A DNA stretch of 64,000 nt, taken from assembly GCA_919901855.1 (NCBI GenBank), contig CAKKQC010000007.1, positions 87,517 to 151,516 on the forward strand, read 5' to 3'. A program made the position numbers and the translations under genes. Positions 1-64,000 of this stretch are shown in pieces. Source of the DNA: a bacterium (lineage in GTDB: Bacteria; Oederibacteriota; CAKKQC01). The notes below the pieces were generated by a model. The model was given only the letters and a program-made list of their open reading frames with translations, was not told where the DNA came from and searched no databases. Each line of letters opens with the position of its first letter. Positions within the stretch are counted from its first letter, which is position 1.

Positions 1-3000
1 CGCAGCGTGTAGACCGCGACCGTGCTCCCGGGCGGCAGGCCCTGGAACTTGACCGTGCCCCGGACGGCCCGGCGCGGGTTGTACGGATTGGGGTAGACCC
101 GGAACGGTACGCCGCAGTACGAGGGCGGCGGGGGAACGTACGGGTCTAGGATGGCGACCGAGACGATGTTGCTCTCGACCTCGCGGTATGTCCCATCCAC
201 CACGCCATGAAACGCGGCCGTCGTCCAGTTGTCTCCGAGGGGCTTCCCGGTGACGGAGACGGTCAGGGTCACGCTCCCGGCCGCTCCGGGCGGCAGGTCG
301 GGCAGTGACCAGTCCACCTTCGTGCCGTCGAAGACACACCCCGTGCCGCAGTGGTCGAATACCGCGCCCGCCGGAATCGTGTCCCAGACCTTGAACGCCA
401 TGGCCGTGTCCCGGCAATGGTTGGCGAACTCGATCGTGTAGGTGAGCAGGTCGCCCCGCAGGACGCCGGGCCGGGAGGACCGCTTCGTCAGCGTGACGCC
501 CGTGTCCCGGACCTCGACGGGTGGCGCCGCGGCGGTGACGACGGGCTGGGGCGTGCCGCAGCCGTTCCGGAACGACGCCGACGCCGCGTGCGAGAGCGAG
601 AAGACGCTGCAGGTCGGCACGGGCGCCACGGTGAGCAGTACCGTCAAGCGCGCGCCGGGCGCGAGCGGAGGCAGCGTCCAGGATGCCACGGAACCGGAGA
701 GCGTGCCTCCCGCCACCCACGTGGACCCGGCCGGCACCGTATCCCAGAGCGCGAGGTTCGCGATCGTGTCGGTTCCCGTGTTCGTGCAGGTCAGGGCGAA
801 GACGACGGTGCCGGCGGAGGACGCCTGGAAGATGCTGGGCACGATCCCGAGGTCCAGCCGGGCCTGCACGACTCCCACCGTGCACGTGTTGCTCCAGGCC
901 GGCGGCTGCGGGATCGCCGCGCTGTTCGCCAGGTCCGCCCGGGCGCCGTGGACCCCGAGCGAGCCGGTCACGGTGACGGTCAGGAATAACCCCGCACCGG
1001 CGCCGGGTGGCAGGTTTGGCAGGATCCAGGTGGTGTGTGTGCCGTCGAACGAGCATCCGGTGCCTCCGCCGCACGACCCGTACAGCGCCCCCGCGGGCAG
1101 GGTGTCGGTGACCGTTACGCTCGTGGCGGTGTCCGTCCCCGTGTTGGTAATCGAGAATCCGTACACGAGGAGGCCGCCGAGGCAGGCCGGGGCCGGGGCG
1201 GGAATCTGCCGGATAGCCAGCCGGGCCTGCGTGATCGCCACCGTGACGGGGTTGCTGATGGCGGAGCCGGGGGCGAGGGCGGTGTTCGTGAACCAGGCGG
1301 AGAACCGGTTCGACGGAGTCGTGGCCGTGATCGTCGCCGTGAACCAGACCTCGACCGTCCGGCCCGGGCCGAGGTCGGCCAGGGCCCAGCCCACGCGAAC
1401 ACCGTCGAACGCGCCGCCGTCGCAGTGGTCGTACACGACGCCCGCGGGCAGGGTGTCCAGCAGGCTGATCCCGATCGCGGTGTCGGAGCCGGCGTTGAAG
1501 GTCCGGAGCGTGTACGTGACGAGACTGCCGTCGGGGACGGGGGAGCCCGAGACGGTCTTCGTGAGCACGAGGTTCGCCCGGCGAACCGCCACGCAGGCCG
1601 CCGGACTCGAGCGCGGGCGGGCGTCGAACAGGAGCGTCGCGGAAGCCGCGTTGCACACGGTGTCACCCTCGGCGAGCGTGGCCGAGGTGCGCACCCGGAA
1701 GGCGAGCCAGCCGGAGGCGCCGGGATACGCGCGGTCCACGGTCCAGCGGAGGACGAGGGGAGGCGCCGTGCCGTCCGCCGGCTCGCCGGCCGTCCAGGGG
1801 CCGGCCGTCGACGGCCCGTAGGCGGACGCCGTGAGAGAGGGGGTGCCTGCCGGGTCCGGGTATGCGAGGAACCCGAGGCTGGGGGCGGCGTACCGGGTGC
1901 CGGGCGGCATGGTGTCCGTGATGACGAGGCCGCGCGCGATCCCTCCGGCCGTGTTCGTCCATCGGATCGTGTAGAGGATCTCGCCGCCAGCGGGCACGCC
2001 GTACGCGGGCAGGGCCTCCTTCACCAGCTCGGGCGACCCCGGCGTCACCGCCACCGTGACGGGGTTGCTGATGGCGGAGCCGGGGGCGAGGGCGGTGTTC
2101 GTGAACCAGGCGGAGAACCGGTTCGACGGAGTCGTGGCCGTGATCGTCGCCGTGAACCAGACCTCGACCGTCCGGCCCGGGCCGAGGTCGGCCAGGGCCC
2201 AGCCCACGCGAACACCGTCGAACGCGCCGCCGTCGCAGTGGTCGTACACGACGCCCGCGGGCAGGGTGTCCAGCAGGCTGATCCCGATCGCGGTGTCGGA
2301 GCCGGCGTTGAAGGTCCGGAGCGTGTACGTGACGAGACTGCCGTCGGGAACGGGGGAGCCCGAGACGGTCATCGTGAGCACGAGGTTCGCCCGGCGGACG
2401 AGCGTGCAGGCCTCCGGGCTCGGGCGCGGAGGGGCGTCGAACAGGAGGGTCGCGGACGCGGCGTTGCAGACCGGATCGCCTTCCGCGAGCGTGGCCGAGG
2501 TGCGCACCCGGAACGCGAGCCAGCCGGAGGAGCCGGGATACGCGCGGTCCACGGTCCAGCGGAGGACGAGGGGGGCAGGTGTTCCGCCCGGCGGCTCGCC
2601 CGCCGTCCAGGGGCCGGCCGTCGACGGAGCATAGGCGGACGCTGTGAGCGAGGGGGCGCCCGCCCAGTCCGGATACGCGGCGAACGCGAGGCTCGCCGGC
2701 GAATACGACGTGCCGGGCGGCAGGGCGTCCGTGATGACGAGACCGCGCACGATCCCTCCGGCCGTGTTGGTCCACCGGATCGTGTAGAGGATCTCGCCGC
2801 CGGCGGGCACGCCGTCCGCGGGCAGGGCCTCCTTCACCAGCTCGGGTGACCCCGGCGCGATGGCCACCGTGACGGGGTTGCTGGTCACGGGACCCAGCCA
2901 TTGGGTCGCGCTGTCAAGGAATCCGGCTGCCCCGCGGTTGATTGCCCCGTCCAGCGCGCCGGTGGCGCTGACCGTGACCGCGAGCGTGGCGGCTGCTCCC

Positions 3001-6000
3001 GGCACGAGCTGATCGATGGTGAACACCACCTTCGTCCCGTCGAAGGCGCACGTGGTGCCCCCGGAGCACGCGACGAAGCCGGCTCCGGGCGGCAGCGTAT
3101 CCCAGACCACGATGTCGCGCGCGCGGTCCGTACCCCAGTTCGTGATCTGGAGGTAGTAGTCGAGGAGACTCCCGTCCGGAACGACTTCCTGGCTCGCGAA
3201 CTTGGCCAGGGCGATCCGGGGCGTCACGAGGAAGACGCTGACGGGATTGCTCGGCTTGTCCGGTGCGACCTTCCCGGCCTCGTCCCGGTACCCGAACCGG
3301 GCGATGTTGGGTCCGAGCGTAAGGCCAGATCCGTTGGCCGAAACGGTCACGGACACGGTGCCGGACGAGCCGGGCGGAAGATCCGGCGGCAGTTGCCATG
3401 TCACGATGCCCTCGTGCACGGTACACGACAGGCCGCCGCTGCAGGCGACGAAGTCGGCGCCCGGGGGAAGCGTGTCCCAGAGGGCGACCTGGCTGGCCGT
3501 CATCGCCCCCGCGTTCGCGTAATCGATGGTGTAGGCGAAGGGCATGCCCCGGTTCAGGATCCAGCCGCTCGGGGTCTTGGTGAGCCGGATATCGATCCCG
3601 ACCGGGTTGACGACCTCGTTGCTGATCGACGTCCGCGAGCCGAGGAACACCGTAGCCGAGGCGCTGTTCGCAATCACCGCGCCTGGCTCGAACGCGGTGG
3701 CCGACACGACCAGCCGGTACCGGATGAAGCCGCTCCGGTCCGGGGCGGCCCGGTCCACGACCCATCTCAACAGGAGCGGCACGTCGGCCAGGTCGGGCGG
3801 CTCCCCGGCGGTCCACGGCCCGTCGATGGACGGACTCCACGCCACTCCGGCGAGCGACGGCGTCCCCAGGTCGTCCGGCCTCGCCCAGAACTCGAGGCTG
3901 GGAGAGCGGTATCGCGTGAGGGCCGGCAGGTTGTCCGTGATCGTGAGGCCGTAGAGGGTGTCCCCGCCCACGGTCCTCCAGGAGATGGTGTAGGTCAGCT
4001 CGGTGCCGTCCAGGACCGCCCCACTCGGCGAGGAGTCCTTGAAGAGCGACGCCGTGCTCCGGAGCGATCCGATCTCGGTGGTCACGTATTGGGTGAAGGA
4101 GAAGGACTCGCCGGGACCGATGGTGAGCGGTGCGGTCTTGCCCCAGTAGTAGACCATGGCGCTGTCGGTGCCCGAACCCGTGTTGACGAAGTCCCAGGCT
4201 TCCCCGACGGACGTTCCCCATGACGCGTACCGGAGCTCGTCGGGCTGGGTGGCGGGCCGGGCCACGTCGCACCCGCTCACGCTCCCGAACACGCTGAAGG
4301 TCGGCGAAGAGGGGAAGTCCACCTGCTCGTACCGCGGGAAGTCCGGCGGCGCGAACGTGACGAAGGTGTCGCTGAAAACCCCGTCGGGATCGCGCGACCT
4401 GAACCACGAATCGTCGCTGCTCGCGATCATCCAGTCCCAGAGGTACCGGACGCCGTACTGGCGCGCGGATGCCGTAATGTTGTTTACCGAGACGGTGTGC
4501 CGGACCTTGGAATCCGCCAGGCTGCTGCCCGAGATCGCGACATCCTCGATCACGATGTAGTCCGGCAGGTTGTAGGTGGCCCGGAACTCCTTCGGCCCGA
4601 GCGCGGTCAGGGAGCAGGGGTAATCCGACATCCTGCCGGCCGTGTAACCCGCCTCGACGGTCGGGTAGCCGTCCTCGTTGGTCCACACGGTCAGGCCGTC
4701 GACGTCGCGCACGCTGAAGTACGAGGTGGACTGGGAGGGATAGATGACGTTCTGGTTCGGGTGGGGATGGTCCTCCCCGGTGCGGACCGTGAACTGGCCC
4801 ATCCCCGCGTTGTCGGCGCTCTCTCCGGTACACTCGACGGTCAGGATGCCGTTCGTGAACACGCACGGAATCGCGCACCCGTCGGAATCCTCGCCGGACA
4901 CCGGCAATCCCGTCAGCTGGTCGATCCCGGTCGCGGTCGCCGTGAACTGCACGTTCCCGACGCCGGTGACGCTGAAGGTCCACAGGAAGGTCTGGCTCGC
5001 CCCCGGCCCCAGGGCCACGGGACCGGGCGGAACGGGGCCGGCCAGGAGCTGCATGGCCAGCGGGTTGACCGGGATCCAGATGGAGGGCGACACCCCGGTC
5101 AGGGTCCCCGTCCCCGGGTTCTCGGCCGTCAGCGCCGCCAGCACGATGTCGCCCATGGCGGGATTGGGCGGCGTCACGGTGAGGCTGACGACCACGCAGG
5201 CCGAGGTGGGGCGGTACCGGATCACGCGCCAGTTTTCGGCCTGGCCGGCGTCGGAACGGTCCTCGCTGCCCGCCAGGAGAATGTCGCCGGAGGGGGCGAT
5301 GGCCACTCCGTATGCCTCGTCGTAGCCTCCCGCCGGACCGTCGTAGCTGACGGACCACAACTCCTCCCCGGTCGAGTCGAACAGGACCATGCGCCAGTCG
5401 TAGTTCGTGCCCAGGTCGGCCCGATACTCGCTCCCGGCGAGGAGGACCCGGCCGTTGACGTCGACGGAGACCGCGTGGGCCGTGTCGTACCCGTTCCCGG
5501 GGTCGTTGTACGACTTCGTCCAGAGCAGGTTGCCCGCGGCGTCGTACGTTCGCACGAGCTGGTCGGAGTCCTGGCCGATGTCCCACCGGTATTCGGATCC
5601 GGCCACGACGATGCGGCCGGCGGGGTCGATCGCGACGGCGGTGGCCTGGTCCGTGCTGTTGGCCGGGCTGTTGTACGACCGTTCCCAGAGGAGGGATCCG
5701 TCGGGATCGTACCGGCGCACGAGCCAGTTGTTGCCCTGCCCGAGGTCGAGGCGATTCTCGTACCCCGCGACGACGATGTCGCCGGCGGAATCCACGGCGA
5801 CGCCCTCCGCCCGGTCGGAGCCGCTCCCGGGTCCGGTGTATGAACGGCTCCAGAGGAGGGCGCCATCGGGATCGTACTTGAGGATCCGCCAGTTGTCTCC
5901 CTGGCCGAGGTCCGTGCGGGCTTCGTATCCGGCCACAACGATGTTCCCCGCGGCATCCGCCGCCACTGCGACGGCCTGATCGTCGCCGTTGCCGGGGCTG

Positions 6001-9000
6001 TTGTAGGAACGGCTCCAGAGGAGGGCGCCGTCGGAATCGTACTTGCGCACATGCCAGTTGTTGCCCTGGAGGAGGTCCCAGCGTGCCTCGGCTCCCGCGA
6101 CGATGATATTGCCTCCGCCATCGATTGCCACGGCGTAGGCGCGGTCGAAGTAGTGGGCGGGAGAGTCGTAGGTCACGGTCCAGATCAGGTTGCCCGCGGG
6201 CCCGTACTTCCGGATCAGCCAGTTGCCGTCCTGGAAGATGTCGTACCGGCTCTCATGGCCGGCGACGACGGCGTTGCCCGCCCCGTCCACGGCCACAGCC
6301 GCCGCAGCGTCGGCGTAGTTCGCGGGGGAGTCGTAGTCCACGCTCCACACCTCGTTGGGCGGGCACCGCGCGGCGACCAGGGCGGTCGCGATGTCCAGCC
6401 TCACGCTGTGGACCGAGACCGGACGGTGCAGGCACGCATCCTCGCCCGTCACGGTGGCCGTGAACACGACGGATCCCGCCGCATCGGCGAGGTAGGTCCA
6501 GGTGAACGAGACCGATCCGCCGGGGTCGAGGACCACGGGACCGGCTGGCGTCGGACCGGTGACCAGGCTGGCGGCGCCCCCGGCCGGATGGCATACGAGC
6601 GCGGGGCTGAGGTCGAACAGCGGACCGGTGCCCGGGTTCGAGGCGTCCAGCACGACCGTGACCGGTTGGCCGACCGCCGCGGTCGAGGGCGACACCGTGA
6701 GCGTGGAGGCCAGCTCGCCGGCGGTGCCGGTGACGAGGGTGCCGGACGAGATGGCGGCGAGCAGGCATTCGGTGACCGGATCCGCCGCCTGCGCCCTGCC
6801 GGTCAGCGCCACCGCGCCCTGCCCCGATACGCTCAGGGTCCAGACGAAGACTTGGCGGCTCCCTGCCGCGATCGTGACCGGACCGGACGGTGAGGGCCCG
6901 CTGATCGATTCGACCAGCCCCGCGCCCTGGTCGAGCGTGAGCCAGGGGGTGACGCCCGGAATGTCGACCGCGGCCGTGTCAGTGACCGTGAGCGCGACCT
7001 CGAACCAGCGCCCCGTGCAGGCGCCGGCCGGGATCGAGAGGCTTCCGGTGAGCCATGCCGAGGCCAGCACCGTGATCGCGGGGGATACCCAAGGCCCCGT
7101 GTCGAGCGGACTCCCGCTGTTCGCGTCCCGGCCCGCGACGGTCGCGGTGAACTCGACGCTTCCGCCGGCGGTCGCCCGGTAGACCCAGGTCAGGCTCGTG
7201 CGCTGGCCTCCCTCGAGCCGGGCGACGGGAGGGGGGGAGGAGACGAGTGCGATCCCGCCGCTTCCTCCCGGTGAGAGGGCGGGCCCACCGACATCCAGCG
7301 CGGCGGCCTCCCCCGTGTTGGTGACGGTCGCGACGACGCTGACCAGGTTTCCGCCGCACACGGGGTCGGGCTGGGCCGTCAGCGGCCCTCCTTCCAGGAC
7401 GGCGGGACGCTGGACGGTCAGCACGACCGCGGGGTGCGCGGCCGGCATGGCCACGCCCGAGTTGGCGTCCGCAGCGGTGACCGTGGTCGAGAAGCGGACG
7501 GGCCCGGCCAGGGTCGCCGTGAATGTCCACGTGAACACGATCGCGGAACCGCCGGGCAGGCTCAAGGGAGGCACGGGCCACGGTCCCGCGAGGAGGCCCG
7601 CGTTCCCGGTGCCCGCGAGCAGGAGCGGCTCCATGGTGAGCCCGGCCAGGGCGGCCTGTCCGGTGTTGGTGACAGTCAGTGTGACCATGAAGGACTGGCC
7701 GGTGCTGGCCGGGTTCGGCACCGCCGCCAGCCGGGCATCCATGAGGGCCGGGACCTGGACGAGCGTTCCGGCCGCGTCGCCGTCGCACGGGTTGGCTCCC
7801 GCCGTCGCGTTGAACGCCGCCCGGCCCGTTCCGGTCGCCAGGAAGTGCCACGTAAACGTCTGCGCGCTTCCCGCCGGGACCGGGAACGGGCCGGCGGGAA
7901 CGGGCCCCGACACGAGGGTGACCAGCCCCGCGGCGGGCACGACGGCGATGGCGGGAGACGCCGCCGTCGTGCCGCTGCCGGTGTTCGTCACCGTAAGCGT
8001 GACGTCGAAGGACTGCCCGGAGGAGACCGTGTCCGGCGCGGCCGCGTGCGTGTCGAAGGGAACCGGATCGTCCACGAGGTTCGCCGCGGGGTCGGACGGG
8101 AACGCACGGCTCTCGCCCGTAAACGTGGCCGAGGCCCGGTTCGTGACGAGCGATCCCTGGGCGAGGGCGGAGGACACCGCGATCCGGTAGCCGATCGATC
8201 CCGACCGGCCCGGCGCGACCCGGTCCACGACCCAGCGCAGGACCAGGGGCGCCGCCGTGCCGGGGGCCGGGAGGCCGGGCGTCCACGGGCCGGCCGCCGA
8301 GGAGGCCCATGCCGATGACGTGAGAGCCGGCGTCCCGAGCGCGTCGGCCTGCGCGAAGAGACCGGGCTGGCCGGACGAGAACGCGGTGCCGTTCGGCAGG
8401 GTATCGGTGATGGTGAGCGCGAACGCGTTGGTCCACCCCCCCTTGGTCCACGAGATCGCGTAATCGACCGTCCGGCCCGCGCAGACATATCCGGCGGGGT
8501 TCGCCTGCTTGCGCACGACCAGCCGCGGCACGCCCGTGACCGTGGCCGTCGTCGAGACGTCCGCAAACCGGGGATCGTCCACGCGGGCGACGACCAGGTG
8601 GCGTCCCGGAGTCGCCGACAGGACGAGTGACGTCGTGAACCGGGGCGGGGTGCCCGCCGTGGTCCCCGTGGCCGGCACGATCGCGGCTCCCGGCGGGGAG
8701 GACACCAGCGTGGCGCGCACGGGGACACCCCGGATGGCGGCTCCGGTTCCGTCCCGGGCGACGATCTCGAGGGCCGTGATGAGGCCCGCCTCGTTCGGAT
8801 CAGGGACGGCCTTCACCTCGAGGGAAGCCGGGGACAGTCCCGGGATCGTGAAGGCGGGGAGGGGCATCCACAGGGGGGATTCGCTGTCCCAGTCGGTCAG
8901 GTAGGCGTCCGGCACGCAGGTCACGGGGGCGTAGCCCTCGTTGGGGTTGATGGCGAGCGTCGTCGAATACGAGCTGATGGTGGCGGCCATCCAGGTCTCC

Positions 9001-10604
9001 AAGAGGAAGCCCTCCTGGTCGCCTCCGTCCGACCGGTGGATGACGACCCGGCCGCTGGCGATGGCCCACTCGGGGTCGTCGCACAGCAACGAGAAGACGG
9101 CGAAGCCCGCGCCGCTGTCCGGGAACTCGTGACGCGAGACCGGGTCCGGGCCGGCCGCGGGGGTGAGCGCCGTCACGGATTCGTACAGGTACGCGGACGC
9201 GAAGTAGTACGGAGTGCGGCCCAGTCCGCCCAGCGCGTGGTAGGCGTTCAGCCTTCCGTGTCCCATGTGCTGCTCGAATCCGTCGCCGTTGTAGTAGTTC
9301 CCGGCGGGCGGCGCTATCCGGTCGGCCGTACCGATAAGCCGCCGCCGCACGGTTTCGGGGGCCCAGTCCGGATTCTGGCTCAGGGCCAGCGCGGCGACGC
9401 CGGCCGTGATCGGGGAGGCGAACGAGGTGCCGTTCGCGGCGTCGTAGGCCCCGCCGGGGTAGGTGCTGATCAGCCCGGGCGTCCCCTGGCCCGGGGCCAC
9501 CAGGGCCAGCGGGGGGCCGAAGCACGAGAAGCTGGAGAGCTGGTCGTGCTCGTCCACGCTGCCCACGGCGATGACTTCCGGATAGGCTCCCGGATAGTTG
9601 ACGGCGTTGGCGGAGTTGCCCGCCGCGGCGATGATCACGATGCCGACGGAGGCCAGGTCCCGGACCGCCTCGCGCATGGCCAGCGAGGACGCGGGGCCTC
9701 CGAGGCTCATGTTGACGACATGGGCCCCGTGGTCCTTCGCGAACTCGATTCCCTCGACGATGTCGGCCCAGTTTCCCCATCCCTGCGGGCTCATGACCTT
9801 GATGGGCATGATCCGAGGTTCCCACGTGACGCCTGCGATCCCGATCGCGTTGTTCGTGGCCGCGCCGATGAACCCCGCCACCATCGTGCCGTGCATGTTG
9901 TCGTCCATCGGGTCGTCGTCTCCATTGAAAGCGTCCCGGCCGACTACGAAGCCCCCGGTCAGCGCGGGGCCGGGGCCGGACGGGGCCGTCAGGATGCGCG
10001 AAGCCCCGCTCCCGGGATCGAAGTCGGGATGAGTGTAATCCACGCCCGTGTCCACGACGGCGACGACGAGGGAGGCGGATCCCTTCGATCCCGTGAGCAG
10101 GGGGTCGTTCCAGGCCTTGTCGGCCAGTATCTGGGTCAGGTAGGTCTGGGCGGGCAGGAGCGTGCCCTGATAATAGGGGTCGTTGGGGGACGAGAAGGGC
10201 ATGGCCCGCATGATCCCGTTGGGCTCCGCCCATTCCACGTTCGGGTTCCTTACCAGCGCGTCGAGGACCGCCTCGAGGGACCGCCCGCCACCCGCATGGA
10301 GGAGCTGGACCCGGGCCGGGCGCAGGTCGCGGAGATGCGCCAGGCCCAGCGCGCCGGCCAGCGCCGTCCGGTCGGCGGCACCCGTACCCGCCTTCCACCG
10401 GATGATGACTTCGTCGGCTATGGCCTCGATGCGCCCGCCCTGCCATGCGATCTCGCGGATCGCGGATGCGTCCCGCGAGCGGGCCGGCGCGGCATGGGCG
10501 GTGAGGTCGGGAAGTGGGAGCACCAGCCACGCGAGCACGACGAGCGCTTTGCGCCCGGCGGTGCGCGACCGCGGAAGCCGGGGCGCATGGGATGTCAGGA
10601 CCAC
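1..10604 (-). CDS. Giant secreted multidomain protein, 3'-partial (continues past window start; >3530 aa in window). Order: signal peptide, I9-like propeptide, subtilisin-like S8 peptidase, DUF11/Ig-like beta-sandwich repeats, SBBP-type beta-propeller repeats, more DUF11-like repeats including an 813-bp tandem duplication.
   Basis: The minus frame whose codon position 3 falls on coordinates divisible by 3 has no stop (no TTA/CTA/TCA on the plus strand at that phase) from position 1 up to a TAG at 10721..10719. The first canonical start after it is GTG at 10604. Hand translation gives signal peptide RKALVVLAWLVLPLPDLTAHA, then PNDPYYQ...AWNDP, VVAVVDTGVDYTHPDF (Asp ~10050), DNMHGTMVAG (His ~9892), NGTSFASPITAGVAAL (Ser ~9424). 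Around 8400 it reads LTITDTLPNGTAFSS (DUF11-like), near 380-450 DLLTYTIEFANHCRDTAMAFKVWDTIPA, near 6300 VDYDSPANYADAAAAVAVDGAGNAVVAGHESRYD (SBBP-like). Every TCA/CTA/TTA in 1..10700 sits at one other phase, consistent with high GC3. It is absent from the ORF track because it has no in-window stop. Confidence 0.7.
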   Translation of the reverse strand, partial: MVLTSHAPRLPRSRTAGRKALVVLAWLVLPLPDLTAHAAPARSRDASAIREIAWQGGRIEAIADEVIIRWKAGTGAADRTALAGALGLAHLRDLRPARVQLLHAGGGRSLEAVLDALVRNPNVEWAEPNGIMRAMPFSSPNDPYYQGTLLPAQTYLTQILADKAWNDPLLTGSKGSASLVVAVVDTGVDYTHPDFDPGSGASRILTAPSGPGPALTGGFVVGRDAFNGDDDPMDDNMHGTMVAGFIGAATNNAIGIAGVTWEPRIMPIKVMSPQGWGNWADIVEGIEFAKDHGAHVVNMSLGGPASSLAMREAVRDLASVGIVIIAAAGNSANAVNYPGAYPEVIAVGSVDEHDQLSSFSCFGPPLALVAPGQGTPGLISTYPGGAYDAANGTSFASPITAGVAALALSQNPDWAPETVRRRLIGTADRIAPPAGNYYNGDGFEQHMGHGRLNAYHALGGLGRTPYYFASAYLYESVTALTPAAGPDPVSRHEFPDSGAGFAVFSLLCDDPEWAIASGRVVIHRSDGGDQEGFLLETWMAATISSYSTTLAINPNEGYAPVTCVPDAYLTDWDSESPLWMPLPAFTIPGLSPASLEVKAVPDPNEAGLITALEIVARDGTGAAIRGVPVRATLVSSPPGAAIVPATGTTAGTPPRFTTSLVLSATPGRHLVVARVDDPRFADVSTTATVTGVPRLVVRKQANPAGYVCAGRTVDYAISWTKGGWTNAFALTITDTLPNGTAFSSGQPGLFAQADALGTPALTSSAWASSAAGPWTPGLPAPGTAAPLVLRWVVDRVAPGRSGSIGYRIAVSSALAQGSLVTNRASATFTGESRAFPSDPAANLVDDPVPFDTHAAAPDTVSSGQSFDVTLTVTNTGSGTTAASPAIAVVPAAGLVTLVSGPVPAGPFPVPAGSAQTFTWHFLATGTGRAAFNATAGANPCDGDAAGTLVQVPALMDARLAAVPNPASTGQSFMVTLTVTNTGQAALAGLTMEPLLLAGTGNAGLLAGPWPVPPLSLPGGSAIVFTWTFTATLAGPVRFSTTVTAADANSGVAMPAAHPAVVLTVQRPAVLEGGPLTAQPDPVCGGNLVSVVATVTNTGEAAALDVGGPALSPGGSGGIALVSSPPPVARLEGGQRTSLTWVYRATAGGSVEFTATVAGRDANSGSPLDTGPWVSPAITVLASAWLTGSLSIPAGACTGRWFEVALTVTDTAAVDIPGVTPWLTLDQGAGLVESISGPSPSGPVTIAAGSRQVFVWTLSVSGQGAVALTGRAQAADPVTECLLAAISSGTLVTGTAGELASTLTVSPSTAAVGQPVTVVLDASNPGTGPLFDLSPALVCHPAGGAASLVTGPTPAGPVVLDPGGSVSFTWTYLADAAGSVVFTATVTGEDACLHRPVSVHSVRLDIATALVAARCPPNEVWSVDYDSPANYADAAAAVAVDGAGNAVVAGHESRYDIFQDGNWLIRKYGPAGNLIWTVTYDSPAHYFDRAYAVAIDGGGNIIVAGAEARWDLLQGNNWHVRKYDSDGALLWSRSYNSPGNGDDQAVAVAADAAGNIVVAGYEARTDLGQGDNWRILKYDPDGALLWSRSYTGPGSGSDRAEGVAVDSAGDIVVAGYENRLDLGQGNNWLVRRYDPDGSLLWERSYNSPANSTDQATAVAIDPAGRIVVAGSEYRWDIGQDSDQLVRTYDAAGNLLWTKSYNDPGNGYDTAHAVSVDVNGRVLLAGSEYRADLGTNYDWRMVLFDSTGEELWSVSYDGPAGGYDEAYGVAIAPSGDILLAGSEDRSDAGQAENWRVIRYRPTSACVVVSLTVTPPNPAMGDIVLAALTAENPGTGTLTGVSPSIWIPVNPLAMQLLAGPVPPGPVALGPGASQTFLWTFSVTGVGNVQFTATATGIDQLTGLPVSGEDSDGCAIPCVFTNGILTVECTGESADNAGMGQFTVRTGEDHPHPNQNVIYPSQSTSYFSVRDVDGLTVWTNEDGYPTVEAGYTAGRMSDYPCSLTALGPKEFRATYNLPDYIVIEDVAISGSSLADSKVRHTVSVNNITASARQYGVRYLWDWMIASSDDSWFRSRDPDGVFSDTFVTFAPPDFPRYEQVDFPSSPTFSVFGSVSGCDVARPATQPDELRYASWGTSVGEAWDFVNTGSGTDSAMVYYWGKTAPLTIGPGESFSFTQYVTTEIGSLRSTASLFKDSSPSGAVLDGTELTYTISWRTVGGDTLYGLTITDNLPALTRYRSPSLEFWARPDDLGTPSLAGVAWSPSIDGPWTAGEPPDLADVPLLLRWVVDRAAPDRSGFIRYRLVVSATAFEPGAVIANSASATVFLGSRTSISNEVVNPVGIDIRLTKTPSGWILNRGMPFAYTIDYANAGAMTASQVALWDTLPPGADFVACSGGLSCTVHEGIVTWQLPPDLPPGSSGTVSVTVSANGSGLTLGPNIARFGYRDEAGKVAPDKPSNPVSVFLVTPRIALAKFASQEVVPDGSLLDYYLQITNWGTDRARDIVVWDTLPPGAGFVACSGGTTCAFDGTKVVFTIDQLVPGAAATLAVTVSATGALDGAINRGAAGFLDSATQWLGPVTSNPVTVAIAPGSPELVKEALPADGVPAGGEILYTIRWTNTAGGIVRGLVITDALPPGTSYSPASLAFAAYPDWAGAPSLTASAYAPSTAGPWTAGEPPGGTPAPLVLRWTVDRAYPGSSGWLAFRVRTSATLAEGDPVCNAASATLLFDAPPRPSPEACTLVRRANLVLTMTVSGSPVPDGSLVTYTLRTFNAGSDTAIGISLLDTLPAGVVYDHCDGGAFDGVRVGWALADLGPGRTVEVWFTATITATTPSNRFSAWFTNTALAPGSAISNPVTVAVTPGSPELVKEALPAYGVPAGGEILYTIRWTNTAGGIARGLVITDTMPPGTRYAAPSLGFLAYPDPAGTPSLTASAYGPSTAGPWTAGEPADGTAPPLVLRWTVDRAYPGASGWLAFRVRTSATLAEGDTVCNAASATLLFDARPRSSPAACVAVRRANLVLTKTVSGSPVPDGSLVTYTLRTFNAGSDTAIGISLLDTLPAGVVYDHCDGGAFDGVRVGWALADLGPGRTVEVWFTATITATTPSNRFSAWFTNTALAPGSAISNPVTVAITQARLAIRQIPAPAPACLGGLLVYGFSITNTGTDTATSVTVTDTLPAGALYGSCGGGTGCSFDGTHTTWILPNLPPGAGAGLFLTVTVTGSLGVHGARADLANSAAIPQPPAWSNTCTVGVVQARLDLGIVPSIFQASSAGTVVFALTCTNTGTDTIANLALWDTVPAGSTWVAGGTLSGSVASWTLPPLAPGARLTVLLTVAPVPTCSVFSLSHAASASFRNGCGTPQPVVTAAAPPVEVRDTGVTLTKRSSRPGVLRGDLLTYTIEFANHCRDTAMAFKVWDTIPAGAVFDHCGTGCVFDGTKVDWSLPDLPPGAAGSVTLTVSVTGKPLGDNWTTAAFHGVVDGTYREVESNIVSVAILDPYVPPPPSYCGVPFRVYPNPYNPRRAVRGTVKFQGLPPGSTVAVYTL
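1238..2863. repeat. In-frame tandem direct repeat of 813 bp (two full copies, 1238-2050 and 2051-2863, ~95% identical, with a partial third copy starting at 2864) inside the giant gene
   Basis: Strings such as ccaccgtgacggggttgctgatggcggagccgggggcgagggcggtgttcgtgaaccaggcggagaaccggttcgacgg recur exactly 813 nt apart. The shadow ORFs 442..1821 and 2056..2634 share a near-identical ~190-aa stretch. Confidence 0.8.
5240..6360 (-). repeat. SBBP-like beta-propeller repeat region inside the giant gene, with ~165-nt DNA periodicity
   Basis: Recurring DNA motif ccagaggagggNNccNtcgggatcgtac on the plus strand at ~5681, ~5849 and ~6013. Minus-strand translation gives W..YDSPANYADAA.AVAVDGAGN.VVAG and ...DNW.I.KYD..G.LLW blades. 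Confidence 0.55.
9300..10350 (-). other. Subtilisin-like S8 serine peptidase catalytic domain within the giant minus-strand gene (catalytic D/H/S order)
   Basis: Motifs VVDTGVDYTHPDF, HGTMVAGFIGAATNNAIGIAGV and GTSFASPITAGVAALALSQNP translated from the minus strand. Confidence 0.7.
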
Positions 10605-10859
10605 TTCCAGACCTTCCTGCCGCCGTTCATCCGTTCGCCGATCCCTCCCGTCGATTGGAACCCAACGCCTCCACGCACCGGGGACGTGGTCCGGCTCGGC
10701 CCAAGCATCCGTGCCTACCTAATAATATGCACGCGCCGTGCCGGGATGAGCCGTCGCCGTTGCTGGGGATCGGGGAGGCGGGGTGGGGAGAAAATTCCCG
10801 GGGGCGGGGTGCCAGCGCCCCACCGCTGTCAGGTGTCAGTCAGCGCGCCAGCCGCGCTT

Positions 10860-12116
10860 TCAGGACAGGCTGGAGGGAGCGGTGACGGCGAGACAGCCGC
10901 AGAATCCGCCGAACCCGTATGCGCACACGAGCGCGACCCTGGGGGGGCGATCCTCCGCCGACCTCGTGTAGCGCAGCGCGCAGTCCGGATCGCGCTCGCC
11001 CCAGTTCACGGTCGTCGGCACGATCCCGGCGTCCATCATGAGGACCAGCAATGCGGCCTCGACCGCGCCGCTCGCGCCCAGCGTGTGGCCCGTCAGCGGC
11101 TTCGTCCCCACGACGAGAGGCCGGGAGGCGTCCGGCCCGAACACGGCGCCGAGTACCGTGCTCTCGTAGGCGTCGTTCACCCGGGTGCCGGTGCCGTGCG
11201 CGACGATCGTGTCGATGCCCGCCGGCGCGAGTCCGGCGTCGAGCAGGCAGGCGCCCATGGCATCCGTCCCCCCGCTGCCGGCCGGGTCGAAATCGAAGTA
11301 CCCGTGGGCCTCGCCGGCGAGCCCCGACCCCGCGAGCTCCGCACGGACTCTGGCGCCGCGGCGCATGGCATGCTCCCGCGATTCGATGACGAGGACGGCG
11401 GCACCCTCGCCGAGGACCATGCCCCGGCGGCGCCGGTCGAACACGTAGTAGGGATCGCCCGGCTCCGCGGTTGCGAGCACGCCTAGCGAGGCGAAAGACG
11501 CGAGCGTAAACGGCGTGACCGGAGCCTCGGCGGCCCCCGCCAGCACGAGATCCGCCCGCCCCAGCCGCACGAGGTCGGCCGCATGGGCGAGCGAGAACAG
11601 TCCCGTGGCGGAGGCGCACGAGAAGCCCAGCGTGGGGCCGCGCACTCCGTGCCGGATGCCGACGGCGGCGGGGACGAAGCTCGCGTCATGGCGCCGTGGT
11701 TTCACCGCCCCGGGTCCGTGCTCGATCAGGGCGCGCATGGCGTCCTCGGAGGCGGCCGCGCCGCCCTTGCCCGACGACACCGTGACGGCCACCCGGCGGG
11801 GGTCCCAGCTTCCCGGCGCGAGCGCGGCGTCGCGAACGGCGAGGTCCGAGGCGGCGACGGCGAGGTGCAGGACCCGGTCCTGGCGCATCAGAGTGCGGCG
11901 ATCCAGGAATGCGGCGGGATCGAACCCCGGCGCGAGCCCGGCCACCCGGGAGGGGAACGGTGCGGCGTCGAATCCGGTGATGGCCGTCAGTCCCGGCCGG
12001 TCCGCGCGCAGCGCGGCGGTGACGGCTTCGCGGCCCGTCCCCAACGCGCAGATGATCCCGACGCCCGTGATGACTGGCGTACGATCACCGGAAACCCCTG
12101 CCAATTCGGCGTGCAT
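10860..12116 (-). CDS. fabF: Beta-ketoacyl-ACP synthase (KAS I/II, FabF/FabB-like, Cys-His-His triad)
   Basis: Track ORF 10860..12305 trimmed to internal ATG (MHAELAGVSGDRTPVITGVGIICALG). Motifs GFSCASATGLFS, IVAHGTGT and KPLTGHTLGASG. Confidence 0.8.
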   Translation of the reverse strand: MHAELAGVSGDRTPVITGVGIICALGTGREAVTAALRADRPGLTAITGFDAAPFPSRVAGLAPGFDPAAFLDRRTLMRQDRVLHLAVAASDLAVRDAALAPGSWDPRRVAVTVSSGKGGAAASEDAMRALIEHGPGAVKPRRHDASFVPAAVGIRHGVRGPTLGFSCASATGLFSLAHAADLVRLGRADLVLAGAAEAPVTPFTLASFASLGVLATAEPGDPYYVFDRRRRGMVLGEGAAVLVIESREHAMRRGARVRAELAGSGLAGEAHGYFDFDPAGSGGTDAMGACLLDAGLAPAGIDTIVAHGTGTRVNDAYESTVLGAVFGPDASRPLVVGTKPLTGHTLGASGAVEAALLVLMMDAGIVPTTVNWGERDPDCALRYTRSAEDRPPRVALVCAYGFGGFCGCLAVTAPSSLS

Positions 12117-12124
12117 GACGCGGG

Positions 12125-14633
12125 TATGATACCACTCATGGCATTTGCGCCCTGGCTCGCCGCGGTCTGGGGCCTCCTCGTCTGGGGCAACTGGTACCGG
12201 GTCAACTGCGCGCTCGACCATCCCGCCTGGCTCGACCACGTGCGGCAGGCCTTCCTCCTCTGGACGTACGTCGACACCAGAAGCCTCGCGGCCTGGGGCA
12301 CTCATCTCGGCCAGCTCGCCCTCCTCGGCGTGCTCGGAATTGCAGCGGCCGGCGCGGGTGAGCGGGGGCTGAACTGGTGCGGGCGGCGCGGCCGCGACCG
12401 GGGCATCCTCGATGCGACGGCCCTCGGCGCCGGGCTCGCGGCACTCGCGATGCTGGGCGCGGGATTGGCCGGGCTGGCCCGGTTCCTTCCCGTCGCCGCA
12501 GTGGTGGCGGTCGCGGGCGTGGCCGGTCTGCCCTCAGCCCGCCGCGCCGGGCGGCGTGGGTGGGACGCATTTCGGCGGACGGATGCGGGGACCCGGTGGA
12601 TCGCCCTGGGGCTGGCAGCCGCGCTCGCGGTCCCACTCCTGGGCGCGCTCGCCCCTGAGACCTCGGTCGACGCGCAACTACACCACCTCGCCCAGCCCGC
12701 GCTCTTCGCCTCCCTCGGCCGGATCGTCGCCCTGCCCTTCAACGAGTTCTCGCTCCATCCCGCGCTCGTCCACATGCAGTTCCTGATCGCGTTCGTCCTC
12801 GGCGGCGGGGAGGTCGTGGCCAAGCTCGTGCACTTCGGGTGGGGCGTTCTCGTGGCCGCGCTCGTCGCGGTCTGGGCCGGCCGGCGGCTGGGCGCGCGCT
12901 GGGGCCTGGCGGCGTCCGCCGCGTTCGTTCTCCTGCCGTACACGCAGGTCGTGGCCATCCGCGCGTACGTCGAGCTGGCGACGGTCGCGTACCTGACGCT
13001 CCTGATCCGAGACCTCGTGGCACCGGGTGCCAATCCCGTTCTCGTCGGTGTCTGGGGCGGCCTCTGCGCCGGGACCAAGGTCAACGGGCTCATGGCGCCC
13101 GCGCTGGCGGCGGGGGCATTGGCCCTGCGGCGGGCGCCGTGGCGGGTCTGGGGGGCGTGGGCGCTGGCCGGCACCGCCGCGGTCGCGCCGTGGGCTGTCA
13201 AGAACGCCCTCGCCTGCGGCAATCCCACCGGGCGGCTCCTGCCCGGCGTCTTCCCGACGATGTGGTTGGACCCGGAGAACCTGCGTCGGCACGTGATCGA
13301 GCTCGTGGGGGCCGGCCGGGAGCCGATGGCCTTGCCCGGGGCCGCGGGCCTGCTTGCCCGGCCCTGGAACGTGAGCATCCTCAACACCGGGGTCATGGAT
13401 CCCCACAGCGGGATGGGCGGCTGGTTCCTCTGGATTGCGCCGTTCTGTCTGCTCGCCTCCGGCGTCGGGCCGCTCGCCGCGCTCGTGGGCGGCGGGCTCG
13501 TGCTCTGGCAGATCATGCCGCACCTCGTCCGGTACTCGATGCCGCTCTGGCCGGCAATGAGCGTCCTCGGCGCGCAGGGCCTGCGGGCGCTGTCCGCGCG
13601 CGGCTCCGGTGGCCGCGCCGTCGTTGCAGCCGCCGGGCTGGTGCTGGCCGTGCACCTGCCGCTCGCGGTCGCGCGCGAGTTCTCGATCGCGAACCCCTTC
13701 GGCGTCGTCTTCGGTCTCGAGACCCGGAACCACTATCTCGCCCGTGGGTTCCCGGAGCGGGGGCGGACGGTGGCGGCGCAAGCCTGGCTGGCCCCCGAGA
13801 TCGGACGTAGCCGGGTCCTCCTGCTCACGCCGACCGGGCTCTGGCTTCACTGGGGGCCGCGGACGGTTGTTCAGTCGCTGTTCGACACTGCGCTCATCGA
13901 GCGGTTCGCCCGCGAGGAGCGGGACGCGGCGGGGATCGCGAAGCGATTCCGGCAGACCGGGATCGGCTGGACAATCTACCTGCCGCAATCGGGCTGGGCG
14001 CTCGAGCGGACATATGGCACGTGGGCGTTTGAGGAAGGGGCGGCGGCGCGGTGGCGCGCATTCTGGGAAACCCGGGCGGTTCTCGCGCACGCGGAGGGGG
14101 ACCGGATCGTGATCCACCGGCTCCTGCTTGGAGGGTCCGTGCCGCCTAATCCGCCGGATGGGTACCTGCCGGGGCTCGATGAGCGGTGGCTGGCCGAGAC
14201 CGCGGGGCTCGCGGACCGGGGCGACCCCGGCGTGGTGGGCCGGTTCGAGGCCATCGCCCGTGCGACCGGATCGGCGGCGGCGTGGGAACAGGCGGCCGCC
14301 GCGATCCTGAAGGCGGGCGACGAGAAGAAGGCGCTGGCGGCGTTCCGCGAGGCCGAACGCCGCGGCCGGCGCACGGTGGCGACCGCGGCCGCCGTAGGCA
14401 TGCTCGAGGCCCGCGCTGGGCGTCTTCGCCCGGCCGCGGATGCACTGGACATCGCAGTCGCCATCGACCCCTCCCGCGAGGACATCCGGCTCCTGGACGT
14501 GCGCGTGCTCCTCGGCCTTCGCAGGCTCCAGGACGCCGCCCGCGTGCTGGATGACGGGCTCAAGCTCAACCCGGGCTCCGCCGCCCTCGGGGCCGCGTGG
14601 CGCGACCTCACTGGCCGTCCATACCTGAGATAA
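12125..14633 (+). CDS. Polytopic inner-membrane protein with C-terminal TPR repeats (GT-C/PMT-like glycosyltransferase candidate)
   Basis: Real part of track ORF 11583..14633, starting at ATG 12125 (MIPLMAFAPWLAAVWGLLVWG). The upstream portion is antisense to fabF. At least 10 hydrophobic helices, then a TPR-like tail (ILKAGDEKKALAAFREAERRGRRTVATAAAVGMLEARAGR...). Confidence 0.6.
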
Positions 14634-14649
14634 TCGCCTTGGGAGTCCC

Positions 14650-17600
14650 ATGAATCACCGATGGCGAACGGTCCTGGCTCTGGCGGTCCTGGCCGCGGCC
14701 GGGATTTCCCGCCCCGCCTCCGCTGCCTGTCCCGACCTCATCCTGCTGGGCACCACGGACTACAACGGATCGGCAAACGACCACGATGCGGCTTGGGCCG
14801 TGGCCGTCGACGGGAGCGGGAATGTCGTGGTCGTGGGCTATGAGTTCATCTCACCAACGAAGGCTAACTGGCGGATTCGGAAATACGACGCCTCGCTGAC
14901 GACACTGTTGGCAACGACGGACTACGACGGGGGGGCCGTCAACGGCACCGACGCCGCCCATGCCGTCGCCATCGACGGATCCGGGAACATTCTGGTGGCT
15001 GGGAGTATGTACAGCGGCGGGACGCACTGTATGATCCGCAAGTACGACCCGATGCTCACGACGCTGTTGGCTGCGACCGAGTACGCGGCTGCGGCCGACG
15101 CCAGGGGTCTCATCCTCGACGGCAGCGGCAACGTCGTCGTGGCGGGCGAGGGGGGGAGTCCCGCCAGCGGGAACGACTGGCGGATCACGAAGTTCGACCC
15201 CGCCTTGACCACGGTCCTGACGACCACGGACTTCAGCAGTCCCGGGTTTGCTTACGACATGCTGTGGGCGCTTGCGCAGGACGGGTCCGGGAACATCATC
15301 GCCGCGGGGACCGAGGGCGACCAGTTCTCCCCCTTTACCGAGAAGTGGCGCATCCGGAAGTACGACGCGTCGTTGACGACCCTGCTCGCGTCGACGGACT
15401 ACATCGCGGGCACTGGATTCTCCAACGCTCCTTCTGCCGTCGTTGTTGGCGCCGGCGGGAACATACTTGTAGTCGGAATCGAAGATGGGGTCTGGCAGAT
15501 GCGGATCAGGGAGTACAACGCGTCGTTGACGACGCTGCTGGCAACGACAGTCTACGCCGGGCCGGGAACCAACGAGCTGGGTCGATCCGCCGCCCTCGAC
15601 AGCAGAGGGAACCTGGTGGTGGTCGGGGAGGAGCAGGGGTTGAGTTGCGGATCGAACTGGAGGATCGGGAAGTACGATGCCTCGCTGACGACGATGCTGG
15701 CGACCACGACCTACGAAGCCTGCCACAATCCGGGGGACAACGCCGGCCCGTGGGCGATCGCGGTTGACGGCCGGGACAACCTCATGGTGGCCGGATACGA
15801 GACGGACTCCACGGGGTATCACAACTGGCGCATCAACAAGTACGGCCAGCCGGCGTGCCTCGATGCGGTGCTGGCGTTCTCGCGGACGATCGTGTCGCCG
15901 GGGCAGTGGGTCACGGTCATGCTCACGGTCACGAACGCGGGCGGGGCGGTCCTGAACGGAATTCCGACACTGGGGCAGGACGCGGGCCCCGGCACGGGCG
16001 CGATCACGGCGGGGCCGACGCCGTCGGCGACGACCGTCCTACCGACCGGCCAGTCGATGACGTTCACGTGGTCGTTCTCGGCGTCGGGCGCCGGACTCGT
16101 CGAGCTGACCGGGACCTTGACCGGCTGGGATCTGTCGCTGTCGGCGACCACGTGGGTGCAGGCCACGGGTTCCTTCCTGATCCAGAAGCGGCCGGCGCTG
16201 TCGGCGTCGCTGGTCATGACCTCGGCTTCCAGTCTATTGCCGGGCGACGCCATCGTCCTCGTCTTCACGGTCAGCAACTCGGGGGAGGCGGGGGCGACGG
16301 TTACACCGCGGCTGCCCAAGGTCTCGGGGTCGGGGACCGGCTACCTCGCGCTCAGTCCGGTGGCCCTGGTCGTGCCCGGCGGCGGCAGCGTCTCGTTCAC
16401 CTGGGTCTACACCGCCGGGCCCGCGGCGTCCTCGCTCTCGTTCACGGCTTCCGGAAACGGCACCGACGTCAACTCCGGGGTCGCGGTTCCGGTGCCGCAG
16501 GGGGCGGCGGGGCCGGTCGTCGTCACCGCTCCGTCCACGCCATGCGTTTCCGCGCCGACCCGGATCACGTTCTACGACGGCCGGGCCAACGGGGACGACG
16601 AGGGCAACGGGATAGCGGTGCCGTCCTCGGGATCGATCTTCGTCGCCTGCGAGGAGAACCGCGAGGAGAGCGGCCGGCTGACGGACTGCCTCGTGATCGG
16701 CTACCCGCCAGGCGGCGGCGCTCTCTACTGGGCGGGCGAGTACGGGGCCGTCGGGAGCGTGGCGGACGCCGCGTACGGGGTTACGACGGGCCCGGACGGC
16801 TCCGTCTACTCGGTCGGCCATTCGGGGAACAGCGCGTGGATAGAGCGCTGGGACCCGTTCCCGCCGGGCGCCATGGACTGGATCCTGCTCCTGGCGGAGT
16901 CGCCCGGGGGGCCCGACGAGCTCAGGTCCGTGATGTTCGCCCCCGACGGGAATCTCGTCGTTGCCGGAAAGCAGCGGCGCACGGATATCGGCCATGGCGA
17001 CGACGTCTGGGTCGCGAAGTACGACCCGACGGGCGGGCTCGTCTGGTCGGTCAACTACAACAGCCCCGCTAACTCGGACGACCTGGCCTACGCCGTGACC
17101 GTGGACCTGTCTGGATCGATCTACGTCGCGGGAGCCGAAACCCGGACGGATCTCGGCCAGGGACGGAACATCCTCGTGCTCAAATACAGTGCCTCCGGCG
17201 CCCTGCTCTGGACCCGGTCGTACACGAGCCCGGGGATCGCCAACGACGAGGGGCGCGCGATCGCCGTGGACGGGACCGGGAATCTCTACGTGGGAGGCTA
17301 CGAGACGCGCAACGATCTCGGGCAGGGCGAGAACGGCTGGGTCCGCAAGTGCTCGCCCGCGGGCACGCCCCTCTGGACGGCCACCTTCAACTCGCCGATG
17401 ACGCGGTTCGGCGGGCCGAACGACCGGGCGCTCGGGATCGCGGTGGACCCCGTCAACGGCGACGTCTTCGCGACCGGGCGGGTGGAGCGTCCCGGACAGG
17501 CGGCCAACGTCCTGTTCGCCCGGTGGGACGCGTCGGGGACGCTCCTCGATCTCCAGACCCGGAACGGGCCGAACAACGGCAACGATGAGGGCCGCGCGAT

Positions 17601-20328
17601 CACGGTCGGTCCCGGCGACGACCTCTACGTGGCCGGGTTCGAGAACTGGGACAACCTGGCCCAGAAGGAGAACGTGACGACGTACCAGTGGCCGCGGCCC
17701 GGGTGCCTCAAGGCGGCGCTGTCGGTATCGCCGGTACCCGTCTGGTCGGGACTGCCGATCGAGGTCGTGCTCACGGTCACGAACACGGGGGCGAACGCGG
17801 TCACGTCGGTGACGCCCGTGCTCACGATCGCGCCCGGCGCCGGGCTCCTGTCGCTGCTGACCGCGCCCTCGCCGCTCGCCAGCCTCGGCCCGGGCGCGTC
17901 CGCGTTCTTCACCTGGACCTACGCGACCGCGGGGACGGGGCCCGTGGCGTGCACGGCGACCGTGACCGGCGTCGAGTCCGTGAGCGGGCTGTCCATGACG
18001 GCCTGGGGGTACGCCGAGACCCTCGTGCAGGGCGCCGCGAGTCTGGCGGGCGCGGTCAGCCTGCCGGCATCGACCTGCCAGGCGATGCCGTTCACGCTGG
18101 CGGTGACAATCACCAACACCGGGCTGGGCGGCGCGTGGCTGGGAAGCGCGACCGTGCTCGTCACCGGGTTGCCCGCGTCCGCCCTCGGCGGCCCGGTGCC
18201 GCCGCTGCCGCTCACGCTCGGGGTGGGGAACGCGGTCACGCTCGCCTGGACGTGGTCGGCGGCGGGCGCGGGCGCCGCGACTTTCTCGGTGACCGTGACC
18301 GGCGCGGATCTCACTGGCGGCGGCGGGCTGGCCGTGGGGCCGCTGGGCGCCGATATCGCCGTCACGGGGCGCGCGGCACTCGAGGCGAGTGCTCGCGCCA
18401 CCCCGGCCGCGGCCGTGGGAGGCGGGATCACGGTGGAGCTCACGGTGACGAACACCGGGCTCACCATGGCGACCGGCCTCACCCCCGCCCTCGCGGTCTC
18501 TCCGCCCGGCGCGCCCGTTCTCGGCTGGGCCGGTCCGTCGCCACCGGGCCCGGTCGCCCTCGCCCCCGGCGCGGCCCAGACCTTCGCCTGGTCGTACACG
18601 GCGACGGGATGGGGGACCGTGACCTTTGCGATGACGGTGGCCGGGGCTGATTCCTGTGGCGCGATCTCATCGGCGGCGACCGCAACTGCGTTCCTCGGGA
18701 CACCAGCCACGCTCGTCGGGTCCGTCGTGTCCGCGATCGCCTCCCCGCTCTGTGTCGGATCGTATGTCCTTGTCGTTGTCTCGGTCACGAACACTGGGAA
18801 TGCTCCTGCCGTTGGCGTTGCGGGAACGACGACCCTGTTCATCGAGGGCCCGGGCACCGCGTCGCTCCAGTTTGTGTCGAACCCGGTGGCGTCGCTCGGA
18901 CCAGGCGCCTCGGCTCACTTCACTTGGCAATACGCGACTACCGGTGTGGGAGCGATTCGGTTCACCGCGACCGTAGCCGGTACGGATGCGGCTTTGGGGG
19001 GGCCGGTGCGGACGGCGCCGTTGACCACCCCGACTACGGATCTTACCGTGCCAGCCAATATCTGGATACATCCGGCGGTGTCGCCGGTGGTGGCGATGCT
19101 GGGCCAGTTGGTTACCGTGACTTTGACGGTGACCAACATGGGAGGGGACGCCGCTGGGGTTTCGGCGGCTGCGTGGACAATCGAACCCGGCATGACCACG
19201 CGGATATCCGGGCCCTCACCTCCGGGTCCCATTGCCCTACCGTCCGCGGCGTCCCAGACGTTCAGCTGGACGTTCTCCGCGTCCGGAGCAGGGGTGTCAA
19301 CTTTCACCTTCAGCGTAACGGGATCGTCATGCGGAGGCCCGGTTGCGTTTATGCGCGGTGACGTTCGCCCATTCTGGATTGTCCGGCCCGCCCTCCTGGT
19401 CGCGAGCGGCCTCACGCTGGCCCCCGGCAGTCCCGGGGCGGGTGCGACCGTCGTGGCCACGATGGTACTGCGCAACGACGGCGACCTCGATCTCACGGTC
19501 ACCTCGTTCTCGCGCACGGTAGTCGGCGTCGCCGGGCTTGGGGCGCCGGGGGCGCCGACGCCGGGGCCGGGGTTCATGCTCACGGCGGGCGGCTCGCAGT
19601 CGGTCACGTGGACGCAGACGACGACAGCGCCGTGTGGAGTGGCTGCGGAAACCGTCAGCGCCGCCGGCGTCGAGTTCAGCACCGGGCGGATCTTGTCGTC
19701 CAATACGGTGACCTCGAACGCGGTTTCGATCACGGGCACCGCGACGGGCTTCACGCTCTCCGCCTCCGCCGCGAAGGCGAACGTGGGAACTCCGGTCACG
19801 CTGACGGCCATGGTAACCGACGCGTGCGGCGGGGCCGTGCCCAACCTGACCGTGACGTTCACCGTGAGCGCCGGCGGCGGGTGGCTCTCGGCCGTCACGG
19901 GGACCACGAACTTCTCCGGGCGGGTCACGGTCACGCTCACGCTCGGGCTCGACGAGGGGCGCAACACCGTGGTGGCATACGTGGGCGGGACGACGCTGAC
20001 CGCCCTCGTGGCCGTCGAGGCCGTGAACCCGCTCGTCCTCACGTCGCCGGGCGCGGCGCTCGACAAGAACGTCCTCGTCCTCAACTCGGGGCAGGTCGTG
20101 CTGGCCCGCATCTGGCCGCTCAATGGCGACCCCATCGTGACCCGCATCTTCACCGCATCGGGGAGGTTGGTCCGCACGCTCAGGAAGCTGACGCCCTCCG
20201 GCCGCGGCCAGTTCCTCGTCGAGTGGGACGGGCTGAGCGAGGACGAGTTCGCGGTCGCCCGCGGCGTCTACCTCGTGGACGTCGAGGGCGGCGGCATCCA
20301 CCAGATCCTGAAGGTGTTGGTTCGCTGA
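14650..20328 (+). CDS. Giant secreted surface protein (1892 aa): signal peptide, SBBP beta-propeller, DUF11-like repeats, second propeller, long DUF11/Ig-like array, Big-like domain, T9SS-type (Por_Secre_tail/FlgD-Ig-like) C-terminal domain
   Basis: Track ORF; signal peptide MNHRWRTVLALAVLAAAGISRPASAAC; repeats ...AVAVDGSGNVVVVGYE...NWRIRKYDASLTTLL; many LTVTNTG...FTW modules; C-terminus ...GRGQFLVEWDGLSEDEFAVARGVYLVDVEGGGIHQILKVLVR. RBS gggag lies upstream of the ATG. Confidence 0.85.
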   Translation: MNHRWRTVLALAVLAAAGISRPASAACPDLILLGTTDYNGSANDHDAAWAVAVDGSGNVVVVGYEFISPTKANWRIRKYDASLTTLLATTDYDGGAVNGTDAAHAVAIDGSGNILVAGSMYSGGTHCMIRKYDPMLTTLLAATEYAAAADARGLILDGSGNVVVAGEGGSPASGNDWRITKFDPALTTVLTTTDFSSPGFAYDMLWALAQDGSGNIIAAGTEGDQFSPFTEKWRIRKYDASLTTLLASTDYIAGTGFSNAPSAVVVGAGGNILVVGIEDGVWQMRIREYNASLTTLLATTVYAGPGTNELGRSAALDSRGNLVVVGEEQGLSCGSNWRIGKYDASLTTMLATTTYEACHNPGDNAGPWAIAVDGRDNLMVAGYETDSTGYHNWRINKYGQPACLDAVLAFSRTIVSPGQWVTVMLTVTNAGGAVLNGIPTLGQDAGPGTGAITAGPTPSATTVLPTGQSMTFTWSFSASGAGLVELTGTLTGWDLSLSATTWVQATGSFLIQKRPALSASLVMTSASSLLPGDAIVLVFTVSNSGEAGATVTPRLPKVSGSGTGYLALSPVALVVPGGGSVSFTWVYTAGPAASSLSFTASGNGTDVNSGVAVPVPQGAAGPVVVTAPSTPCVSAPTRITFYDGRANGDDEGNGIAVPSSGSIFVACEENREESGRLTDCLVIGYPPGGGALYWAGEYGAVGSVADAAYGVTTGPDGSVYSVGHSGNSAWIERWDPFPPGAMDWILLLAESPGGPDELRSVMFAPDGNLVVAGKQRRTDIGHGDDVWVAKYDPTGGLVWSVNYNSPANSDDLAYAVTVDLSGSIYVAGAETRTDLGQGRNILVLKYSASGALLWTRSYTSPGIANDEGRAIAVDGTGNLYVGGYETRNDLGQGENGWVRKCSPAGTPLWTATFNSPMTRFGGPNDRALGIAVDPVNGDVFATGRVERPGQAANVLFARWDASGTLLDLQTRNGPNNGNDEGRAITVGPGDDLYVAGFENWDNLAQKENVTTYQWPRPGCLKAALSVSPVPVWSGLPIEVVLTVTNTGANAVTSVTPVLTIAPGAGLLSLLTAPSPLASLGPGASAFFTWTYATAGTGPVACTATVTGVESVSGLSMTAWGYAETLVQGAASLAGAVSLPASTCQAMPFTLAVTITNTGLGGAWLGSATVLVTGLPASALGGPVPPLPLTLGVGNAVTLAWTWSAAGAGAATFSVTVTGADLTGGGGLAVGPLGADIAVTGRAALEASARATPAAAVGGGITVELTVTNTGLTMATGLTPALAVSPPGAPVLGWAGPSPPGPVALAPGAAQTFAWSYTATGWGTVTFAMTVAGADSCGAISSAATATAFLGTPATLVGSVVSAIASPLCVGSYVLVVVSVTNTGNAPAVGVAGTTTLFIEGPGTASLQFVSNPVASLGPGASAHFTWQYATTGVGAIRFTATVAGTDAALGGPVRTAPLTTPTTDLTVPANIWIHPAVSPVVAMLGQLVTVTLTVTNMGGDAAGVSAAAWTIEPGMTTRISGPSPPGPIALPSAASQTFSWTFSASGAGVSTFTFSVTGSSCGGPVAFMRGDVRPFWIVRPALLVASGLTLAPGSPGAGATVVATMVLRNDGDLDLTVTSFSRTVVGVAGLGAPGAPTPGPGFMLTAGGSQSVTWTQTTTAPCGVAAETVSAAGVEFSTGRILSSNTVTSNAVSITGTATGFTLSASAAKANVGTPVTLTAMVTDACGGAVPNLTVTFTVSAGGGWLSAVTGTTNFSGRVTVTLTLGLDEGRNTVVAYVGGTTLTALVAVEAVNPLVLTSPGAALDKNVLVLNSGQVVLARIWPLNGDPIVTRIFTASGRLVRTLRKLTPSGRGQFLVEWDGLSEDEFAVARGVYLVDVEGGGIHQILKVLVR

Positions 20329-20375
20329 CCGGCAGCCGGTCAGCGAATTCGAGTTTCGGCGGACGCCGAAACTCG
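20325..20375. terminator. Two adjacent GC-rich hairpins between convergent genes (candidate bidirectional terminators without U-tract)
   Basis: ctgaccgg-cagc-ccggtcag (8-bp stem, overlaps the TGA of the giant gene) and cgagtttcgg-cggacg-ccgaaactcg (10-12 bp stem). Confidence 0.4.
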
Positions 20376-20382
20376 TCGTGCG

Positions 20383-21609
20383 CTAAAAGGCGTCAATCTC
20401 CCAGAACACGGGCCGGCCCCGGGGGAAGAGGGCGTCGAGGAGGACGATCTCGCGGTCGCCGACCGTGGACGCGCGGGCGAAGGGCTGGAGCGAGAACGGT
20501 TTCGCGCCGCTGAAGACCTCGATCCACCGCGCCGGCTCCAGCACCGCCCGCGGCAGCTCCCCGGACGCCGTCGCCTCCACCTCGACGCGGTCCTCGTTGA
20601 GCCGCACAGTCGCGGTCTGGTCGCGGTACCCGATTACGACGGCGCCACGGGCCACGCCCGCCCGCGCGGCGCGCGCGGCAAGCTCGGGGGCGAGGGCGCG
20701 GAGGAAACCTGCGAGGTACGCGATACGGAGCAGGATCCAGTCGGCGGGGATGTCGACCGGAGCTTCGGTGAACGGGGCGAGCGCGGCTCCCAGCTCGAAG
20801 CACGGGGCGGGATACTGGAGTCCGCGCACGCCCCGGAGAAACGCCTCGCGCAAATAGGCGCGCGCGAGGGCGCGGGTGGACTCCTCGGCGCCGGGCAGGG
20901 TGCCGAACTCGAGGACCTTGGACCACGTATGGTCGGGGTCCGCCGTCGCGCGGAGGTAGGCGGCCGGCTGGGCGTGGCTGTCCTCGGCGACCAGCGCGCA
21001 CGCGGGCTCCTCCTTCGGATACACGGTCGTCCACTCGGGCTGCCGCTCCCATACGGCTTCGGCCGCCGGGATCGTGCCCGTGAACCCGGCCGCGTACCGG
21101 CTCCGGATCGCGAGCAGGGCCGCGCGGTCGCGACCGAAGTCGATCGCGCGGACCACGGGGCCGGGGCCGGCGCCGGCGGGCGGCCGGAGCCGGAGCAGGT
21201 GCGTCTCCCGGCGCGGCGACGGTTCGTACCCGAGCGGCTGGTAGAAACCCGGGATCTGGGTCGAGAGCAGGGAGAGGGGACGGCCGTCCGCGCGCATGAG
21301 TTCGTGGGCGGCGGCCAGGAGCCGCCGCGCGAGCCCGCGCTTGCGCCACGCGGGATCCGTGACGACGTTCGCGATACCGCCGCAGGGCACCCGGGCGGAC
21401 CCGAACGCGAGGTCGAACCCGATGGCGTGGACGGTCGAGACGACCCGGCCGGCGTCCCGGACCACGAGCGGCGCGCCCGGCAGGTTCTGGGGGTCCCGGC
21501 GCATCCGGGTCGCGAAGTACGCGGCGCCGACGCCGAGCTCGCGGGCGCAAAGCGCCGCGATGCCGTCGAACTCCTCCGGGCGTGCCGGTTCCACCGTGAG
21601 GTCCGTCAT
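20383..21609 (-). CDS. Eis-like GNAT N-acetyltransferase (GNAT plus SCP2-like C-terminal domains)
   Basis: Track ORF; GIANVVTDPAWRKRGLARRLLAAAHELMRADG acetyl-CoA motif; ~400 aa typical of the Eis family. Confidence 0.75.
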   Translation of the reverse strand: MTDLTVEPARPEEFDGIAALCARELGVGAAYFATRMRRDPQNLPGAPLVVRDAGRVVSTVHAIGFDLAFGSARVPCGGIANVVTDPAWRKRGLARRLLAAAHELMRADGRPLSLLSTQIPGFYQPLGYEPSPRRETHLLRLRPPAGAGPGPVVRAIDFGRDRAALLAIRSRYAAGFTGTIPAAEAVWERQPEWTTVYPKEEPACALVAEDSHAQPAAYLRATADPDHTWSKVLEFGTLPGAEESTRALARAYLREAFLRGVRGLQYPAPCFELGAALAPFTEAPVDIPADWILLRIAYLAGFLRALAPELAARAARAGVARGAVVIGYRDQTATVRLNEDRVEVEATASGELPRAVLEPARWIEVFSGAKPFSLQPFARASTVGDREIVLLDALFPRGRPVFWEIDAF

Positions 21610-21705
21610 GCCGCCCTGAGTGTATCAGGGCCATGGATTGACGGCCCTGTCGCATTGCAGGGAAGGGGTTTCAGCGTTCCCCGGGATCTCCGGGGCTTGT
21701 CCGGT

Positions 21706-21736
21706 TTGACACTTTCCGGCCCAAGCCTTCTATAAT
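21706..21736 (+). promoter_or_regulatory. Near-consensus sigma70-type promoter TTGACA-N19-TATAAT upstream of gene 21767..22723, followed by AGGAGG RBS at ~21753
   Basis: ttgacactttccggcccaagccttctataat read directly; aggagg 8 nt before ATG 21767. Confidence 0.4.
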
Positions 21737-21766
21737 CAGGCCATCGAGGGACGAGGAGGTGCGGGT

Positions 21767-22723
21767 ATGCACAAGCGGGCGGGGGCGGGCATTCTGAAGC
21801 TGGCATCAATCATCGTGGTCGCCGGGATGGTGGCGGGCGCCGCGCGCGCCTCGGACCTGCTGGGTCCCATCTGGCATCTCAACGGCAAGCACATCGGCGA
21901 CGCCGATCCGCTGGTGTGGACGATCGAGTACTACGACGAATGGGGCCGCACGGTCGTCGACGCCGCGGGCGGACATTTCTACCACGACCGGTGCTGCGGC
22001 GGCGTGGTCACGCACGATCCATCGTGGGTTTACCCCGCGAAGTACTACGGCCAGTACAAGATGTACTACATCGGGACCACGATGCGGTACCGGATCACGC
22101 TCACGAATCCCGGCAATCGCAGCTACACGAACCTGCGCATCGTCGCGATCCAGGAGTACCTGACGAACGACGGGACGTGGGGCGAGTGGATTTCGCCCGA
22201 CGCCGCGAAGGACTGGTATATCACCGAACTCCGGTCGGGCCAGACGGTGGTGTTCGAGGGCGACCTCTACATCCCCTACGGGGCGCATGGCGGCCTCGAC
22301 CAGACGCACCTGCAGGTCCAGCACTTCGATCCGAACAATCCCACCGGCGGGGGCGCGGTCATCCTCGACGACGCGCAGGCCGCCATCTGGTGCCCGCCGG
22401 ACCTCCAGCAGGGCGCCACGGCCCCGGCGCCGGGCGGCATTCTCGTGAAGGCCGGCGATCGCGGCTGGGTCCAGCCGGGCTCCGGCTCACCGGCGCGGAT
22501 CGAGGTCGGCGCGACCGACGCGGGGCAGATCTCGCTCCGCATCTACGACCGCCGCGGCACGCTGGCCCGCGAGATGTTCGCCTACGCGAGCGGCGAGGGT
22601 ACGGTCGTGTTCTCGTGGGACGGCACGCTGTCGTCCGGCCAGCCCGCGGCCCCCGGCGTCTACCTCGTCGTGGCCGACGGCTCCGGCGTCCACGCCAAGG
22701 AGAAGCTCGCGGTCGTCAGGTAG
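21767..22723 (+). CDS. Secreted hypothetical protein with T9SS-type C-terminal sorting domain
   Basis: Track ORF; N-terminal hydrophobic signal; C-terminus GQISLRIYDRRGTLAREMFAYASGEGTVVFSWDGTLSSGQPAAPGVYLVVADGSGVHAKEKLAVVR resembles the Por_Secre_tail / FlgD-Ig-like fold. Confidence 0.75.
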   Translation: MHKRAGAGILKLASIIVVAGMVAGAARASDLLGPIWHLNGKHIGDADPLVWTIEYYDEWGRTVVDAAGGHFYHDRCCGGVVTHDPSWVYPAKYYGQYKMYYIGTTMRYRITLTNPGNRSYTNLRIVAIQEYLTNDGTWGEWISPDAAKDWYITELRSGQTVVFEGDLYIPYGAHGGLDQTHLQVQHFDPNNPTGGGAVILDDAQAAIWCPPDLQQGATAPAPGGILVKAGDRGWVQPGSGSPARIEVGATDAGQISLRIYDRRGTLAREMFAYASGEGTVVFSWDGTLSSGQPAAPGVYLVVADGSGVHAKEKLAVVR

Positions 22724-22748
22724 CCCAAGGGCGGGAGGCGTTGCGACG

Positions 22749-23666
22749 GTGAACGCCTCCCGCCCTTTCGTTTTCCTCCCGGTCCTCGTGGCGTGCGCGT
22801 GTTCGCGCCCCGCCCTCGCCGACGACGCTTCCAATCCCCTCGACCTCGTCGAGCCCGCGCGTATCCAGGCACTCGGCGGCGCCGCCGCCGCCGTTGACCG
22901 CGACGCCACCGGCGTCTGGCTCAATCCCGCCGCGCCGTCCGGGAGCGGCCGGTCCGTGACCCTCGGCGGCCAGCGGGGGTTCATCGAGGACCAGACCTGG
23001 CAGATCTCGGGGGCGGCTCCCGCGGGCCCCCTGACCGCCGCGGCCGGCCTCGCGTACTACGACTCGGGAAGCATCACGCTCCGCAACACCGACGGGGGTG
23101 CCCGGCGGGTATCGGGGCAGCGGGACATCCTCGCCCTCGCCAACGCCAGCGGCGTCTTCGGGGGCGTCGTGAGCCTGGGGGGATCGGTCAAGATCCTGCG
23201 CAGCGACCTCCTCGACCAGTTTCACGCGACGACGGTGGCCGCCGACGCCGGCCTCGTCGTGCGGCCGGCGGAGGACTTCGCGGCGGGCGTCAGTGTCGTC
23301 AACGTGGGGCGAAGGGTGCGGTACGCGGACGAGCGGGTGCCCCTGCCGGCGGCGGTCCGGGCGGGCGGATCGGCGGCGACGCCGGTCGAGGGCGATGGCG
23401 GGATCTCGCCCGACCGGCTTGCGGGGTTCTTGGACGCCGTCTGGCTCCTCCGCGAGCGCCGGGTCGAGTGGCGGGGCGGGGTGGAGGCGTACTGGACGCA
23501 GACGCTGGCCGCGCGGGCGGGTGTGAGCCCGTCGCGCGGCAACGAGTCCTGGCGCGCCGCCCTCGGGGTCGGGGTCTTCATCGGAAAACTGCGCATCGAC
23601 TACGCGATCCAGCTCTCGGGCCCGTCTTCCCTCCCGCAGGTCCTGAGCCTCACCGTGCGGTTGTGA
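22749..23666 (+). CDS. PorV/PorQ-family-like outer-membrane beta-barrel protein (T9SS-associated candidate)
   Basis: Track ORF, GTG start after gggagg; signal peptide; N-terminal motif NPLDLVEPARIQALGGAAAAVDRDATGVWLNPAAP resembles the PorV/PorQ family signature; beta-strand-rich, ends in aromatic/hydrophobic residues. Confidence 0.55.
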   Translation: MNASRPFVFLPVLVACACSRPALADDASNPLDLVEPARIQALGGAAAAVDRDATGVWLNPAAPSGSGRSVTLGGQRGFIEDQTWQISGAAPAGPLTAAAGLAYYDSGSITLRNTDGGARRVSGQRDILALANASGVFGGVVSLGGSVKILRSDLLDQFHATTVAADAGLVVRPAEDFAAGVSVVNVGRRVRYADERVPLPAAVRAGGSAATPVEGDGGISPDRLAGFLDAVWLLRERRVEWRGGVEAYWTQTLAARAGVSPSRGNESWRAALGVGVFIGKLRIDYAIQLSGPSSLPQVLSLTVRL

Positions 23667-23688
23667 CCCGGACTATAATCGGCACAGC

Positions 23689-26040
23689 ATGACCCGATCC
23701 CCGACTCCCCGCCTGCTGGCCCTGCTCCTCGTGGCCGTTCCCGCGCTCTCGTTCGCCGGGTCCTGGCGCGTCGTCGAGGAGCACGGCGTGTGGTGGTTCG
23801 AGCGCGCCGACGGGACGCGCATGCTCTCGCGGGGCGTGGACTGCACGGGGCCGGGTGTGGAGGCGAAGGCGTACGATCCCGCGAAGCCGGAATACTCGTT
23901 CGCCCTCCGCAAGCGCGACACCTACGCCGACTGGCAGTCGCGAACGCTCAAGCGGTTCGACCTGTGGGGGTTCAACACGATCGCGGGCTGGTCCGATTCC
24001 CGGGTCGAGAAGGCGGGGCTCCCGTACACGCCGGTCCTGCACCTCGGCATCCAGGCGGGCGCGCCGTGGGGGGACCTCTGGGATCCCGCGTTCGGGACCA
24101 ATATCCGGCGGCTCGCCGGGGACCTCATGGCGACTCATCGCGGGGACCCGAACGTGCTCGGCTACTTCCTCGACAACGAGTTCGGGTGGGGTGACGAATG
24201 GTTCCTCGGGATCGCGCTGGGCTGGGGGTCGGAGGCGCCGGGCAAGCACCGGGTCGTCGACGTGCTCAAGGGGGTCTACCGTAACGACTGGAAGGCGTTC
24301 CTCAAGGACTTCGAGACGACGGCGAAGAACTGGGACGGCCTGCTGACGGCGACCACGACGGGCACCCGACCCGGGCGCGGCCACCGGGCGATCGACGCGT
24401 GGACGTTCGAGGTCGCGCGCAAGTATTACGCGGTCTGCGCGGGGGTGGTCCGGGAGGTGCATCCGGGGGCGCTCGTGCTGGGCGACCGTTTCCGCCAGTT
24501 CTACCCGCAGGCGGTCGCGCGCGCGGCGAGGGGACTGCTCGACGCGATCTCGACCAACTACGAGTCGACGACGACGGACGGCTGGGTCTCGCCGTGCTAC
24601 TTCCGGACCATGCACGAGCTTTCGGGGCTTCCCGTCGTGGTCGGCGAGTACTACGCGACGGCGCGGCAGAACCGGAGCGGCCTCAGGAACCACGGGGGCG
24701 AGTTCACGCTCGTGGACACCCAGACCCAGCGCGGGGTGGCGGCGGCCGCCCAGTTGCGCGCGTTCGCGTCGTTCCCGTTCGTTATCGGCTGGCACTGGTT
24801 CCAGTGGTGCGACGAGCCCACCTTCGGGCGCGGGGACGGCGAGGACTACAACATGGGGCTCGTCGACATCTACGACGAGCCGTACGCGGACTTCCTCGCC
24901 GCGGTGGTCCCGGCGAACCGGGAGGCCGACCGCATCCACGCGGCGGCGCGGGAGCCGGCGGCGCCGTCCCTCCCCGTCTCCGTGCGGCGACAGACGGGGC
25001 TGGTCGCCGACGGGAAACTCGGCGACTGGGACAAGTCGAGGCCGGTGCCCCGGGCGCTGATCAAGACCGATTCGCCGCTCGTGCCGTTCGGGGACGTCTT
25101 CCTGGCCTGGGACGACGCGAACCTCTGGATCGCGGTGCGGGCCTACGATTTCACGATCCCGGCCCGGGTCGCGCCGGACCCCCGGGACGCCGCGAGCTGG
25201 GGCGAGTTGCACCGGATCTCGGCGCGCGTGGACGACTGGCGGTGCCGGGCGGCGACGGGGAAGGTGTCGAGCGGGAAGAAGGACGACGAGGGCCGTTCCG
25301 TGCTCTACGCCGTGCCGCCCGCCCGGGGGAGCTGGTCCGGCGCCCTGTCCTCGTGGGTCGATGCGTGGCACTACGTCTGGGAGATCGCGGTTCCGGCCGA
25401 GGCGCTCGGCGGCACCCCGGTCCCGGGCCGGAAGTACCGGCTCGCGCTCGTGATCGAGAACCGTGGCGACTTCGAGAAGATGTGGCTGGATTTCGACATC
25501 GAGCTCGAGGGCCGGCCGGAGCCCGCCCGGGAGCGGTCGTACTGGTATCCCGCGGACGAGCCGATGCCGGTCCGGGACGAGCCCGCCATCCGCGTGATCT
25601 CCCCGCCTCCGCCGCTCGAGGGGGGCCCGCTGGACGACACCCGTCCCAGGTACCGGAGTCCGGTGCGGCCGGTCGCGCCGGCGGGGGCGGGTCCGGTGGC
25701 TCCGCCGGGCGTGGCGCCCGCCGACGACCGCGGGCCTACCATGCATGTACCGAAGAAGGTGGTCCGGCCCCCGGGGACGAAGCCGGGAGCTAAGCCCGTC
25801 GCCCCTCCGCCGGCCGTCACTCCTGTGACGCCTCCGCCGACGGAGTCTGCCGCGGACGAGGGGACGACGGGGCCTGCGACGGAGCCCGCGGCGAAGCCAC
25901 CGGCGGACAAGGGCAAACCGGCGAAGGAGAAACACGAACCAGAGAAGCCGGCTACGCCCGAGACGAAGTCACCGGTGGATGAAACCAAAGTGGTGCCGGG
26001 GAATCCGCCTGCCGAGAACCCCGGGCAGGCCGCGCCGTAG
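23689..26040 (+). CDS. Secreted glycoside hydrolase (clan GH-A-like TIM barrel) with C-terminal CBM9/DOMON-like domain and Pro/Ala/Thr/Lys-rich tail
   Basis: Track ORF; signal peptide; LGYFLDNEFGW (acid/base NE) and VVVGEYYAT (nucleophile-like); LVADGKLGDWDKS...FLAWDDANLWIAVRAYD CBM9-like; last ~150 aa low-complexity. Confidence 0.65.
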   Translation: MTRSPTPRLLALLLVAVPALSFAGSWRVVEEHGVWWFERADGTRMLSRGVDCTGPGVEAKAYDPAKPEYSFALRKRDTYADWQSRTLKRFDLWGFNTIAGWSDSRVEKAGLPYTPVLHLGIQAGAPWGDLWDPAFGTNIRRLAGDLMATHRGDPNVLGYFLDNEFGWGDEWFLGIALGWGSEAPGKHRVVDVLKGVYRNDWKAFLKDFETTAKNWDGLLTATTTGTRPGRGHRAIDAWTFEVARKYYAVCAGVVREVHPGALVLGDRFRQFYPQAVARAARGLLDAISTNYESTTTDGWVSPCYFRTMHELSGLPVVVGEYYATARQNRSGLRNHGGEFTLVDTQTQRGVAAAAQLRAFASFPFVIGWHWFQWCDEPTFGRGDGEDYNMGLVDIYDEPYADFLAAVVPANREADRIHAAAREPAAPSLPVSVRRQTGLVADGKLGDWDKSRPVPRALIKTDSPLVPFGDVFLAWDDANLWIAVRAYDFTIPARVAPDPRDAASWGELHRISARVDDWRCRAATGKVSSGKKDDEGRSVLYAVPPARGSWSGALSSWVDAWHYVWEIAVPAEALGGTPVPGRKYRLALVIENRGDFEKMWLDFDIELEGRPEPARERSYWYPADEPMPVRDEPAIRVISPPPPLEGGPLDDTRPRYRSPVRPVAPAGAGPVAPPGVAPADDRGPTMHVPKKVVRPPGTKPGAKPVAPPPAVTPVTPPPTESAADEGTTGPATEPAAKPPADKGKPAKEKHEPEKPATPETKSPVDETKVVPGNPPAENPGQAAP

Positions 26041-26098
26041 GGGACGTACTTTCAATTCTGCGATTATCCCGAGAATCGCAGAATTGAAAGTACGTCCC
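26041..26098. terminator. Perfect 25-bp inverted repeat with 8-nt loop exactly filling the gap between convergent stop codons (bidirectional terminator or REP-like element)
   Basis: gggacgtactttcaattctgcgatt-atcccgag-aatcgcagaattgaaagtacgtccc; ~40% GC in a ~70% GC context. Confidence 0.45.
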
Positions 26099-27256
26099 TC
26101 AATAACGGTCGGCGCAGAGGGTGTAAGGGAGCGCGGGCGGGAAGAGCGCCGAGAGCGGCTCTACCGCGTCACCTGGAATCCTGACCCCGGGCTCCAACAT
26201 CGCGTCCCCGACGGTCCGGTACCCGATCAGCAGCTGGGTCAGGATGCCCTGCGGAATCGTGGCCCGCAGGCCGGAGGCGCCGGGCAGGACCCGCACCCGC
26301 CCGTCTGCCGCCGCCAGCCGGACCTCGCCGAGCTCGCACCCGATCCGGACGGCGAACTGCGACCGCGCCAGTCCCGAGGCCCGCAGCCGCCGCGTCAGCT
26401 CACCCTCGCAGTCGCGGAAGGTCTTCTCGAGGCACATGATCCGCGCCATCCCGTCGCCGTTCCGCCAGTAGTGGAGCGTGACGTCGAGCGCGAACCGCCT
26501 CAGGTACCGGGCGTAGGCGTGGTCGGGCGGGACATGAAGCGTCATGTCGGGAACCCGTCGCGCCTTCGCCCGCTTCGCGAACTCGGCCGCGAGGGCGGGA
26601 AACACCTCGGGGGTCCGGTAGCCGGCCTCGGTCACGATCAGGGCCTTCCGGTCCTGGTCGTTGACGCCGTAGCCCTCGACGCGTCCGCCGCGGAGTACGA
26701 CAAACGACTCCGCCCGGCGGAACCACCACGAGCCCAGGCGGAACCCCCGCCAGTGGCGGGCCGGGGGGCGCACGACCGAGAGTGGGCGAAGCGCCTCGTT
26801 GGCGGCGTAGAGGGCGAGGACCTGGGATCCGTGCCGGTCGCGATTGAACGGCACGATGCGGTAGCCGGCCGGCATCGTCGAAGGCGCGGCGCCGGTCGCG
26901 AGCTTGAGCCGCGGCTCCGGGATCGCCTGCGCGTAGCCCCAGCGATGGTAGAAGTTCGGGATGCCGAAGAGCGCCGTGAGGTGAAAACCGTCCCGTTCCA
27001 TGATTTCGAGGCACTTGAGCATGCAGAGCGAGGAGTAGCCCTTGTTCCGGTGCTCCTTGGCCGTGCCCACGCCCCCGATGCCGCCGACGCGGAGCCGGGC
27101 CTCCCCGACGCGCATGATGAAGTGGTTGATCATGATCCAACTCACCTTATCCGCGCGGTGGTAGAGGTTCACGACGGTCATGGGCCACCGGCCTTCCCTA
27201 TGAATGTAGAAGGCGAGGTCGGGGCCGAGCCGGCTGTCGGGGGAGGCGTGTACCAT
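26099..27256 (-). CDS. GNAT-family N-acetyltransferase, Eis-like (second copy in window)
   Basis: Track ORF; RVGGIGGVGTAKEHRNKGYSSLCMLKCLEIMERDG acetyl-CoA motif. The true start may be the internal Met (MTVVNLYHRADK). Confidence 0.7.
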   Translation of the reverse strand: MVHASPDSRLGPDLAFYIHREGRWPMTVVNLYHRADKVSWIMINHFIMRVGEARLRVGGIGGVGTAKEHRNKGYSSLCMLKCLEIMERDGFHLTALFGIPNFYHRWGYAQAIPEPRLKLATGAAPSTMPAGYRIVPFNRDRHGSQVLALYAANEALRPLSVVRPPARHWRGFRLGSWWFRRAESFVVLRGGRVEGYGVNDQDRKALIVTEAGYRTPEVFPALAAEFAKRAKARRVPDMTLHVPPDHAYARYLRRFALDVTLHYWRNGDGMARIMCLEKTFRDCEGELTRRLRASGLARSQFAVRIGCELGEVRLAAADGRVRVLPGASGLRATIPQGILTQLLIGYRTVGDAMLEPGVRIPGDAVEPLSALFPPALPYTLCADRY

Positions 27257-27333
27257 GGGTCCTATGGTACGCCTTCGGCCCGGATCGTCTCGCGAGTGGA
27301 GCGGCTGAACTGGTCGCCGCCCTGCTGGTCGCC

Positions 27334-29970
27334 ATGACCGCGTTCGCGGCTCCGCATGCCGCTTTCTACGTCGCGACGACGGGGAACGACGGCTGGACGG
27401 GGAAGCTGGCGGCGCCGAACGCGGCGGCCACCGACGGCCCGTTCGCGACGCTCGACCGCGCCCGGCGGGCGGTCCGGGAGCTCAAGACGAAAGGGAAGAA
27501 GCCGGTCACGGTCCTGATCCGGGGCGGGACCTACGAGCTGTCCGCCCCCGTCGTCTTCGAGCCCGGAGACTCCGGGACCGCGAAGGCGCCGGTCATGTAT
27601 GCCGCCTTCCCGGGCGAGACCCCGGTCCTGAGCGGTGGGACCCGGATCGCGGGATGGACGGTCACGACGGGCGGCCGGTGGGAGGCGAAGCTCGCCTCTC
27701 CGTGGGATTTCAGCCAGCTCTGGGTCGGCGGCACCCGGCGGTTTCGGCCCCGGCTCCCGCGCGAGGGCACCTTCTACCTGGCCGGTGGCCTGCCGCCGTC
27801 GCCCGCGGCCAGGGGCGTTGGGTTCGACCGGGTCAGGGTCTTCCCGGGAGACGTACCGGAGTTGTTGCGGCCGGGCGAGGTCGAGGTCTGCGTCTTCCAC
27901 AAGTGGGTCATGCCAAGGATGCGAATCGGCTCCCTCGACCGGGCCCGGGGTGTGCTCCCGTTCGCAGCGCCGTTCGGCGTGGACCAGGACTGGGCCGAGT
28001 TCAGCCGCGGCGACCGGTACTTCCTCGACAACGTCCGGGAGGCGCTCGGCGCGCCCGGCGACTGGTACCTCGACGCCGAAGGCGGCACGATCACGTACGT
28101 CCCCCTCCCGGGCGAGGCGCCGGACTCCACCGAGGTCGTGGCCCCGCGCCTGCCGCGGCTCCTCGAGCTTCGCGGGGACCCGGCGGCGAAGGCGTGGGTG
28201 CGCGGACTCGAGTTCCGGGGGCTCACGCTCGCGCACACGAACTGGACCTGCCCGCCCGAAGGCCACGGCACGGGTCAGGCGGAGGTGGACCTCGGCGGTG
28301 CCGTCACGGCCCGGGGCGCCCGGGACTGCGCATTCACGGACTGCACGGTCGTCCATACGGGCGAATACGGGCTCGAGCTGGTGGAGGGATGCCGGAACGT
28401 CGCGGTCACCCGGTGCGTCCTGGCCGATCTCGGCGGCGGGGGGATCAAGATCGGGACCTTCCGGTGGGGCTCGTCCGGCGGTCCGGAGACGGAGACCGGC
28501 TGGATCACGGTGCGTGACTGCGCGCTCGCGCACGGCGGCCGGATGCATCCCGCGGCCGTCGGGATCCTTATCGGCCACTCGCCGCACAACACGATCGACC
28601 ACGATGACATCGACGACTTCTTCTACACGGGCATCTCCGTGGGCTGGTCGTGGGGCTACGGCCCCAGCGCCGCCCACCACAACGCCGTGACCGCGAACCG
28701 GGTCGGCGGGATCGGGCAGGAACAGCTCTCGGACATGGGCGGCATCTACACGCTGGGCACCGGCGCCGGAAACGTCGTCCGCGACAACGTCTTCCATGAC
28801 ATCGCCGCGTTCGACTACGGCGGCTGGGGCATCTACTTCGACGAGGGCTCGACGGGCATGGTGGCCGAGCGGAACCTCGTGTACCGGACAAAGAGCGCGG
28901 GGTTCCACCAGCACTACGGCCGGGACAACATCGTGCGGAACAACATCTTCGCCTACGGCACCGAGGCCGTGCTCATGCGCACGCGCGCCGAGCCCCACCG
29001 GTCGTTCACGTTGGAGCGGAACCTCGTCGTCGCGAACGGCTCGCCGCTGCTCGGGAGCAACTGGTCGGGTACCGGGTACGCGATCGACCGCAACCTATAC
29101 TGGGACGAGGCCGGTCCGCCGGCGGGACCGCGGCGGGGCGTTACGTGGGACCAGTGGCGCGCGGCGGGGCACGACCGGCACTCGATCGTGGCCGATCCCG
29201 GGTTCCGGGACCCCGGGCACGGCGACTTCCGGCTGAAGCCGGGGTCACCGGCCGCGAAGATCGGGTTCAAGGCATTCGATACCTCGAAGGCGGGGCGGCG
29301 GGGCGGACCCATCGTGCCAGAAGCCGGGCCGGTCTTCCCGTGGCCGGCCGCCCGGCACGGCGTGCTTCCCGTCAGCGAAGACTTCGAGGATTCGGAGCCG
29401 GGGGAGAAGGCCTCCGGGCTCGTGACCTTCGAAGACGAGGGGGCGACGGCCCGGGTCACGGAGGAGACGGCGGCGTCGGGCAAACGCAGCCTCTTATTCG
29501 TGAAGGCTGCGAACCAGCCTCAGCCGCACGACTACAACCCCCACGCGTACTGGGAGCCGGGCTTCACCTCGGGCGAAGTGTCCGGCCGGTTCTCGGTTCG
29601 GCTCGCGCCGGGCGCCACGTTCGCCCATGAGTGGCGGGACACCACGGGGCCGGGGAAGGGCGGGAGCTGGTACCGGGTCGGGCCGTCGCTCTACGTGGGC
29701 GGCGACGGGGTGCTCCAGGCGAACGGGAAGCGGCTGGACGCGCTCCCTGCCAACGCGTGGGTCGCCATCGAGATCCGGTACACGCTGGGGACGGCGACCT
29801 ACACGATGACGGTGACCCCGCCCGGTGGTCGGGTCCTCCGCTACGCCGATCTGGCCTGCACGGAGCCGATCGCGAAGCTCACCTGGTGGGGGTTCATGGC
29901 CCTTGGGACCCGGCCGGGGCCCGCCTTCTTCCTCGACGACGTCTCGCTCGCCCCCGCGTCAAAACCGTAG
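27334..29970 (+). CDS. Right-handed parallel beta-helix repeat protein (pectate-lyase-like fold; candidate polysaccharide lyase/GH)
   Basis: Track ORF; [14 protein letters not shown]...PFATLDRA N-terminal signature; repeated G..N..I.N beta-helix turns. A hydrophobic stretch AAELVAALLVA lies in-frame upstream without a canonical start. Confidence 0.7.
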
Positions 29971-30369
29971 GGGTTTTCGCAGCTCCTTCGTCTCCGCGTG
30001 CCGGTGCTTCTCGCGGAGCATCTTCTCCTTGGCCCGCTTCGACCGCTTGCGCTTCTGCTTCCGGATCTTCCAGATGGCCTGCTGTTTCGCCGAGGCTTCG
30101 CCCTTCACGCGGGATTCGATCTCATCCACGAGCCGGCGGCGGGCGAGGAACCGGTTGATGCCCTGCGACCGCTCGGACTGGCAACGCACCGAGAGGCCCG
30201 TCGGCTTGTGGACGAGGATGACGAGCGTCTCGACCTTGTTCACGTTCTGCCCACCGGGCCCGGAGGACCGGCCGAAGGACTCCTCGAAGTCTGATTCCCT
30301 GATCCCGAGTTCGTCCATCTTGGCCTGGAGCTCGCGCAGCTTGGATTCGGATACGGGAAACGCTTGCAC
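29959..30369 (-). CDS. arfB: Peptidyl-tRNA hydrolase ArfB (alternative ribosome-rescue factor B)
   Basis: C-terminal part of track ORF 29959..30903 from GTG at 30369 ([22 protein letters not shown]). GGQ motif [14 protein letters not shown] and basic C-tail [22 protein letters not shown]; ~136 aa. Confidence 0.75.
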
Positions 30370-30371
30370 GG

Positions 30372-31451
30372 TCAGTCGCTCACCGCGCGGAGGACCGCGT
30401 CCGCGGCGGCGCGGTCGGGGACTTCGAGGCCGAGCAGGAACCGGTTGAGCTTCTTCCCGAACTCGCGCTTCATTGCCGCAAGCTTCTCGGGGGGGAACCA
30501 GTCGGAGAGCATGACCATCCGGCCGGCGTCCACGGTCTTGTGGTAGATCGGCCACCACTGCGGATGCCATGCCGGGGTGGCCGCGGCCCCGGGCGTCCAT
30601 TGGAGCATCCGAATTCCGGGCACCGACAGGAGGTGGTCGTGGTGCGGGACCGCGCCGGGGCCGTCCCAGTGGTAGAGGACGAAATCGAGCCGTTCGGTCA
30701 TTCTGCGGAGCACGGGGACCATGAAATCCCCGAACATGGCGGGCGAGATCATGGCGGAGAAGTCGCACTGGAGCTTGGCGCACCGGCCCGGCGCCCATAC
30801 CCAGAAATGGGTCCCGCCGCGCTCGTCCTTGAGGAGGTTGTAGAGGGGGTCGTAGTACGCGAAATACAGGTCCGTGATCTTGTCGAGGCAGTCGTGGACC
30901 CACGCCGGCTGGTCGATCAGGTCAGCGAGAAGGGCCTCGCCGCCACGCATGGCCGCGAGCGTGTCGAGCCCCTCGATGATGTCCGGGTATTGGACGAGGA
31001 ACCTGCCCTTCCCGGCGCGCACGAGCTCGGTCGCGAGCCGGACCGTGAAGTCCCAGTAGAAGTTGTGGGGATCGTACCGGAAGGCCGCGGCCTCGGGACT
31101 GGCCATGCACGGCTCGAACCAGACCGTCCCCGGCATCTCGACGCCCCGGCATCCGAGGTAGAGGGCGAGGCAGTTGGGGCCGAGGTCCGCGGCCGTGACC
31201 GGCATCGACTCGCAGAGGTGGTCGTGCCAGAGGGACTCGCGAAGGCCCGCGTTCACCCGGTACTCGAAGCTCTTGGTCGAGTAGTGCGTGACCCAGCCGT
31301 CCGGGGTGGGCAGGGCGGGAACATCGGCCCACGGCTTCTCACGCCTCGCCTTGAGGAGCAGGGCCGGCCGGCCGAGATCGCCGCCGTTCCACCACGCGGC
31401 CAAACGGTCCCGGGCTGCGTCCGCGTCGGGCCGGTACTCGAGTCCGCTCAT
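30372..31451 (-). CDS. Hypothetical protein (unknown family), translationally coupled to the GH92 gene
   Basis: Lower part of track ORF 30372..34637 from ATG 31451 ([24 protein letters not shown]); its ATG overlaps the GH92 stop (ATGA). Confidence 0.6.
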
Positions 31452-34400
31452 TTCGAGTAGAGGTTCTTGCGCGGGACGATGCCCTTCGGGATGGTGGGGC
31501 CGGACCAGCGCAGGTCGCACTGCGCCGTGTACGTGTTCTCGAAGAACTCCATCCAGATCTCGTAGACCTTCCCGGATTCCATGAACACGGTGCCTGAGTG
31601 CTCGCCCGGTCGCTGGTCGTGCCACTCGTTCACGATCTTCCTGCCGTCCACCCAGAGCCGGACGCCGTCGTCCGTGAACGTGTAGAACGTCCAGACGCCG
31701 GTCTCCTCGGCCCGTACCCGGCCGCGCCACCGGACGCTGAACTTCTCCGGCGGCACCGCGGGGTCCGGAGAGTTCTCGCCCCAGTTGAAGTTGATCTCGG
31801 GGTCGATGCGCCGGATCGAGTGCCCGGTGAGGTCCATGCGGTCGAAGTAATCGGCCCGGAGGCCGTCGCCCTCGGGCAGGACCATTAGCCGCGCGGGCGC
31901 CATCACGTTGGGCCTGGTGGCCCGGTCGCGCACGTTCTTGACGTCGAGCCGGCAGGTGCGATTCGCCGGCGGCGCGGTGGCCAGCTCGAGAGTCACGCTC
32001 CGGCCGTCCGTCGCGACCTTGAGGTCGCGGACCTGGAGGGGAGGATAAAAGGCGTAGTTCGGGGCGGACTTCGCGCTCGCCACCTCGACGGGCTCGGAGA
32101 AGCCCACGATCACGGAGGCCACCTGGTTCCCGGCGGTCGCGCGCTGGAGGAGGGCGGAGGTGGCCGCCGGCGCCGTCCGGTCCGGCTCCACGAAGAGCGT
32201 GGCTCCCCGGCTCTCGACGCCCCCGAAGGGGGAGTGCACGACGCAGGAGAAGACCGAGCCCGCCGCGTCGAGCGGCGTCACGGGGAGGTCGAGCTGGCGG
32301 CGGACCGCGCCGGGGATGTTCTGGCCGTTGTGCCGCCACTGGTACTCGAGGGGTCCCGTGCCGCCCGCGCGAATCGAGAACCGCGAGAGGGTTCCCTCGA
32401 CGGCCGTCGTCTCCCACGGCTGTTCGCGGATCACGGGAGACCTCGGCGTGCCGCCCCACGCGCCCCGCTGCGGCCCCATCTCGCACGCGAATACGGCGCC
32501 CTTCACGAGGTCGTCGAACCGGAGGTGCGGCGTGTTCGAGGGACGGCCGTTGAGCGTCGCCCACTGGATGTAGGGATGGAGCGGGCCGTTGCGGCCGGCG
32601 CGGATCGTGAGCGCCTTGCCCGGCCAGAACGCCGGGTCGAGCGCGACAGTCACCGCGTCGAACACGGGGGACCCGATTTCGTAGTCCCCCGAACCGGGGC
32701 AGACGGGGTAGAGCCCGATCATGGACCACACGATCCACCCCGAGGTCGCTCCCGTGTCGTCGTTCCCGGGCAGGCCCCGCGGGGTCGCCTTGAACGAGCT
32801 CGCCAGGGACTCGCGCACCAGCCGTTGCGTCCGCCACGCCTCGCCGTCGGCGTAGTCGAAGAGGTACGGCCAGGCGAAGTCCGGCTCGTTCCAGAGCGCG
32901 AAGTAGCCGGAGTCCACACACTCCTGGAGTTTCTCGGTGAACGCGTCCTGGTCGCCGTACAGGGCCATGAGGCCGGGCACGTCGTGCTGGACGAAAAACG
33001 CGTACTGCCAGGCGTTGCCCTCGACGTAACCCGGCCCGCCGGAGCCGGTCTGGTTCACGGCGGGGTCGAAGGGGCTGGACCACGATCCGTCCCGGTTCCT
33101 CGGCCGCAGGAATCCCGTTCCCGCGTCGAAGAGGTTGCGGTAGCATCGTGCCCGCTCGAGCAGGGGTTCGGCCTCGGCCTTCCCGAGGTCCAGGGCGAGC
33201 CGGCCCGCGTGCCAGTCGGCGAGCGCGTACTCGAGGGTCGTCGAGACGGAGCCCCAGACCGGTCCGGCGGCGGGGTCGTCCTCGGGGATGTAGCCGTGCT
33301 TGAGGAAGGCGTCGAAACCCGGTCGCACGGGGTTCGGGGTCGCCATCGCGTTCCGCCGGACCGCCTCCCACGCGGCGTCGCGGTCGAGCCCCTTCAGGCG
33401 CTTGAGCGCGGCGTCGGCCACCACGATGGTACCGGGGTCGCCGACCATGACCCCGGTCTCGTTGCCCGCGAGCTCCCACTTGGGCAGCCAGCCTCCGTCC
33501 ACGGCCATCTCGAGCATGGACTGGACCATCGCGAGCTGGCGCGCGGGGTAGGCAAGAGTAAGGAAGGGATGCACGGTCCGGTACGTGTCCCAGAGCGAGA
33601 AGACCGAGTACTGGGCGCGCCCCGTGATCTTCCGGGGGCCGGAGCCGCGGAAGCCCGGGTACTCGCCGTTCACGTCCGAGATCACGTTCGGGTGGATGAG
33701 CATGTGGTAGAGGGCGGTGTAGAAGATCTTCCGCTGGTCGGGGGTGCCGCCCTCCGCCCGGACGCGCGAGAGCTCGGTTTCCCACGCGGCCCGGGCCCGC
33801 AGCCGGGCCCCGGGGAAATCCCAGTCCGGCAGCTCGGCCGCGAGGTTGGCGCGGGCGTTCGCGATGCTCACGTACGAGATGCCGACCTTGACCATGATCG
33901 CCTCGCTCTTGGTCGTCGCCCAGGACATCAGGGCGCCGACCTTGGGCCCGCTGGCGTCGCCCGAGTTGAGCAGGGCGCCGTCGGACCAGACCTTCGCCGA
34001 ATCGGCGGGGCGCGAGAGGACGGCGGCGAAGTGGACCCGCTGGCGGCTGGAGGAGCCGCAGAACCCGCCGCTCTCGCTCCAGCCCGCGAGCTCGGTGGTG
34101 GAGACGATCCAGACCGCGCCGAGGTACGGGCTCGCACCCCCGCCGGGATCGGGGGAGAGCCGGGACCCCATGTCGAACAGGATGTTCGCGTCCCCGTGCG
34201 GGCGGGCCGGAAACGTGAACCGCGTGAACCCGGCCCGCTCGGTGGCCGTCGCCTCGACCGCCGTTCCCCACGTCGTAAGGTCGACGCGGTAGAAGCCCGG
34301 GGCCGCGCGTTCGTTGTCGAACTGCGACCGGTACCGGTCGGGCTCGAAGCCCGACGGGCCGATCGTGGCCATGAGGCGGATGTTCCCCAGGTCGGAGCAC

Positions 34401-34654
34401 CCGGCGCCGCTGATCTGGACGTGCCCGAAGCCGTAGAGGTACTTCCGGCCGTGGATGTAGCCGGAGGGGGCGGCGAGGTCCGTGTGGGGCGAAACCGAGA
34501 CCATGCCCCAGGGCACCTGCGCGCCCGGGTACGTGTTCCCGCCGCCCTCGGTCCCGATGAACGGATCGACGAGGTCGCAGAAGGATTCCGGCCGGGCGGG
34601 GGAACCCGCGCAGAGGGCGAGCAGCAGCGCGGCCCACGCCGGGTTCTTCAGCAT
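31448..34654 (-). CDS. GH92 alpha-mannosidase with C-terminal Ig-like and PA14 domains
   Basis: Track ORF; DLVDPFIGTEGGGNTYPGAQVPWGMV GH92 N-terminal signature; C-terminal ADYFDRMDLTGHS...FSVRWRGRVRAEETGVWTFYTFTDDGVRLWVDGRKIVNEW is PA14. Confidence 0.85.
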   Translation of the reverse strand: MLKNPAWAALLLALCAGSPARPESFCDLVDPFIGTEGGGNTYPGAQVPWGMVSVSPHTDLAAPSGYIHGRKYLYGFGHVQISGAGCSDLGNIRLMATIGPSGFEPDRYRSQFDNERAAPGFYRVDLTTWGTAVEATATERAGFTRFTFPARPHGDANILFDMGSRLSPDPGGGASPYLGAVWIVSTTELAGWSESGGFCGSSSRQRVHFAAVLSRPADSAKVWSDGALLNSGDASGPKVGALMSWATTKSEAIMVKVGISYVSIANARANLAAELPDWDFPGARLRARAAWETELSRVRAEGGTPDQRKIFYTALYHMLIHPNVISDVNGEYPGFRGSGPRKITGRAQYSVFSLWDTYRTVHPFLTLAYPARQLAMVQSMLEMAVDGGWLPKWELAGNETGVMVGDPGTIVVADAALKRLKGLDRDAAWEAVRRNAMATPNPVRPGFDAFLKHGYIPEDDPAAGPVWGSVSTTLEYALADWHAGRLALDLGKAEAEPLLERARCYRNLFDAGTGFLRPRNRDGSWSSPFDPAVNQTGSGGPGYVEGNAWQYAFFVQHDVPGLMALYGDQDAFTEKLQECVDSGYFALWNEPDFAWPYLFDYADGEAWRTQRLVRESLASSFKATPRGLPGNDDTGATSGWIVWSMIGLYPVCPGSGDYEIGSPVFDAVTVALDPAFWPGKALTIRAGRNGPLHPYIQWATLNGRPSNTPHLRFDDLVKGAVFACEMGPQRGAWGGTPRSPVIREQPWETTAVEGTLSRFSIRAGGTGPLEYQWRHNGQNIPGAVRRQLDLPVTPLDAAGSVFSCVVHSPFGGVESRGATLFVEPDRTAPAATSALLQRATAGNQVASVIVGFSEPVEVASAKSAPNYAFYPPLQVRDLKVATDGRSVTLELATAPPANRTCRLDVKNVRDRATRPNVMAPARLMVLPEGDGLRADYFDRMDLTGHSIRRIDPEINFNWGENSPDPAVPPEKFSVRWRGRVRAEETGVWTFYTFTDDGVRLWVDGRKIVNEWHDQRPGEHSGTVFMESGKVYEIWMEFFENTYTAQCDLRWSGPTIPKGIVPRKNLYSK

Positions 34655-34703
34655 GTCCCTAGCCTATCATGCGGCTCGCCCGATTCCGGCGGGCGGTGGA
34701 GGT

Positions 34704-35150
34704 CTAGAGGCCGCGGACCCGGTCGCGGGAGAGGTGGTATGCCGTGGACTGCTGGATGAGCGTCGCGATGCCGGGATTCCTGAGGAGGACCGCGTCGAAG
34801 GCCTTGCGCGAGAGGCTGTAGAGCTCGCCATCCTCGTCGCCGATGATGGTCGCGGTGCGGGGTGTGTTCCCGAGGAGCGCGACCTCGCCGAAGTATGTCC
34901 GCGGCCCCATGGTGTTGATCCGCTGCTTCATCAGGAACCTGGACTTGAAGACTCCGACCTTGCCGGATGCCACGATGTAGAACCGGTCGCCCACCTCGCC
35001 CTGCCGGATGATGACGTCGCCCTTCCGGTACGTCTGCTTCTCCATGGCGTTCAGGAGCGCGTCGAGTTCCGCCATCTTTAGGTTCTGGAAGAACGAGATC
35101 CTCTGAAGCAGGACCCGGAAGTCCGCGAGTTCGGAGCTGGTCGGTTCCAT
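34704..35150 (-). CDS. Cyclic-nucleotide-binding domain protein (standalone cNMP-binding, no HTH)
   Basis: Track ORF; GDVIIRQGEVGDRFYIVASGKV...YFGEVALLGNTPRTATI. Confidence 0.75.
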   Translation of the reverse strand: MEPTSSELADFRVLLQRISFFQNLKMAELDALLNAMEKQTYRKGDVIIRQGEVGDRFYIVASGKVGVFKSRFLMKQRINTMGPRTYFGEVALLGNTPRTATIIGDEDGELYSLSRKAFDAVLLRNPGIATLIQQSTAYHLSRDRVRGL

Positions 35151-35241
35151 GTCTTCGATATTGTAGGCCCAAATGTCCGCTGGGCCAAGGTGTTATACTA
35201 CCGCCCATGCCGGGCCCAGCGAGAGCGGCGATCCGCGCCCG

Positions 35242-38200
35242 ATGACCAATCAGCCCTCGGGCCGCGGACCCCACCCCCCTCCGGACGACTTCGACGGCAC
35301 CCTGCGGCAGACCGACGATGCCGTCGGGAAGACCCGCGATCTATCCGTTCCCACCGGGGTCGAACAGCAGGCTAACGCGCCGCGCATAGCGGGGTATGTG
35401 CTGACGGCCCTGCTGGGGCAGGGGGCATACGCGCAGGTGTGGCGGGCATGGCAAGTCAGGACGCGGAAGTGGGTGGCCATCAAATGCTTCCTGGCGCGCG
35501 GCGGGGTGAACTGGATGCTCCTCCAGCGGGAGATGGAGCGGCTGATCCGGCTGGACAAGCACCCGCACATCGTGTCCCTGCTGGATGCCGACCTCACTTC
35601 GGACCCAGCCTGGTATGCGCTCGATCTCCTGGAAGCCGGATCGCTGGACCAATACGTGGACCCCACGAAGCTCGTGGGCGTGGACCGGGCGGCGAAGTGG
35701 ATGGAGGAGGTGGCGGAGGCGCTCTCGTACGTGCACTCGAAGGGGATCATTCACTGCGACCTCAAGCCCGCGAACGTCCTGCTCGACGACATGGGGCATG
35801 CGCGGGTGGCGGACTTCGGGCAGTCGAAGGTGCTGAACGAGTCGTCGGGCGCCCTGGGGACGCTCTTCTACATGGCGCCCGAGCAGGCGATGATTTCACA
35901 CGGCGGGGCGGGCGTCCAGCCGGACGTGCGGTGGGACGTGTACGCGCTGGGGGCGAGCATGTACGCGGTGCTTACGGGGAAGGTACCGAACCTGGAAAGC
36001 CTGAAGGCGCGGCTGACGGCGAGTGCCGGGCTGGAGGAGCGTCTGAACGCGTACCGGGAGCTGACGCGGGGAGCCGTGCTCCAGTCGTCGCGGGCGGTGC
36101 GCGGCCCGGTGGTGGACGAGGACCTGTCCGCGATCGTGGGCAAGTGCCTGGCGTACGACCCGAACCGGCGGTACGACTCGATGGGGGCGGTTCTGGCGGA
36201 TCTCAAGGCGCGTCGCGAGTCGCGTCCGGTGACTCCCCTGGCGCATCGCCGCCTCTACCGCGTGCACAAGGCCCTGCGCAGGAACCGCGTTGCCAACGCC
36301 GTCGCCGCCGTTGGGATCGCGTGCTTGGCCGTGGCGTTTGCCGAGATCGCGAGCGAACGGGATGCGGTCAAGAGCCAGATGGGCCTCCTGTACGGCGAGC
36401 GGGGGCGGCGGATGGCGGAGGCGAGTGACGACGCGTCGGCGTTCCTCTTCTTCGCCCGGGCGTACGCCATCTGCGGGACCGATGTGGCCCGCGCCAACGC
36501 GGCCTCCTTCGCGCGCGCCTTCCCCCTGCCCCTCGGCGTCCTCGAAGCCTCCCGGCCCGTGACGGGCGTCTGCTTCAGTCCCGACGGGAAACGGGTCGCC
36601 GTGCTCGAGTTCAACCGGACCGTCCGGCTCTGGGACCCGGCCGCGATGGCCAGGATCGGCGCGCCCTTGGCGCACGCCTACTCCGTCCGCCGGATGGCGT
36701 TCAGCCCGGACGGCAGTCGGCTGGTGACGGCCGGCGCCGACGGGGTGGCGCGCGTCTGGGACGCGGAGACGGGTGCGGAACTGGGGGTGATCTTGCGGCA
36801 CGAGGACGAGGTCACGGAGGCCGTCTTCGGCCCGGCGGGATCGTGGATCATGACGTCCGGGCTGGACGGGGTCGTATCCCGCTGGGACGCGAAGACCGGC
36901 AAGCGGCTGGGCACGGTCCGCACCGGATCGGCCGTGCTCGCGCTGGCGCTGAGTCCGGACAGGGCGACGTTCGCGACTGGGGGTGCGGATCGGACCGCGC
37001 GGCTGTGGCGGGCCGGGGGCATGACGCCGGCGGGGCCCCCCCTGCGGCATCGCGCCGCAGTGGCGGGAGTGGCTTTCAGCCCGGATGGCGCGAACCTGCT
37101 GGCCTGGAGCGAGGACCAGATGGCCCGGCTCTGGTCGGCCGGCGGGGTGTCCAGGCGCGAGCAGGGAGGCGTGTCCCGAATCTTCGACCGGCCGTTCAGT
37201 CCCGACGGACGGCGGCTCATCCTGGCCATGGACGGCCGGACGCTCCAGCTCATGGACATGGCAACGTGGCGGGCCCTGCCGGGCGTGATGACCCACTCCG
37301 ATTGCGTGAACGCCGCCGCCTTCAGTCCGGACGGCGCACTAATCGCCACGGCCTCGTCGGACGGAACGGTGAAGTTGTGGGACGGGCGGACCGCCGAGCC
37401 CACCGGCCGGAGCCTCCAGCACGACGGCGACGTCTACGCGGTCGCGTTCAGCGGAGACGGGAGACTGATCGTGAGCGGGGGAGCGGACCTCACCGCCCGC
37501 CTCTGGGGCAGGCCCGAAGCGGGGTCGCACCGGACGGAGCTCGCATTGCGGACCGCGCTGACCGCGGCGGCGCTCTCTCCGGACGGGTCGCGCGTGGCGA
37601 CGGGGGAGACCGGCAAGGTGATCCGGGTCCTGGATGCCCGCACGGGAACGGTACTGTGGACCCGACCGGTGAAGGAGATTCCCTCGCGGCTGGCGCTCAG
37701 CGGGGACGGCCGGTGGGTCGGCGCCGTCGTCGGCGGGACCTTCGTGGTCTTCGATGCGGCCTCGTCGGGTCCCCCGAAGGCCATGGGACGCGTAGACGAG
37801 GCGGTTCCGCCGTGCCTCAGCCGGGACGGCGGCCGGGCCATGACCGTGGACGGCGGCCGGATCCGGCTTTGGAACGTCGCGACGGGCGCGGCGGCCGGCG
37901 ACTTCGGGGGTGCGGACCCGGTGACCGCGGCGGAGCTGGACGCGGACGGCGTCACCGTCGCCTACGGGACGAGGGGCGGCGAGGCGGGCGTCTGGAACAG
38001 CCGGGGGGGGAAGAGGCAGGAACGGGCGACGCCCGCGGCGGGCGCCGCCGCCGGGGAGGACCGCCGGGCTGACAACCCCGTCGGCGCGGTGGCCCTCAGT
38101 CCGGACGGGCTGACCCTGGTATCGGCCGGTGCCGACCAGGCTGTCCGGGTCCGGGACGCCGCGTCCGGGGAAGAGACCGGGGTCGTCGTCCGGCCCGGCG

Positions 38201-38586
38201 GGACCGTCGTGCGCCTCGCCTTCTCGCCGGACGGCCGGGCGTTCGTGACCGCCTGCGACGACGGCTGGATCAGGATCTGGCACACCGGCACCGGCGAACT
38301 GCTGGGGAAGCCGCTGCGGGCCGACGGCGCGGTCTCGGCCCTGGTCTGCGCCAGTCTGGGCGACGGCGTCGCGGTCGTCGCAGTCGACATGGAAGGAAGG
38401 ACGCGGGCGTGGGACGCCGGGTGGCTGGCCGCCGCCGAGCCGCCCGCGGAGATCACGCGCAACGCGAACCTGGCGACCTTCCGCCGTGTCGATGAACGGG
38501 GCAGTATTGTTCCGCTGGGGCCGGGCGAGTTGGAGGCACTCAAACAGGGGAGGCCGTCTTCGGCGGTCTCGAGGAGGCACAAGTGA
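35242..38586 (+). CDS. Hanks-type Ser/Thr protein kinase with single TM segment and C-terminal WD40 beta-propeller repeats (paralog 1)
   Basis: Track ORF 35173..38586 trimmed to ATG 35242 (MTNQPSGRGPHPPPDDFDG) by alignment with paralog 2. Motifs GQGAYAQVW...VAIK, HCDLKPANVLL, DFG and APE; TM NAVAAVGIACLAVAFAEIA; repeated ...FSPDG..L.T.G.DG..RLWD... Confidence 0.8.
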   Translation: MTNQPSGRGPHPPPDDFDGTLRQTDDAVGKTRDLSVPTGVEQQANAPRIAGYVLTALLGQGAYAQVWRAWQVRTRKWVAIKCFLARGGVNWMLLQREMERLIRLDKHPHIVSLLDADLTSDPAWYALDLLEAGSLDQYVDPTKLVGVDRAAKWMEEVAEALSYVHSKGIIHCDLKPANVLLDDMGHARVADFGQSKVLNESSGALGTLFYMAPEQAMISHGGAGVQPDVRWDVYALGASMYAVLTGKVPNLESLKARLTASAGLEERLNAYRELTRGAVLQSSRAVRGPVVDEDLSAIVGKCLAYDPNRRYDSMGAVLADLKARRESRPVTPLAHRRLYRVHKALRRNRVANAVAAVGIACLAVAFAEIASERDAVKSQMGLLYGERGRRMAEASDDASAFLFFARAYAICGTDVARANAASFARAFPLPLGVLEASRPVTGVCFSPDGKRVAVLEFNRTVRLWDPAAMARIGAPLAHAYSVRRMAFSPDGSRLVTAGADGVARVWDAETGAELGVILRHEDEVTEAVFGPAGSWIMTSGLDGVVSRWDAKTGKRLGTVRTGSAVLALALSPDRATFATGGADRTARLWRAGGMTPAGPPLRHRAAVAGVAFSPDGANLLAWSEDQMARLWSAGGVSRREQGGVSRIFDRPFSPDGRRLILAMDGRTLQLMDMATWRALPGVMTHSDCVNAAAFSPDGALIATASSDGTVKLWDGRTAEPTGRSLQHDGDVYAVAFSGDGRLIVSGGADLTARLWGRPEAGSHRTELALRTALTAAALSPDGSRVATGETGKVIRVLDARTGTVLWTRPVKEIPSRLALSGDGRWVGAVVGGTFVVFDAASSGPPKAMGRVDEAVPPCLSRDGGRAMTVDGGRIRLWNVATGAAAGDFGGADPVTAAELDADGVTVAYGTRGGEAGVWNSRGGKRQERATPAAGAAAGEDRRADNPVGAVALSPDGLTLVSAGADQAVRVRDAASGEETGVVVRPGGTVVRLAFSPDGRAFVTACDDGWIRIWHTGTGELLGKPLRADGAVSALVCASLGDGVAVVAVDMEGRTRAWDAGWLAAAEPPAEITRNANLATFRRVDERGSIVPLGPGELEALKQGRPSSAVSRRHK
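35260..36260. repeat. ~1 kb direct repeat (kinase-domain coding region), copy 1; partner at 41407..42400 (~88-90% nt identity)
   Basis: Long identical runs, e.g. gacttcgacggcaccctgcggcagaccgacga and catcaaatgcttcctggcgcg / catcaagtgcttcctggcgcg. Confidence 0.7.
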
Positions 38587-41381
38587 AGGGACTCAAGAGT
38601 TTTCTGGAGGATCTGGGGCGGGGCGCGGGCACTGCGGCGGCCTGGGGACTGTGGGCGGAGGCGAGCCGGGCGCTCTTCGTGCTTGTCGGGTTGGGACTGG
38701 TCGTCGCCACGGTGGACGTGTTCCTGTCCATCTTTTGGAGGTGCGTGCCGTGGGAGTATTTCCAACTGTGGTATAGGATCGCGGCTGTGACGGTGGATCC
38801 GACCCCGGAGCTCCTCGGGTTCGTCGTGATCGTGATTGCGGGAGCCTTCGCGGCCTCGCTCCTGTTCGGCGCGATCTCGCTGGTGATGGCCCGGGGCCGC
38901 GCGGAGCCGGCCGCAGGCAGAGATGCGCCTGCGGCGGGAGCCGACAGGATCGTGGCCGCTGCCCGGCCGCTCTACACCGCGCTGGGAGCGGCAGGGGCGG
39001 GGTACGTTTTCCTTTGGCAGGTCTGGGAGGATCTCAACCGGGCCAGTTGGAACTGGGAGGGGAGTTTCATCTATGTCGAGCGGTCGGCGTTTCCCCTGAG
39101 CCTGGTGCAGGCGGACCTCGTCATCCTGCTGGGGCTGGCCGTGATCCTGATCGGGCTCGCCTGGACCCTGCCGGCGCGAGTCGACCGGGTCTTTGCCCGC
39201 GAGTCCCGGGCCGGGGAATCCGGATTGTGGGTGACGGGACTCCTCCATCTGCTCCTGGCGGTTTCGCTCGTTCCGGCCGCACTGCTCGTCTGGTCCGTGG
39301 GTTTCTCCGCCAGCACGGTCCTGGGCTTCCTGGACGGACACTGGCTCAGGATGCTCCTGGTCGTGGGTTTGCTCGTGGTCCTGTTCGTCCGGATGACCGG
39401 ATGGCGGCGCAACTTCCTCTCGTTGTTTACGGCCCCCGCTGGGTCGAGACCGGCCGGCGCGACGCTGAAGACGATGCTCGTGCACATGGTGATCCTCACG
39501 GCGGCCGCGGTCGGGTGCTGGGTGCCGGTGCGCGTGTACTGGTCCCTGAAGCTCCACGGGCTCGAGGGATCCGTCCGGCAGAAGGGGCATCCCGTGAGCC
39601 TGGCGGATCTGCCCAGACCGGTGGAAGGCCGGGCGCTCACCCGGGACGAGCTGGTCAAGGTCGTGGCCGAGTTCGATCGCGAAGCCAGTACGCCGGCCGA
39701 ACAGATCAGGATGCTCCGTGAGCGTGCCAAGGGGGAGGCGCTGGACTCCTGGAGACTCAAGCTCGCCGGGGGTGCGCCGGGCGGGGCTGCCGTACCTCCG
39801 GAGGCCACTCCGGGATTCGACGACCGCGGGTGGGAGAACGTGAAGGTGGGGGACGGTCCACAGCCCCAATTGGAGGGTCGCTTCGGATGGGCGTGGTTCC
39901 GCACGACGGTCAACCTCACCCGCAAGGACCTGGACGGCGGGCTGACGAGGCTGACCTTCTGGGGTGTCGACGAGAACGCGGTCGTCTACGTGAACGGGTC
40001 GTTGGTGGGCGAGCACCGGAAGTGGGTTGAGCCGTTCCAACTGGACGGACGGAAGGTATTCCGTCCCGGTGCCAACGTGATTGCCGTGTGTGTCGAGAAC
40101 ACGCAGGGCCCGGGGGGCATCTGGAGGCCCGTCCAGGTCACGCGGGCGATCGACATGAAGGCTTGGGCTGTGGCCGGCAAGACGAAGAGTTACTGGGGGA
40201 CCGTCGAGGACATGTACCTGGCAAAGGTTGTGCTTCGGCGTCGGGACGGCGAAGCCCTGCGCCATGTCCGAGCCGCACTCGGCACGGCCGCCGGCCAGAG
40301 CCTGCAGCGCCTGGCCGGGGTTTCCGACGGGCGCGCATCTTACCGGGCATGGGACTACCCGAAGCTGGCGAAGGCGCCGTTCGACTACCGGATGGCGATC
40401 GATGCCACGTGGTACGGATACGGCACTCGCCGCACCCTCTCGGCGTTTGACCGGGCGATGGTCCTGAAGGCCGCCGTGGACGCCTCCGACGGCCGGATCG
40501 GGGCCGCGTGGGAGGACTTGCGGACGGTGGTCCGACTGGGCCGCCTGTTGGGCCAGGATCCGTTGTTCGTTTCGAAGTACGTGGAAAGGGACGCCATGCG
40601 GGCCGCGGCGGAAGGGGCCGTCACGATCCTCCTCAACAGCCCCGCGGCGGAGCTTCCCCGGGACTTGGCGCGCGATTTCGAGAACGCGGCGGCGACGGAC
40701 TTCTTCCCGGAGGCGGTCCGGGCATCCATCGCGTGGACGCTGGACGCGCATCGGTGGGAGCGCCGTGGGTGGGTACGGCCGAATCTTCCCGACAGCTACG
40801 GGGGAACAGGCAGGAGACCATCCGGGATCGCCCGGCTGGACCTGAGTCTCCGGTACCTGACGGGGGCGTGGGACGCCTCCGTGTGGTCGGCGCTCGGCGT
40901 CCTGCGCGAGTTCTCGTCCCCGGTGCCGGGCGGGGAGCTCGAGGCCAAGCGGACCGCGTTCCTGGCGCGGTCGAGGCGGGGCGGGTACTTCTGGCAGGGC
41001 GATTATGATCTCGGGAACGGGCTGTTCAAGGGTTACGTCTACATCTGCAAGCACGAATGGGTGGACAGGATGTGGTTCCAGTTGCCGCTCGTTTGCTCCG
41101 GTCTCAACCGGTACCGCGCCCAGAACGGCCGGTTTCCTGCCGCCCTCAAGGAGTTGAGTCCGCGGTTCGTCCCGGCCGTCTGTCTCAAGGACCCGTTCAC
41201 GAACGGGTGGCTGAGCTACGAGGCGAAAGGGAGCAGCTACCAGATCCTGAGCGACGGACCGGACGGGAACGGCTTCGTCTACTGGGACAGCAAGAACCAC
41301 ACCTGGCGCACAAAGGTCCTGGTCCAGTATCCGTTGCCTCCGGCGGTCAAGGGCGACATCAGGATCATGAGGGAGCAGTAG
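38583..41381 (+). CDS. Polytopic membrane protein (~8 TM) with GH2-N/galactose-binding-like jelly-roll domain and pseudopilin (GspG)-like C-terminal domain
   Basis: Track ORF, GTG overlapping the kinase stop (GTGA); GWENVKVGDGPQPQ...LTFWGVDENAVVYVNGSLVGEH...GANVIAVCVEN; C-terminus CLKDPFTNGWLSYEAKGSSYQILSDGPDGNGFVYWD. Confidence 0.65.
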   Translation: MKGLKSFLEDLGRGAGTAAAWGLWAEASRALFVLVGLGLVVATVDVFLSIFWRCVPWEYFQLWYRIAAVTVDPTPELLGFVVIVIAGAFAASLLFGAISLVMARGRAEPAAGRDAPAAGADRIVAAARPLYTALGAAGAGYVFLWQVWEDLNRASWNWEGSFIYVERSAFPLSLVQADLVILLGLAVILIGLAWTLPARVDRVFARESRAGESGLWVTGLLHLLLAVSLVPAALLVWSVGFSASTVLGFLDGHWLRMLLVVGLLVVLFVRMTGWRRNFLSLFTAPAGSRPAGATLKTMLVHMVILTAAAVGCWVPVRVYWSLKLHGLEGSVRQKGHPVSLADLPRPVEGRALTRDELVKVVAEFDREASTPAEQIRMLRERAKGEALDSWRLKLAGGAPGGAAVPPEATPGFDDRGWENVKVGDGPQPQLEGRFGWAWFRTTVNLTRKDLDGGLTRLTFWGVDENAVVYVNGSLVGEHRKWVEPFQLDGRKVFRPGANVIAVCVENTQGPGGIWRPVQVTRAIDMKAWAVAGKTKSYWGTVEDMYLAKVVLRRRDGEALRHVRAALGTAAGQSLQRLAGVSDGRASYRAWDYPKLAKAPFDYRMAIDATWYGYGTRRTLSAFDRAMVLKAAVDASDGRIGAAWEDLRTVVRLGRLLGQDPLFVSKYVERDAMRAAAEGAVTILLNSPAAELPRDLARDFENAAATDFFPEAVRASIAWTLDAHRWERRGWVRPNLPDSYGGTGRRPSGIARLDLSLRYLTGAWDASVWSALGVLREFSSPVPGGELEAKRTAFLARSRRGGYFWQGDYDLGNGLFKGYVYICKHEWVDRMWFQLPLVCSGLNRYRAQNGRFPAALKELSPRFVPAVCLKDPFTNGWLSYEAKGSSYQILSDGPDGNGFVYWDSKNHTWRTKVLVQYPLPPAVKGDIRIMREQ

Positions 41382-41388
41382 CGGAAGG

Positions 41389-44300
41389 ATGACCGAACCC
41401 GCGACACCGCGCACGCCGCCGCCGGACGACTTCGACGGCACCCTGCGGCAGACCGACGAGGCCGTCGGGAAGACCCGGGATCTCTCCGTGCCCACCGGGG
41501 TCGAACAGCAGGCGAACGCCCCACGGATAGCCGGGTATGTCTTGACCGCCCTGCTGGGGCAGGGCGCGTACGCGCAGGTGTGGAAGGCGTGGCAGGTGCG
41601 GACGCGGAAGTGGGTGGCCATCAAGTGCTTCCTGGCGCGGGGCGGCGTGAACTGGATGCTCCTCCAGCGGGAGATGGAGCGATTGATCCGGCTGGACAAG
41701 CACCCGCACATCGTCTCCCTGCTCGATGCGGACCTGACGGCCGATCCTGCCTGGTATGCGCTCGACCTGCTGGAGGCGGGGTCGCTGGAGCAGTACGTGG
41801 ACCCGGCGAAGCTGGTGGGCGTGGACTCGGCGGCGAAGTGGATGGAGGAGATCGCGGAAGCGCTGTCGTATGTGCACACGAAGGGGATCATCCACTGCGA
41901 CCTGAAGCCGGCGAACGTGTTGTTGGACGACATGGGGCACGCGCGGGTGGCGGACTTCGGGCAGTCGAAGGTCCTGAACGAGTCGTCGGGCGCGCTGGGC
42001 ACGCTGTTCTACATGGCTCCGGAGCAGGCCATGATCTCGCAGGGCGGGGCGGGAATCCAGCCGGACGTGCGGTGGGACGTGTACGCGCTGGGCGCGAGCG
42101 CGTATGCGGTGCTGACGGGGAAGGTGCCGAACCTCGAGAGCCTGAAGGACCGGCTCACGACCAGCCCGGGGCTCGAGGACCGGCTGAGCGCGTACCGGGA
42201 GCTGACGCGGGGGGCCGTGCTCCCGTCGGCGCGGGAGGTGCGTGGCCTGGTGGTGGACGAGGACCTGTCCGCGATCGTGGGCAAGTGCCTTGCCTACGAC
42301 CCGGATGCGCGATACGACTCGATGGGAGCGGTGCTCGCGGATCTCAAGGCGCGGCGGGAGTCGCGACCGGTGACTCCGTTGGCTGCGAGTCGACGCTACC
42401 GAACGGGGAAGTTCCTGCGGCGCAACGCGATCTTGGTTGCCGTTTGCGGCATCGCGCTGGTTGCGCTCGCGGGAGCATTCAGCCAGGTCGTGCGGAAGCA
42501 GAGGCTCGCCACCCGCCAGTTGGCGGACTCCTACCTTCTGCGGGCTGAGCAGATGGCCGCGCAGGATGATGTGCCGGCCGCCGCCATCTACTCCGCGGAG
42601 GCCAACCGCATCCTGCCTTCCGCGGTGGCGCGCATGAACGGAATGGCATTCCTGAGCGAGATGGACATGCCTGTGTTCGAGGCGCGGGACGAGCACGAAC
42701 TGAAGCTGGCCGATTTCTGCGCGGATGGCGCGCAGATCGTGACCCTCTGCGACGAGGGGGAAATCAGGAGGTGGGATGCGGAGACCGGCAAGCCGGTCAG
42801 AGGCACCGTGAAGCTGGCCGGGGCCGGGCCGGGGATAGCCTTCGCCGAGATCAGCCAGGACCGGCGGACACTGCTCACCTGCGGTGATGGGGGGAAGGCC
42901 TGGGGGGGCGTCACGGTTCGGGTGTGGGATGTCGCAACCGGGAAGGCGATGGGTGAGCCCCTGAAGATGGGCCCGTTGATGACGATCGGGGGCTGGAATC
43001 TCGGCGCCATCTTCAGTCCGGACGGCGGACGCGTGCTGACTTTCGGTAACAGCGCGGTAGCCAGGCTGTGGGATGGGCGGAACCTGCGGGCGGTTGGCAA
43101 GGGCTTCGTGTGCGGCAGCACGGTGAGGGCCGCGGCGTTCAGTCCGGACGGGATGAGCGTGGCCACCGGAGGACAGGATGGGGTGCAACTCTGGAACATC
43201 AAGTCCGGCAAGGCATTGAACCTGCGGCATGGGGCGGAGGTCAGCCAGATATCCTTCAGCCGGGACGGCCGGTTGCTGGTGGTGGCGGGGGGGGCAGGCG
43301 TGCGCGTGTGGGATACCCGCACTGGTAAACAGGTCGGGCTGGAGTTCCGGCACGACAAGGATGTCAAGTTCGCGGCGCTCAGCCCGGATGGGTCGGGCCT
43401 GCTGACGGGGGGCGATGACCAGACCGGCCGGATGTGGGACGTCGGGACCGGCGAGCTCGTTCGCGGCGACCTGCGGCATCATGGGATGCTGCTCGGGGGG
43501 GAGTTCAGTCAGTACGGGACCCGTGTATTGACGGGTGCCGCCGACAACACTGCCCGGGTCTGGGGTCCCGAGCCGGGCAATCCACCCCTTCTGGTTCTAC
43601 ATCACGAGCGCCGACTCCTGGACGCCGTCTTCGGCCCGGACGGCACGAAGATCCTCACCCGGATGGAAGGCGGATCGGTGCGCATATGGGATGTGGCGCA
43701 GGCCGACCGGAAGGTGAGGACCATCCGTCCGAGCCCCTGGCTGGCGGATGTCCGGTTCAACCCGCGCCGGAACCTTATGGCCGTCGTGGACGGCTACGGA
43801 GCCATCACGCTGTTCCGGCGTGCGCGGCGCGGCTGGACCTACGTAGCGAAACACCCGTCGCTGGGCGGCATCCAGAAGGTATTCCTGGACTCGGAAGGCA
43901 AACGGGTGGTCGGCGTCGGCTGGGACAACTCCCTCGCGATCAGGGACGCCGGGAACGGGGAGATCGTCGCCCAGGTGCCTCCGGGGCCCGGAGAATGCCT
44001 GCTCGCGATGCCGAGTCCGGACGGGTTGCGGATCGTGACGGTGAGCCGTGATGCCGGGAGCGGCGATTTCGTATTCCGGGCTTTCAGAATGGAGGACGGG
44101 AAGCCCGACGGCAAACCGTTCACGGCCAAGGGCGGCGCCCCGTGGCTCGCCCTCAGCCCTGATTGCCGCAATGTCGTGCTGAAATCCGGCGACGGGAAGA
44201 CAACAAGGGTCTTCGATTTGGCGACCGGTTCTCAGGTGGGCTCTGACATGCGGCACGATTCCATTGTGCGCTACGTGCACTACGGCCAGGACGGTGAAGG

Positions 44301-46428
44301 GATTCTGGTGATCACCGAGGACGGGAAGGTCCGGCTCTGGGATCCGCGGACCGGACGGGCGGAAGGCCGGGCTTTCTCGTGCGGGCAGATCCTTGCGCTC
44401 ATCAGAGCCGAGGATGGCTGGCGAGCCCTCGAGGGCCGGCCGGGGTCCTTGCGCATCTGGGACGCAAAGCGGGGTGTGGCCGTGGGCCGGGATCTCTGGA
44501 TGCAGGGCGGGCTAACTTCGGTCTCCGCGTATCCCGGAGGAGGTAGGTTGTTGACCGGATGCAACGATGGTTCCGTCCAGCTCTGGGACCTGCGGACGGG
44601 GAGTCCGATCGGTTCCCCGGTCAGGTTTGCGAACGGCACGCGAAGCGTGGATCTGGGGAAGGACGGCACGGCTGCCGCGTTCAACTGGGTCGAGATGCGG
44701 GTCTGGAGCATCCACGATACCGACACGGCGGTGGAGCCGGATGACCTGGTCCTGCGCGCGCAGGTGATGACCCGCTGCCGGGTGGATGAGGCCGGCCGAA
44801 CGGAAGTCCTGACTCCCGCGGCGTGGCAGGCACTCTCGGCGCGTCTTTCGGCCGGGAAGCCGGCCGGGCCGGAGGGAAGCGGGACGGCGGACTGGTCGGC
44901 CGTAACGAGCCGCGCCCTTTCGGTCGGTGCCGGGCAGGTGGACCTCGCCGGAGCCTTGCGCGAACTGGGCCGGCTGATGTCCAGCGGCGCGCCGATTCTG
45001 GACGCCCTGGACGCCGTCGGCAAGAAATGCTCCGACCGGGCGCTGGCGGAAGCATTCGGCGAAGTCCGCAAGTCGCTCAGGGAGGGGATGTCGCTCGCCG
45101 GGCCCATGCGCGCCACCGGCGCTTTCCCTCCGCTCGTGATCCACCTGGTGTCCGCGGGATGCGAAATAGGCAAGCTGGACGCGATGCTGATCAAGGCGGC
45201 GGACCTGCTTCGGTCGCCGGTGGCGGGGAGCAACAGCGTTAAGGCCGAAACGGCGGCGGCCATGCGAGCGTTTGAGGCCATGACCGCCGCGGATTTGCGG
45301 ACGGGGCAATCGCTGGCGATTATAGGCGAATGGACAGCGAATACCGAGTTGCGCAAGGTCCTGTCGGGCATGGCGGACGAGCTCAACAGGAAAGTCAGCC
45401 TTCCCGCGGTTCTTGCCGCTCATGTGAACGTCTTCGGCGCCACCTGGCTCGGCAGAATCCCGCGCGGTAGCGAAGGAGACTGGAATGCGGTACTGAAAGC
45501 GCTTGCCGACTCCCTCGAGGAGGAGTTGATGAGGAGCGGAGTGGCGGGGAGCAACGCAGGAGGCTCCGTTGACGTGATGGAATGGGCGCTCAGCCGGGGC
45601 GGTGGGGGAGGGACAGCCGGCACTGGGCCGTTGCCGTTAGGCGATCTGGGGTTGGATCGGTCTGAGCAGGGCGCGATCGACCGCGCTTTGTCCGCCGGGC
45701 GGGGTCTCATCCTGTTCACGGGACCTGACGGGTCCGGCAAGACGACCACGGCCATTGCAGCCTTGGCCCGCGTCCGCGGCAAGAAGATCCACCTGGTGGG
45801 GGAGCATGTCGAGGAGTTGGAGCGTGCGGGAGCTTCCTTCCTTTCGACCGCCGGGGGTGGATTGGGATCCGCGCTCGAGTTGCTCGCGAAGAAGCCCGCA
45901 GGCGTGGTCCTCGTGGGCGACCTCGGGGATGCCTCCGAAATCCGGCTCGTCGGCAAGCTCGTTGCCGCAGGGCACCTGGTTATAGCCGTGGCCAGGGGCG
46001 ACGACTGCGCGGAGGTGGTTGCGCGGTTTGCCGGGCTCGTGGACCCGGCCACGGGGAAGCCGGTCGATGCCAAGGCGTTTTCCGACGCGCTCTCGCTGGT
46101 CGTTTCCCAGCGCCTGCTCCGCCGGGTATGCCGCGCCTGCGCGATACCCGCGGGGGACGGGACTGGCGAGTTCGCGGGCGTCTCCCTCATGAAGGGCGCG
46201 GGATGCCCGGCGTGCGGCAATTCGGGGTTCAAGGGCCGGGTCGCATCCTTCGAGCTTCTCCCGGCCACGGCGGCGGTCCGCGCCGCGGTGGCGAAGCGGG
46301 CCCGGGTGGAAGTCATCCGGAGTCTTGCGCTCAAGGAGGGCCTGATCCCGATGCGTCAGGCGGCGGTCGCGCAAGTTAAGGCCGGGCTGACGACGCCAGA
46401 TGAGTTCAGGAAGGGAGGGTTCCGCTAG
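41389..46428 (+). CDS. Ser/Thr kinase, TM, WD40 propeller, GspF-like cytoplasmic domain and GspE/PilB-like ATPase domain fusion (paralog 2, 1679 aa)
   Basis: Track ORF. N-terminal 330 aa ~90% identical to paralog 1; TM AILVAVCGIALVALAGAF; WD40 repeats; GMSLAGPMRATGAFPPLVIHLVSAGCEIGKLDAMLIKAADLL (T2SSF-like); LILFTGPDGSGKTTT (Walker A); VVLVGDLGD where GspE has VGEIRD; CRACAIP...GCPACGNSGFKGRVASFELL tetracysteine motif. Confidence 0.8.
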   Translation: MTEPATPRTPPPDDFDGTLRQTDEAVGKTRDLSVPTGVEQQANAPRIAGYVLTALLGQGAYAQVWKAWQVRTRKWVAIKCFLARGGVNWMLLQREMERLIRLDKHPHIVSLLDADLTADPAWYALDLLEAGSLEQYVDPAKLVGVDSAAKWMEEIAEALSYVHTKGIIHCDLKPANVLLDDMGHARVADFGQSKVLNESSGALGTLFYMAPEQAMISQGGAGIQPDVRWDVYALGASAYAVLTGKVPNLESLKDRLTTSPGLEDRLSAYRELTRGAVLPSAREVRGLVVDEDLSAIVGKCLAYDPDARYDSMGAVLADLKARRESRPVTPLAASRRYRTGKFLRRNAILVAVCGIALVALAGAFSQVVRKQRLATRQLADSYLLRAEQMAAQDDVPAAAIYSAEANRILPSAVARMNGMAFLSEMDMPVFEARDEHELKLADFCADGAQIVTLCDEGEIRRWDAETGKPVRGTVKLAGAGPGIAFAEISQDRRTLLTCGDGGKAWGGVTVRVWDVATGKAMGEPLKMGPLMTIGGWNLGAIFSPDGGRVLTFGNSAVARLWDGRNLRAVGKGFVCGSTVRAAAFSPDGMSVATGGQDGVQLWNIKSGKALNLRHGAEVSQISFSRDGRLLVVAGGAGVRVWDTRTGKQVGLEFRHDKDVKFAALSPDGSGLLTGGDDQTGRMWDVGTGELVRGDLRHHGMLLGGEFSQYGTRVLTGAADNTARVWGPEPGNPPLLVLHHERRLLDAVFGPDGTKILTRMEGGSVRIWDVAQADRKVRTIRPSPWLADVRFNPRRNLMAVVDGYGAITLFRRARRGWTYVAKHPSLGGIQKVFLDSEGKRVVGVGWDNSLAIRDAGNGEIVAQVPPGPGECLLAMPSPDGLRIVTVSRDAGSGDFVFRAFRMEDGKPDGKPFTAKGGAPWLALSPDCRNVVLKSGDGKTTRVFDLATGSQVGSDMRHDSIVRYVHYGQDGEGILVITEDGKVRLWDPRTGRAEGRAFSCGQILALIRAEDGWRALEGRPGSLRIWDAKRGVAVGRDLWMQGGLTSVSAYPGGGRLLTGCNDGSVQLWDLRTGSPIGSPVRFANGTRSVDLGKDGTAAAFNWVEMRVWSIHDTDTAVEPDDLVLRAQVMTRCRVDEAGRTEVLTPAAWQALSARLSAGKPAGPEGSGTADWSAVTSRALSVGAGQVDLAGALRELGRLMSSGAPILDALDAVGKKCSDRALAEAFGEVRKSLREGMSLAGPMRATGAFPPLVIHLVSAGCEIGKLDAMLIKAADLLRSPVAGSNSVKAETAAAMRAFEAMTAADLRTGQSLAIIGEWTANTELRKVLSGMADELNRKVSLPAVLAAHVNVFGATWLGRIPRGSEGDWNAVLKALADSLEEELMRSGVAGSNAGGSVDVMEWALSRGGGGGTAGTGPLPLGDLGLDRSEQGAIDRALSAGRGLILFTGPDGSGKTTTAIAALARVRGKKIHLVGEHVEELERAGASFLSTAGGGLGSALELLAKKPAGVVLVGDLGDASEIRLVGKLVAAGHLVIAVARGDDCAEVVARFAGLVDPATGKPVDAKAFSDALSLVVSQRLLRRVCRACAIPAGDGTGEFAGVSLMKGAGCPACGNSGFKGRVASFELLPATAAVRAAVAKRARVEVIRSLALKEGLIPMRQAAVAQVKAGLTTPDEFRKGGFR
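41407..42400. repeat. Direct repeat copy 2 of the kinase-domain coding region
   Basis: See copy 1. Confidence 0.7.
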
Positions 46429-46483
46429 ATATGCCAAGTGAAACGCACAACCCGCGCCGATCCGCAGCAGGAAAAGTGAAGCC

Positions 46484-48172
46484 ATGAGCTGGTTCATCGA
46501 GGCGCGGCCGAAGGGCGGAACGCCTGTAAGGCTCGAGATCATGCCCGGGAAGCCGGTAGTGATCGGCCGGTCCGACCAGGCGGACATGAAGGTTGCGGGC
46601 GACGGGTTCCTGAGCAGGCGGCATGTGGAGGTCAAGCTAGACGGGAAGCGGCTCGCGGTTCGCCGGCTCGAAGGCGCGTCGAACCCGGTCCTCTTCCGTG
46701 GCCAGGAGTCGGCGGAGTTCGCGATGGGGACCAACGACTGGTTCGCGATCGGGGAGACCCGGTTCGTCCTGCTCGGCGGCGAGGGAATGGTGCCGATCAA
46801 GACCGAAACGGACGACGCCCCCGCGGTCCAGCACACGATGAGCGAGGCCGACCTCTACGCGATGGGGGGGCGGGCGGACCGCATGCGGCTCCTGGACCTC
46901 GTCGAGCTGCCCGAGATGCTGAGGTCGATGAAGCGTGAGGAGTTCTTCGTGCACCTCGCCGGGATGATCCGGCTGGCCACCGACGCCCGATGGGCGGCGG
47001 TGGCGAACGAGAACGGCGAGGTGATCGCCCGGGACTGCATCGAGGACGCGCCGGCGGAATGGCGGATGAGCCGGTCCGTGATCAAGGCGGCCTTGCGCGA
47101 CGCGCCGCGGCCGACGCTGTGCGTCTGGGGCGGGACCGCCGGGTTCGAGGCGACGGTGCAGGAGGGGACCGACTGGGCGATCTGCGCCGCGATGAAGGTT
47201 CCGGGCGGCGCCCCGCTCGTGCTCTATGCCGCGGGCGAGGGGGGGGAGGAAGCCGCGCGCCGGCACGAGGAGAACTCGCGGTTCATTGGCCTCGTCGCGG
47301 ACATGGTGGGGCGCAGCCTCTCGGTCCACCGGCTGGAGTCGTGGCAGGGGCGCCTCGAGCACTACTTCTCCGGGCCCGTCATCTCCAAGATCCTGGAGTC
47401 CAGCGATCCCAAGGGGCTGGAGCCCCGGATCTCGCCGGCGACGATCATGTTCTTCGACATCCGCGGGTTCTCGAAGCGCACGGAGGGGCAGAACGAGCGC
47501 ATCCTGTCCTACCTGGGGGAGCTCCGCCGGATCATGACCGCGATGACCGAGGAGATCTTCAACGAGGGCGGCAACGTGCTCCAGTATCTGGGCGACGGCA
47601 TCATGGCGTGCTGGAACGTCCCGATCGAGGTGCCGAACCACGTGGACGGGGCGGTCCGCGCCGCGATGCGGATGGCCACGCGCCTTGGGGAAATGACCGA
47701 CGGCTGGAAGTGCGGGATCGGGCTGCACACGGGCGACGTCGTGGCGGGGTCGCTGGGGTCGGACCTCATGTTCTCGTACGGGGTCATGGGCGCGGTCGTG
47801 AACCAGTCGTCCCGGGTGGAGGGGATCACGAAGCACGTCGAGACCCCGATCCTGGTGACGAAGGAGATCGCGGAAAAGCTCTCGCCGGCGGTGGCGTTGA
47901 CCAGGCGGATCGGCCGGTTCCAGCCTGCGGGCATGCACGTCGCGCTCGATCTCTACGAGCCCCTGCCGCCCGACGCCGAGCGCGAGCCGCTCGCCGTCTA
48001 CGCGAAGGGCCTCGAGATCTTCGAGCGGGGCGACTGGGAGGAAGCCTACAAGGTCCTCGACCAGCTCGGCCACGAGGACCGGCCGGCGCGGTTCATCAAG
48101 GCGCTGGCCGAGAGCTACCGGCGCCATCCCCCCAAGGGCTGGCAGGGCATCATCGAGTTGAGCGAGAAGTAG
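46484..48172 (+). CDS. FHA-domain-containing class III adenylate/guanylate cyclase
   Basis: Track ORF; N-terminal FHA (PVVIGRSDQADMKVAGDGFLSRRHVEVK...NPVLFRG); C-terminal cyclase homology domain (MFFDIRGFSKRTEG...YLGDGIMACWN...GLHTGDVVAGSLGS). Confidence 0.8.
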   Translation: MSWFIEARPKGGTPVRLEIMPGKPVVIGRSDQADMKVAGDGFLSRRHVEVKLDGKRLAVRRLEGASNPVLFRGQESAEFAMGTNDWFAIGETRFVLLGGEGMVPIKTETDDAPAVQHTMSEADLYAMGGRADRMRLLDLVELPEMLRSMKREEFFVHLAGMIRLATDARWAAVANENGEVIARDCIEDAPAEWRMSRSVIKAALRDAPRPTLCVWGGTAGFEATVQEGTDWAICAAMKVPGGAPLVLYAAGEGGEEAARRHEENSRFIGLVADMVGRSLSVHRLESWQGRLEHYFSGPVISKILESSDPKGLEPRISPATIMFFDIRGFSKRTEGQNERILSYLGELRRIMTAMTEEIFNEGGNVLQYLGDGIMACWNVPIEVPNHVDGAVRAAMRMATRLGEMTDGWKCGIGLHTGDVVAGSLGSDLMFSYGVMGAVVNQSSRVEGITKHVETPILVTKEIAEKLSPAVALTRRIGRFQPAGMHVALDLYEPLPPDAEREPLAVYAKGLEIFERGDWEEAYKVLDQLGHEDRPARFIKALAESYRRHPPKGWQGIIELSEK

Positions 48173-48183
48173 GCTCTCGGGCG

Positions 48184-48555
48184 CTACGGGCGGGGAAGGC
48201 GCCGGGGGAGGCGGGTGATCAATTGCCGCGCGATCTCCTCGTCGACGGCGAGGTCCGAGGTTTCCTCGGAGAGGTAGCCGGTCACCTCGGCGCGGATCCC
48301 GTCGAAAAGCCGGGCCGCGGGTGTGTCCGCTCTCGCGGCGCGACCCTGGGAAAGCTCGTGGCTCACGATCCGGACCCGCTTGGCCAGCTCCCGGACGCAG
48401 AGGTCGTGGACGGCCGCGATCAGTTCCTGCGGCGTCGCTCCGGTCCGTCCGTGCCGGGTTAGCAGGAGCACGAGCGCCCGGCGGAACCGCGCCCGGCGCT
48501 GGTTCAGCAGGCGGTCAATCCTGACGCGGATCGCGGTCGGGGAGATCGGGGGCAT
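48184..48555 (-). CDS. Hypothetical small protein (possible DNA-binding)
   Basis: Track ORF 48184..48657 trimmed to internal Met (MPPISPTAIRVRIDRLL). Overlaps the upstream gene's stop by ~40 nt; weak call. Confidence 0.4.
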   Translation of the reverse strand: MPPISPTAIRVRIDRLLNQRRARFRRALVLLLTRHGRTGATPQELIAAVHDLCVRELAKRVRIVSHELSQGRAARADTPAARLFDGIRAEVTGYLSEETSDLAVDEEIARQLITRLPRRLPRP

Positions 48556-49021
48556 TCTTCGGGTCCTCCGGCTTCGATGATCCTCCCGGGGGCTTCGGGG
48601 GGGATGTGACGTCCGACACCGGGGTCGAGGCGACCCTGGCGGCATCCTCGGCCGCATCCACTTCCCGGTCGTGCCGGCGCGCCATCTCTTCCTCGCCGAG
48701 TTCCTCGGCCATGATCTGCTCGAGCGACTGCCAGCGCGCGCCGGTCAGGGAGGCGCGCTGGCTGAACTGGAGGTCCTTCCAGACCTGATTCGCGTATTCA
48801 TGCCCGGCCATGGCTCCGGCCCGCCAGCCGAACCAGGCGACCGGGAGCAGCAGGATGATCGTCCAGCGCGTGGGGTTCTCGGTCATCCCGGGGAGGAACA
48901 GCCAGATGATCTCCCGGCCGATCAGGACCGCCATGGCGGTGCAGATGAGGATGGCGAACCAGCGCTTGCGCCTGGCCTCCCGGAACCGGGCCCGGAAGGC
49001 CTCCGGCGAGGTGTCGTCCAT
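48515..49021 (-). CDS. Hypothetical membrane protein (2 TM) with low-complexity C-terminal tail
   Basis: Track ORF; WFAILICTAMAVLIGREIIWLFLPGM and WTIILLLPVAWFGWRAGAMAG. Confidence 0.5.
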   Translation of the reverse strand: MDDTSPEAFRARFREARRKRWFAILICTAMAVLIGREIIWLFLPGMTENPTRWTIILLLPVAWFGWRAGAMAGHEYANQVWKDLQFSQRASLTGARWQSLEQIMAEELGEEEMARRHDREVDAAEDAARVASTPVSDVTSPPKPPGGSSKPEDPKNAPDLPDRDPRQD

Positions 49022-49045
49022 GTCCGTATCTTATCCGAGAGTACA

Positions 49046-50080
49046 ATGATTCCGATGAAAGCCGCCATGCTCACCGGGCCCCGCCGGATCGCCGTGCTCG
49101 AGGTGCCTGTCCCGCGTCCGAAACGGGGGGAAGCGCTCGTGCGGGTGCGGGCGGTGGGCATCTGCCGGTCAGACCTCCACTACTACCTTCACGGCCGGAT
49201 CGGGAGCCAGGTGGTGGAGTCGTACCCGCAGGCGCTCGGCCACGAGCCCGCGGGGGAAGTGGCGGCGCTGGGACCGGGGGTCCGGGGACTCCGGGTCGGC
49301 GACCGGGTAGCCGTCGAGCCCGCGGTCCCCTGCGGGAAGTGCGCGATGTGCCGGGCGGGGCGCGGGAACATCTGCGCGAAGGTCCGGTTTCTCGGGATGC
49401 CGGGTCTGCCCGGGGCCTTCTGCGAATACCTGGCTTGGCCGGCCGCGAGTCTCGCCAGGATCCCGGCGTCGGTGTCGTTCGCCGAGGCCGCCGCCCTCGA
49501 GCCGTTCGCCATCGGCGTCCACGCGGTTTCGCTCTTCGGATCGCGTCGAATCCGCACGGCCGCCGTCGTAGGGTGCGGCCCGGTCGGGGTCTCGGTGGTC
49601 GCCGCGCTGACATTCCGGCGCGCGGCGGTGACGGCCTGCGACTACGTTCCGGCGCGGCTCCGCGTCGCCCGGCGAATGGGCGCCGGTCGCACCATTCGGA
49701 TCGATCCGCGACGTCCCATGGGGCTTCAGGCGGCCGCGCTGGGGGCTCCCGAAGTCGTCGTCGAGGCCGGCGGCACCACCGAGTCGCTCGATCTCGCGAT
49801 CCGGGTCATCAGGGCCGGCGGGACGATCGCGGTAATCGGGATCATGGACGAGGACCTGACCCCCGTGGACCTGCACGTGGCGCGGCGCAAGGAGCTCGTG
49901 ATCCTGAACGTGCGCCGGTCGAACGGCGAGCTGCCCGCGTGCATCCGCCTGCTGGCGTCCCGCCGCGTCGATCTGCGTCCCATGGTGACCCACCAGGGGG
50001 GGCTTTCTGACGCGGCCCGGCTCTTCCGGCTCGCGGCCGGCCGCTCGGGCGGCGTCGTCAAAGCGCTCATCCTGCCGTAA
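49046..50080 (+). CDS. Zn-dependent medium-chain dehydrogenase/reductase (threonine/sorbitol-dehydrogenase-like)
   Basis: Part of track ORF 48671..50080 from ATG 49046 (MIPMKAAMLTGPRRIAVLEV); GICRSDLHYY, GHEPAGEV and CGKCAMCRAGRGNIC zinc sites. Confidence 0.8.
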   Translation: MIPMKAAMLTGPRRIAVLEVPVPRPKRGEALVRVRAVGICRSDLHYYLHGRIGSQVVESYPQALGHEPAGEVAALGPGVRGLRVGDRVAVEPAVPCGKCAMCRAGRGNICAKVRFLGMPGLPGAFCEYLAWPAASLARIPASVSFAEAAALEPFAIGVHAVSLFGSRRIRTAAVVGCGPVGVSVVAALTFRRAAVTACDYVPARLRVARRMGAGRTIRIDPRRPMGLQAAALGAPEVVVEAGGTTESLDLAIRVIRAGGTIAVIGIMDEDLTPVDLHVARRKELVILNVRRSNGELPACIRLLASRRVDLRPMVTHQGGLSDAARLFRLAAGRSGGVVKALILP

Positions 50081-50092
50081 GCGCCACCCGTA

Positions 50093-52000
50093 ATGCTGCT
50101 GCCCGACGATACGATCCCCTCGCTCTACCGCCGCATCGCCCGCGGATTCGGCGAGACCTTCTGGGACGAGGGCGCGCGGCTGCTCCGGGACCCCGGCCGG
50201 CCGGGGAAGCACCTGACCCGGGATTCCCTGTACTTCGCCCGGGTCCTCCTGGACCTGCGCGACGAGGTGCAGTCGGCGCGGGCGGCCGGGATCGTCGACG
50301 CCGTCCTCGACACGCAGGTGACGCGGGAGGGGAGCGAGCACTGCGGCAACTTCCCGTGGGGGGCCGAGGACGGGGAGGCGGGCACCTGGGACCCGAACTG
50401 GGCGTGCTTCAACGCCGCGACCCTGCTGGAGCTGCTCGTCTGGCACCGGACCCGGCTGCCCGACGCGACCGTGGCGCGCGCCGAGCGCGCGCTGGCCCTG
50501 TGCGCGGAACACGATCTGGCCCGGTGGGTCGCCCCCGCGTACACGAACATCGCCCTGCTCAGCTCCCTCTGCCTGGCCGGCGCCGGGGAGGTCCTGCGGA
50601 ACCGCGATTTCGCGGAGGCGGGCCGGGAGAAGCTTCGCGAGACCGACGCCTGCGTCGCCACGACCGGGGCGTTCGACGAGTACAACTCGCCGACGTATAC
50701 GGCCGTCAACCTGCGGGCGCTGGCCGGGATCCTCGCGTTCGTCAAGGACGGGGAGGTCCTCGGCGTGGCGGAGAAGCTCCGGCGGTTCCAGTGGGAGGAG
50801 CTCCTCGATCGCGTCCACCTGCCGACCGGCCAGTTGGCCGGCCCGCACGGCCGCGCGTACGGCCGGGACATGCTCCGCGACACGCGGGGCCACGTGAAAT
50901 GGTATCTCTTCCGCGCGCTCGGGGAGGCCTTTCCGGTCGGGGTCGAGGCGGACGCCACGCCGTCGGACCTCTTCCCGGGCCTGATCCTGCTCGATCCCGA
51001 CTGCCCGGAAGACCTGCTGCACGCGTGGCGGAGGCGCCGTCTGCCGCGCTCCGTGTCGATGATCACGGACTCGTGCTCGCGGTCGGTGCCCCTCCCCGAA
51101 TCCCGCCGGTTCCCGCCGCTGTGGCGGTCGCGCGCCGGGCGCGAGGCGTGGAAAACCCTCGTCGAGAGCAAGGGGGCGCCGGGCACGCCGGGGTTCCTGG
51201 GCCAGGTCCAGTGCGCGACTACGCACCTCGCCGGGCTCTGGTGCCTCGGGAGCGCGAGCGCGGAGGCGCTCGGCGACCAGGCCCAGCCGCTCATCGCGCA
51301 CTGGGCGAACGCGGACCGGCCCGACCGCGGGAACTCGTTCGCGGCCCTGGCACTCCGCGAGCACGGGGGCAAGCTCGAGCGGTTCGGCGGCGCGGTCCTG
51401 TGCTGCGCGCAGCACGGCGGCCGGGTGCTCGGCCTGCTGCGGTTCGGACTGGACCCCGAAGACCGCTCCGCCCCGTCGGCGGCGCGCGCAGTGCTCGCGT
51501 TCCAGGTCAACGCGGACGCGAACCCCGAAGTGGTTGTACACGGAGGCTCCCGGGCCATGCCTCTGGCTCCGCCGCCCGACGTGGACGAGACCGTGCCCCT
51601 GCACCGGGGCATCGTCTTCAAGTCGAACGGCGTCCTTTGCGGCGTGCGCGTACTCCAGGCCCGCGTCCCGGGCGCGAAGGTCAGCTCCGCGCTCCGCGAC
51701 CTCGCCGCGCCGGGGGCGGGTGCCGAGGGCGAGACCGGCGCGCACCTGATCCTCGAGCCGGTCGAGCTCGCGCTCGGGGCGGAGGCCTACGTCGCGTTCG
51801 CGGTCGAGGTCTGCGAGGAGACCAGGAGCGGGGGGCTCGCCGGGCTGGCGGGCCGGCTCCTGGCGGCCCGGGTGGACGCGGATCGGAGTGCGGACGGGCG
51901 CGTCCGGCTCGCGTGGGGCTCGCAGTTGACGCTGGAAACGTCGGTCAGGGTCCTGGACATCAAGGGCTGGCTCGACCCCGAGGGGGCCGTGCTCACGTGA
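50093..52000 (+). CDS. Hypothetical protein (alpha-helical, unknown family)
   Basis: Track ORF, realistic composition; stop overlaps the next gene's GTG start. Confidence 0.55.
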   Translation: MLLPDDTIPSLYRRIARGFGETFWDEGARLLRDPGRPGKHLTRDSLYFARVLLDLRDEVQSARAAGIVDAVLDTQVTREGSEHCGNFPWGAEDGEAGTWDPNWACFNAATLLELLVWHRTRLPDATVARAERALALCAEHDLARWVAPAYTNIALLSSLCLAGAGEVLRNRDFAEAGREKLRETDACVATTGAFDEYNSPTYTAVNLRALAGILAFVKDGEVLGVAEKLRRFQWEELLDRVHLPTGQLAGPHGRAYGRDMLRDTRGHVKWYLFRALGEAFPVGVEADATPSDLFPGLILLDPDCPEDLLHAWRRRRLPRSVSMITDSCSRSVPLPESRRFPPLWRSRAGREAWKTLVESKGAPGTPGFLGQVQCATTHLAGLWCLGSASAEALGDQAQPLIAHWANADRPDRGNSFAALALREHGGKLERFGGAVLCCAQHGGRVLGLLRFGLDPEDRSAPSAARAVLAFQVNADANPEVVVHGGSRAMPLAPPPDVDETVPLHRGIVFKSNGVLCGVRVLQARVPGAKVSSALRDLAAPGAGAEGETGAHLILEPVELALGAEAYVAFAVEVCEETRSGGLAGLAGRLLAARVDADRSADGRVRLAWGSQLTLETSVRVLDIKGWLDPEGAVLT

Positions 52001-53046
52001 ACCTGCACGACCTCGAGACGCCGTGCGCGATCGTGGACCTCGACCGGCTGGAGGCGAACATCGAGAACCTTCAGGCGTACCTCGGGGGCCACGGCATCGC
52101 GAACCGGCCGCATATGAAGACCCACAAAGTCCCCGAGATCGCGCGGATGCAGATGAAGGCGGGGGCGATCGGGACCACGTGCCAGAAACTCGGGGAGGCC
52201 GAGGTCATGGCCGACGGCGGGATCGAGGACATCTTCCTGCCCTACAACCTGCTGGGGGCGGCCAAGCTCGACCGGCTCGTGAGGCTCGCGCGGCGGGTCA
52301 GGATGAGCGTCACGGCCGATTCGGCCGTCGTGGTAGAGGGTCTCTCCGCCGCGATCGCCAAGGCTGGGCTGACGCTCCCGGTCCTCGTCGAGTTCGACAC
52401 CGGGATCGGCCGGTGCGGGGTGCAGACTCCCGGGGAGGCGCGGGAACTCGCCCGGACGATCGCGGCGTCCCCGGGGCTCGTCTTCGCCGGGCTGATGACC
52501 TATCCGCACAACGAGCAGACCGTGCCCTTCGTCGAGGAGACGACGGCCCTGCTCGGGCGGGACGGGATCAAGCCCGGGATCGTGAGCCTCGGGGGGACGT
52601 CGGGCATGAAACAGGCGCACACGCGCAAGGGGGTGACCGAGTACCGGGCCGGGATGTACGCCTTCGGCGACCGGTCGTCCATCGCGTCGGGCGCGACCAC
52701 GCTGGCGAACAGCGCGCTCACGATCCTGACGACGGTCGTCTCGCGGCCGACGCCGGATCGGGGCATCCTCGACGCGGGGAGCAAGACGATCTCGTCGGAC
52801 CTCCTCGGCCTCACCGGTCACGGGCACGTGGTCGAGTACCCGGAGGCGACGATCGGGAAGCTGACCGAGGAGCACGGCCACGGCGACTTCGGGCCGTGCG
52901 CGCGGAAACCGAAGATCGGGGAACGGGTACGGGTGATCCCGAACCACTGCTGCCAGATCGCCAACCTGCTGGGGACCCTCTACGGGGTGCGGGGCGAGGA
53001 GGTCCGGATCGTCTGGCCGGTCCTGGCCAGAGGAAAAGTTCAGTAG
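51997..53046 (+). CDS. PLP-dependent DSD1-family enzyme (D-serine deaminase / D-threonine aldolase-like, alanine-racemase N-terminal fold)
   Basis: 3' part of track ORF 50356..53046 from GTG 51997 (VNLHDLETPCAIVDLDRLEANI); RPHMKTHK Lys motif. Confidence 0.7.
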   Translation: MNLHDLETPCAIVDLDRLEANIENLQAYLGGHGIANRPHMKTHKVPEIARMQMKAGAIGTTCQKLGEAEVMADGGIEDIFLPYNLLGAAKLDRLVRLARRVRMSVTADSAVVVEGLSAAIAKAGLTLPVLVEFDTGIGRCGVQTPGEARELARTIAASPGLVFAGLMTYPHNEQTVPFVEETTALLGRDGIKPGIVSLGGTSGMKQAHTRKGVTEYRAGMYAFGDRSSIASGATTLANSALTILTTVVSRPTPDRGILDAGSKTISSDLLGLTGHGHVVEYPEATIGKLTEEHGHGDFGPCARKPKIGERVRVIPNHCCQIANLLGTLYGVRGEEVRIVWPVLARGKVQ

Positions 53047-53053
53047 CTTACCC

Positions 53054-53090
53054 GACGCAGGTGGCCCCTTCCCAAGGGGTCACCTGCGTC
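53054..53090. terminator. Hairpin (15-bp stem with one mismatch, 7-nt loop) between convergent genes
   Basis: gacgcaggtggcccc-ttcccaa-ggggtcacctgcgtc. Confidence 0.4.
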
Positions 53091-53156
53091 GAGGCGTCGT
53101 CATCGACGCCCGATCGAAGTCCCCCTGCTTGGCCCGCTACCTTCGATGAGGCGTCG

Positions 53157-53921
53157 TCACCGACGCCCGTGGTCCCGGCGCCAGGCCTTGATCCGCTTCG
53201 CCGCGGCCGCGCGTCCGGACTGCTTCGCGACTTTCCGGCGGGGGGCGGTAACCGCGGTGCCGGCCTCGATCGGCTGGCCCTGCTGGATCTCGCTCTGCAC
53301 CAGCCGGTCCACGAACCGGTCGAGCCGGTCGCTCGACTTAGCCTGGGTAGTGATGCCCGTCGGCGGGATCGTGTAGGTCACCGGGCCGGTCGGCGTCGCG
53401 TACGCTGCCGTTGCGCCGATCGCGCCGGAAGACGCCGTCGCGACTCCGACCTGGCCAATGTGCCGGCCGATGGACCAGGCGATCCAGGTTTCGGCGGCCA
53501 GGCCCAGGAGTTCCGACCACGGCTGGGCGACGGTCTCGTCCGAGTCCGGACTTCCCCCGAGGTATCCGAAGAGCGTGCCGAGGCTGTCGAGCGTCTCGCG
53601 CAGCGGCGGCATGACGTTGACGACGGCGGCGACCGCCAGGAGGACGAGCATGACCCGCAGATTAACGACGAACCCGATGCTGAAATAGCGGTCCAGGATC
53701 GCGTGGCCGCCGGTCCCGCCGTTCCGGCGCCAGGCCCAGACGACCCCCGCGACGGTGATGACGAAGAGCAGGAAGACGACCGTCGCGGAATGGCTGGTGG
53801 CCGAGATGGACGAGAGAGTGACCAGGAGCATCCAGGCCAGCAGGTAGCGGAACCGGTCGGATTCAGACAGGCCTTCGCGCGCCAACTGTTCCTTGAGCGG
53901 ACGGACCCGGAGGAAATACAC
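53157..53921 (-). CDS. Hypothetical membrane protein (3-4 TM), GTG start
   Basis: Track ORF; LLAWMLLVTLSSISATSHSATVVFLLFVITVAGVVWAW. Confidence 0.55.
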   Translation of the reverse strand: MYFLRVRPLKEQLAREGLSESDRFRYLLAWMLLVTLSSISATSHSATVVFLLFVITVAGVVWAWRRNGGTGGHAILDRYFSIGFVVNLRVMLVLLAVAAVVNVMPPLRETLDSLGTLFGYLGGSPDSDETVAQPWSELLGLAAETWIAWSIGRHIGQVGVATASSGAIGATAAYATPTGPVTYTIPPTGITTQAKSSDRLDRFVDRLVQSEIQQGQPIEAGTAVTAPRRKVAKQSGRAAAAKRIKAWRRDHGRR

Positions 53922-54005
53922 GGTGGTTTATCTTATCAGGCCCTTGGCGCCCGGTGGTATAAGATAAGGCGAGAGACCCGAGAGGGAGCTGTAGGAGGAC
54001 AAGCC

Positions 54006-55034
54006 ATGAGGACGTTCCTGTTGACCGCCTTCGTCATCGTGTTCGCCGGCCGGACCGCGCTCGGGGATCCCGCGACGCCCGCGGTACCGGGCGGCGGGAA
54101 TCCAAACACCGACAACCCCAATGCCGCCACGCCGGCGGTGCCCGGCGGGGGTAACGACCAGGACAAGGACAAGCCCGCGACGACGCCCTCGGGGGTCACG
54201 CCCGGCCAGCCGGGCGGCGGGAACCCGAACAACGACAACCCGAACGCCGCGACACCTGCCCAAAAAGGCACGCCCGCGCCTGCGGCGACCCCGGCGCCGG
54301 CTCCTGCGCCGACCCCGATCCCGCGCCGCTCTCCGTCGTCGATGCCCGCGATCCGGACGACGCAGACCATCCCGCCCGGGGGCGCGCCGGCGCCGATGCC
54401 CGGTTATGCCGCGCCGGCCCCGGCCGCGTTGACTACTCCGTCCGTCTACGCCCAGCCGCCCGTCTACCCCCTGCTCCCGGGCACCGATGAGGTGGCACCG
54501 GGTCCCTCCGGGCCGCCGGTGCCGTGTCTCGCGATCCAGAGCACTATTCTCGCCTCGGGCGGGAAGTGGCTGCTGGTCCCCGTGCCGACCGCGGACCAGG
54601 TGCTCGTCATCGACGCGAAGCGGAACACGCTCATCACGCGGATCATGGTCGGGCCGGGCCCGGTGGCGGTCGCGGTTTCGCCGGACGGCAAGACCGCCTA
54701 CGTAGCCTGCTGGCACGCGGCCTCGGTCGCGGTCGTCAGCCTCGCGGACCTCAAGGTGACCGACACGATCCGGACCGGGCGCAACCCGTCCGCGCTCGTG
54801 GTCAGTCCCAACGGCAAGGAAGTCTGGGTCGCGGATGGCGGGGACAACACCCTGAGCATCATCGACGTCGGATTCCGCCGCGTGCTCGCCGTGGTGCCGG
54901 TCGGGCCCCTGCCGCAGGAGCTCACGGCGACGCCGGACGGCAAGACCCTGTTCGTGTCCAACGCGGGCGACGCGTCCGTGAGCGTCGTGGACATCGGAGC
55001 CCGCATGGTCACGACCGTCATCCGGGGACGTTAA
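54006..55034 (+). CDS. Secreted YVTN-family beta-propeller repeat protein with Pro/Asn-rich linker
   Basis: 3' part of track ORF 52023..55034 from ATG 54006 after ggagga; signal peptide MRTFLLTAFVIVFAGRTALG; duplicated GGGNPNTDNPNAATPA motif; repeats VAVSPDGKTAYVAC...SVAVVSLADLKV and VVSPNGKEVWVADGGDNTLSIID. Confidence 0.7.
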   Translation: MRTFLLTAFVIVFAGRTALGDPATPAVPGGGNPNTDNPNAATPAVPGGGNDQDKDKPATTPSGVTPGQPGGGNPNNDNPNAATPAQKGTPAPAATPAPAPAPTPIPRRSPSSMPAIRTTQTIPPGGAPAPMPGYAAPAPAALTTPSVYAQPPVYPLLPGTDEVAPGPSGPPVPCLAIQSTILASGGKWLLVPVPTADQVLVIDAKRNTLITRIMVGPGPVAVAVSPDGKTAYVACWHAASVAVVSLADLKVTDTIRTGRNPSALVVSPNGKEVWVADGGDNTLSIIDVGFRRVLAVVPVGPLPQELTATPDGKTLFVSNAGDASVSVVDIGARMVTTVIRGR

Positions 55035-55064
55035 ACCCAATAGCAGGGCAAAGCTGAAGGGCCG

Positions 55065-55589
55065 GTGGGCGACCTCCTGGTTCGTCCGGCCGGCCCGGTT
55101 GACGCGGTCGCGATCAACGCGATCTACAACCACTGGGTTCTGACCTCGACTGCTACCTACCAGACCGAGCCTTCGGGGCTCGAGGAGACCCGGACGCAAC
55201 TGGCGTCGCACGGCCCACTGCATCCCATGATCGTGGCCGTCCTGGACGGGACCGCCCGGGGCGGCGAGGTCGTGGGGTGGGGGTCCCTCTCGCCATTCCA
55301 CGGCCGCGAGGCCTACGCGCGCACGGTCGAGAACTCGGTCTACGTCCACCCCGAGCGCCTGCGCCGGGGGATCGGTTCCGCCCTGCTCGCCCGGCTGATC
55401 TCGCTCGGGAGCGTTGCCGGCCACCGCGTCATCGTGGCCCGGATCGACGCGGAGCAGGTTCCCAGCCTCGCGCTGCACGCCAAACACGGGTTCACGCGCG
55501 CCGGCGAGCTCCGGCAGGTGGGGTACAAGTTCGACCGCTGGCTCGACGTGATCTACATGCAGAGGAACCTGCGCGAGGACGGACGGTGA
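55065..55589 (+). CDS. GNAT-family N-acetyltransferase (PAT/MnaT-like)
   Basis: Track ORF, GTG start; RRGIGSALLARLISLGSVAGHRVIVARI. Confidence 0.75.
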   Translation: MGDLLVRPAGPVDAVAINAIYNHWVLTSTATYQTEPSGLEETRTQLASHGPLHPMIVAVLDGTARGGEVVGWGSLSPFHGREAYARTVENSVYVHPERLRRGIGSALLARLISLGSVAGHRVIVARIDAEQVPSLALHAKHGFTRAGELRQVGYKFDRWLDVIYMQRNLREDGR

Positions 55590-56557
55590 GGACGCGGCGG
55601 CCGGGACGGACGGGGCTCGACCAGTCGGTGCTGGGTCTCGGCGGCCACGAGTTCCTGCCCGACGGACGGTCCCGCGGGTTCAACGAGGACTACGGACGCG
55701 CCACGAGCGCGGGGGTGATCTTCCCCGGGTTCGGGGGGGAGCGGCGGCGGGGCGTGGTGGCGGCCGCGCACGCGGCGGGGATCAACTTCTTCGATGTCAC
55801 CATCGACTCCGAGAAGGAGGCGCTCGGCCGCAACCTGCGCGAGTGTCCGCCGCCACGCGAGATCGCGGTCCAGACCCGGCCCGAGGGCATGGTCTACACG
55901 AACAATCCAGACGATGCGCACAACTGGCGGATGGCGGACCTCGGGCTCCTCCGGGACGAGGTGCGCCGCGGCCTCGGCCTCCTCGGGCGGCCGCGCGTGG
56001 ACTTCCTGAACCTCGGGTTCATGGGGTCCGCGGTGGAGCACGACCCCGGCTACCTGGCGAAGATCGTCCGCAACGTCCGGGCTCTCAAGGACGATGGGCT
56101 GATCCGGTTCGCCTGCGCGGACACCTTCTCGGGCGAATGGCTCTACGAGCGCCAGATCGGGACGGGGGCCTTCGACGGGATCTTCATCAACTTAAACCTC
56201 GCCGACGACGGGCCGGCGCGCCGGATCCTTCCGCTGGCCGCCGACCTCGGGCTATCCGTGCATTGCCGCGAGGCCTTCCTCAAGGGCGAGCTCTTCCGGC
56301 TGGGAGAGGCGGCGGGGGTGACGGACCGCGCCGCGCTGGCGCGGGCGGCGCTCCGGTGGGTTCTCGCCCACCCCCAGGTCACCACCGTCGTGGTCGGGGC
56401 GGACAATGCGGCCCAGCTCGAGGCGGCGGTCGCCGCAGCGGAACAGCCGGAGCTCGACGACCAGGATCGCGGACTCCTCGACCGGGTCCGGGCCACCGGG
56501 GCGTTCCGCGACGTCCAGGACGGGAAACGCAGGGCGTTCGGCACGTATACTGCCTGA
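55586..56557 (+). CDS. Aldo/keto reductase family oxidoreductase
   Basis: 3' part of track ORF 55277..56557 from GTG 55586 overlapping the GNAT stop (GTGA); N-terminus RTRRPGRTGLDQSVLGLGGHEF; C-terminus AALRWVLAHPQVTTVVVGADNAAQLEAAV. Confidence 0.7.
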   Translation: MRTRRPGRTGLDQSVLGLGGHEFLPDGRSRGFNEDYGRATSAGVIFPGFGGERRRGVVAAAHAAGINFFDVTIDSEKEALGRNLRECPPPREIAVQTRPEGMVYTNNPDDAHNWRMADLGLLRDEVRRGLGLLGRPRVDFLNLGFMGSAVEHDPGYLAKIVRNVRALKDDGLIRFACADTFSGEWLYERQIGTGAFDGIFINLNLADDGPARRILPLAADLGLSVHCREAFLKGELFRLGEAAGVTDRAALARAALRWVLAHPQVTTVVVGADNAAQLEAAVAAAEQPELDDQDRGLLDRVRATGAFRDVQDGKRRAFGTYTA

Positions 56558-56566
56558 TGGAGGTAC

Positions 56567-57010
56567 GTGACCCATGACGACTGCGCTGGAGGAATCCTGG
56601 ACCCCGCCGGCCTGAGCATAGATCCGGAATCGCCGGAGGGGGTCAACCGGCGTGCGTCACCGCGTCGCCCGGTCCGGATCGCGGGCACGGCGTGGATCGT
56701 CGCGCGCGTGGTCGCCCCGCCCTTCAAGGTCGAGGCAACCGATGTCAGCGCCGGCGGGATGATGCTCCACGGCACCTCGCGCGCCTTCCCCGAGCTGGAG
56801 CCCGGCGACGAGTTCATGATCGGGTTCCCGGTCGAGCACTCCAAGGAGGACGTCAGCGTGCGGGGCAGGCTGGCGTGGAAGCGGATGGGGTTGATGACCC
56901 TGCTCGGGGACTGGTCCTTCGGCATCCGGTTCCACGACACGCCCGAGTCCGTGATCCTCAAGCTCCTCGACGTGGCCGCGCGCCAGCGGGAGAGTCCCCA
57001 AAAGCCCTGA
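56567..57010 (+). CDS. PilZ-domain (c-di-GMP-binding) protein
   Basis: Track ORF, GTG start after ggagg; RRASPRRPVRI (RxxxR) and DVSAGGMMLHG (D.S.GG). Confidence 0.6.
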   Translation: MTHDDCAGGILDPAGLSIDPESPEGVNRRASPRRPVRIAGTAWIVARVVAPPFKVEATDVSAGGMMLHGTSRAFPELEPGDEFMIGFPVEHSKEDVSVRGRLAWKRMGLMTLLGDWSFGIRFHDTPESVILKLLDVAARQRESPQKP

Positions 57011-57042
57011 CGGGGCCGCCGTCTGCGGCGGAGGCGCCCGAA

Positions 57043-58695
57043 TTGAACGCGGACGCGCGGGGGGCGTACAATCCCGACGCAATGACCGCCACCGCCCGCG
57101 CCCTGCCGCCCCTCGACCGCCCGCTCTTGTGGGGCCGCCTCTACCGGGAGGCCGAGCTCCTGAAGGCCGCGCTTCGCGTCTACACCAAGCCCCTGTTCGC
57201 GTGGCGCAAGGCCCTCGCGGTCTCGACCGACGACCGCACGCTCTACGACTTCGCGCGCTCGGGTTTGAAGCATCTCGACCGCATGCACGGCGAGCTCGCG
57301 CGCGGCGAGTTCCGGTTCCGGCCGGGGCTGGCGCTTACGTTCAACTTCAACGGCAAGCGTCGAACCCTGCACATCTACCCGTGGGAGGAGCGGGTCGTGG
57401 ACCTCCTGCTGTACCGGCTGCTCACCCGGTCCCTGCACGGCTGGCTCTCGCCCCACGCGTGGGCCTACCGGATCACGGGGTTCGGCGTGGACCGGTGCCA
57501 GCGCGGAGTGGCGAAGGCCCTTCAGCGGGGCGGAGGACCCCGGTACGTGGTCAAGCGGGACATCACGGAGTATTTCGCGTCCGTGGACCACGGGATTCTG
57601 CTGGAGCAGGTCGGCTCGCTGGTGGCGCCTGGCGACCCGCTCATGCGCCTGCTCGAATCCCGGGTGCGGTTCCAGTACCGGCGCGACGGCGAGACGCTGA
57701 CCGCGGACCGCGGCATCCCGTTCGGGACCGCGGTCGCGTGCGCGTTCGCGAACATCCACTTGACGGGGCTGGACCGCGACCTGGCCGCGATCCCGGGGAT
57801 CGCGTACTTCCGGTACGCGGACGACATACTCGTCGTGACGCCGGATGGCCCGGCGGCGCGCCGGGCGGCGTCGGTTATCGACGACGCGCTAGCCTCCCTG
57901 CGATTGACCGACAAGGCAAGTCACCGGCACGACTACTATTTCGCCGCGCCCCCGGGTCCGAGGACGGACCCGCCGCGCGAAGCCTTCGGCTTCGCGGGGG
58001 TTTCGCGGTTCAGGCATTTGGGATTGGAGTACCGCGCGGACGGGTCGATCGGGCTCTCGCGCGACAAGTTCCGGAAGATCATGAACCTGTTCCGGTACGC
58101 GTTCCGGCGCAAGGCGAAGCGGCTCGCGCGGATGAAGGACCCGGAGGCGCGGGCGCGCACCGCGGTCGAGCTCGCACGCCAGGTGCTCGAGAACGGAATG
58201 CGGAACATCGCGATCGTGGACTACTACCTCAAGCACGTGACCGACGAGGCCCAGCTCGGCCTGCTCGACCGCTGGCTGGCCGAGGAGGTTCTCGCGATCG
58301 CGACCGGCCGGGGCCACCGGAAGGGCAACTTCCGCGTTATTTCCTACGGGCGCCTGCGGGCCCTGGGTCTGCCGTCGCTCGTGCATCGGCGCCGGCTCAT
58401 TCGGCACGGTCACCTGGATTCGTCGTTCTTCATATGGAAGATTCAGCAGGCCCGGCGCGCGGCCGGACGAACGGAGGGGACGGCTGCCACCCCCGGAAAG
58501 GGCCCGCAAGGGCCGCTTCGCCGGGGATTCTCTCCAAGCCCAGAAGCAGCGGCAATTGAAACGCCCGTGGGAGAGGGCGCCGCCTGTCGATGGGTGTCAT
58601 TGAAGAATGCTGCCGCTACGCGGCAGCATTCGTTTCCCAAGCCGTCCTTTCCATTGGTCACGGCCGCGCACACCAGTCAGGAGGATCCGAGGTGA
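57043..58695 (+). CDS. Standalone reverse transcriptase (group-II-intron-like / retron-like lineage, with thumb/maturase-like extension), no intron RNA context
   Basis: 3' part of track ORF 56692..58695. Start is either TTG 57043 (GGAGG 8 nt upstream) or ATG 57082. Motifs FRFRPGLALTFNFNGKRRTLHIYPWEERVVDLLL (1-2), VVKRDITEYFASVDH (A), GIPFGTAVACAFANIHL (B), YFRYADDILVV (C, YADD), NIAIVDYYLKH...LDRWLAEEVL (thumb). The upstream flank is PilZ coding sequence, so intron domains I-III are impossible. Confidence 0.75.
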   Translation: MNADARGAYNPDAMTATARALPPLDRPLLWGRLYREAELLKAALRVYTKPLFAWRKALAVSTDDRTLYDFARSGLKHLDRMHGELARGEFRFRPGLALTFNFNGKRRTLHIYPWEERVVDLLLYRLLTRSLHGWLSPHAWAYRITGFGVDRCQRGVAKALQRGGGPRYVVKRDITEYFASVDHGILLEQVGSLVAPGDPLMRLLESRVRFQYRRDGETLTADRGIPFGTAVACAFANIHLTGLDRDLAAIPGIAYFRYADDILVVTPDGPAARRAASVIDDALASLRLTDKASHRHDYYFAAPPGPRTDPPREAFGFAGVSRFRHLGLEYRADGSIGLSRDKFRKIMNLFRYAFRRKAKRLARMKDPEARARTAVELARQVLENGMRNIAIVDYYLKHVTDEAQLGLLDRWLAEEVLAIATGRGHRKGNFRVISYGRLRALGLPSLVHRRRLIRHGHLDSSFFIWKIQQARRAAGRTEGTAATPGKGPQGPLRRGFSPSPEAAAIETPVGEGAACRWVSLKNAAATRQHSFPKPSFPLVTAAHTSQEDPR

Positions 58696-59396
58696 AGATC
58701 ATCGATTGTCCGTACTGCAACCAGCCGGGGGCGGAGAAAAGCCTGTTCAAGACCCGGTGTCCGAACCCCGCGTGCCCGGCGTATGACCCTGAGATGAGGG
58801 GCGGGCTCTCCGTGAACCGGTCGACGACGGAGGCGCGGACCGAGATGCCGGCCCGCCCCGTGTCTCCGGAGTCCGCGCAGCCGAAGCCGGGCGAGCTCCT
58901 GCCGCAGGCGGGCGAGGGTGCCCCCGGCCGGCCGGAGTCCGACCGCAAGACCGTGGAGGTGAAGGCGAAGGGGGGCGGTTGCGGCGGAGCGCTCCTCCTC
59001 TGGGTCGCCGCCTACTTCGCGTTCCGTTATGCGCTTCGCCACGGCTCCTACTGGTGGGGGCTCGTCGCCTTCTTCGTGTTCCTCGCGTGGAGCAAGTCGC
59101 GCCAGGAGACGGCCCGCGCGGCCCGGCGCCCCGCGGCGACGCGCGAGATCGATAAGGAGACGGGTAAGCCCGTCATCGTTTACGAGGAGCCGTTCGACGC
59201 CGGTGGCGAGCACGGGGTCGAGATCCGGTACAAGAACTGGAAGGGCGAGACCAAGACCTTCGTCGGCGACCGGCGGACGATGCGGCGCCGCGGCCGCCAT
59301 CTGTCCCTGCGCGTCGCGCCCAATGGCGTCCGGATCGCGCTCGCGCTCGACCGGATCCAGAATCTGCCCGAGGCGGAGGCCGCAACCCCGAAATGA
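58692..59396 (+). CDS. Zinc-ribbon / 2-TM membrane protein with C-terminal PH- or WYL-like domain, translationally coupled to the RT
   Basis: 3' part of track ORF 58590..59396 from GTG 58692 (overlaps the RT stop; aggagga 6 nt upstream); CPYCNQPG...CPNPACPAY; [18 protein letters not shown] and [13 protein letters not shown]; C-terminus [23 protein letters not shown]. Confidence 0.6.
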
Positions 59397-61678
59397 AGCT
59401 CTGGTACCGCGAGCCGGCGGCGGCGTGGTTGCACGCGCTGCCCGTGGGGAACGGACGGCTCGGGGCCATGGTCTTCGGCGGCACGCGCGAGGAGCGGCTC
59501 CAGCTCAACGAGCTCTCGCTCTGGGCGGGAGCCCCTGGCGATTGCGCGAATCCCGAGGCGCTCGCCCACCTGCCCGAGGTCCGGAAGCTGGTCTTCGCGG
59601 GGCGGTACGCGGAGGCGGAGGCGCTCTGCGACCGGTTCCTACTGGGCTCCCCGAACGCCGTCCGGCCGTACCAGGCCCTGGGCGATCTGCGGCTAGTCTT
59701 CGACGGCGTGGGAGAGGCGGACGGCTACCGGCGCGAACTCGACATCGAGACAGCGATGGCGAGGGTCATCTTCACCTCGGGGGGCGTGGGTCACCGGCGG
59801 GACGTCTTCGCGAGCTTCCCCGACCAGGTGATCGTCGTCCGGCTCGAGGCCTCGGGACCCGGCGGACTCTCGTTCACGGCCGCAATCTCGCGGGAGGCGG
59901 ACGCCGCGATGATACCGGCCGGCACGGACCTCGCGCTGACGGGGGCTTGCGACGGCGGGCAGGGACTCGCCTTTGAGGCGCGCGTCCGGTGCGTCGCCGA
60001 GGGGGGCACCGTGTCGGTGGGATCATCCGGGCTCCGCGTCGAGGGCGCGAGGGCCGCCACCCTCCTCATCGCGGCGGCCACGGCGTGGGACGGGAGGAAC
60101 CCCGGCGCCGAGTGCGCCGCGGCGCTCGACCGGGCGTCTGCGAAGTCCTTCGAGGACCTGCTCGCGGCCCATGCGACCGACCACCTCGCGCTCTTCGGCC
60201 GGGTCTCGCTGGACCTGGGCGGCGCCGCGGGGGGGGACCTCCCGACAGACGAACGGCTGGTCCGGGTGGGGCGCGGTGAGCCCGACCCCGATCTCGAGGC
60301 CACGCTGTTCCAGTACGGCCGGTACCTGCTCATCGCCTCCTCCCGGCCGGGCGGACTCCCGGCCACGCTACAGGGCCTCTGGAACGACTCGCTGACCCCC
60401 GCCTGGGACTGCGACTGGCACCTGAACATCAATCTCGAGATGAACTACTGGCCGGCCGAGCCGTGCGCCCTGCCCGAGTGCGCTGAGCCCCTGCTCGCCC
60501 TCGTCGAGTCCCTGCGCGAGTCCGGCCGCCGCACGGCCCGCGTCCACTACGGCTGCGGCGGGTTCGTGGTCCACCATCTCACCGACCTCTGGGGATTCAC
60601 GGTGCCCGCGAACGCGTCGAAGTACGGGCTATGGCCGATGGGCGCGGCGTGGTTATGCCGGCACCTATGGGACCGCTGGGATTACGGCCGGGACCCCGCG
60701 GGCCTGGCCCGACTATACCCGGTGATGAAGGAGGCCGCGGACTTCTTCCTCGACTTCCTGGTCGAGGACCCCGAGGGCCGCCTCGTGACCTGCCCGTCGA
60801 TGTCGCCGGAGAACGTGTTCCGGACCGCCGACGGCCAGGTTGCTTCCGTGTGCGCGGCACCTGCGATGGACGTCCAGCTCATCGACGACCTCCTGGCCCG
60901 CGTCGCCGACGCCTCCGAGATTCTCGGGGTCGACGAGGACTACCGGGAGCGCGTGCTCGGCGTGCGCGCCCGCCTCCCCGGGATGCGCATCGGGCGGCAC
61001 GGCCAGCTCCAGGAGTGGGCCGAGGACTTCGAGGAGGTGGAGCCCGGCCACCGCCACGTGTCGCATCTGTGGGCCGTCTATCCCGGCGACGGGATCACCC
61101 CGCGGGCCGCGCCCGAGCTGGCGACGGCGGCCCGGCGGTCGCTCGAGCGCCGGCTCGCGCACGGCGGGGGCGGGACCGGGTGGAGCCGCGCCTGGGTCGT
61201 CGCGCTCTGGGCGCGGTTCGGCGAGGGCGCCTTCGCGCACGCGAGCATCCTCGAACTCCTGCGCCACAGCGTCGAGCGGAACCTGTTCGACCTGCATCCG
61301 CCGCATATCTTCCAGATCGACGGGAACTTCGGGGTGTCGGCTGCGATGGCCGAGATGCTCCTGCAGTCCCACGGCGGGGACCTCATCTTCCTCCCGGCCC
61401 TTCCCCCGGCCTGGCCCGACGGCCGCGTCACCGGGCTGCGCGCCCGCGGCGGGTTCACCGTGGACCTGGACTGGTCCGCGGGAGTGCTCACGCGCGCGAT
61501 TGTGCGGGCGAGCGTGCCCCTCGTCTGCCGCGTCCGGTCCGCCGTGCCCCTCGGGTTCGCCCCGGGTCCGGCCTCGGACCCGGGGGCACAGGACGCGCCC
61601 GTGGCCGACACCCCGGAGCCCGGGGTTTTCGAGTTCGAAGCCGAATCCGGCGGCGTCTACGAATTGGTTCCGGGATGA
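59393..61678 (+). CDS. GH95 alpha-L-fucosidase
   Basis: Track ORF; [30 protein letters not shown]...[11 protein letters not shown]95 N-terminal signature; ATG overlaps the previous stop (ATGA). Confidence 0.85.
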
Positions 61679-63987
61679 AGGTCTTGGTGTTTGCCGGCCT
61701 TGTCGGACTTGCGGGCGCGTCCTCCGGCGCGGTGCCTTGGACTCCGGTGGGACTGGCGGGCGGCGGGGGGATGTTCGTCCCCGCGATCTCGCCGCTCGAC
61801 GCGAACCATCTCATGGTCAACTGCGACATGTCGGACGCGTTCATCTCCCGGGATGGCGGCGAGAACTGGACCATGATTCACCACCGGCAGTTGCGCGGGA
61901 ACACGCGGTGCCGGCCGATCTTCCACCCCCGGGACCCCGACACGATTTTCGCGGCGGGTGACTGGGGCGGGGGGCTCAAGGTCAGCCGGGACGGGGGTAC
62001 CACGTGGGCGGCATGGGGCGACCTTCCCGAGGGCGTCACAGAGATCGCGCTGGACCCGGGCGCGCCGGACCGGATGCTGGCCGTGGTCGATGGCGGGGAG
62101 GCGTACGCGTCCGCGGACGCCGGTGCGCACTGGACGAAGACCGAGGGGATCCGCAGCCGGGTCGCGGGGTTCCACTTCGACCGGACCAGTCCCGCGTCCG
62201 CCCGGGTCTGCTTCGCGGGGACGGATGCGGGCGTCTTCGTGAGCCGCGACGGGGGGAGGACGTGGTCTCCCACGGCGGGGAAGGGCTTGCCCCTGGACCT
62301 GATCAAGTCGAAGGACGGCTGGAACTCCGGCGAGGGCGCACCGTTGGGGCCGAGCTTCTGCGGGGGGTCGAGCACGACGACGGGCGAGTGCGTCCTGTAC
62401 TTCGTGACCCGGACGGCCGTGGCCGGGGGCAGGCTCACGGGAGGTGTATTCCGGTCCACGGATCGGGGCGAGACGTGGACGTCCTGCATGGGCGGCGGGA
62501 TCAATCTCGATACCAAGTCGGCCGACGAGTGGGCGGAGGGGCCGTTCCCCCGGTACCATCACGTGCTCACGACCGACACCGCGCCGAGGACCGTCTACGT
62601 CGCCTGCACCAGCTCCGGCTACAATCCGCCGCATCACGCCACGGTCTGGCGGAGCGACGACGCCGGCGCCACGTGGCGGCCGGTCTGGTACTCGGACCCC
62701 CGGTGGAAGGAGTACAACTGCGAGACCGACCGCACTTCCGCTTCCCGGGGCGCGAGCTACAACGGCACGCCGTTCGGGCTCTCGATCTCGCCGACGGACC
62801 CCAACGTCCTGGTCATGACCAACTCGGGCCAGTGCTTCATCACCCGCGACGGGGGGGCGAGATGGATCGCCTCGCACAGCCGTAGGTCCTCAACGAGCAA
62901 GACCATCGCGAAGGATGAGGCCTGGCGGTGCAACGGGCTGGTCGTGACCACGACCTGGCACTACGAAATCGACCCGCACGACGCGAACCGGCACTTCATC
63001 TGCTACACGGACGAGGGGATCGCGCGGTCCGACGACGGGGGGAAGAACTGGCGGTGGTGGGGTGACGAGTCGGGCAGTCCGTGGCGCAACACCTGCTACG
63101 AGCTCGCGTTCGATCCCGCCATCAAGGGGAAGATCTGGGGCGCGTTCTCGGACGTTCACGACATCCCGAACGGGAATATCATCTGGGGCCGGCATTCGAG
63201 CACGGAGCCCGGCGGCGTCTGTCTGAGCGAGGACGAAGGGGTCACGTGGAAGCCGCTTCATGGCCTGCCCTTGGCGCCCGTCGTCTCGGTCATCCTCGAT
63301 CCCGCGAGCCCGGCGAGCGCCCGGCGGCTCTGGGCCTCGTCGTTCGAGCACGGCGTGTACCGGACCGACGACGGCGGGAAGACCTGGAAGATGTGCGGCA
63401 CCGGGCTCGGCGACCCCGGCGTCAACGTCCGCGTCTGCCGGCTGATCCTCCACAAGGATGGAACGCTGTTCGTGCTCATCACGGCCAAACGAGTGAACGG
63501 GCAGTTCTTGAAGGAGGGCGTCGGGCTCTGGCGGCTCGCGAAGGGCGCGACCCGGTGGAAGCGGATCACGGCTACCGTGAACCTGCGGTGGCCCAAGGAC
63601 TTCACCGTGGACCCCGACGACAGCCGCGTCATCTACCTCGGCGCCGCGGACATCACCGGGGAGGAGCAGGGGGGTCTCTACCGGACCTCGGATGGCGGCA
63701 TGTCGTGGACCCGAATCCTGCTGAAAGGCCCCGAGCACTTCGGCGCCGTTCTCCATCCCACGAAGAAGGGCTGGGTCTACGCCACGCTGTGCGAGGAGGC
63801 GAAGGAGTCCGGACTGTATCTCTCGAAGGACGGCGGTTCGACGTGGGCGCCCTTCCTCGACCTGCCGTTCTCGAACATCATGCGCATCACCTTGGACCCC
63901 ACCGACGCCTCCGCCATGTACGTCACCACCTTCGGCGGCTCCGTCTGGCACGGGCCGATAGAGCCTTCATCTGTTGTGCTACCGTAG
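61675..63987 (+). CDS. BNR/Asp-box repeat beta-propeller protein (GH74 / sialidase-superfamily-like), secreted
   Basis: 3' part of track ORF 60631..63987 from ATG 61675 overlapping the GH95 stop (ATGA); signal peptide [19 protein letters not shown]; at least 11 S-x-D-x-G-x-T-W boxes ([40 protein letters not shown], ...). Confidence 0.8.
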
Positions 63988-64000
63988 CTCGAGATGACGA

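Follow-up and report, generated by a model that had tools for sequence, protein, structure and literature searches.

This locus raises the question of why a receptor-type protein kinase should end in domains resembling the motor and platform of a pilus machine, whether those domains can still work as an ATPase, and on which side of the membrane they lie. We addressed it by analysing the gene together with its surroundings in the window (the whole stretch of DNA studied, 64,000 nucleotides) and its relatives in public sequence collections.

The fusion gene and its operon

The gene (41389..46428; all features described here are on the + strand) encodes 1679 aa, and the ORF list with its translation and Pfam and NCBIfam matches give the domain order as Hanks kinase, TM helix, WD40 array, two GspF-like domains and GspE-like C-terminal domain. 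The Hanks-type Ser/Thr kinase domain (aa 51-310, 41539..42318; Pfam Pkinase E=6e-40) has a complete set of catalytic motifs: the G-loop at aa 57, VAIK at aa 76, HCD at aa 169, DFG at aa 189 and APE at aa 210. The WD40 beta-propeller array covers ~660 aa (about aa 440-1100, 42706..44688) and is recognised by multiple WD40/beta-propeller Pfam families. Third-position GC is 0.74-0.96 in frame over the full length of the ORF, linkers included.

The gene belongs to a tightly spaced operon. The first gene (35173..38586) encodes a paralogous kinase-TM-WD40 protein of 1137 aa, identified by Pfam and BLASTP, that does not carry the C-terminal extension. The second (38583..41381) starts in an overlap with the stop of the first, ends 8 nt ahead of the fusion gene, and encodes a protein of 932 aa whose six TM helices are accompanied by a large C-terminal domain with a weak GH2_N-like match. 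Downstream of the fusion gene, the fourth (46484..48172) encodes a soluble protein combining an FHA-type fold (Pfam Yop-YscD_cpl, E=7e-4) with a class III nucleotidyl cyclase domain (Guanylate_cyc, E=1e-13), and we found no TM helix in it; it is likely to be the phospho-Thr-dependent output of the kinases.

Comparison of the two paralogs locates the point at which the extension begins. Their kinase domains are 92% identical in aa and 87% in nt, the two WD40 parts align, and the BLASTP alignment terminates at aa 1149 of the fusion protein and at aa 1123 of the 1137 in its paralog. Because the paralog ends in an equivalent tail, everything downstream of this point in the fusion ORF is an add-on. 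The family-end tail and a low-complexity linker occupy 44689..44952; aa 1098-1204 have no Pfam match, the junction between WD40 and module consists of about 35 aa of low-complexity sequence, and no convincing internal start or ribosome-binding site was found ahead of the module.

Could the fusion be an artefact, a chimeric contig or a set of frameshifts merging separate genes? The window is metagenome-derived, and the kinase domain, at 87% nt identity to its paralog, is a repeat at which short-read contigs break. This repeat, however, lies upstream of the TM helix and clear of both the WD40-F and the F-E junctions, and all domains share one frame with third-position GC at coding level. Furthermore, a Logan contig (L014) reproduces 42261-61455 at 100% identity, through the TM helix, WD40 array, both GspF-like domains and the GspE-like domain and for 15 kb downstream, and an ENA contig (L005) matches nt 45731-51292, which includes most of the GspE-like domain, with 4 mismatches that are all downstream of the fusion ORF. 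We regard an artefact as hardly credible.

The GspF-like and GspE-like parts of the module

The earlier note on this DNA had treated 44930-46428 as one ATPase-like domain and had overlooked a GspF-like half: 44953-45528 is a pair of T2SSF domains. T2SSF domain 1 (aa 1189-1288, 44953..45252) matches PF00482 with E=4e-18 over profile positions 1-102 of 125. It looks like the second of the two cytoplasmic domains in GspF/PilC, being 50% identical to that of a short GspF encoded in other metagenomes (L006) and 38% identical to the PilC P0080. T2SSF domain 2 (aa 1297-1380, 45277..45528) is weak (E=0.043 when scanned alone) and registered as a second PF00482 stretch when a longer query was scanned. 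Its likeness is to the first GspF/PilC cytoplasmic domain, with 29% identity to that of the L006 GspF (pairwise E=4e-7). Neither domain is followed by a TM helix, as no hydrophobic window above 1.5 occurs after aa 368. An exact 15-nt repeat, GTGGCGGGGAGCAAC, encoding VAGSN (repeat search, family D5), is found at positions that correspond to TM helices of the L006 GspF: its first copy (45220..45234) occupies the position of TM3, and its second (45541..45555) that of TM1, where it starts the Gly-rich linker to the ATPase domain.

The GspE/PilB-type part (aa 1417-1679, 45637..46425) is the C-terminal ATPase domain only. It matches Pfam T2SSE with E=5e-26 over profile positions 121-367 of 370 and T. 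thermophilus PilF (5it5) with a phmmer E=2e-25, and in Foldseek its AlphaFold model (pLDDT 90-98) superposes on PilB, PilF and GspE with an rmsd of 2-3 A across some 275 columns. The N1 and N2 domains are missing; the 36 residues upstream are the Gly-rich linker that follows the T2SSF domain. In a PilB-type hexamer the packing unit is N2 of one subunit with the C-terminal domain of the next, N2(n)-CTD(n+1), and N2 forms half of each subunit interface.

We aligned the domain to PilF/PilB and transferred the positions to the functional residues of G. metallireducens PilB, in which E395 is the catalytic Glu, E357 the Mg-coordinating Glu of the Asp box, H420 the gamma-phosphate contact, and R271 and R286, in the N2 domain, the two arginine fingers (PMC5424180). 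Walker A (GPDGSGKT, aa 1445-1452, 45721..45744) has its Lys-Thr intact, with T327 replaced by D1447. The Asp-box remnant (45796..45816) reads VGEHVEE for IEDPVE, keeping E357 as E1475 and losing the first Glu, and the downstream LRxxLRQDPD has become LELLAKKPAG. In the Walker B region (aa 1509-1514, 45913..45930), VGDLGD for VGEIRD, the strand and Gly of Walker B are kept, E395 is D1511, and the Arg following the catalytic position is Gly. The His box (aa 1528-1539, 45970..46005) aligns as GHLVIAVARGDD for TGHLV..TLHTND; H413 is kept as H1529, H420 is R1536, and the preceding T411 is A1527. The tetracysteine zinc motif (46129..46215) is intact and invariant in the alignment, with CRAC at nt 46129-46140 and CPAC at nt 46204-46215. 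The alignment to GspE/PilB families, which the earlier note had proposed as a check, thus bears out its reading of an intact Walker A (GPDGSGKTTT) and CRAC...CPAC, of the Glu-to-Asp change in VGDLGD, which is identical in a second assembly, and of a His box departing from the TLHTN type. The canonical catalytic Glu and second His are absent, and the substitutions are not sequencing errors because two other assemblies give the same residues.

The loss extends beyond these two positions. The RecA core is 0.30 identical to canonical PilB/GspE, compared with 0.59 among canonical proteins, whereas the Zn/C-terminal subdomain, at 0.35 compared with 0.38, is at a normal level; the decay is thus selective to the catalytic core. 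With Asp for the catalytic Glu, Arg for the His that contacts the gamma-phosphate, and no N2, the domain would not be expected to run a PilB-type cycle. It may still bind nucleotide or phosphate, having retained Lys-Thr of the P-loop and the Mg-binding Glu. The earlier suggestion of a possible pseudo-ATPase, made from two substitutions, is therefore strengthened by the loss of the N2 fingers, of the Asp-box Arg/Asp and of the Thr ahead of the His box, and by the decayed core. Judged from these residues, this is almost certainly a genuine pseudo-ATPase module on a receptor kinase of an uncultured groundwater bacterium.

A slow but active ATPase, in which D1511 replaces the Glu, R1536 replaces the His and, for example, the GspF domains stand in for N2, is very unlikely. 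Residual activity is conceivable, since both substitutions are chemically conservative and the domain keeps Lys-Thr of Walker A, the Glu that binds Mg, and the strand of Walker B with its Gly. However, the arginine fingers are gone along with the whole N2 domain, the core is at half the normal conservation level, an exported domain would have no ATP available, and in the sister protein P0122 even the Ser/Thr of Walker A is gone and the catalytic position holds a non-acidic residue.

P0122 is one of a rare group of stand-alone 264-aa homologues (mini-E) encoded beside a short GspF in other metagenomes. P0122 and P0257 are 42% identical to the GspE-like domain of the fusion ORF, compared with at most about 35% for canonical proteins, and the three form an exclusive clade in a neighbour-joining tree of 68 sequences. 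Like the fusion domain, P0122 consists of the C-terminal domain only and has lost E395, H420, T411 and RQDPD; its Walker A is itself degenerate (GGSGKA). Because the stand-alone protein has these losses too and the clade is exclusive, the losses in the ATPase domain predate the fusion.

The fusion itself might be a recent accident: through a stop loss or deletion, a kinase-WD40 gene could have run together with a soluble F-E gene lying downstream of it. In that case the module would be out of place in this protein and without function, and the topology discussed below would be biologically meaningless. Several observations are in keeping with such an event. The paralog stops exactly where the extension starts, and the junction is short and of low complexity. 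The architecture kinase-WD40-F-F-E was found in one lineage only: no other protein with it emerged when 1.84 billion cluster representatives were searched exhaustively, when 5.8 billion protein clusters were searched by word index with 8000 candidates scored, or from GTDB genomes or JGI metagenomes. In a relative (L001), the E domain has lost its stop and reads in frame into PilM_2, which is followed by a kinase-WD40 paralog, indicating that read-through fusions occur in the lineage, and synteny downstream of E differs between L001 and the window despite a dS of only about 0.28. The fusion could therefore be recent and have no selective value. On the other hand, simple stop-codon loss would not yield the precise excision of three GspF TM helices that leaves a clean soluble module, and the linkers retain coding-level GC at third positions. 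The dN/dS of 0.28 over the last 88 codons, fusion ORF versus L001, which averages two lineages of which one may be cytoplasmic, suggests purifying selection on the shared tail. On balance we consider an accidental fusion unlikely.

Membrane side and proposed role

The TM helix (AILVAVCGIALVALAGAFSQVV, aa 347-368, 42427..42492) is a textbook segment of 22 apolar residues with a mean Kyte-Doolittle value of 2.5. A single helix between kinase and WD40 had been predicted before at 42420-42480, which these coordinates refine, and the possibility that a second one returns the C-terminus to the cytoplasm finds no candidate by Kyte-Doolittle in the fusion ORF: the next-best 19-residue window (1.5) sits in a beta-strand of the ATPase core. 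K+R residues number 6 on the N (kinase) side and 4 on the C side; across three paralogs, 6/7/5 K+R residues flank the helix towards the kinase and 4/2/4 beyond it. In relatives from the kinase family the TM helix is followed by dCache_1, FGE-sulfatase or WD40 domains, and DeepTMHMM-based predictions in a survey of Planctomycetota kinases assign a periplasmic location to WD40/TPR arrays of this kind (PMC11032199). Given a single helix, the charge bias and the family precedent, an N-in/C-out orientation is predicted, in which the WD40 arm and the F-F-E module would be extracytoplasmic; the topology paradox raised by the earlier note therefore holds as a prediction. To our knowledge, all GspE/PilB proteins characterised so far, like all GspF cytoplasmic domains, operate in the cytoplasm. 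In the ATP-free, oxidising periplasm it is hard to see what purpose a P-loop or a Cys4 zinc site would serve.

We asked whether export could explain the degeneracy of the ATPase domain. This is not supported, as P0122, which lacks a signal peptide and lies beside a membrane GspF (302 aa, 3 TM helices; L006) and so is evidently cytoplasmic, is equally degenerate.

The same facts also bear on a different arrangement, in which a cytoplasmic module tethers the kinase to a machine of the type IV pilus kind, the mini-E and soluble GspF domains binding PilM, PilB or PilC and the kinase phosphorylating these partners. All known homologues are cytoplasmic, the stand-alone mini-E among them. P0127 is a wholly cytoplasmic, TM-less fusion of F and E domains, and in L001 the order E-PilM_2-kinase-WD40, with its PilM-like partner a cytoplasmic actin-fold protein, indicates that pilus-type cytoplasmic parts and kinases are genomically linked in the lineage. 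The retained P-loop and Cys4 site, and the flank on the far side of the TM helix, which is also positive (net +3), point the same way. This arrangement nevertheless requires a helix that is not N-in/C-out, a separate internal start, or release by cleavage. It must contend with the quality of the TM segment and the absence of a second one, with a kinase whose motifs are intact and which needs cytoplasmic ATP, and with the lack of a convincing internal ribosome-binding site or start codon before the module. Furthermore, the window ORFs that were scanned include no canonical pilus or secretion gene, and tblastn gave no match to PilM in the window. We think it improbable that the module is cytoplasmic.

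The reading we favour, with a probability of roughly one half as a whole, is that an F-F-E module of mini-E ancestry has been captured and serves as a non-enzymatic scaffold on an extracytoplasmic kinase arm. The C-terminal 490 residues would represent a captured, membrane-free motor-platform pair of a type IV pilus/type II secretion-like machine, made of two GspF/PilC cytoplasmic domains minus the three TM helices, followed by a GspE/PilB C-terminal domain minus its N-terminal domains, from a mini-E clade that had lost catalysis ahead of the fusion. The module may act as a binding or oligomerisation part of the receptor's sensor arm, such that the cytoplasmic kinase would be switched on when a ligand or partner clusters the arm (WD40 plus module); phospho-Thr sites made by the kinase might then recruit the adjacent FHA-cyclase and change cyclic-nucleotide output. 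The domain identities, the motif losses, the clade membership, the lack of a second TM helix and the contiguity of the ORF are observed; we infer the absence of ATPase activity, the scaffold role, the extracytoplasmic location and the coupling of kinase to FHA-cyclase. The earlier note had posed a non-catalytic scaffold and an unusual topology as exclusive choices; both can hold at once, and accidental fusion is a third option. If the favoured reading is correct, pilus-motor parts have been repurposed as a pseudo-enzyme module on a side of the membrane where such parts are not known to occur.

Comparison with known systems

The N-terminal Hanks kinase, single TM helix and long C-terminal WD40 array are like those of Planctomycetota-type receptor Ser/Thr kinases (PMC11032199), as is lineage-specific paralog expansion, here as two tandem copies. 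T2SSE, T2SSF and PilM are absent from two supplementary files of that survey, which should contain its domain and architecture tables, so the C-terminal F-F-E extension appears to be new for this class as covered by those files.

With the assembly ATPases PilB, GspE and PilF from type IV pilus and type II secretion systems (PilT-like ASCE ATPases; PDB 5tsh, 5it5, 1p9r), the GspE-like domain shares the RecA-like fold and sequence family, including Walker A, the atypical Walker B strand ending in Gly, the Asp-box Glu, the first His of the His box, the clade-specific Cys4 zinc motif and the C-terminal helices. It differs in lacking N1 (MshEN) and N2, and with them the arginine fingers and the canonical subunit-packing unit, in the Glu-to-Asp, second His-to-Arg and Thr-to-Ala changes and the loss of LRQDPD, in being joined to other domains, and in its predicted place on the wrong side of the membrane. 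The two T2SSF helical-bundle domains are homologous to the two cytoplasmic domains of GspF/PilC platform proteins (PF00482); in the fusion ORF all three TM helices are missing, a second-domain-like copy precedes a first-domain-like copy, and the latter is strongly diverged.

P0127 (GCA_964384625.1), encoded beside an ECF sigma/anti-sigma pair, is a soluble T2SSF x2 + T2SSE x2 fusion and likewise places TM-less GspF domains N-terminal to GspE-type ATPase domains in one polypeptide. Unlike the fusion ORF, it carries complete ATPase units, N2 as well as the C-terminal domain, in which VGEIRD and TGH..LHTN are canonical, and it has no TM helix, kinase or WD40 array. Its GspF domains are only 34% identical to those of the fusion ORF, which argues that TM loss was independent. 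The GspE-like domain has its closest relative in the gene pair of mini-E and short GspF (P0122/P0257; loci L006-L009, e.g. GCA_023265785.1), which has in common with the fusion ORF a 'PAGDG' insert after the first CxxC and whose GspF is the closest relative of the two T2SSF domains; there, E and F are separate genes in that order, the GspF keeps its three TM helices, and neither is joined to a kinase or WD40 array.

Architecture and genomic setting of the fusion protein

The fusion gene (41389-46428, + strand; ORF list and translation) encodes a protein of 1679 aa, and GC at the third codon position is 0.74-0.96 in its frame over the full ORF length. Pfam/NCBIfam profiles identify a Hanks-type protein kinase (aa 51-310, E=6e-40), many WD40/beta-propeller matches (about aa 440-1100), a T2SSF (GspF/PilC) domain (aa 1189-1288, E=4e-18) and a T2SSE (GspE/PilB) match (aa 1417-1672, E=5e-26), the last covering profile positions 121-367 of 370 only, i.e., the C-terminal ATPase domain. 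When scanned alone, the segment separating both matches gave a weak second T2SSF domain (about aa 1297-1380, E=0.043). The interval 44930-46428, described in an earlier note as a GspE-like ATPase domain, therefore consists of two things: a pair of GspF/PilC-type domains (44953-45528, +), for which that description fails, and a GspE/PilB C-terminal domain (45637-46425, +), for which it holds, joined by a Gly-rich linker. We refer to the two GspF-like domains and the ATPase-like E domain together as the F-F-E module.

The fusion gene is the third in an operon of four tightly spaced genes in the same direction (35173-48172). It is preceded by a kinase-TM-WD40 paralog (35173-38586, +; Pfam) and, between both kinase genes, by a gene whose start overlaps the upstream stop codon (38583-41381, +) and which encodes a 932-aa protein. 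Six TM helices at its N-terminus are followed by a large C-terminal domain, for which the sole match, to sugar-binding GH2_N, is weak. Directly downstream lies the gene for a soluble protein with FHA-type and class III nucleotidyl cyclase domains (46484-48172, +), here the FHA-cyclase. The kinase domain of the paralog is 92% identical at the amino acid level and 87% at the nucleotide level to that of the fusion protein (41389-42400) and the WD40 arrays are strongly diverged, a pattern that points to gene conversion or to a recent duplication after which the sensors diversified. The paralog ends inside the tail after which the extension of the fusion protein begins. All catalytic motifs of the fusion-protein kinase are complete (G-loop aa 57, VAIK 76, HCD 169, DFG 189, APE 210) and the kinase should therefore be cytoplasmic.

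An FHA domain beside Ser/Thr kinases is a classical phospho-Thr reader, so coupling from kinase to FHA-cyclase can reasonably be inferred, as distinct from a result, and the FHA-cyclase is likely a phospho-Thr-dependent output. Its match to the Pycsar cyclase model PycC (E=2e-20) is taken to be generic cyclase homology; an anti-phage reading was rejected since the PADLOC matches comprise generic kinase and cyclase only. No canonical pilus or secretion gene, nor PilM, was found among the window ORFs scanned, a set that excludes the giant ORF at 3-10604.

That giant ORF (>3533 aa, - strand) runs off the window start. A 1892-aa protein (14650-20328, +) carries DUF7507, CARDB, Big_1 and a C-terminal FlgD_ig domain, and FlgD_ig, possibly a sorting tag, is also the last domain of a 318-aa protein (21767-22723). 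At 54075-54259 a 62-nt sequence is directly repeated, the two copies being 79% identical and 123 nt apart. They fall inside candidate ORFs that overlap on both strands (52023-55034, +; 53928-55487, -) and are therefore likely to encode a recurring peptide segment of low complexity. After a small PilZ-domain ORF (56567-57010) come an ORF for a reverse transcriptase (RVT_1; 57043-58695, Logan gene call) and a 234-aa ORF without matches. No template/variable repeat pair was found near the reverse transcriptase, which is thus not an obvious diversity-generating retroelement.

Two contigs from other assemblies bear on the accuracy of the fusion gene. An ENA contig from Hainich groundwater well H43 (L005) differs from the window over 45731-51292 at four positions, all downstream of the fusion ORF, and a Logan contig (L014, run ERR3858135) is 100% identical to the window over 42261-61455; its range therefore covers the TM helix, the WD40 array, both GspF-like domains, the ATPase domain and every junction. 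Both contigs read the same across the motifs discussed below, which rules out sequencing error as the source of the substitutions; the earlier note had allowed that canonical residues might return upon error correction, and they do not. Misassembly at the domain junctions is likewise ruled out, as L014 runs through them and breaks in short-read contigs are confined to the kinase domain, where the repeat shared with the upstream paralog lies (87% nt identity). We regard an assembly or sequencing artefact as extremely improbable.

A degenerate catalytic site in the GspE-like domain

Searching all PDB sequences with phmmer matched the domain to T. thermophilus PilF (E=2e-25), Geobacter and Myxococcus PilB, Vibrio GspE and PilT. 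The alignment against these families that the earlier note had called for thus gives clear homology together with non-canonical catalytic residues. Walker A (GPDGSGKT, aa 1445-1452; nt 45721-45744, +) and both pairs of the tetracysteine site (CRAC, aa 1581-1584, nt 46129-46140, +; CPAC, aa 1606-1609, nt 46204-46215, +) are present in the translation, intact as claimed. The Walker B region reads VGDLGD (aa 1509-1514; nt 45913-45930, +) in place of VGEIRD, and the His box, also reported as altered, reads GHLVIAVARGDD (aa 1528-1539; nt 45970-46005, +).

We transferred the functional residues named for G. metallireducens PilB by McCallum et al. (PMC5424180) via alignment, with exact residue offsets. 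Two are kept: the Mg-binding Asp-box Glu (E357, here E1475) and the first His (H413, here H1529). Walker A T327 corresponds to D1447, T411 just before the His box to A1527, the catalytic Glu E395 to D1511, as the earlier note had read it, and the second His, H420, which contacts the gamma-phosphate, to R1536. The arginine fingers R271 and R286 are missing along with the entire N2 domain, the N-terminal domain that in PilB is the source of both arginine fingers and of half of each inter-subunit packing unit (PMC5424180). In the same alignment a Gly replaces the Arg after the catalytic Glu position and LRxxLRQDPD has become LELLAKKPAG.

An AlphaFold model built from a 70-sequence alignment has pLDDT 90-98 for the ATPase domain, and Foldseek superimposes this domain on PilB (5tsh), PilF and GspE at 2-3 A over about 275 columns. 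Since the alignment behind the model is made of PilB homologues, the fold is confirmed, but not independently of the sequence evidence. The single-sequence model was useless (pLDDT 41). The 70-sequence model is confident for the ATPase domain only and therefore says nothing on F-E docking.

In canonical PilB/GspE the RecA core with its motifs is best conserved (mean pairwise identity 0.59) and the Zn/C-terminal subdomain less so (0.38). Against the canonical proteins, mean identity in the core is 0.30 for the window domain and 0.28 for P0122, a stand-alone relative described below; in the Zn/C-terminal subdomain the values are 0.35 and 0.40. The catalytic core has therefore been released from constraint, which still acts on the zinc site and C-terminal helices. 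Given this decay of the core, the missing N2 domain and the degenerate Walker A in the sister sequence P0122, we conclude on sequence grounds that the E domain would not act as a PilB-type motor, and we think it probable, with some confidence, that it is a pseudo-ATPase. It may still bind nucleotide or phosphate; that it remains a slow ATPase seems to us very unlikely.

Relatives and origin of the module

Homologue searches used the C-terminal 532 aa of the fusion protein as query. A word-indexed search of 5.8 billion protein clusters, in which scoring was limited to the 8000 candidates sharing most words, yielded none of the same architecture among the candidates scored, returning ordinary PilB/GspE at ~30% identity and one fragment, P0001. 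None appeared either in an exhaustive phmmer search of 1.84 billion cluster representatives, which matched tandem T2SSE-T2SSE proteins of ~1000 aa, canonical PilB and three informative items (P0122 with P0257, P0001 and P0127). The ~1000-aa top matches were considered as E-F fusions and rejected, being tandem T2SSE-T2SSE proteins with scores inflated by two matches each; such proteins are numerous (P0121, P0123, P0124, P0129, P0132, P0135). GTDB genomes and JGI metagenomes returned canonical PilB or the identical sequence only, and exact look-ups gave no record of the full fusion protein or the FHA-cyclase. Kinase-TM-WD40 receptors and PilB/PilC are well known; the kinase-TM-WD40-F-F-E architecture (kinase-WD40-T2SSF-T2SSE) and the clade of degenerate PilB proteins consisting of the C-terminal domain alone are not described in the literature searched.

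P0122 is a 264-aa protein that consists of the GspE C-terminal domain alone, hence "mini-E", and is 42% identical to the window domain; P0257 is a fragmentary relative. Like those of the window domain, the motifs of P0122 are degenerate (Walker A AGIGGSGKAN; IAGEDVA; His box AGHLVLGTMDTPD), and its Walker B, ILVDGLQN, has no acidic residue at the catalytic position. It keeps Cys4 and shares with the window domain a PAGDG insert after the first CxxC, and a neighbour-joining tree of 68 C-terminal domains groups the window domain, P0122 and P0257 in an exclusive clade. On four contigs (L006-L009) a gene for a CsgG/LpoB-like lipoprotein ends ~200 nt before the mini-E gene, whose P0122 product has no signal peptide, and the gene after mini-E encodes a 302-aa GspF that contains two T2SSF domains and three TM helices. 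T2SSF domain 1 of the window resembles the second cytoplasmic domain of the L006 GspF (50% identity) and domain 2 resembles the first (29%). The clade and these identities together indicate that the window module descends from a gene pair of mini-E plus short GspF. Loss of catalytic residues is a trait of the mini-E clade and came before the fusion. The pair itself (L006:474-3687, GCA_023265785.1; also L007-L009), preceded by the lipoprotein gene and followed by one for a protein with a signal peptide, is possibly a minimal system of the secretion or pilus type, as yet uncharacterised, whose ATPase is dead.

Compared with the L006 GspF, all three TM helices are cleanly missing from the fusion protein. 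The pentapeptide VAGSN stands at both sites where TM3 and TM1 would follow the T2SSF domains, encoded by an exact 15-nt direct repeat, GTGGCGGGGAGCAAC (45220-45234 and 45541-45555, +), in surroundings that are not themselves repeated. By rough estimate, chance alone would produce an exact 15-mer repeat in well under 1 in 100 stretches of 1.8 kb. P0127 (L010:8001-11144, GCA_964384625.1), encoded immediately downstream of an ECF sigma/anti-sigma pair, is a 1047-aa protein with two TM-less T2SSF domains and two complete canonical T2SSE units; soluble F-E fusions therefore occur elsewhere, and as its GspF domains are just 34% identical to those of the window, the helices were lost independently.

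A close relative, P0001 (contig L001, ENA ERZ27247974), is 86% identical to the window over the last 78 aa, with dS 0.28, dN 0.078 and dN/dS 0.28 over 88 codons. Its degenerate E ORF (L001:33-1325) has no stop codon and continues in frame into a PilM_2-like protein with its own ribosome-binding site and ATG, after which a kinase-WD40 paralog is the next gene. Upstream of the called gene the contig extends for 65 nt; the initial ~30 nt of the contig are unlike the window and contain an in-frame stop. This gene order indicates that pilus-type cytoplasmic parts and the kinase family are genomically linked in the lineage, in a fluid arrangement. The stop-codon loss in L001 and the synteny broken at low dS, along with the restriction to a single lineage and a junction of low complexity, are what would be expected if the fusion were a recent, functionless read-through accident; the clean removal of the TM helices argues against this, and we consider an accident unlikely.

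Location and possible role of the module

As the earlier note had it, the protein has one TM helix, between kinase and WD40 (aa 347-368; nt 42427-42492; mean Kyte-Doolittle 2.5). A Kyte-Doolittle scan of the whole protein found no second helix that would restore a cytoplasmic location: the runner-up among 19-residue segments, a beta-strand in the core of the ATPase domain, scores 1.5. With neither a second helix nor restored catalytic residues, the original observation of a degenerate ATPase domain beyond a lone TM helix is confirmed. In three paralogs the 15 residues before the helix contain 6, 7 and 5 K+R and those after it 4, 2 and 4. Distant relatives of the kinase family (database names Planctomycetota, Phycisphaerae, Elusimicrobiota and others) carry WD40, FGE-sulfatase or dCache_1 after the helix, dCache_1 being an extracytoplasmic sensor fold. 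In a DeepTMHMM-based survey of Planctomycetota kinases, Pkinase is always cytoplasmic and WD40/TPR arrays are mostly periplasmic (PMC11032199); the terms T2SSE, T2SSF, PilM, PF00437 and PF00482 are absent from two text-form supplementary files of that paper. Charge bias, relatives and survey together mean that the placement of propeller and F-F-E module outside the cytoplasm stands as a prediction, and we lean slightly towards a periplasmic module.

Several points favour the cytoplasm, where the module might dock the kinase onto a pilus-like platform: its homologues are all cytoplasmic, L001 links it to PilM, the P-loop and Cys4 site are kept, and the far-side flank of the TM helix has a net charge of +3. 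Nothing convincing was found by way of an internal start or ribosome-binding site before the module. Docking of this kind is, in our estimation, improbable. We instead propose, with a probability of roughly 0.5, that the module belongs to the sensor arm of the receptor kinase, which is predicted to be extracytoplasmic, and serves there for binding or clustering, without catalysis. The fuller scenario, an exported pilus/secretion motor-platform pair that has lost catalysis and membrane helices and become the periplasmic ligand-binding or clustering element of a Ser/Thr receptor kinase signalling via the FHA-cyclase, is offered tentatively and is doubtful as a whole. The feature itself is real and unusual on good sequence evidence, in one poorly sampled groundwater lineage only.

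To our knowledge, the GspE/PilB ATPase and the GspF/PilC platform are seen as obligate partners in the cytoplasm, where they use ATP hydrolysis for pilus or pseudopilus assembly. A periplasmic module would break this assumed compartment rule and, if exported, represent the first extracytoplasmic use of the PilB C-terminal and PilC cytoplasmic folds; a cytoplasmic one would imply direct Ser/Thr-kinase control of a pilus-like platform with cyclic-nucleotide output. In either location it offers a defined construct for probing partners of non-catalytic PilB/PilC surfaces. A conserved clade that keeps fold, zinc site and C-terminal surface but has lost the catalytic core indicates that GspE/PilB can evolve into pseudo-enzymes, and the attachment to a receptor kinase points to a function in signalling and not in mechanics. 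Although a homologue of GspE/PilB, the E domain is missing three features that define the family, namely the catalytic Glu, the second His of the His box, and N2 with its arginine fingers, and the T2SSF part differs from GspF/PilC in having no TM helices; the module is therefore best described as a pseudo-enzyme derivative of these families and not as a working GspE/GspF-like member.

What the first reader, a model, noticed from the sequence alone, without database searches (positions are those of the whole stretch)
56567..59396. Standalone reverse transcriptase translationally coupled to a Zn-ribbon 2-TM effector-like protein, preceded by a PilZ protein: candidate RT-based defence (DRT/Abi-like) module
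- The RT has motifs 1-2, A, B, C (YADD) and a group-II-intron-like thumb.
- Its flanks are coding sequence, so it is not a mobile group II intron.
- No msr/msd-sized non-coding gap is present for a retron.
- Its stop overlaps the start (GTGA, with AGGAGGA RBS) of a small membrane protein with an N-terminal C4 zinc ribbon, two TM helices and a C-terminal domain ending ...[12 protein letters not shown] (WYL/PH-like).
- RT plus 2-TM partner pairs are the hallmark of several defence-associated RT systems.
- This particular combination, located inside a glycan-utilisation operon, is not one I recognise.
Basis: partly seen in the sequence, partly recalled or inferred. Interest (0 to 1): 0.7.

Follow-up and report, generated by a model that had tools for sequence, protein, structure and literature searches.

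The report
Reverse transcriptase with hidden partner RNA
The flagged reverse transcriptase belongs to a widespread cassette, not described in anything I could search, made of the enzyme, a highly conserved folded RNA hidden inside the end of its gene, and a small zinc-binding protein; this probably makes DNA from that RNA, but the product and purpose are unknown.

Summary
The genes are there as described: PilZ, a YADD reverse transcriptase (RT), and a Zn-ribbon protein whose GTG start overlaps the RT stop. The interpretation needs correcting.

- **Hidden RNA.** The last ~220 nt of the RT ORF are a conserved, pseudoknotted ~178-nt RNA (58474-58651). It shows strong covariation and has no Rfam match. 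In 76 of 79 related loci the RT stop codon falls inside it.
- **Conserved cassette.** Promoter, RT, RNA and Zn-ribbon/small beta-barrel protein occur together in 80 genomes, mostly Acidobacteriota.
- **Lineage-specific parts.** The two membrane helices occur only in the Coatesbacteria-like lineage. PilZ is shared only with the nearest relative. The glycan-gene context is not conserved.
- **Classification.** The RT scores best against UG26 (Class 2 UG/Abi) but only at 110 bits, so it is at most a distant relative. It is not a retron or a group II intron.
- **Phage relatives.** Distant RTs on large viral contigs keep a diverged copy of the RNA in other positions and on the other strand. This points to an RT-RNA particle rather than a cis-regulator.
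- **No defence context.** 150 neighbour proteins from 41 distinct neighbourhoods show no defence or mobile-element enrichment.

Most likely mechanism: RNA-scaffolded or RNA-templated DNA synthesis, as in characterised Class 2 systems. The template, product and biological role are inferred, not shown.

The parts
56567..57010 (+). PilZ-domain gene. It is an adjacent neighbour, not part of the conserved cassette.
   Evidence: Pfam PilZ E=1.4e-7. tblastn finds a homologue next to the RT only in L001, the Coatesbacteria relative, among 80 loci.
57043..57072 (+). Sigma-70-like promoter TTGAAC-18 nt-TACAAT, ending 10 nt before the RT ATG. This implies a leaderless or very short 5' UTR.
   Evidence: It is the only promoter-like site in 56300-59700, against 0.2 expected. 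An equivalent TTGnnn-17/18-TA(c/g)AA(t/c) block sits just 5' of the RT in L001 and many Acidobacteria loci.
57082..58695 (+). RT ORF of 537 aa. The part conserved as protein ends near residue 470 (about nt 58491, motif RGTAAR). The remaining ~68 codons are read-through of the ncRNA.
   Evidence: RVT_1 at residues 110-275. Best PADLOC match is RT_UG26 at 110.6 bits. More than 1000 homologues were found; the 120 best listed are 52-100% identical to it. Alignment A1 shows an invariant motif A Asp (KRD) and a C-terminal GLPSLVHRRR motif; the YADD box is invariant at Y and the last D, with one member reading YGGD. Stop positions vary across relatives.
58474..58651 (+). Conserved pseudoknotted ncRNA.
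- P1: 58474-58485 / 58640-58651
- J1/2 (GCC): 58486-58488
- P2: 58489-58495 / 58522-58528
- Pseudoknot: 58529-58534 / 58569-58574
- P3: 58538-58542 / 58591-58595
- P4: 58546-58554 / 58579-58587
- P5: 58563-58566 / 58575-58578
- J3/6: 58596-58605
- P6: 58606-58617 / 58620-58630
- J6/1 (CGUUUCCCA): 58631-58639
   Evidence: RNAalifold predicts 46 pairs, 34 with compensatory changes. With the pseudoknot added, 96.9% of cells are paired against 39-51% in slid controls, and 37 of 52 pairs change on both sides. Window MFE is -100.9 kcal/mol, z = -5.0. The covariance-model hit is 133.6 bits at 58474-58657. No Rfam match at E<=1.
58679..58685 (+). Shine-Dalgarno AGGAGGA for the partner gene.
   Evidence: Read directly from the sequence.
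58692..59396 (+). Partner protein, 234 aa.
- Zn ribbon: aa 6-28 (nt 58707-58775)
- Disordered linker
- Helical, probably membrane, hairpin: aa ~97-145 (nt 58980-59126)
- Small beta-barrel plus terminal helix: aa 175-231 (nt 59214-59384)

Its stop overlaps the GH95 start (ATGA, 59393-59396).

Best explanation
The window holds one copy of a self-contained cassette: own promoter, RT, a ~178-nt pseudoknotted ncRNA that overlaps the RT's last codons, and a small Zn-ribbon/beta-barrel protein.

**Shown**
- The three parts co-occur in every related bacterial locus with enough sequence.
- The RNA has a covariation-supported fold.
- The RT catalytic motifs are kept in 23 of 24 aligned members (one reads YGGD).
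- The partner is built only from nucleic-acid-binding-type modules.
- Distant phage RT relatives keep the RNA at other positions and on the other strand.

**Inferred**
- The RT binds this RNA to form a ribonucleoprotein. It uses the RNA as scaffold and template for DNA synthesis, as the characterised Class 2 UG RTs (DRT2, DRT9, DRT10, Drt3a) do.
- The most plausible template or start region is the invariant single-stranded CGUUU(U), just 5' of the closing helix's 3' strand.
- The Zn-ribbon/Sm-WYL-like partner binds the RNA or the single-stranded DNA product and passes the signal on.
- In the window's lineage the partner has gained a membrane hairpin, so the output may act at the membrane.
- Anti-phage defence is the leading guess for the role, by analogy only.
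For: - **Co-occurrence.** The covariance model gives one strong plus-strand hit at the RT 3' end in the window and in all but one of the 80 genome loci; L054 has two, and L010, whose contig ends inside the RT gene, has none. These include more than 30 loci not used to build the model. The partner is present in all loci with more than 400 nt downstream.
- **RNA rather than protein constraint.** The RT stop lies inside the element in 76 of 79 loci, at variable offsets.
- **Structure.** 96.9% of cells paired and 37 of 52 pairs compensatory. The pseudoknot helix is 100% paired, with 3 covarying pairs.
- **Strand.** Reverse-strand scores are 24-31 bits against 114-176 bits forward, and G-U pairs are frequent.
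- **Acts in trans.** Diverged RNA copies accompany 33-36% identical RTs on viral contigs: upstream on the same strand in L083, and on the opposite strand in L084 and L085.
- **RT affinity.** The best PADLOC profile is UG26 for all 24 family members tested, with Drt9, UG17 and UG4 close behind. Among PDB matches at 67-73 bits are group II RTs, Cas6-RT-Cas1 and entry 9ioa.
- **Precedent.** Class 2 UG RTs use ncRNA templates (PMC12632851; 10.64898/2026.04.29.721553; PMC12483538).
- **Partner fold.** A small barrel that matches ssDNA-bound WYL proteins and Hfq.
- **Own promoter.**
Against: - There are no expression, RIP or cDNA data. The template, the primer and even RT-RNA binding are inferred.
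- The UG26 score is only about 18 bits above a generic RT profile, so the Class 2 analogy rests on weak homology.
- 150 neighbour proteins from 41 distinct contexts show housekeeping or metabolic families. There are no integrases or transposases, and only generic PADLOC hits.
- Most partners lack any recognisable toxic or effector domain.
- The RNA sits directly 5' of the partner gene and duplicates together with it in L054, which also fits a cis-leader role.
- A marine RT variant (L086) has no RNA hit between the RT and its partner.
- No stop-free concatemer frame exists, so a DRT2-type de novo gene is unlikely.
Confidence: 0.55

Rival explanations
1. The RNA is a cis-regulatory element. It would be a structured 3' end of the RT message or a 5' leader of the partner gene, bound by the RT or the partner to control translation or stability. 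It would not be a template.
For: - It always overlaps the RT stop region and lies 20-180 nt 5' of the partner start.
- In L054 the RNA and partner duplicate as one unit.
- In L085 the RNA copies sit 5' of small genes.
- Group II intron proteins autoregulate by binding RNA at their own start codon (general knowledge).
Against: - The partner's RBS and start lie outside the fold at a variable distance, and no expression platform is conserved.
- In L084 the RNA lies 3' of the small gene and on the strand opposite the RT. In L083 it precedes the RT.
- Invariant unpaired nucleotides (GCCA, AAGC, AUnGAAG, CGUUU) are kept from bacteria to phage. That fits an RNP active core better than a leader.
Confidence: 0.15
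2. One reading: a two-protein DRT/Abi-like defence pair in which the RT acts without RNA and signals to a 2-TM membrane effector, with PilZ as part of the module.
For: - In the window and in L001 the RT is coupled to a partner with two hydrophobic helices.
- The best profile comes from a defence HMM library.
- RT plus 2-TM (SLATT) pairing exists in DRT10 (PMC12632851).
Against: - A conserved ncRNA is present.
- TM helices are absent from most partners.
- PilZ is shared only with L001 and lies outside the promoter.
- The partner has no SLATT or other PADLOC hit.
- There is no defence-island context.
Confidence: 0.07
3. A retron-like element. A closing helix plays the part of a1/a2. The invariant G right after its 5' strand acts as a 2'-OH branch primer. 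Reverse transcription starts next to the 3' strand and yields an msDNA-like product.
For: - Topology: a 12-bp closing helix, an invariant G at J1/2, an invariant CGUUU next to the 3' strand, and a hairpin (P6) in the msd position.
- An accessory protein lies in the same operon.
Against: - The NCBIfam retron model scores 29.6 bits against a cutoff of 235, and PDB retron RTs are weak matches.
- The RT is about 480 aa with group II-like N- and C-terminal extensions.
- The RNA is 3' of the RT rather than 5'.
- No Rfam family of any kind matches at E<=1, so any retron RNA model the library holds did not match.
Confidence: 0.1
4. Same RT-RNA machine, but the biological role is not anti-phage defence. 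It could be, for example, DNA repair or another cellular function. In the phage relatives it could be a counter-defence or replication function.
For: - No defence or mobile-element enrichment around 41 distinct contexts.
- Unusually high conservation of RT and RNA across phyla, with listed RT homologues at least 52% identical to the window protein.
- Relatives are encoded by large phages.
- Group II-like RTs with repair roles are known (G2L4 PDB entries; PMC12439943).
- Defence prediction for UG26 was inconclusive (PMC9226505).
Against: - Patchy distribution: 111 confirmed relatives in a scan of one genome for each of 185,579 species, spread over roughly ten lineages by the records' own names.
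- Many different neighbourhoods, typical of accessory or horizontally moved genes.
- The nearest profiles are all DRT families.
- WYL-like barrels are common in defence regulators.
Confidence: 0.3
5. A degenerate group II intron or other decaying retroelement whose RNA is a remnant of intron domains.
For: The RT fingers and palm are most similar to group II intron RTs among solved structures. TIGR04416 gives a partial match.
Against: - TIGR04416 scores 85 bits against a cutoff of 300.
- No Intron_gpII or other Rfam hit at E<=1 in the window or in 8 loci.
- The upstream flank is coding sequence or promoter, and the RNA is one closed domain.
- One RNA and one RT copy were found in each stretch examined, and both are under strong purifying selection.
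Confidence: 0.02

Closest known systems
UG26 (Class 2 UG/Abi RTs; Mestre et al. 2022, PMC9226505)
   Same: It is the best-scoring profile for the window RT and for all 24 family members tested. The alignment runs through the thumb (profile positions 69-391 of 398). It is a stand-alone RT with no fused domain, and its defence status is unresolved.
   Different: - The score is only 110-132 bits, barely above a generic RT profile.
- UG26 as published had 35 members, 9 of them next to a Vsr-like YcjD endonuclease, and no reported ncRNA or Zn-ribbon partner.
- Here the partner is a Zn-ribbon/barrel protein, and no YcjD-like family appeared among the commonest neighbour families listed.
DRT9 (UG28) RT-ncRNA system
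   Same: An RT plus a highly conserved structured ncRNA with a short conserved U tract. The PADLOC Drt9 profile gives moderate hits (PMC12483538).
   Different: - The DRT9 ncRNA lies upstream of the RT and has no dedicated partner protein.
- Its product, poly-dA primed by C-terminal tyrosines, is demonstrated.
- Here the RNA is 3' of the RT and pseudoknotted.
- The U run is only 2-6 nt, and nothing is known about the product.
DRT10 (UG17): RT + ncRNA + SLATT 2-TM effector
   Same: A tripartite architecture of RT, ncRNA and small partner. In the window's lineage the partner has two hydrophobic helices. UG17 profile hits reach 66-124 bits (PMC12632851).
   Different: - The partner is not SLATT (no PADLOC hit) and is soluble in most members.
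- No defence-island association.
- The RNA fold is unrelated as far as can be judged.
Retrons
   Same: An RT with an ncRNA closed by a long-range helix, plus an accessory protein in one operon.
   Different: RT sequence models fail (29.6 bits against a cutoff of 235). The gene order is reversed. No msr/msd features were verified.
Group II intron RTs and G2L RTs
   Same: Closest solved RT folds by sequence: GsI-IIC at 72.6 bits and G2L4 at 51.6 bits. YADD motif.
   Different: No intron RNA. No maturase-level match (85 bits against a cutoff of 300). It carries a dedicated ncRNA and partner instead.
UG27 (phage-encoded Class 2 RT with an intergenic ncRNA)
   Same: The distant relatives L083-L085 are phage-encoded RTs accompanied by a structured ncRNA and small neighbouring genes (PMC9226505).
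   Different: UG27 profile scores are low, at 36-59 bits. The UG27 RNA is described as three long stem-loops and its hosts are gut Bacteroidetes and Firmicutes.

Membership tests
UG26 (Class 2 UG/Abi) | RT scores as a member against the group's profile, clearly above other RT profiles. | tested here: inconclusive
   RT_UG26 is the top hit: 110.6 bits for the window, with a best E of 1.7e-40 among 24 members. A generic RT profile scores 92 bits (best E 1.1e-36). No reference tree or cutoff was available.
UG26 (Class 2 UG/Abi) | Occasional co-location with a Vsr-like YcjD endonuclease (9 of 35 members in the original description). | tested here: not met
   No such family appears among the 25 commonest Pfam families of 150 neighbour proteins from 41 contexts. 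This feature is not obligatory for UG26.
Class 2 UG RT-ncRNA systems (DRT2/9/10, Drt3a) | A dedicated structured ncRNA genetically linked to the RT. | tested here: met
   The link persists in phage relatives.
Class 2 UG RT-ncRNA systems (DRT2/9/10, Drt3a) | The ncRNA templates repetitive cDNA synthesis. | not testable with these tools
   This needs cDNA sequencing or biochemistry. The only result here is that a whole-loop stop-free concatemer frame (DRT2-like) is absent.
Anti-phage defence system (guilt by association) | Enrichment next to known defence genes or on mobile elements. | tested here: not met
   PADLOC on 150 neighbours gave 8 families, all sporadic or generic. Pfam showed metabolic and housekeeping families.
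Retron | A retron-type RT (NCBIfam/PADLOC retron models) with msr-msd upstream. | tested here: not met
   retron_St85_RT scores 29.6 bits against a cutoff of 235. The RNA is downstream of the RT. No Rfam family matches.
Group II intron | A maturase-type RT inside an intron RNA with domains V and VI. | tested here: not met
   TIGR04416 scores 85.4 bits against a cutoff of 300. There is no Intron_gpII hit at E<=1. The flanks are a promoter or coding sequence.
WYL domain (partner C-terminal barrel) | Match to Pfam WYL, or a clear structural match to WYL Sm-like barrels. | tested here: inconclusive
SLATT / 2-TM effector | A SLATT-type two-TM domain conserved with the RT. | tested here: not met
   No PADLOC or Pfam hit. 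The helices are present only in the window-type subclade (P0133-P0138, P0200, L001).
PilZ | Pfam PF07238 above the gathering score, plus conserved linkage to the RT. | tested here: not met
   The domain is present at 32.2 bits against a cutoff of 22.5. Linkage is seen only in L001, 1 of 80 loci.

The most novel reading that the evidence does not exclude
This would be a previously undescribed RT-ncRNA ribonucleoprotein family. It is shared by Acidobacteriota, about ten other bacterial lineages and large phages.

Its RNA has a core-closing helix, a pseudoknot and invariant single-stranded tracts. This architecture recalls telomerase-type and DRT10-type template RNAs.

On this reading it would make a new kind of templated, possibly repetitive, DNA product. 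Interchangeable small partner proteins would read that product out: Zn-ribbon/Sm-like barrels, membrane-anchored versions, L7/L12-CTD fusions, and unrelated phage proteins. Its role would not be classical defence-island immunity.
Probability: 0.3. Interest if true: 0.85.

Novelty: new variant of a known kind. Interest (0 to 1): 0.74.

Why it matters
RT-ncRNA systems such as retrons, DRT2, DRT9, DRT10 and DRT3 have each revealed an unexpected way of writing DNA, and several have become tools.

This cassette adds a compact and very well conserved RT-RNA pair with a clean covariation-supported fold. It has hundreds to thousands of natural variants and phage-borne relatives. None of it is covered by Rfam, by Pfam or NCBIfam for the partner, or by the DRT literature I could search.

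It is directly testable: clone about 2.4 kb, then sequence the bound RNA and the DNA product.

It also shows a practical trap. In high-GC genomes an ncRNA can be completely hidden inside an open reading frame, so 'no intergenic gap' does not exclude an RNA component.

Tried and rejected
- **DRT2-like de novo gene.** No concatemer frame of the P1-enclosed loop is stop-free across members, and loop lengths are not multiples of three.
- **Group II intron remnant and retron.** Both fail their sequence and RNA tests.
- **P6 plus U tract as an intrinsic terminator.** The scan flags it, but it lies inside the P1 closure, whose 3' strand covaries. Termination there would destroy the conserved fold.
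- **Viral small proteins as diverged partners.** hhalign probability is 0.1, so they are unrelated.
- **Supplementary tables of Mestre et al. for UG26 members.** Not held.
- **afdb50 fold library.** Unavailable.
- **Exact lookup of the window RT's own contig.** Not on record.
- **Word-indexed search for partner homologues.** It found only 20. The full HMM scan found 276 representatives.
- **Literature searches for UG26, WYL/Zn-ribbon RT systems, DRT11 and above, and jumbo-phage RTs.** No description of this cassette turned up.
Full report
**1. What is at the coordinates**

The window is ~70% GC. The RT is 100% identical to a protein named as coming from a Candidatus Coatesbacteria MAG. Three same-strand ORFs are present.
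- **PilZ protein**, 56567-57010 (Pfam PF07238, E=1.4e-7).
- **Reverse transcriptase**, 57082-58695, 537 aa. It matches RVT_1 (E=7.6e-13) and carries FRYADDILVV.
- **Partner protein**, 234 aa, from GTG 58692 to 59396. It is preceded by AGGAGGA, and its start overlaps the RT stop (GTGA).

The partner has no hit in Pfam, PADLOC or NCBIfam. It has an N-terminal CxxC...CxxxxC ribbon, two long hydrophobic helices and a C-terminal beta domain. Its own stop overlaps the start of a GH95 gene. The wider surroundings are an aldo-keto reductase, a GNAT, a D-Ser-dehydratase-like gene and a BNR-repeat protein.

**2. The RT family and its partner**

The RT has more than 1000 homologues. The 120 best listed are 52-100% identical to it, and the records are named Acidobacteria, Planctomycetota, Elusimicrobia and others. 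A scan of one genome per species returned 80 loci. By the records' own names, 68 are Acidobacteriota/Terriglobia. The rest are named Coatesbacteria, Elusimicrobia, Planctomycetes, Omnitrophota, Eisenbacteria, Binatia, FCPU426, Limnocylindrales and others.

tblastn with the window partner finds a homologue immediately downstream of the RT. This holds in every locus that has more than 400 nt of sequence beyond the RT. PilZ is found only in L001, the other Coatesbacteria genome.

The general partner architecture has five parts:
- an N-terminal MGFLDFL motif;
- a Zn ribbon with four invariant Cys;
- a variable linker;
- a ~55-residue beta domain (IRYRNFxGxxxTF...VAPTGxRIALxRDRIQNLxEVE);
- a two-helix tail (ERQVLxYHKKxGxTSPLYExIRxKYPxW).

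The window and L001 proteins insert the helical hairpin and lack the tail. Planctomycete and Omnitrophota versions duplicate the barrel.

So the partner is built from nucleic-acid-binding-type modules. The '2-TM effector' is a lineage-specific elaboration.

**3. The hidden RNA**

In the RT alignment the C-terminal tail looked conserved (RGTAAR...AFSPxPEAAA...VGE), yet its end points varied. Translating the RT frame in 61 loci showed stop codons in the middle of this 'motif', with conservation continuing after them. In 76 of 79 loci the RT stop lies inside the element, 24 to about 180 nt from its start.

A nucleotide alignment of 46 non-redundant copies (A2) gave the following.
- **RNAalifold:** 46 pairs, 34 with compensatory double changes.
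- **Pseudoknot:** I added a six-pair helix, UCUCUC with the GAGAGA in the P5 loop, supported by UUUCCC/GGGAAA and UCUCCC/GGGAGA variants.
- **Formal count:** 96.9% of cells paired against 39-51% when partners are slid. 37 of 52 pairs change on both sides, and 0 of 500 shuffles reach the observed values. The pseudoknot helix is 100% paired.
- **Window copy:** folds at -100.9 kcal/mol, z = -5.0.

The architecture is as follows.
- A 12-bp closing helix P1, followed by invariant GCC(A).
- A variable hairpin P2.
- The pseudoknot.
- A P3-P4-P5 stack with conserved internal loops.
- A conserved single strand, (G/C)UnAUnGAAG.
- Hairpin P6 with a UAAA/UGAA loop.
- An invariant CGUU followed by one or two more U in most copies.
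- The P1 3' strand.

Window coordinates are 58474-58651.

A covariance model finds one strong plus-strand hit at the RT 3' end in the window and in all but one of the 80 genome loci. L054 has two, and L010, whose contig ends inside the RT gene, has none. More than 30 of these loci were not used to build the model. Forward scores are 114-176 bits against at most 31 bits on the reverse strand. Rfam 15 has no match at E<=1 in the window or in eight loci.

The statement 'no msr/msd-sized gap' is therefore true only because a 70% GC sequence happens to lack stop codons.

**4. The cassette is autonomous and is not in defence islands**

A sigma-70-like promoter, TTGAAC-18-TACAAT at 57043-57072, is the only such site in the region. 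It ends 10 nt before the RT ATG. An equivalent TTGnnn-17/18-TAcAAT block precedes the RT in L001 and many Acidobacteria loci. This places PilZ outside the unit.

All-against-all clustering of flanking ORFs shows that only the RT and the partner are shared by the loci. The next-largest flank clusters occur in at most 21 of 80. I took 150 immediate neighbour proteins from 41 distinct neighbourhoods.
- The commonest Pfam families are ClC channels, CBS, inositol-phosphate synthase, M48 peptidases, methyltransferases and PQQ dehydrogenases. No integrase or transposase appears among them.
- PADLOC gives only sporadic generic hits.
- Two long contigs with precomputed Pfam calls agree.

**5. Classification of the RT**

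- **PADLOC:** the best profile is RT_UG26, at 110.6 bits for the window and with a best E of 1.7e-40 among 24 members. The alignment runs through the thumb. A generic RT profile scores nearly as well, and UG4, UG17 and Drt9 follow.
- **NCBIfam:** group II maturase scores 85 bits against a cutoff of 300. The retron model scores 29.6 against 235. Drt3a, Drt2 and Drt4 are far below their cutoffs.
- **PDB:** group II RTs, Cas6-RT-Cas1 and entry 9ioa all score about 67-73 bits.

UG26 was described as a Class 2 UG/Abi group with 35 members, an occasional Vsr-like neighbour, an inconclusive defence prediction and no reported ncRNA (PMC9226505). I conclude that the family is a distant UG26-like lineage. 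Membership cannot be settled without the reference phylogeny.

**6. Relatives that inform mechanism**

Three IMG/VR contigs of 125-354 kb encode RTs 33-36% identical to the window RT, sharing the C-terminal GLxSLxHRxRL motif. With filters off, the covariance model finds diverged but complete copies of the RNA. All helices are kept through compensatory changes, and the GCCA, AAGC, AUG-AAG and CGUUUU tracts are retained.
- L083: 7816-7961, just 5' of the RT (E about 6e-9).
- L084: 6767-6929, on the opposite strand (E about 1e-9).
- L085: three copies on the opposite strand (E from 1e-6 to 7e-5).

The neighbouring small phage proteins are unrelated to the bacterial partner. Hence RT plus RNA is the conserved core, and the RNA does not need to be in cis with the RT message. 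This favours an RNP over a purely cis-regulatory element.

L054 carries a tandem duplicate of RNA plus partner.

A marine subfamily has partners with 2-4 barrels and a C-terminal L7/L12-CTD-like domain. One of them lies 22 nt after an RT 51% identical to the window's, with no RNA hit on that short contig.

**7. Mechanism**

*Shown:* the three-part cassette, the RNA fold, catalytic motifs kept in 23 of 24 aligned members (the Elusimicrobia one reads YGGD), and the nucleic-acid-binding character of the partner.

*Inferred by analogy:* Class 2 UG RTs all use a dedicated ncRNA as scaffold and template for iterative cDNA synthesis (PMC12632851, PMC12483538, 10.64898/2026.04.29.721553). By that analogy, the RT binds this RNA and copies part of it.

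The best template or start candidates are the invariant single strands. The first is CGUUU(U), next to the closing helix. This resembles both the DRT9 U tract and a retron-like start site, with an invariant G after the P1 5' strand. The second is the AUnGAAG tract.

A DRT2-type endless ORF is unlikely.

The partner would bind the RNA or the ssDNA product. In the window's lineage it is probably membrane-anchored.

The biological role is open. Defence is suggested by family resemblance and by the patchy, multi-context distribution. Nothing in the neighbourhoods supports it.

**8. Novelty and verdict**

RT-ncRNA-accessory systems are a known kind. I did not find this RT lineage, its pseudoknotted RNA or its Zn-ribbon/barrel partner described in the following sources:
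- Rfam, Pfam, NCBIfam or PADLOC, beyond the weak UG26 similarity;
- the searchable literature up to mid-2026. That library is incomplete, so prior description elsewhere cannot be excluded.

I rate it a new variant of a known kind. Interest is high because the RNA component was invisible to ORF-based reading and the system is immediately testable.

Noticed in passing
L054:7303-8757: In a Planctomycetaceae MAG the ncRNA plus partner cassette is tandemly duplicated. The RNAs are at 7303-7476 and 8252-8424. Both partner copies lack the Zn ribbon.
   Followed up: partly
L083:7816-7961; L084:6767-6929 (-); L085:6940-7852 (-): Large viral contigs (125-354 kb) encode RTs 33-36% identical to the window RT, plus diverged copies of the same ncRNA. 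The copies sit in different positions and on different strands, with three copies in L085. They lie beside tandem paralogous small proteins unrelated to the bacterial partner.
   Followed up: partly
L086:3-2606 (proteins P0213, P0221, P0245, P0252, P0259, P0283): Marine relatives of the partner carry 2-4 beta-barrel repeats and a C-terminal domain matching ribosomal protein L7/L12 CTD (PF00542). P0213 lies 22 nt downstream of an RT 51% identical to the window RT. The covariance model finds no RNA on that short contig.
   Followed up: partly
protein P0194 (411 aa): This protein is the N-terminal half of the RT fused directly to a partner sequence. It lacks YADD, the thumb and the RNA region, so it is apparently a deletion derivative of the cassette.
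   Followed up: no
L003 / L082 (protein P0014): The Elusimicrobia family member has YGGD in place of YADD. It still keeps the RNA and the partner.
   Followed up: no
window 59393-59396: The partner gene's stop overlaps the ATG of the GH95 glycoside hydrolase gene (ATGA). The cassette is therefore tightly packed into the surrounding glycan-related genes. That context is not conserved in the 41 distinct neighbourhoods examined.
   Followed up: partly
window 57043-57072 and equivalent sites in L001, L006, L008, L015 and others: A conserved sigma-70-like promoter (TTGnnn, 17-18 nt, TAcAAT) lies 10-30 nt upstream of the RT start codon. This suggests a leaderless or near-leaderless RT message.
   Followed up: partly
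window 53928-55034 (+ frame ORF 52023-55034, C-terminal part): A protein with a Pro/Gly/Asn-rich repetitive N-terminal region (PAVPGGGNPNTDNPNAATPA repeats), followed by what looks like beta-propeller repeats. It was seen only in the ORF listing.
   Followed up: no
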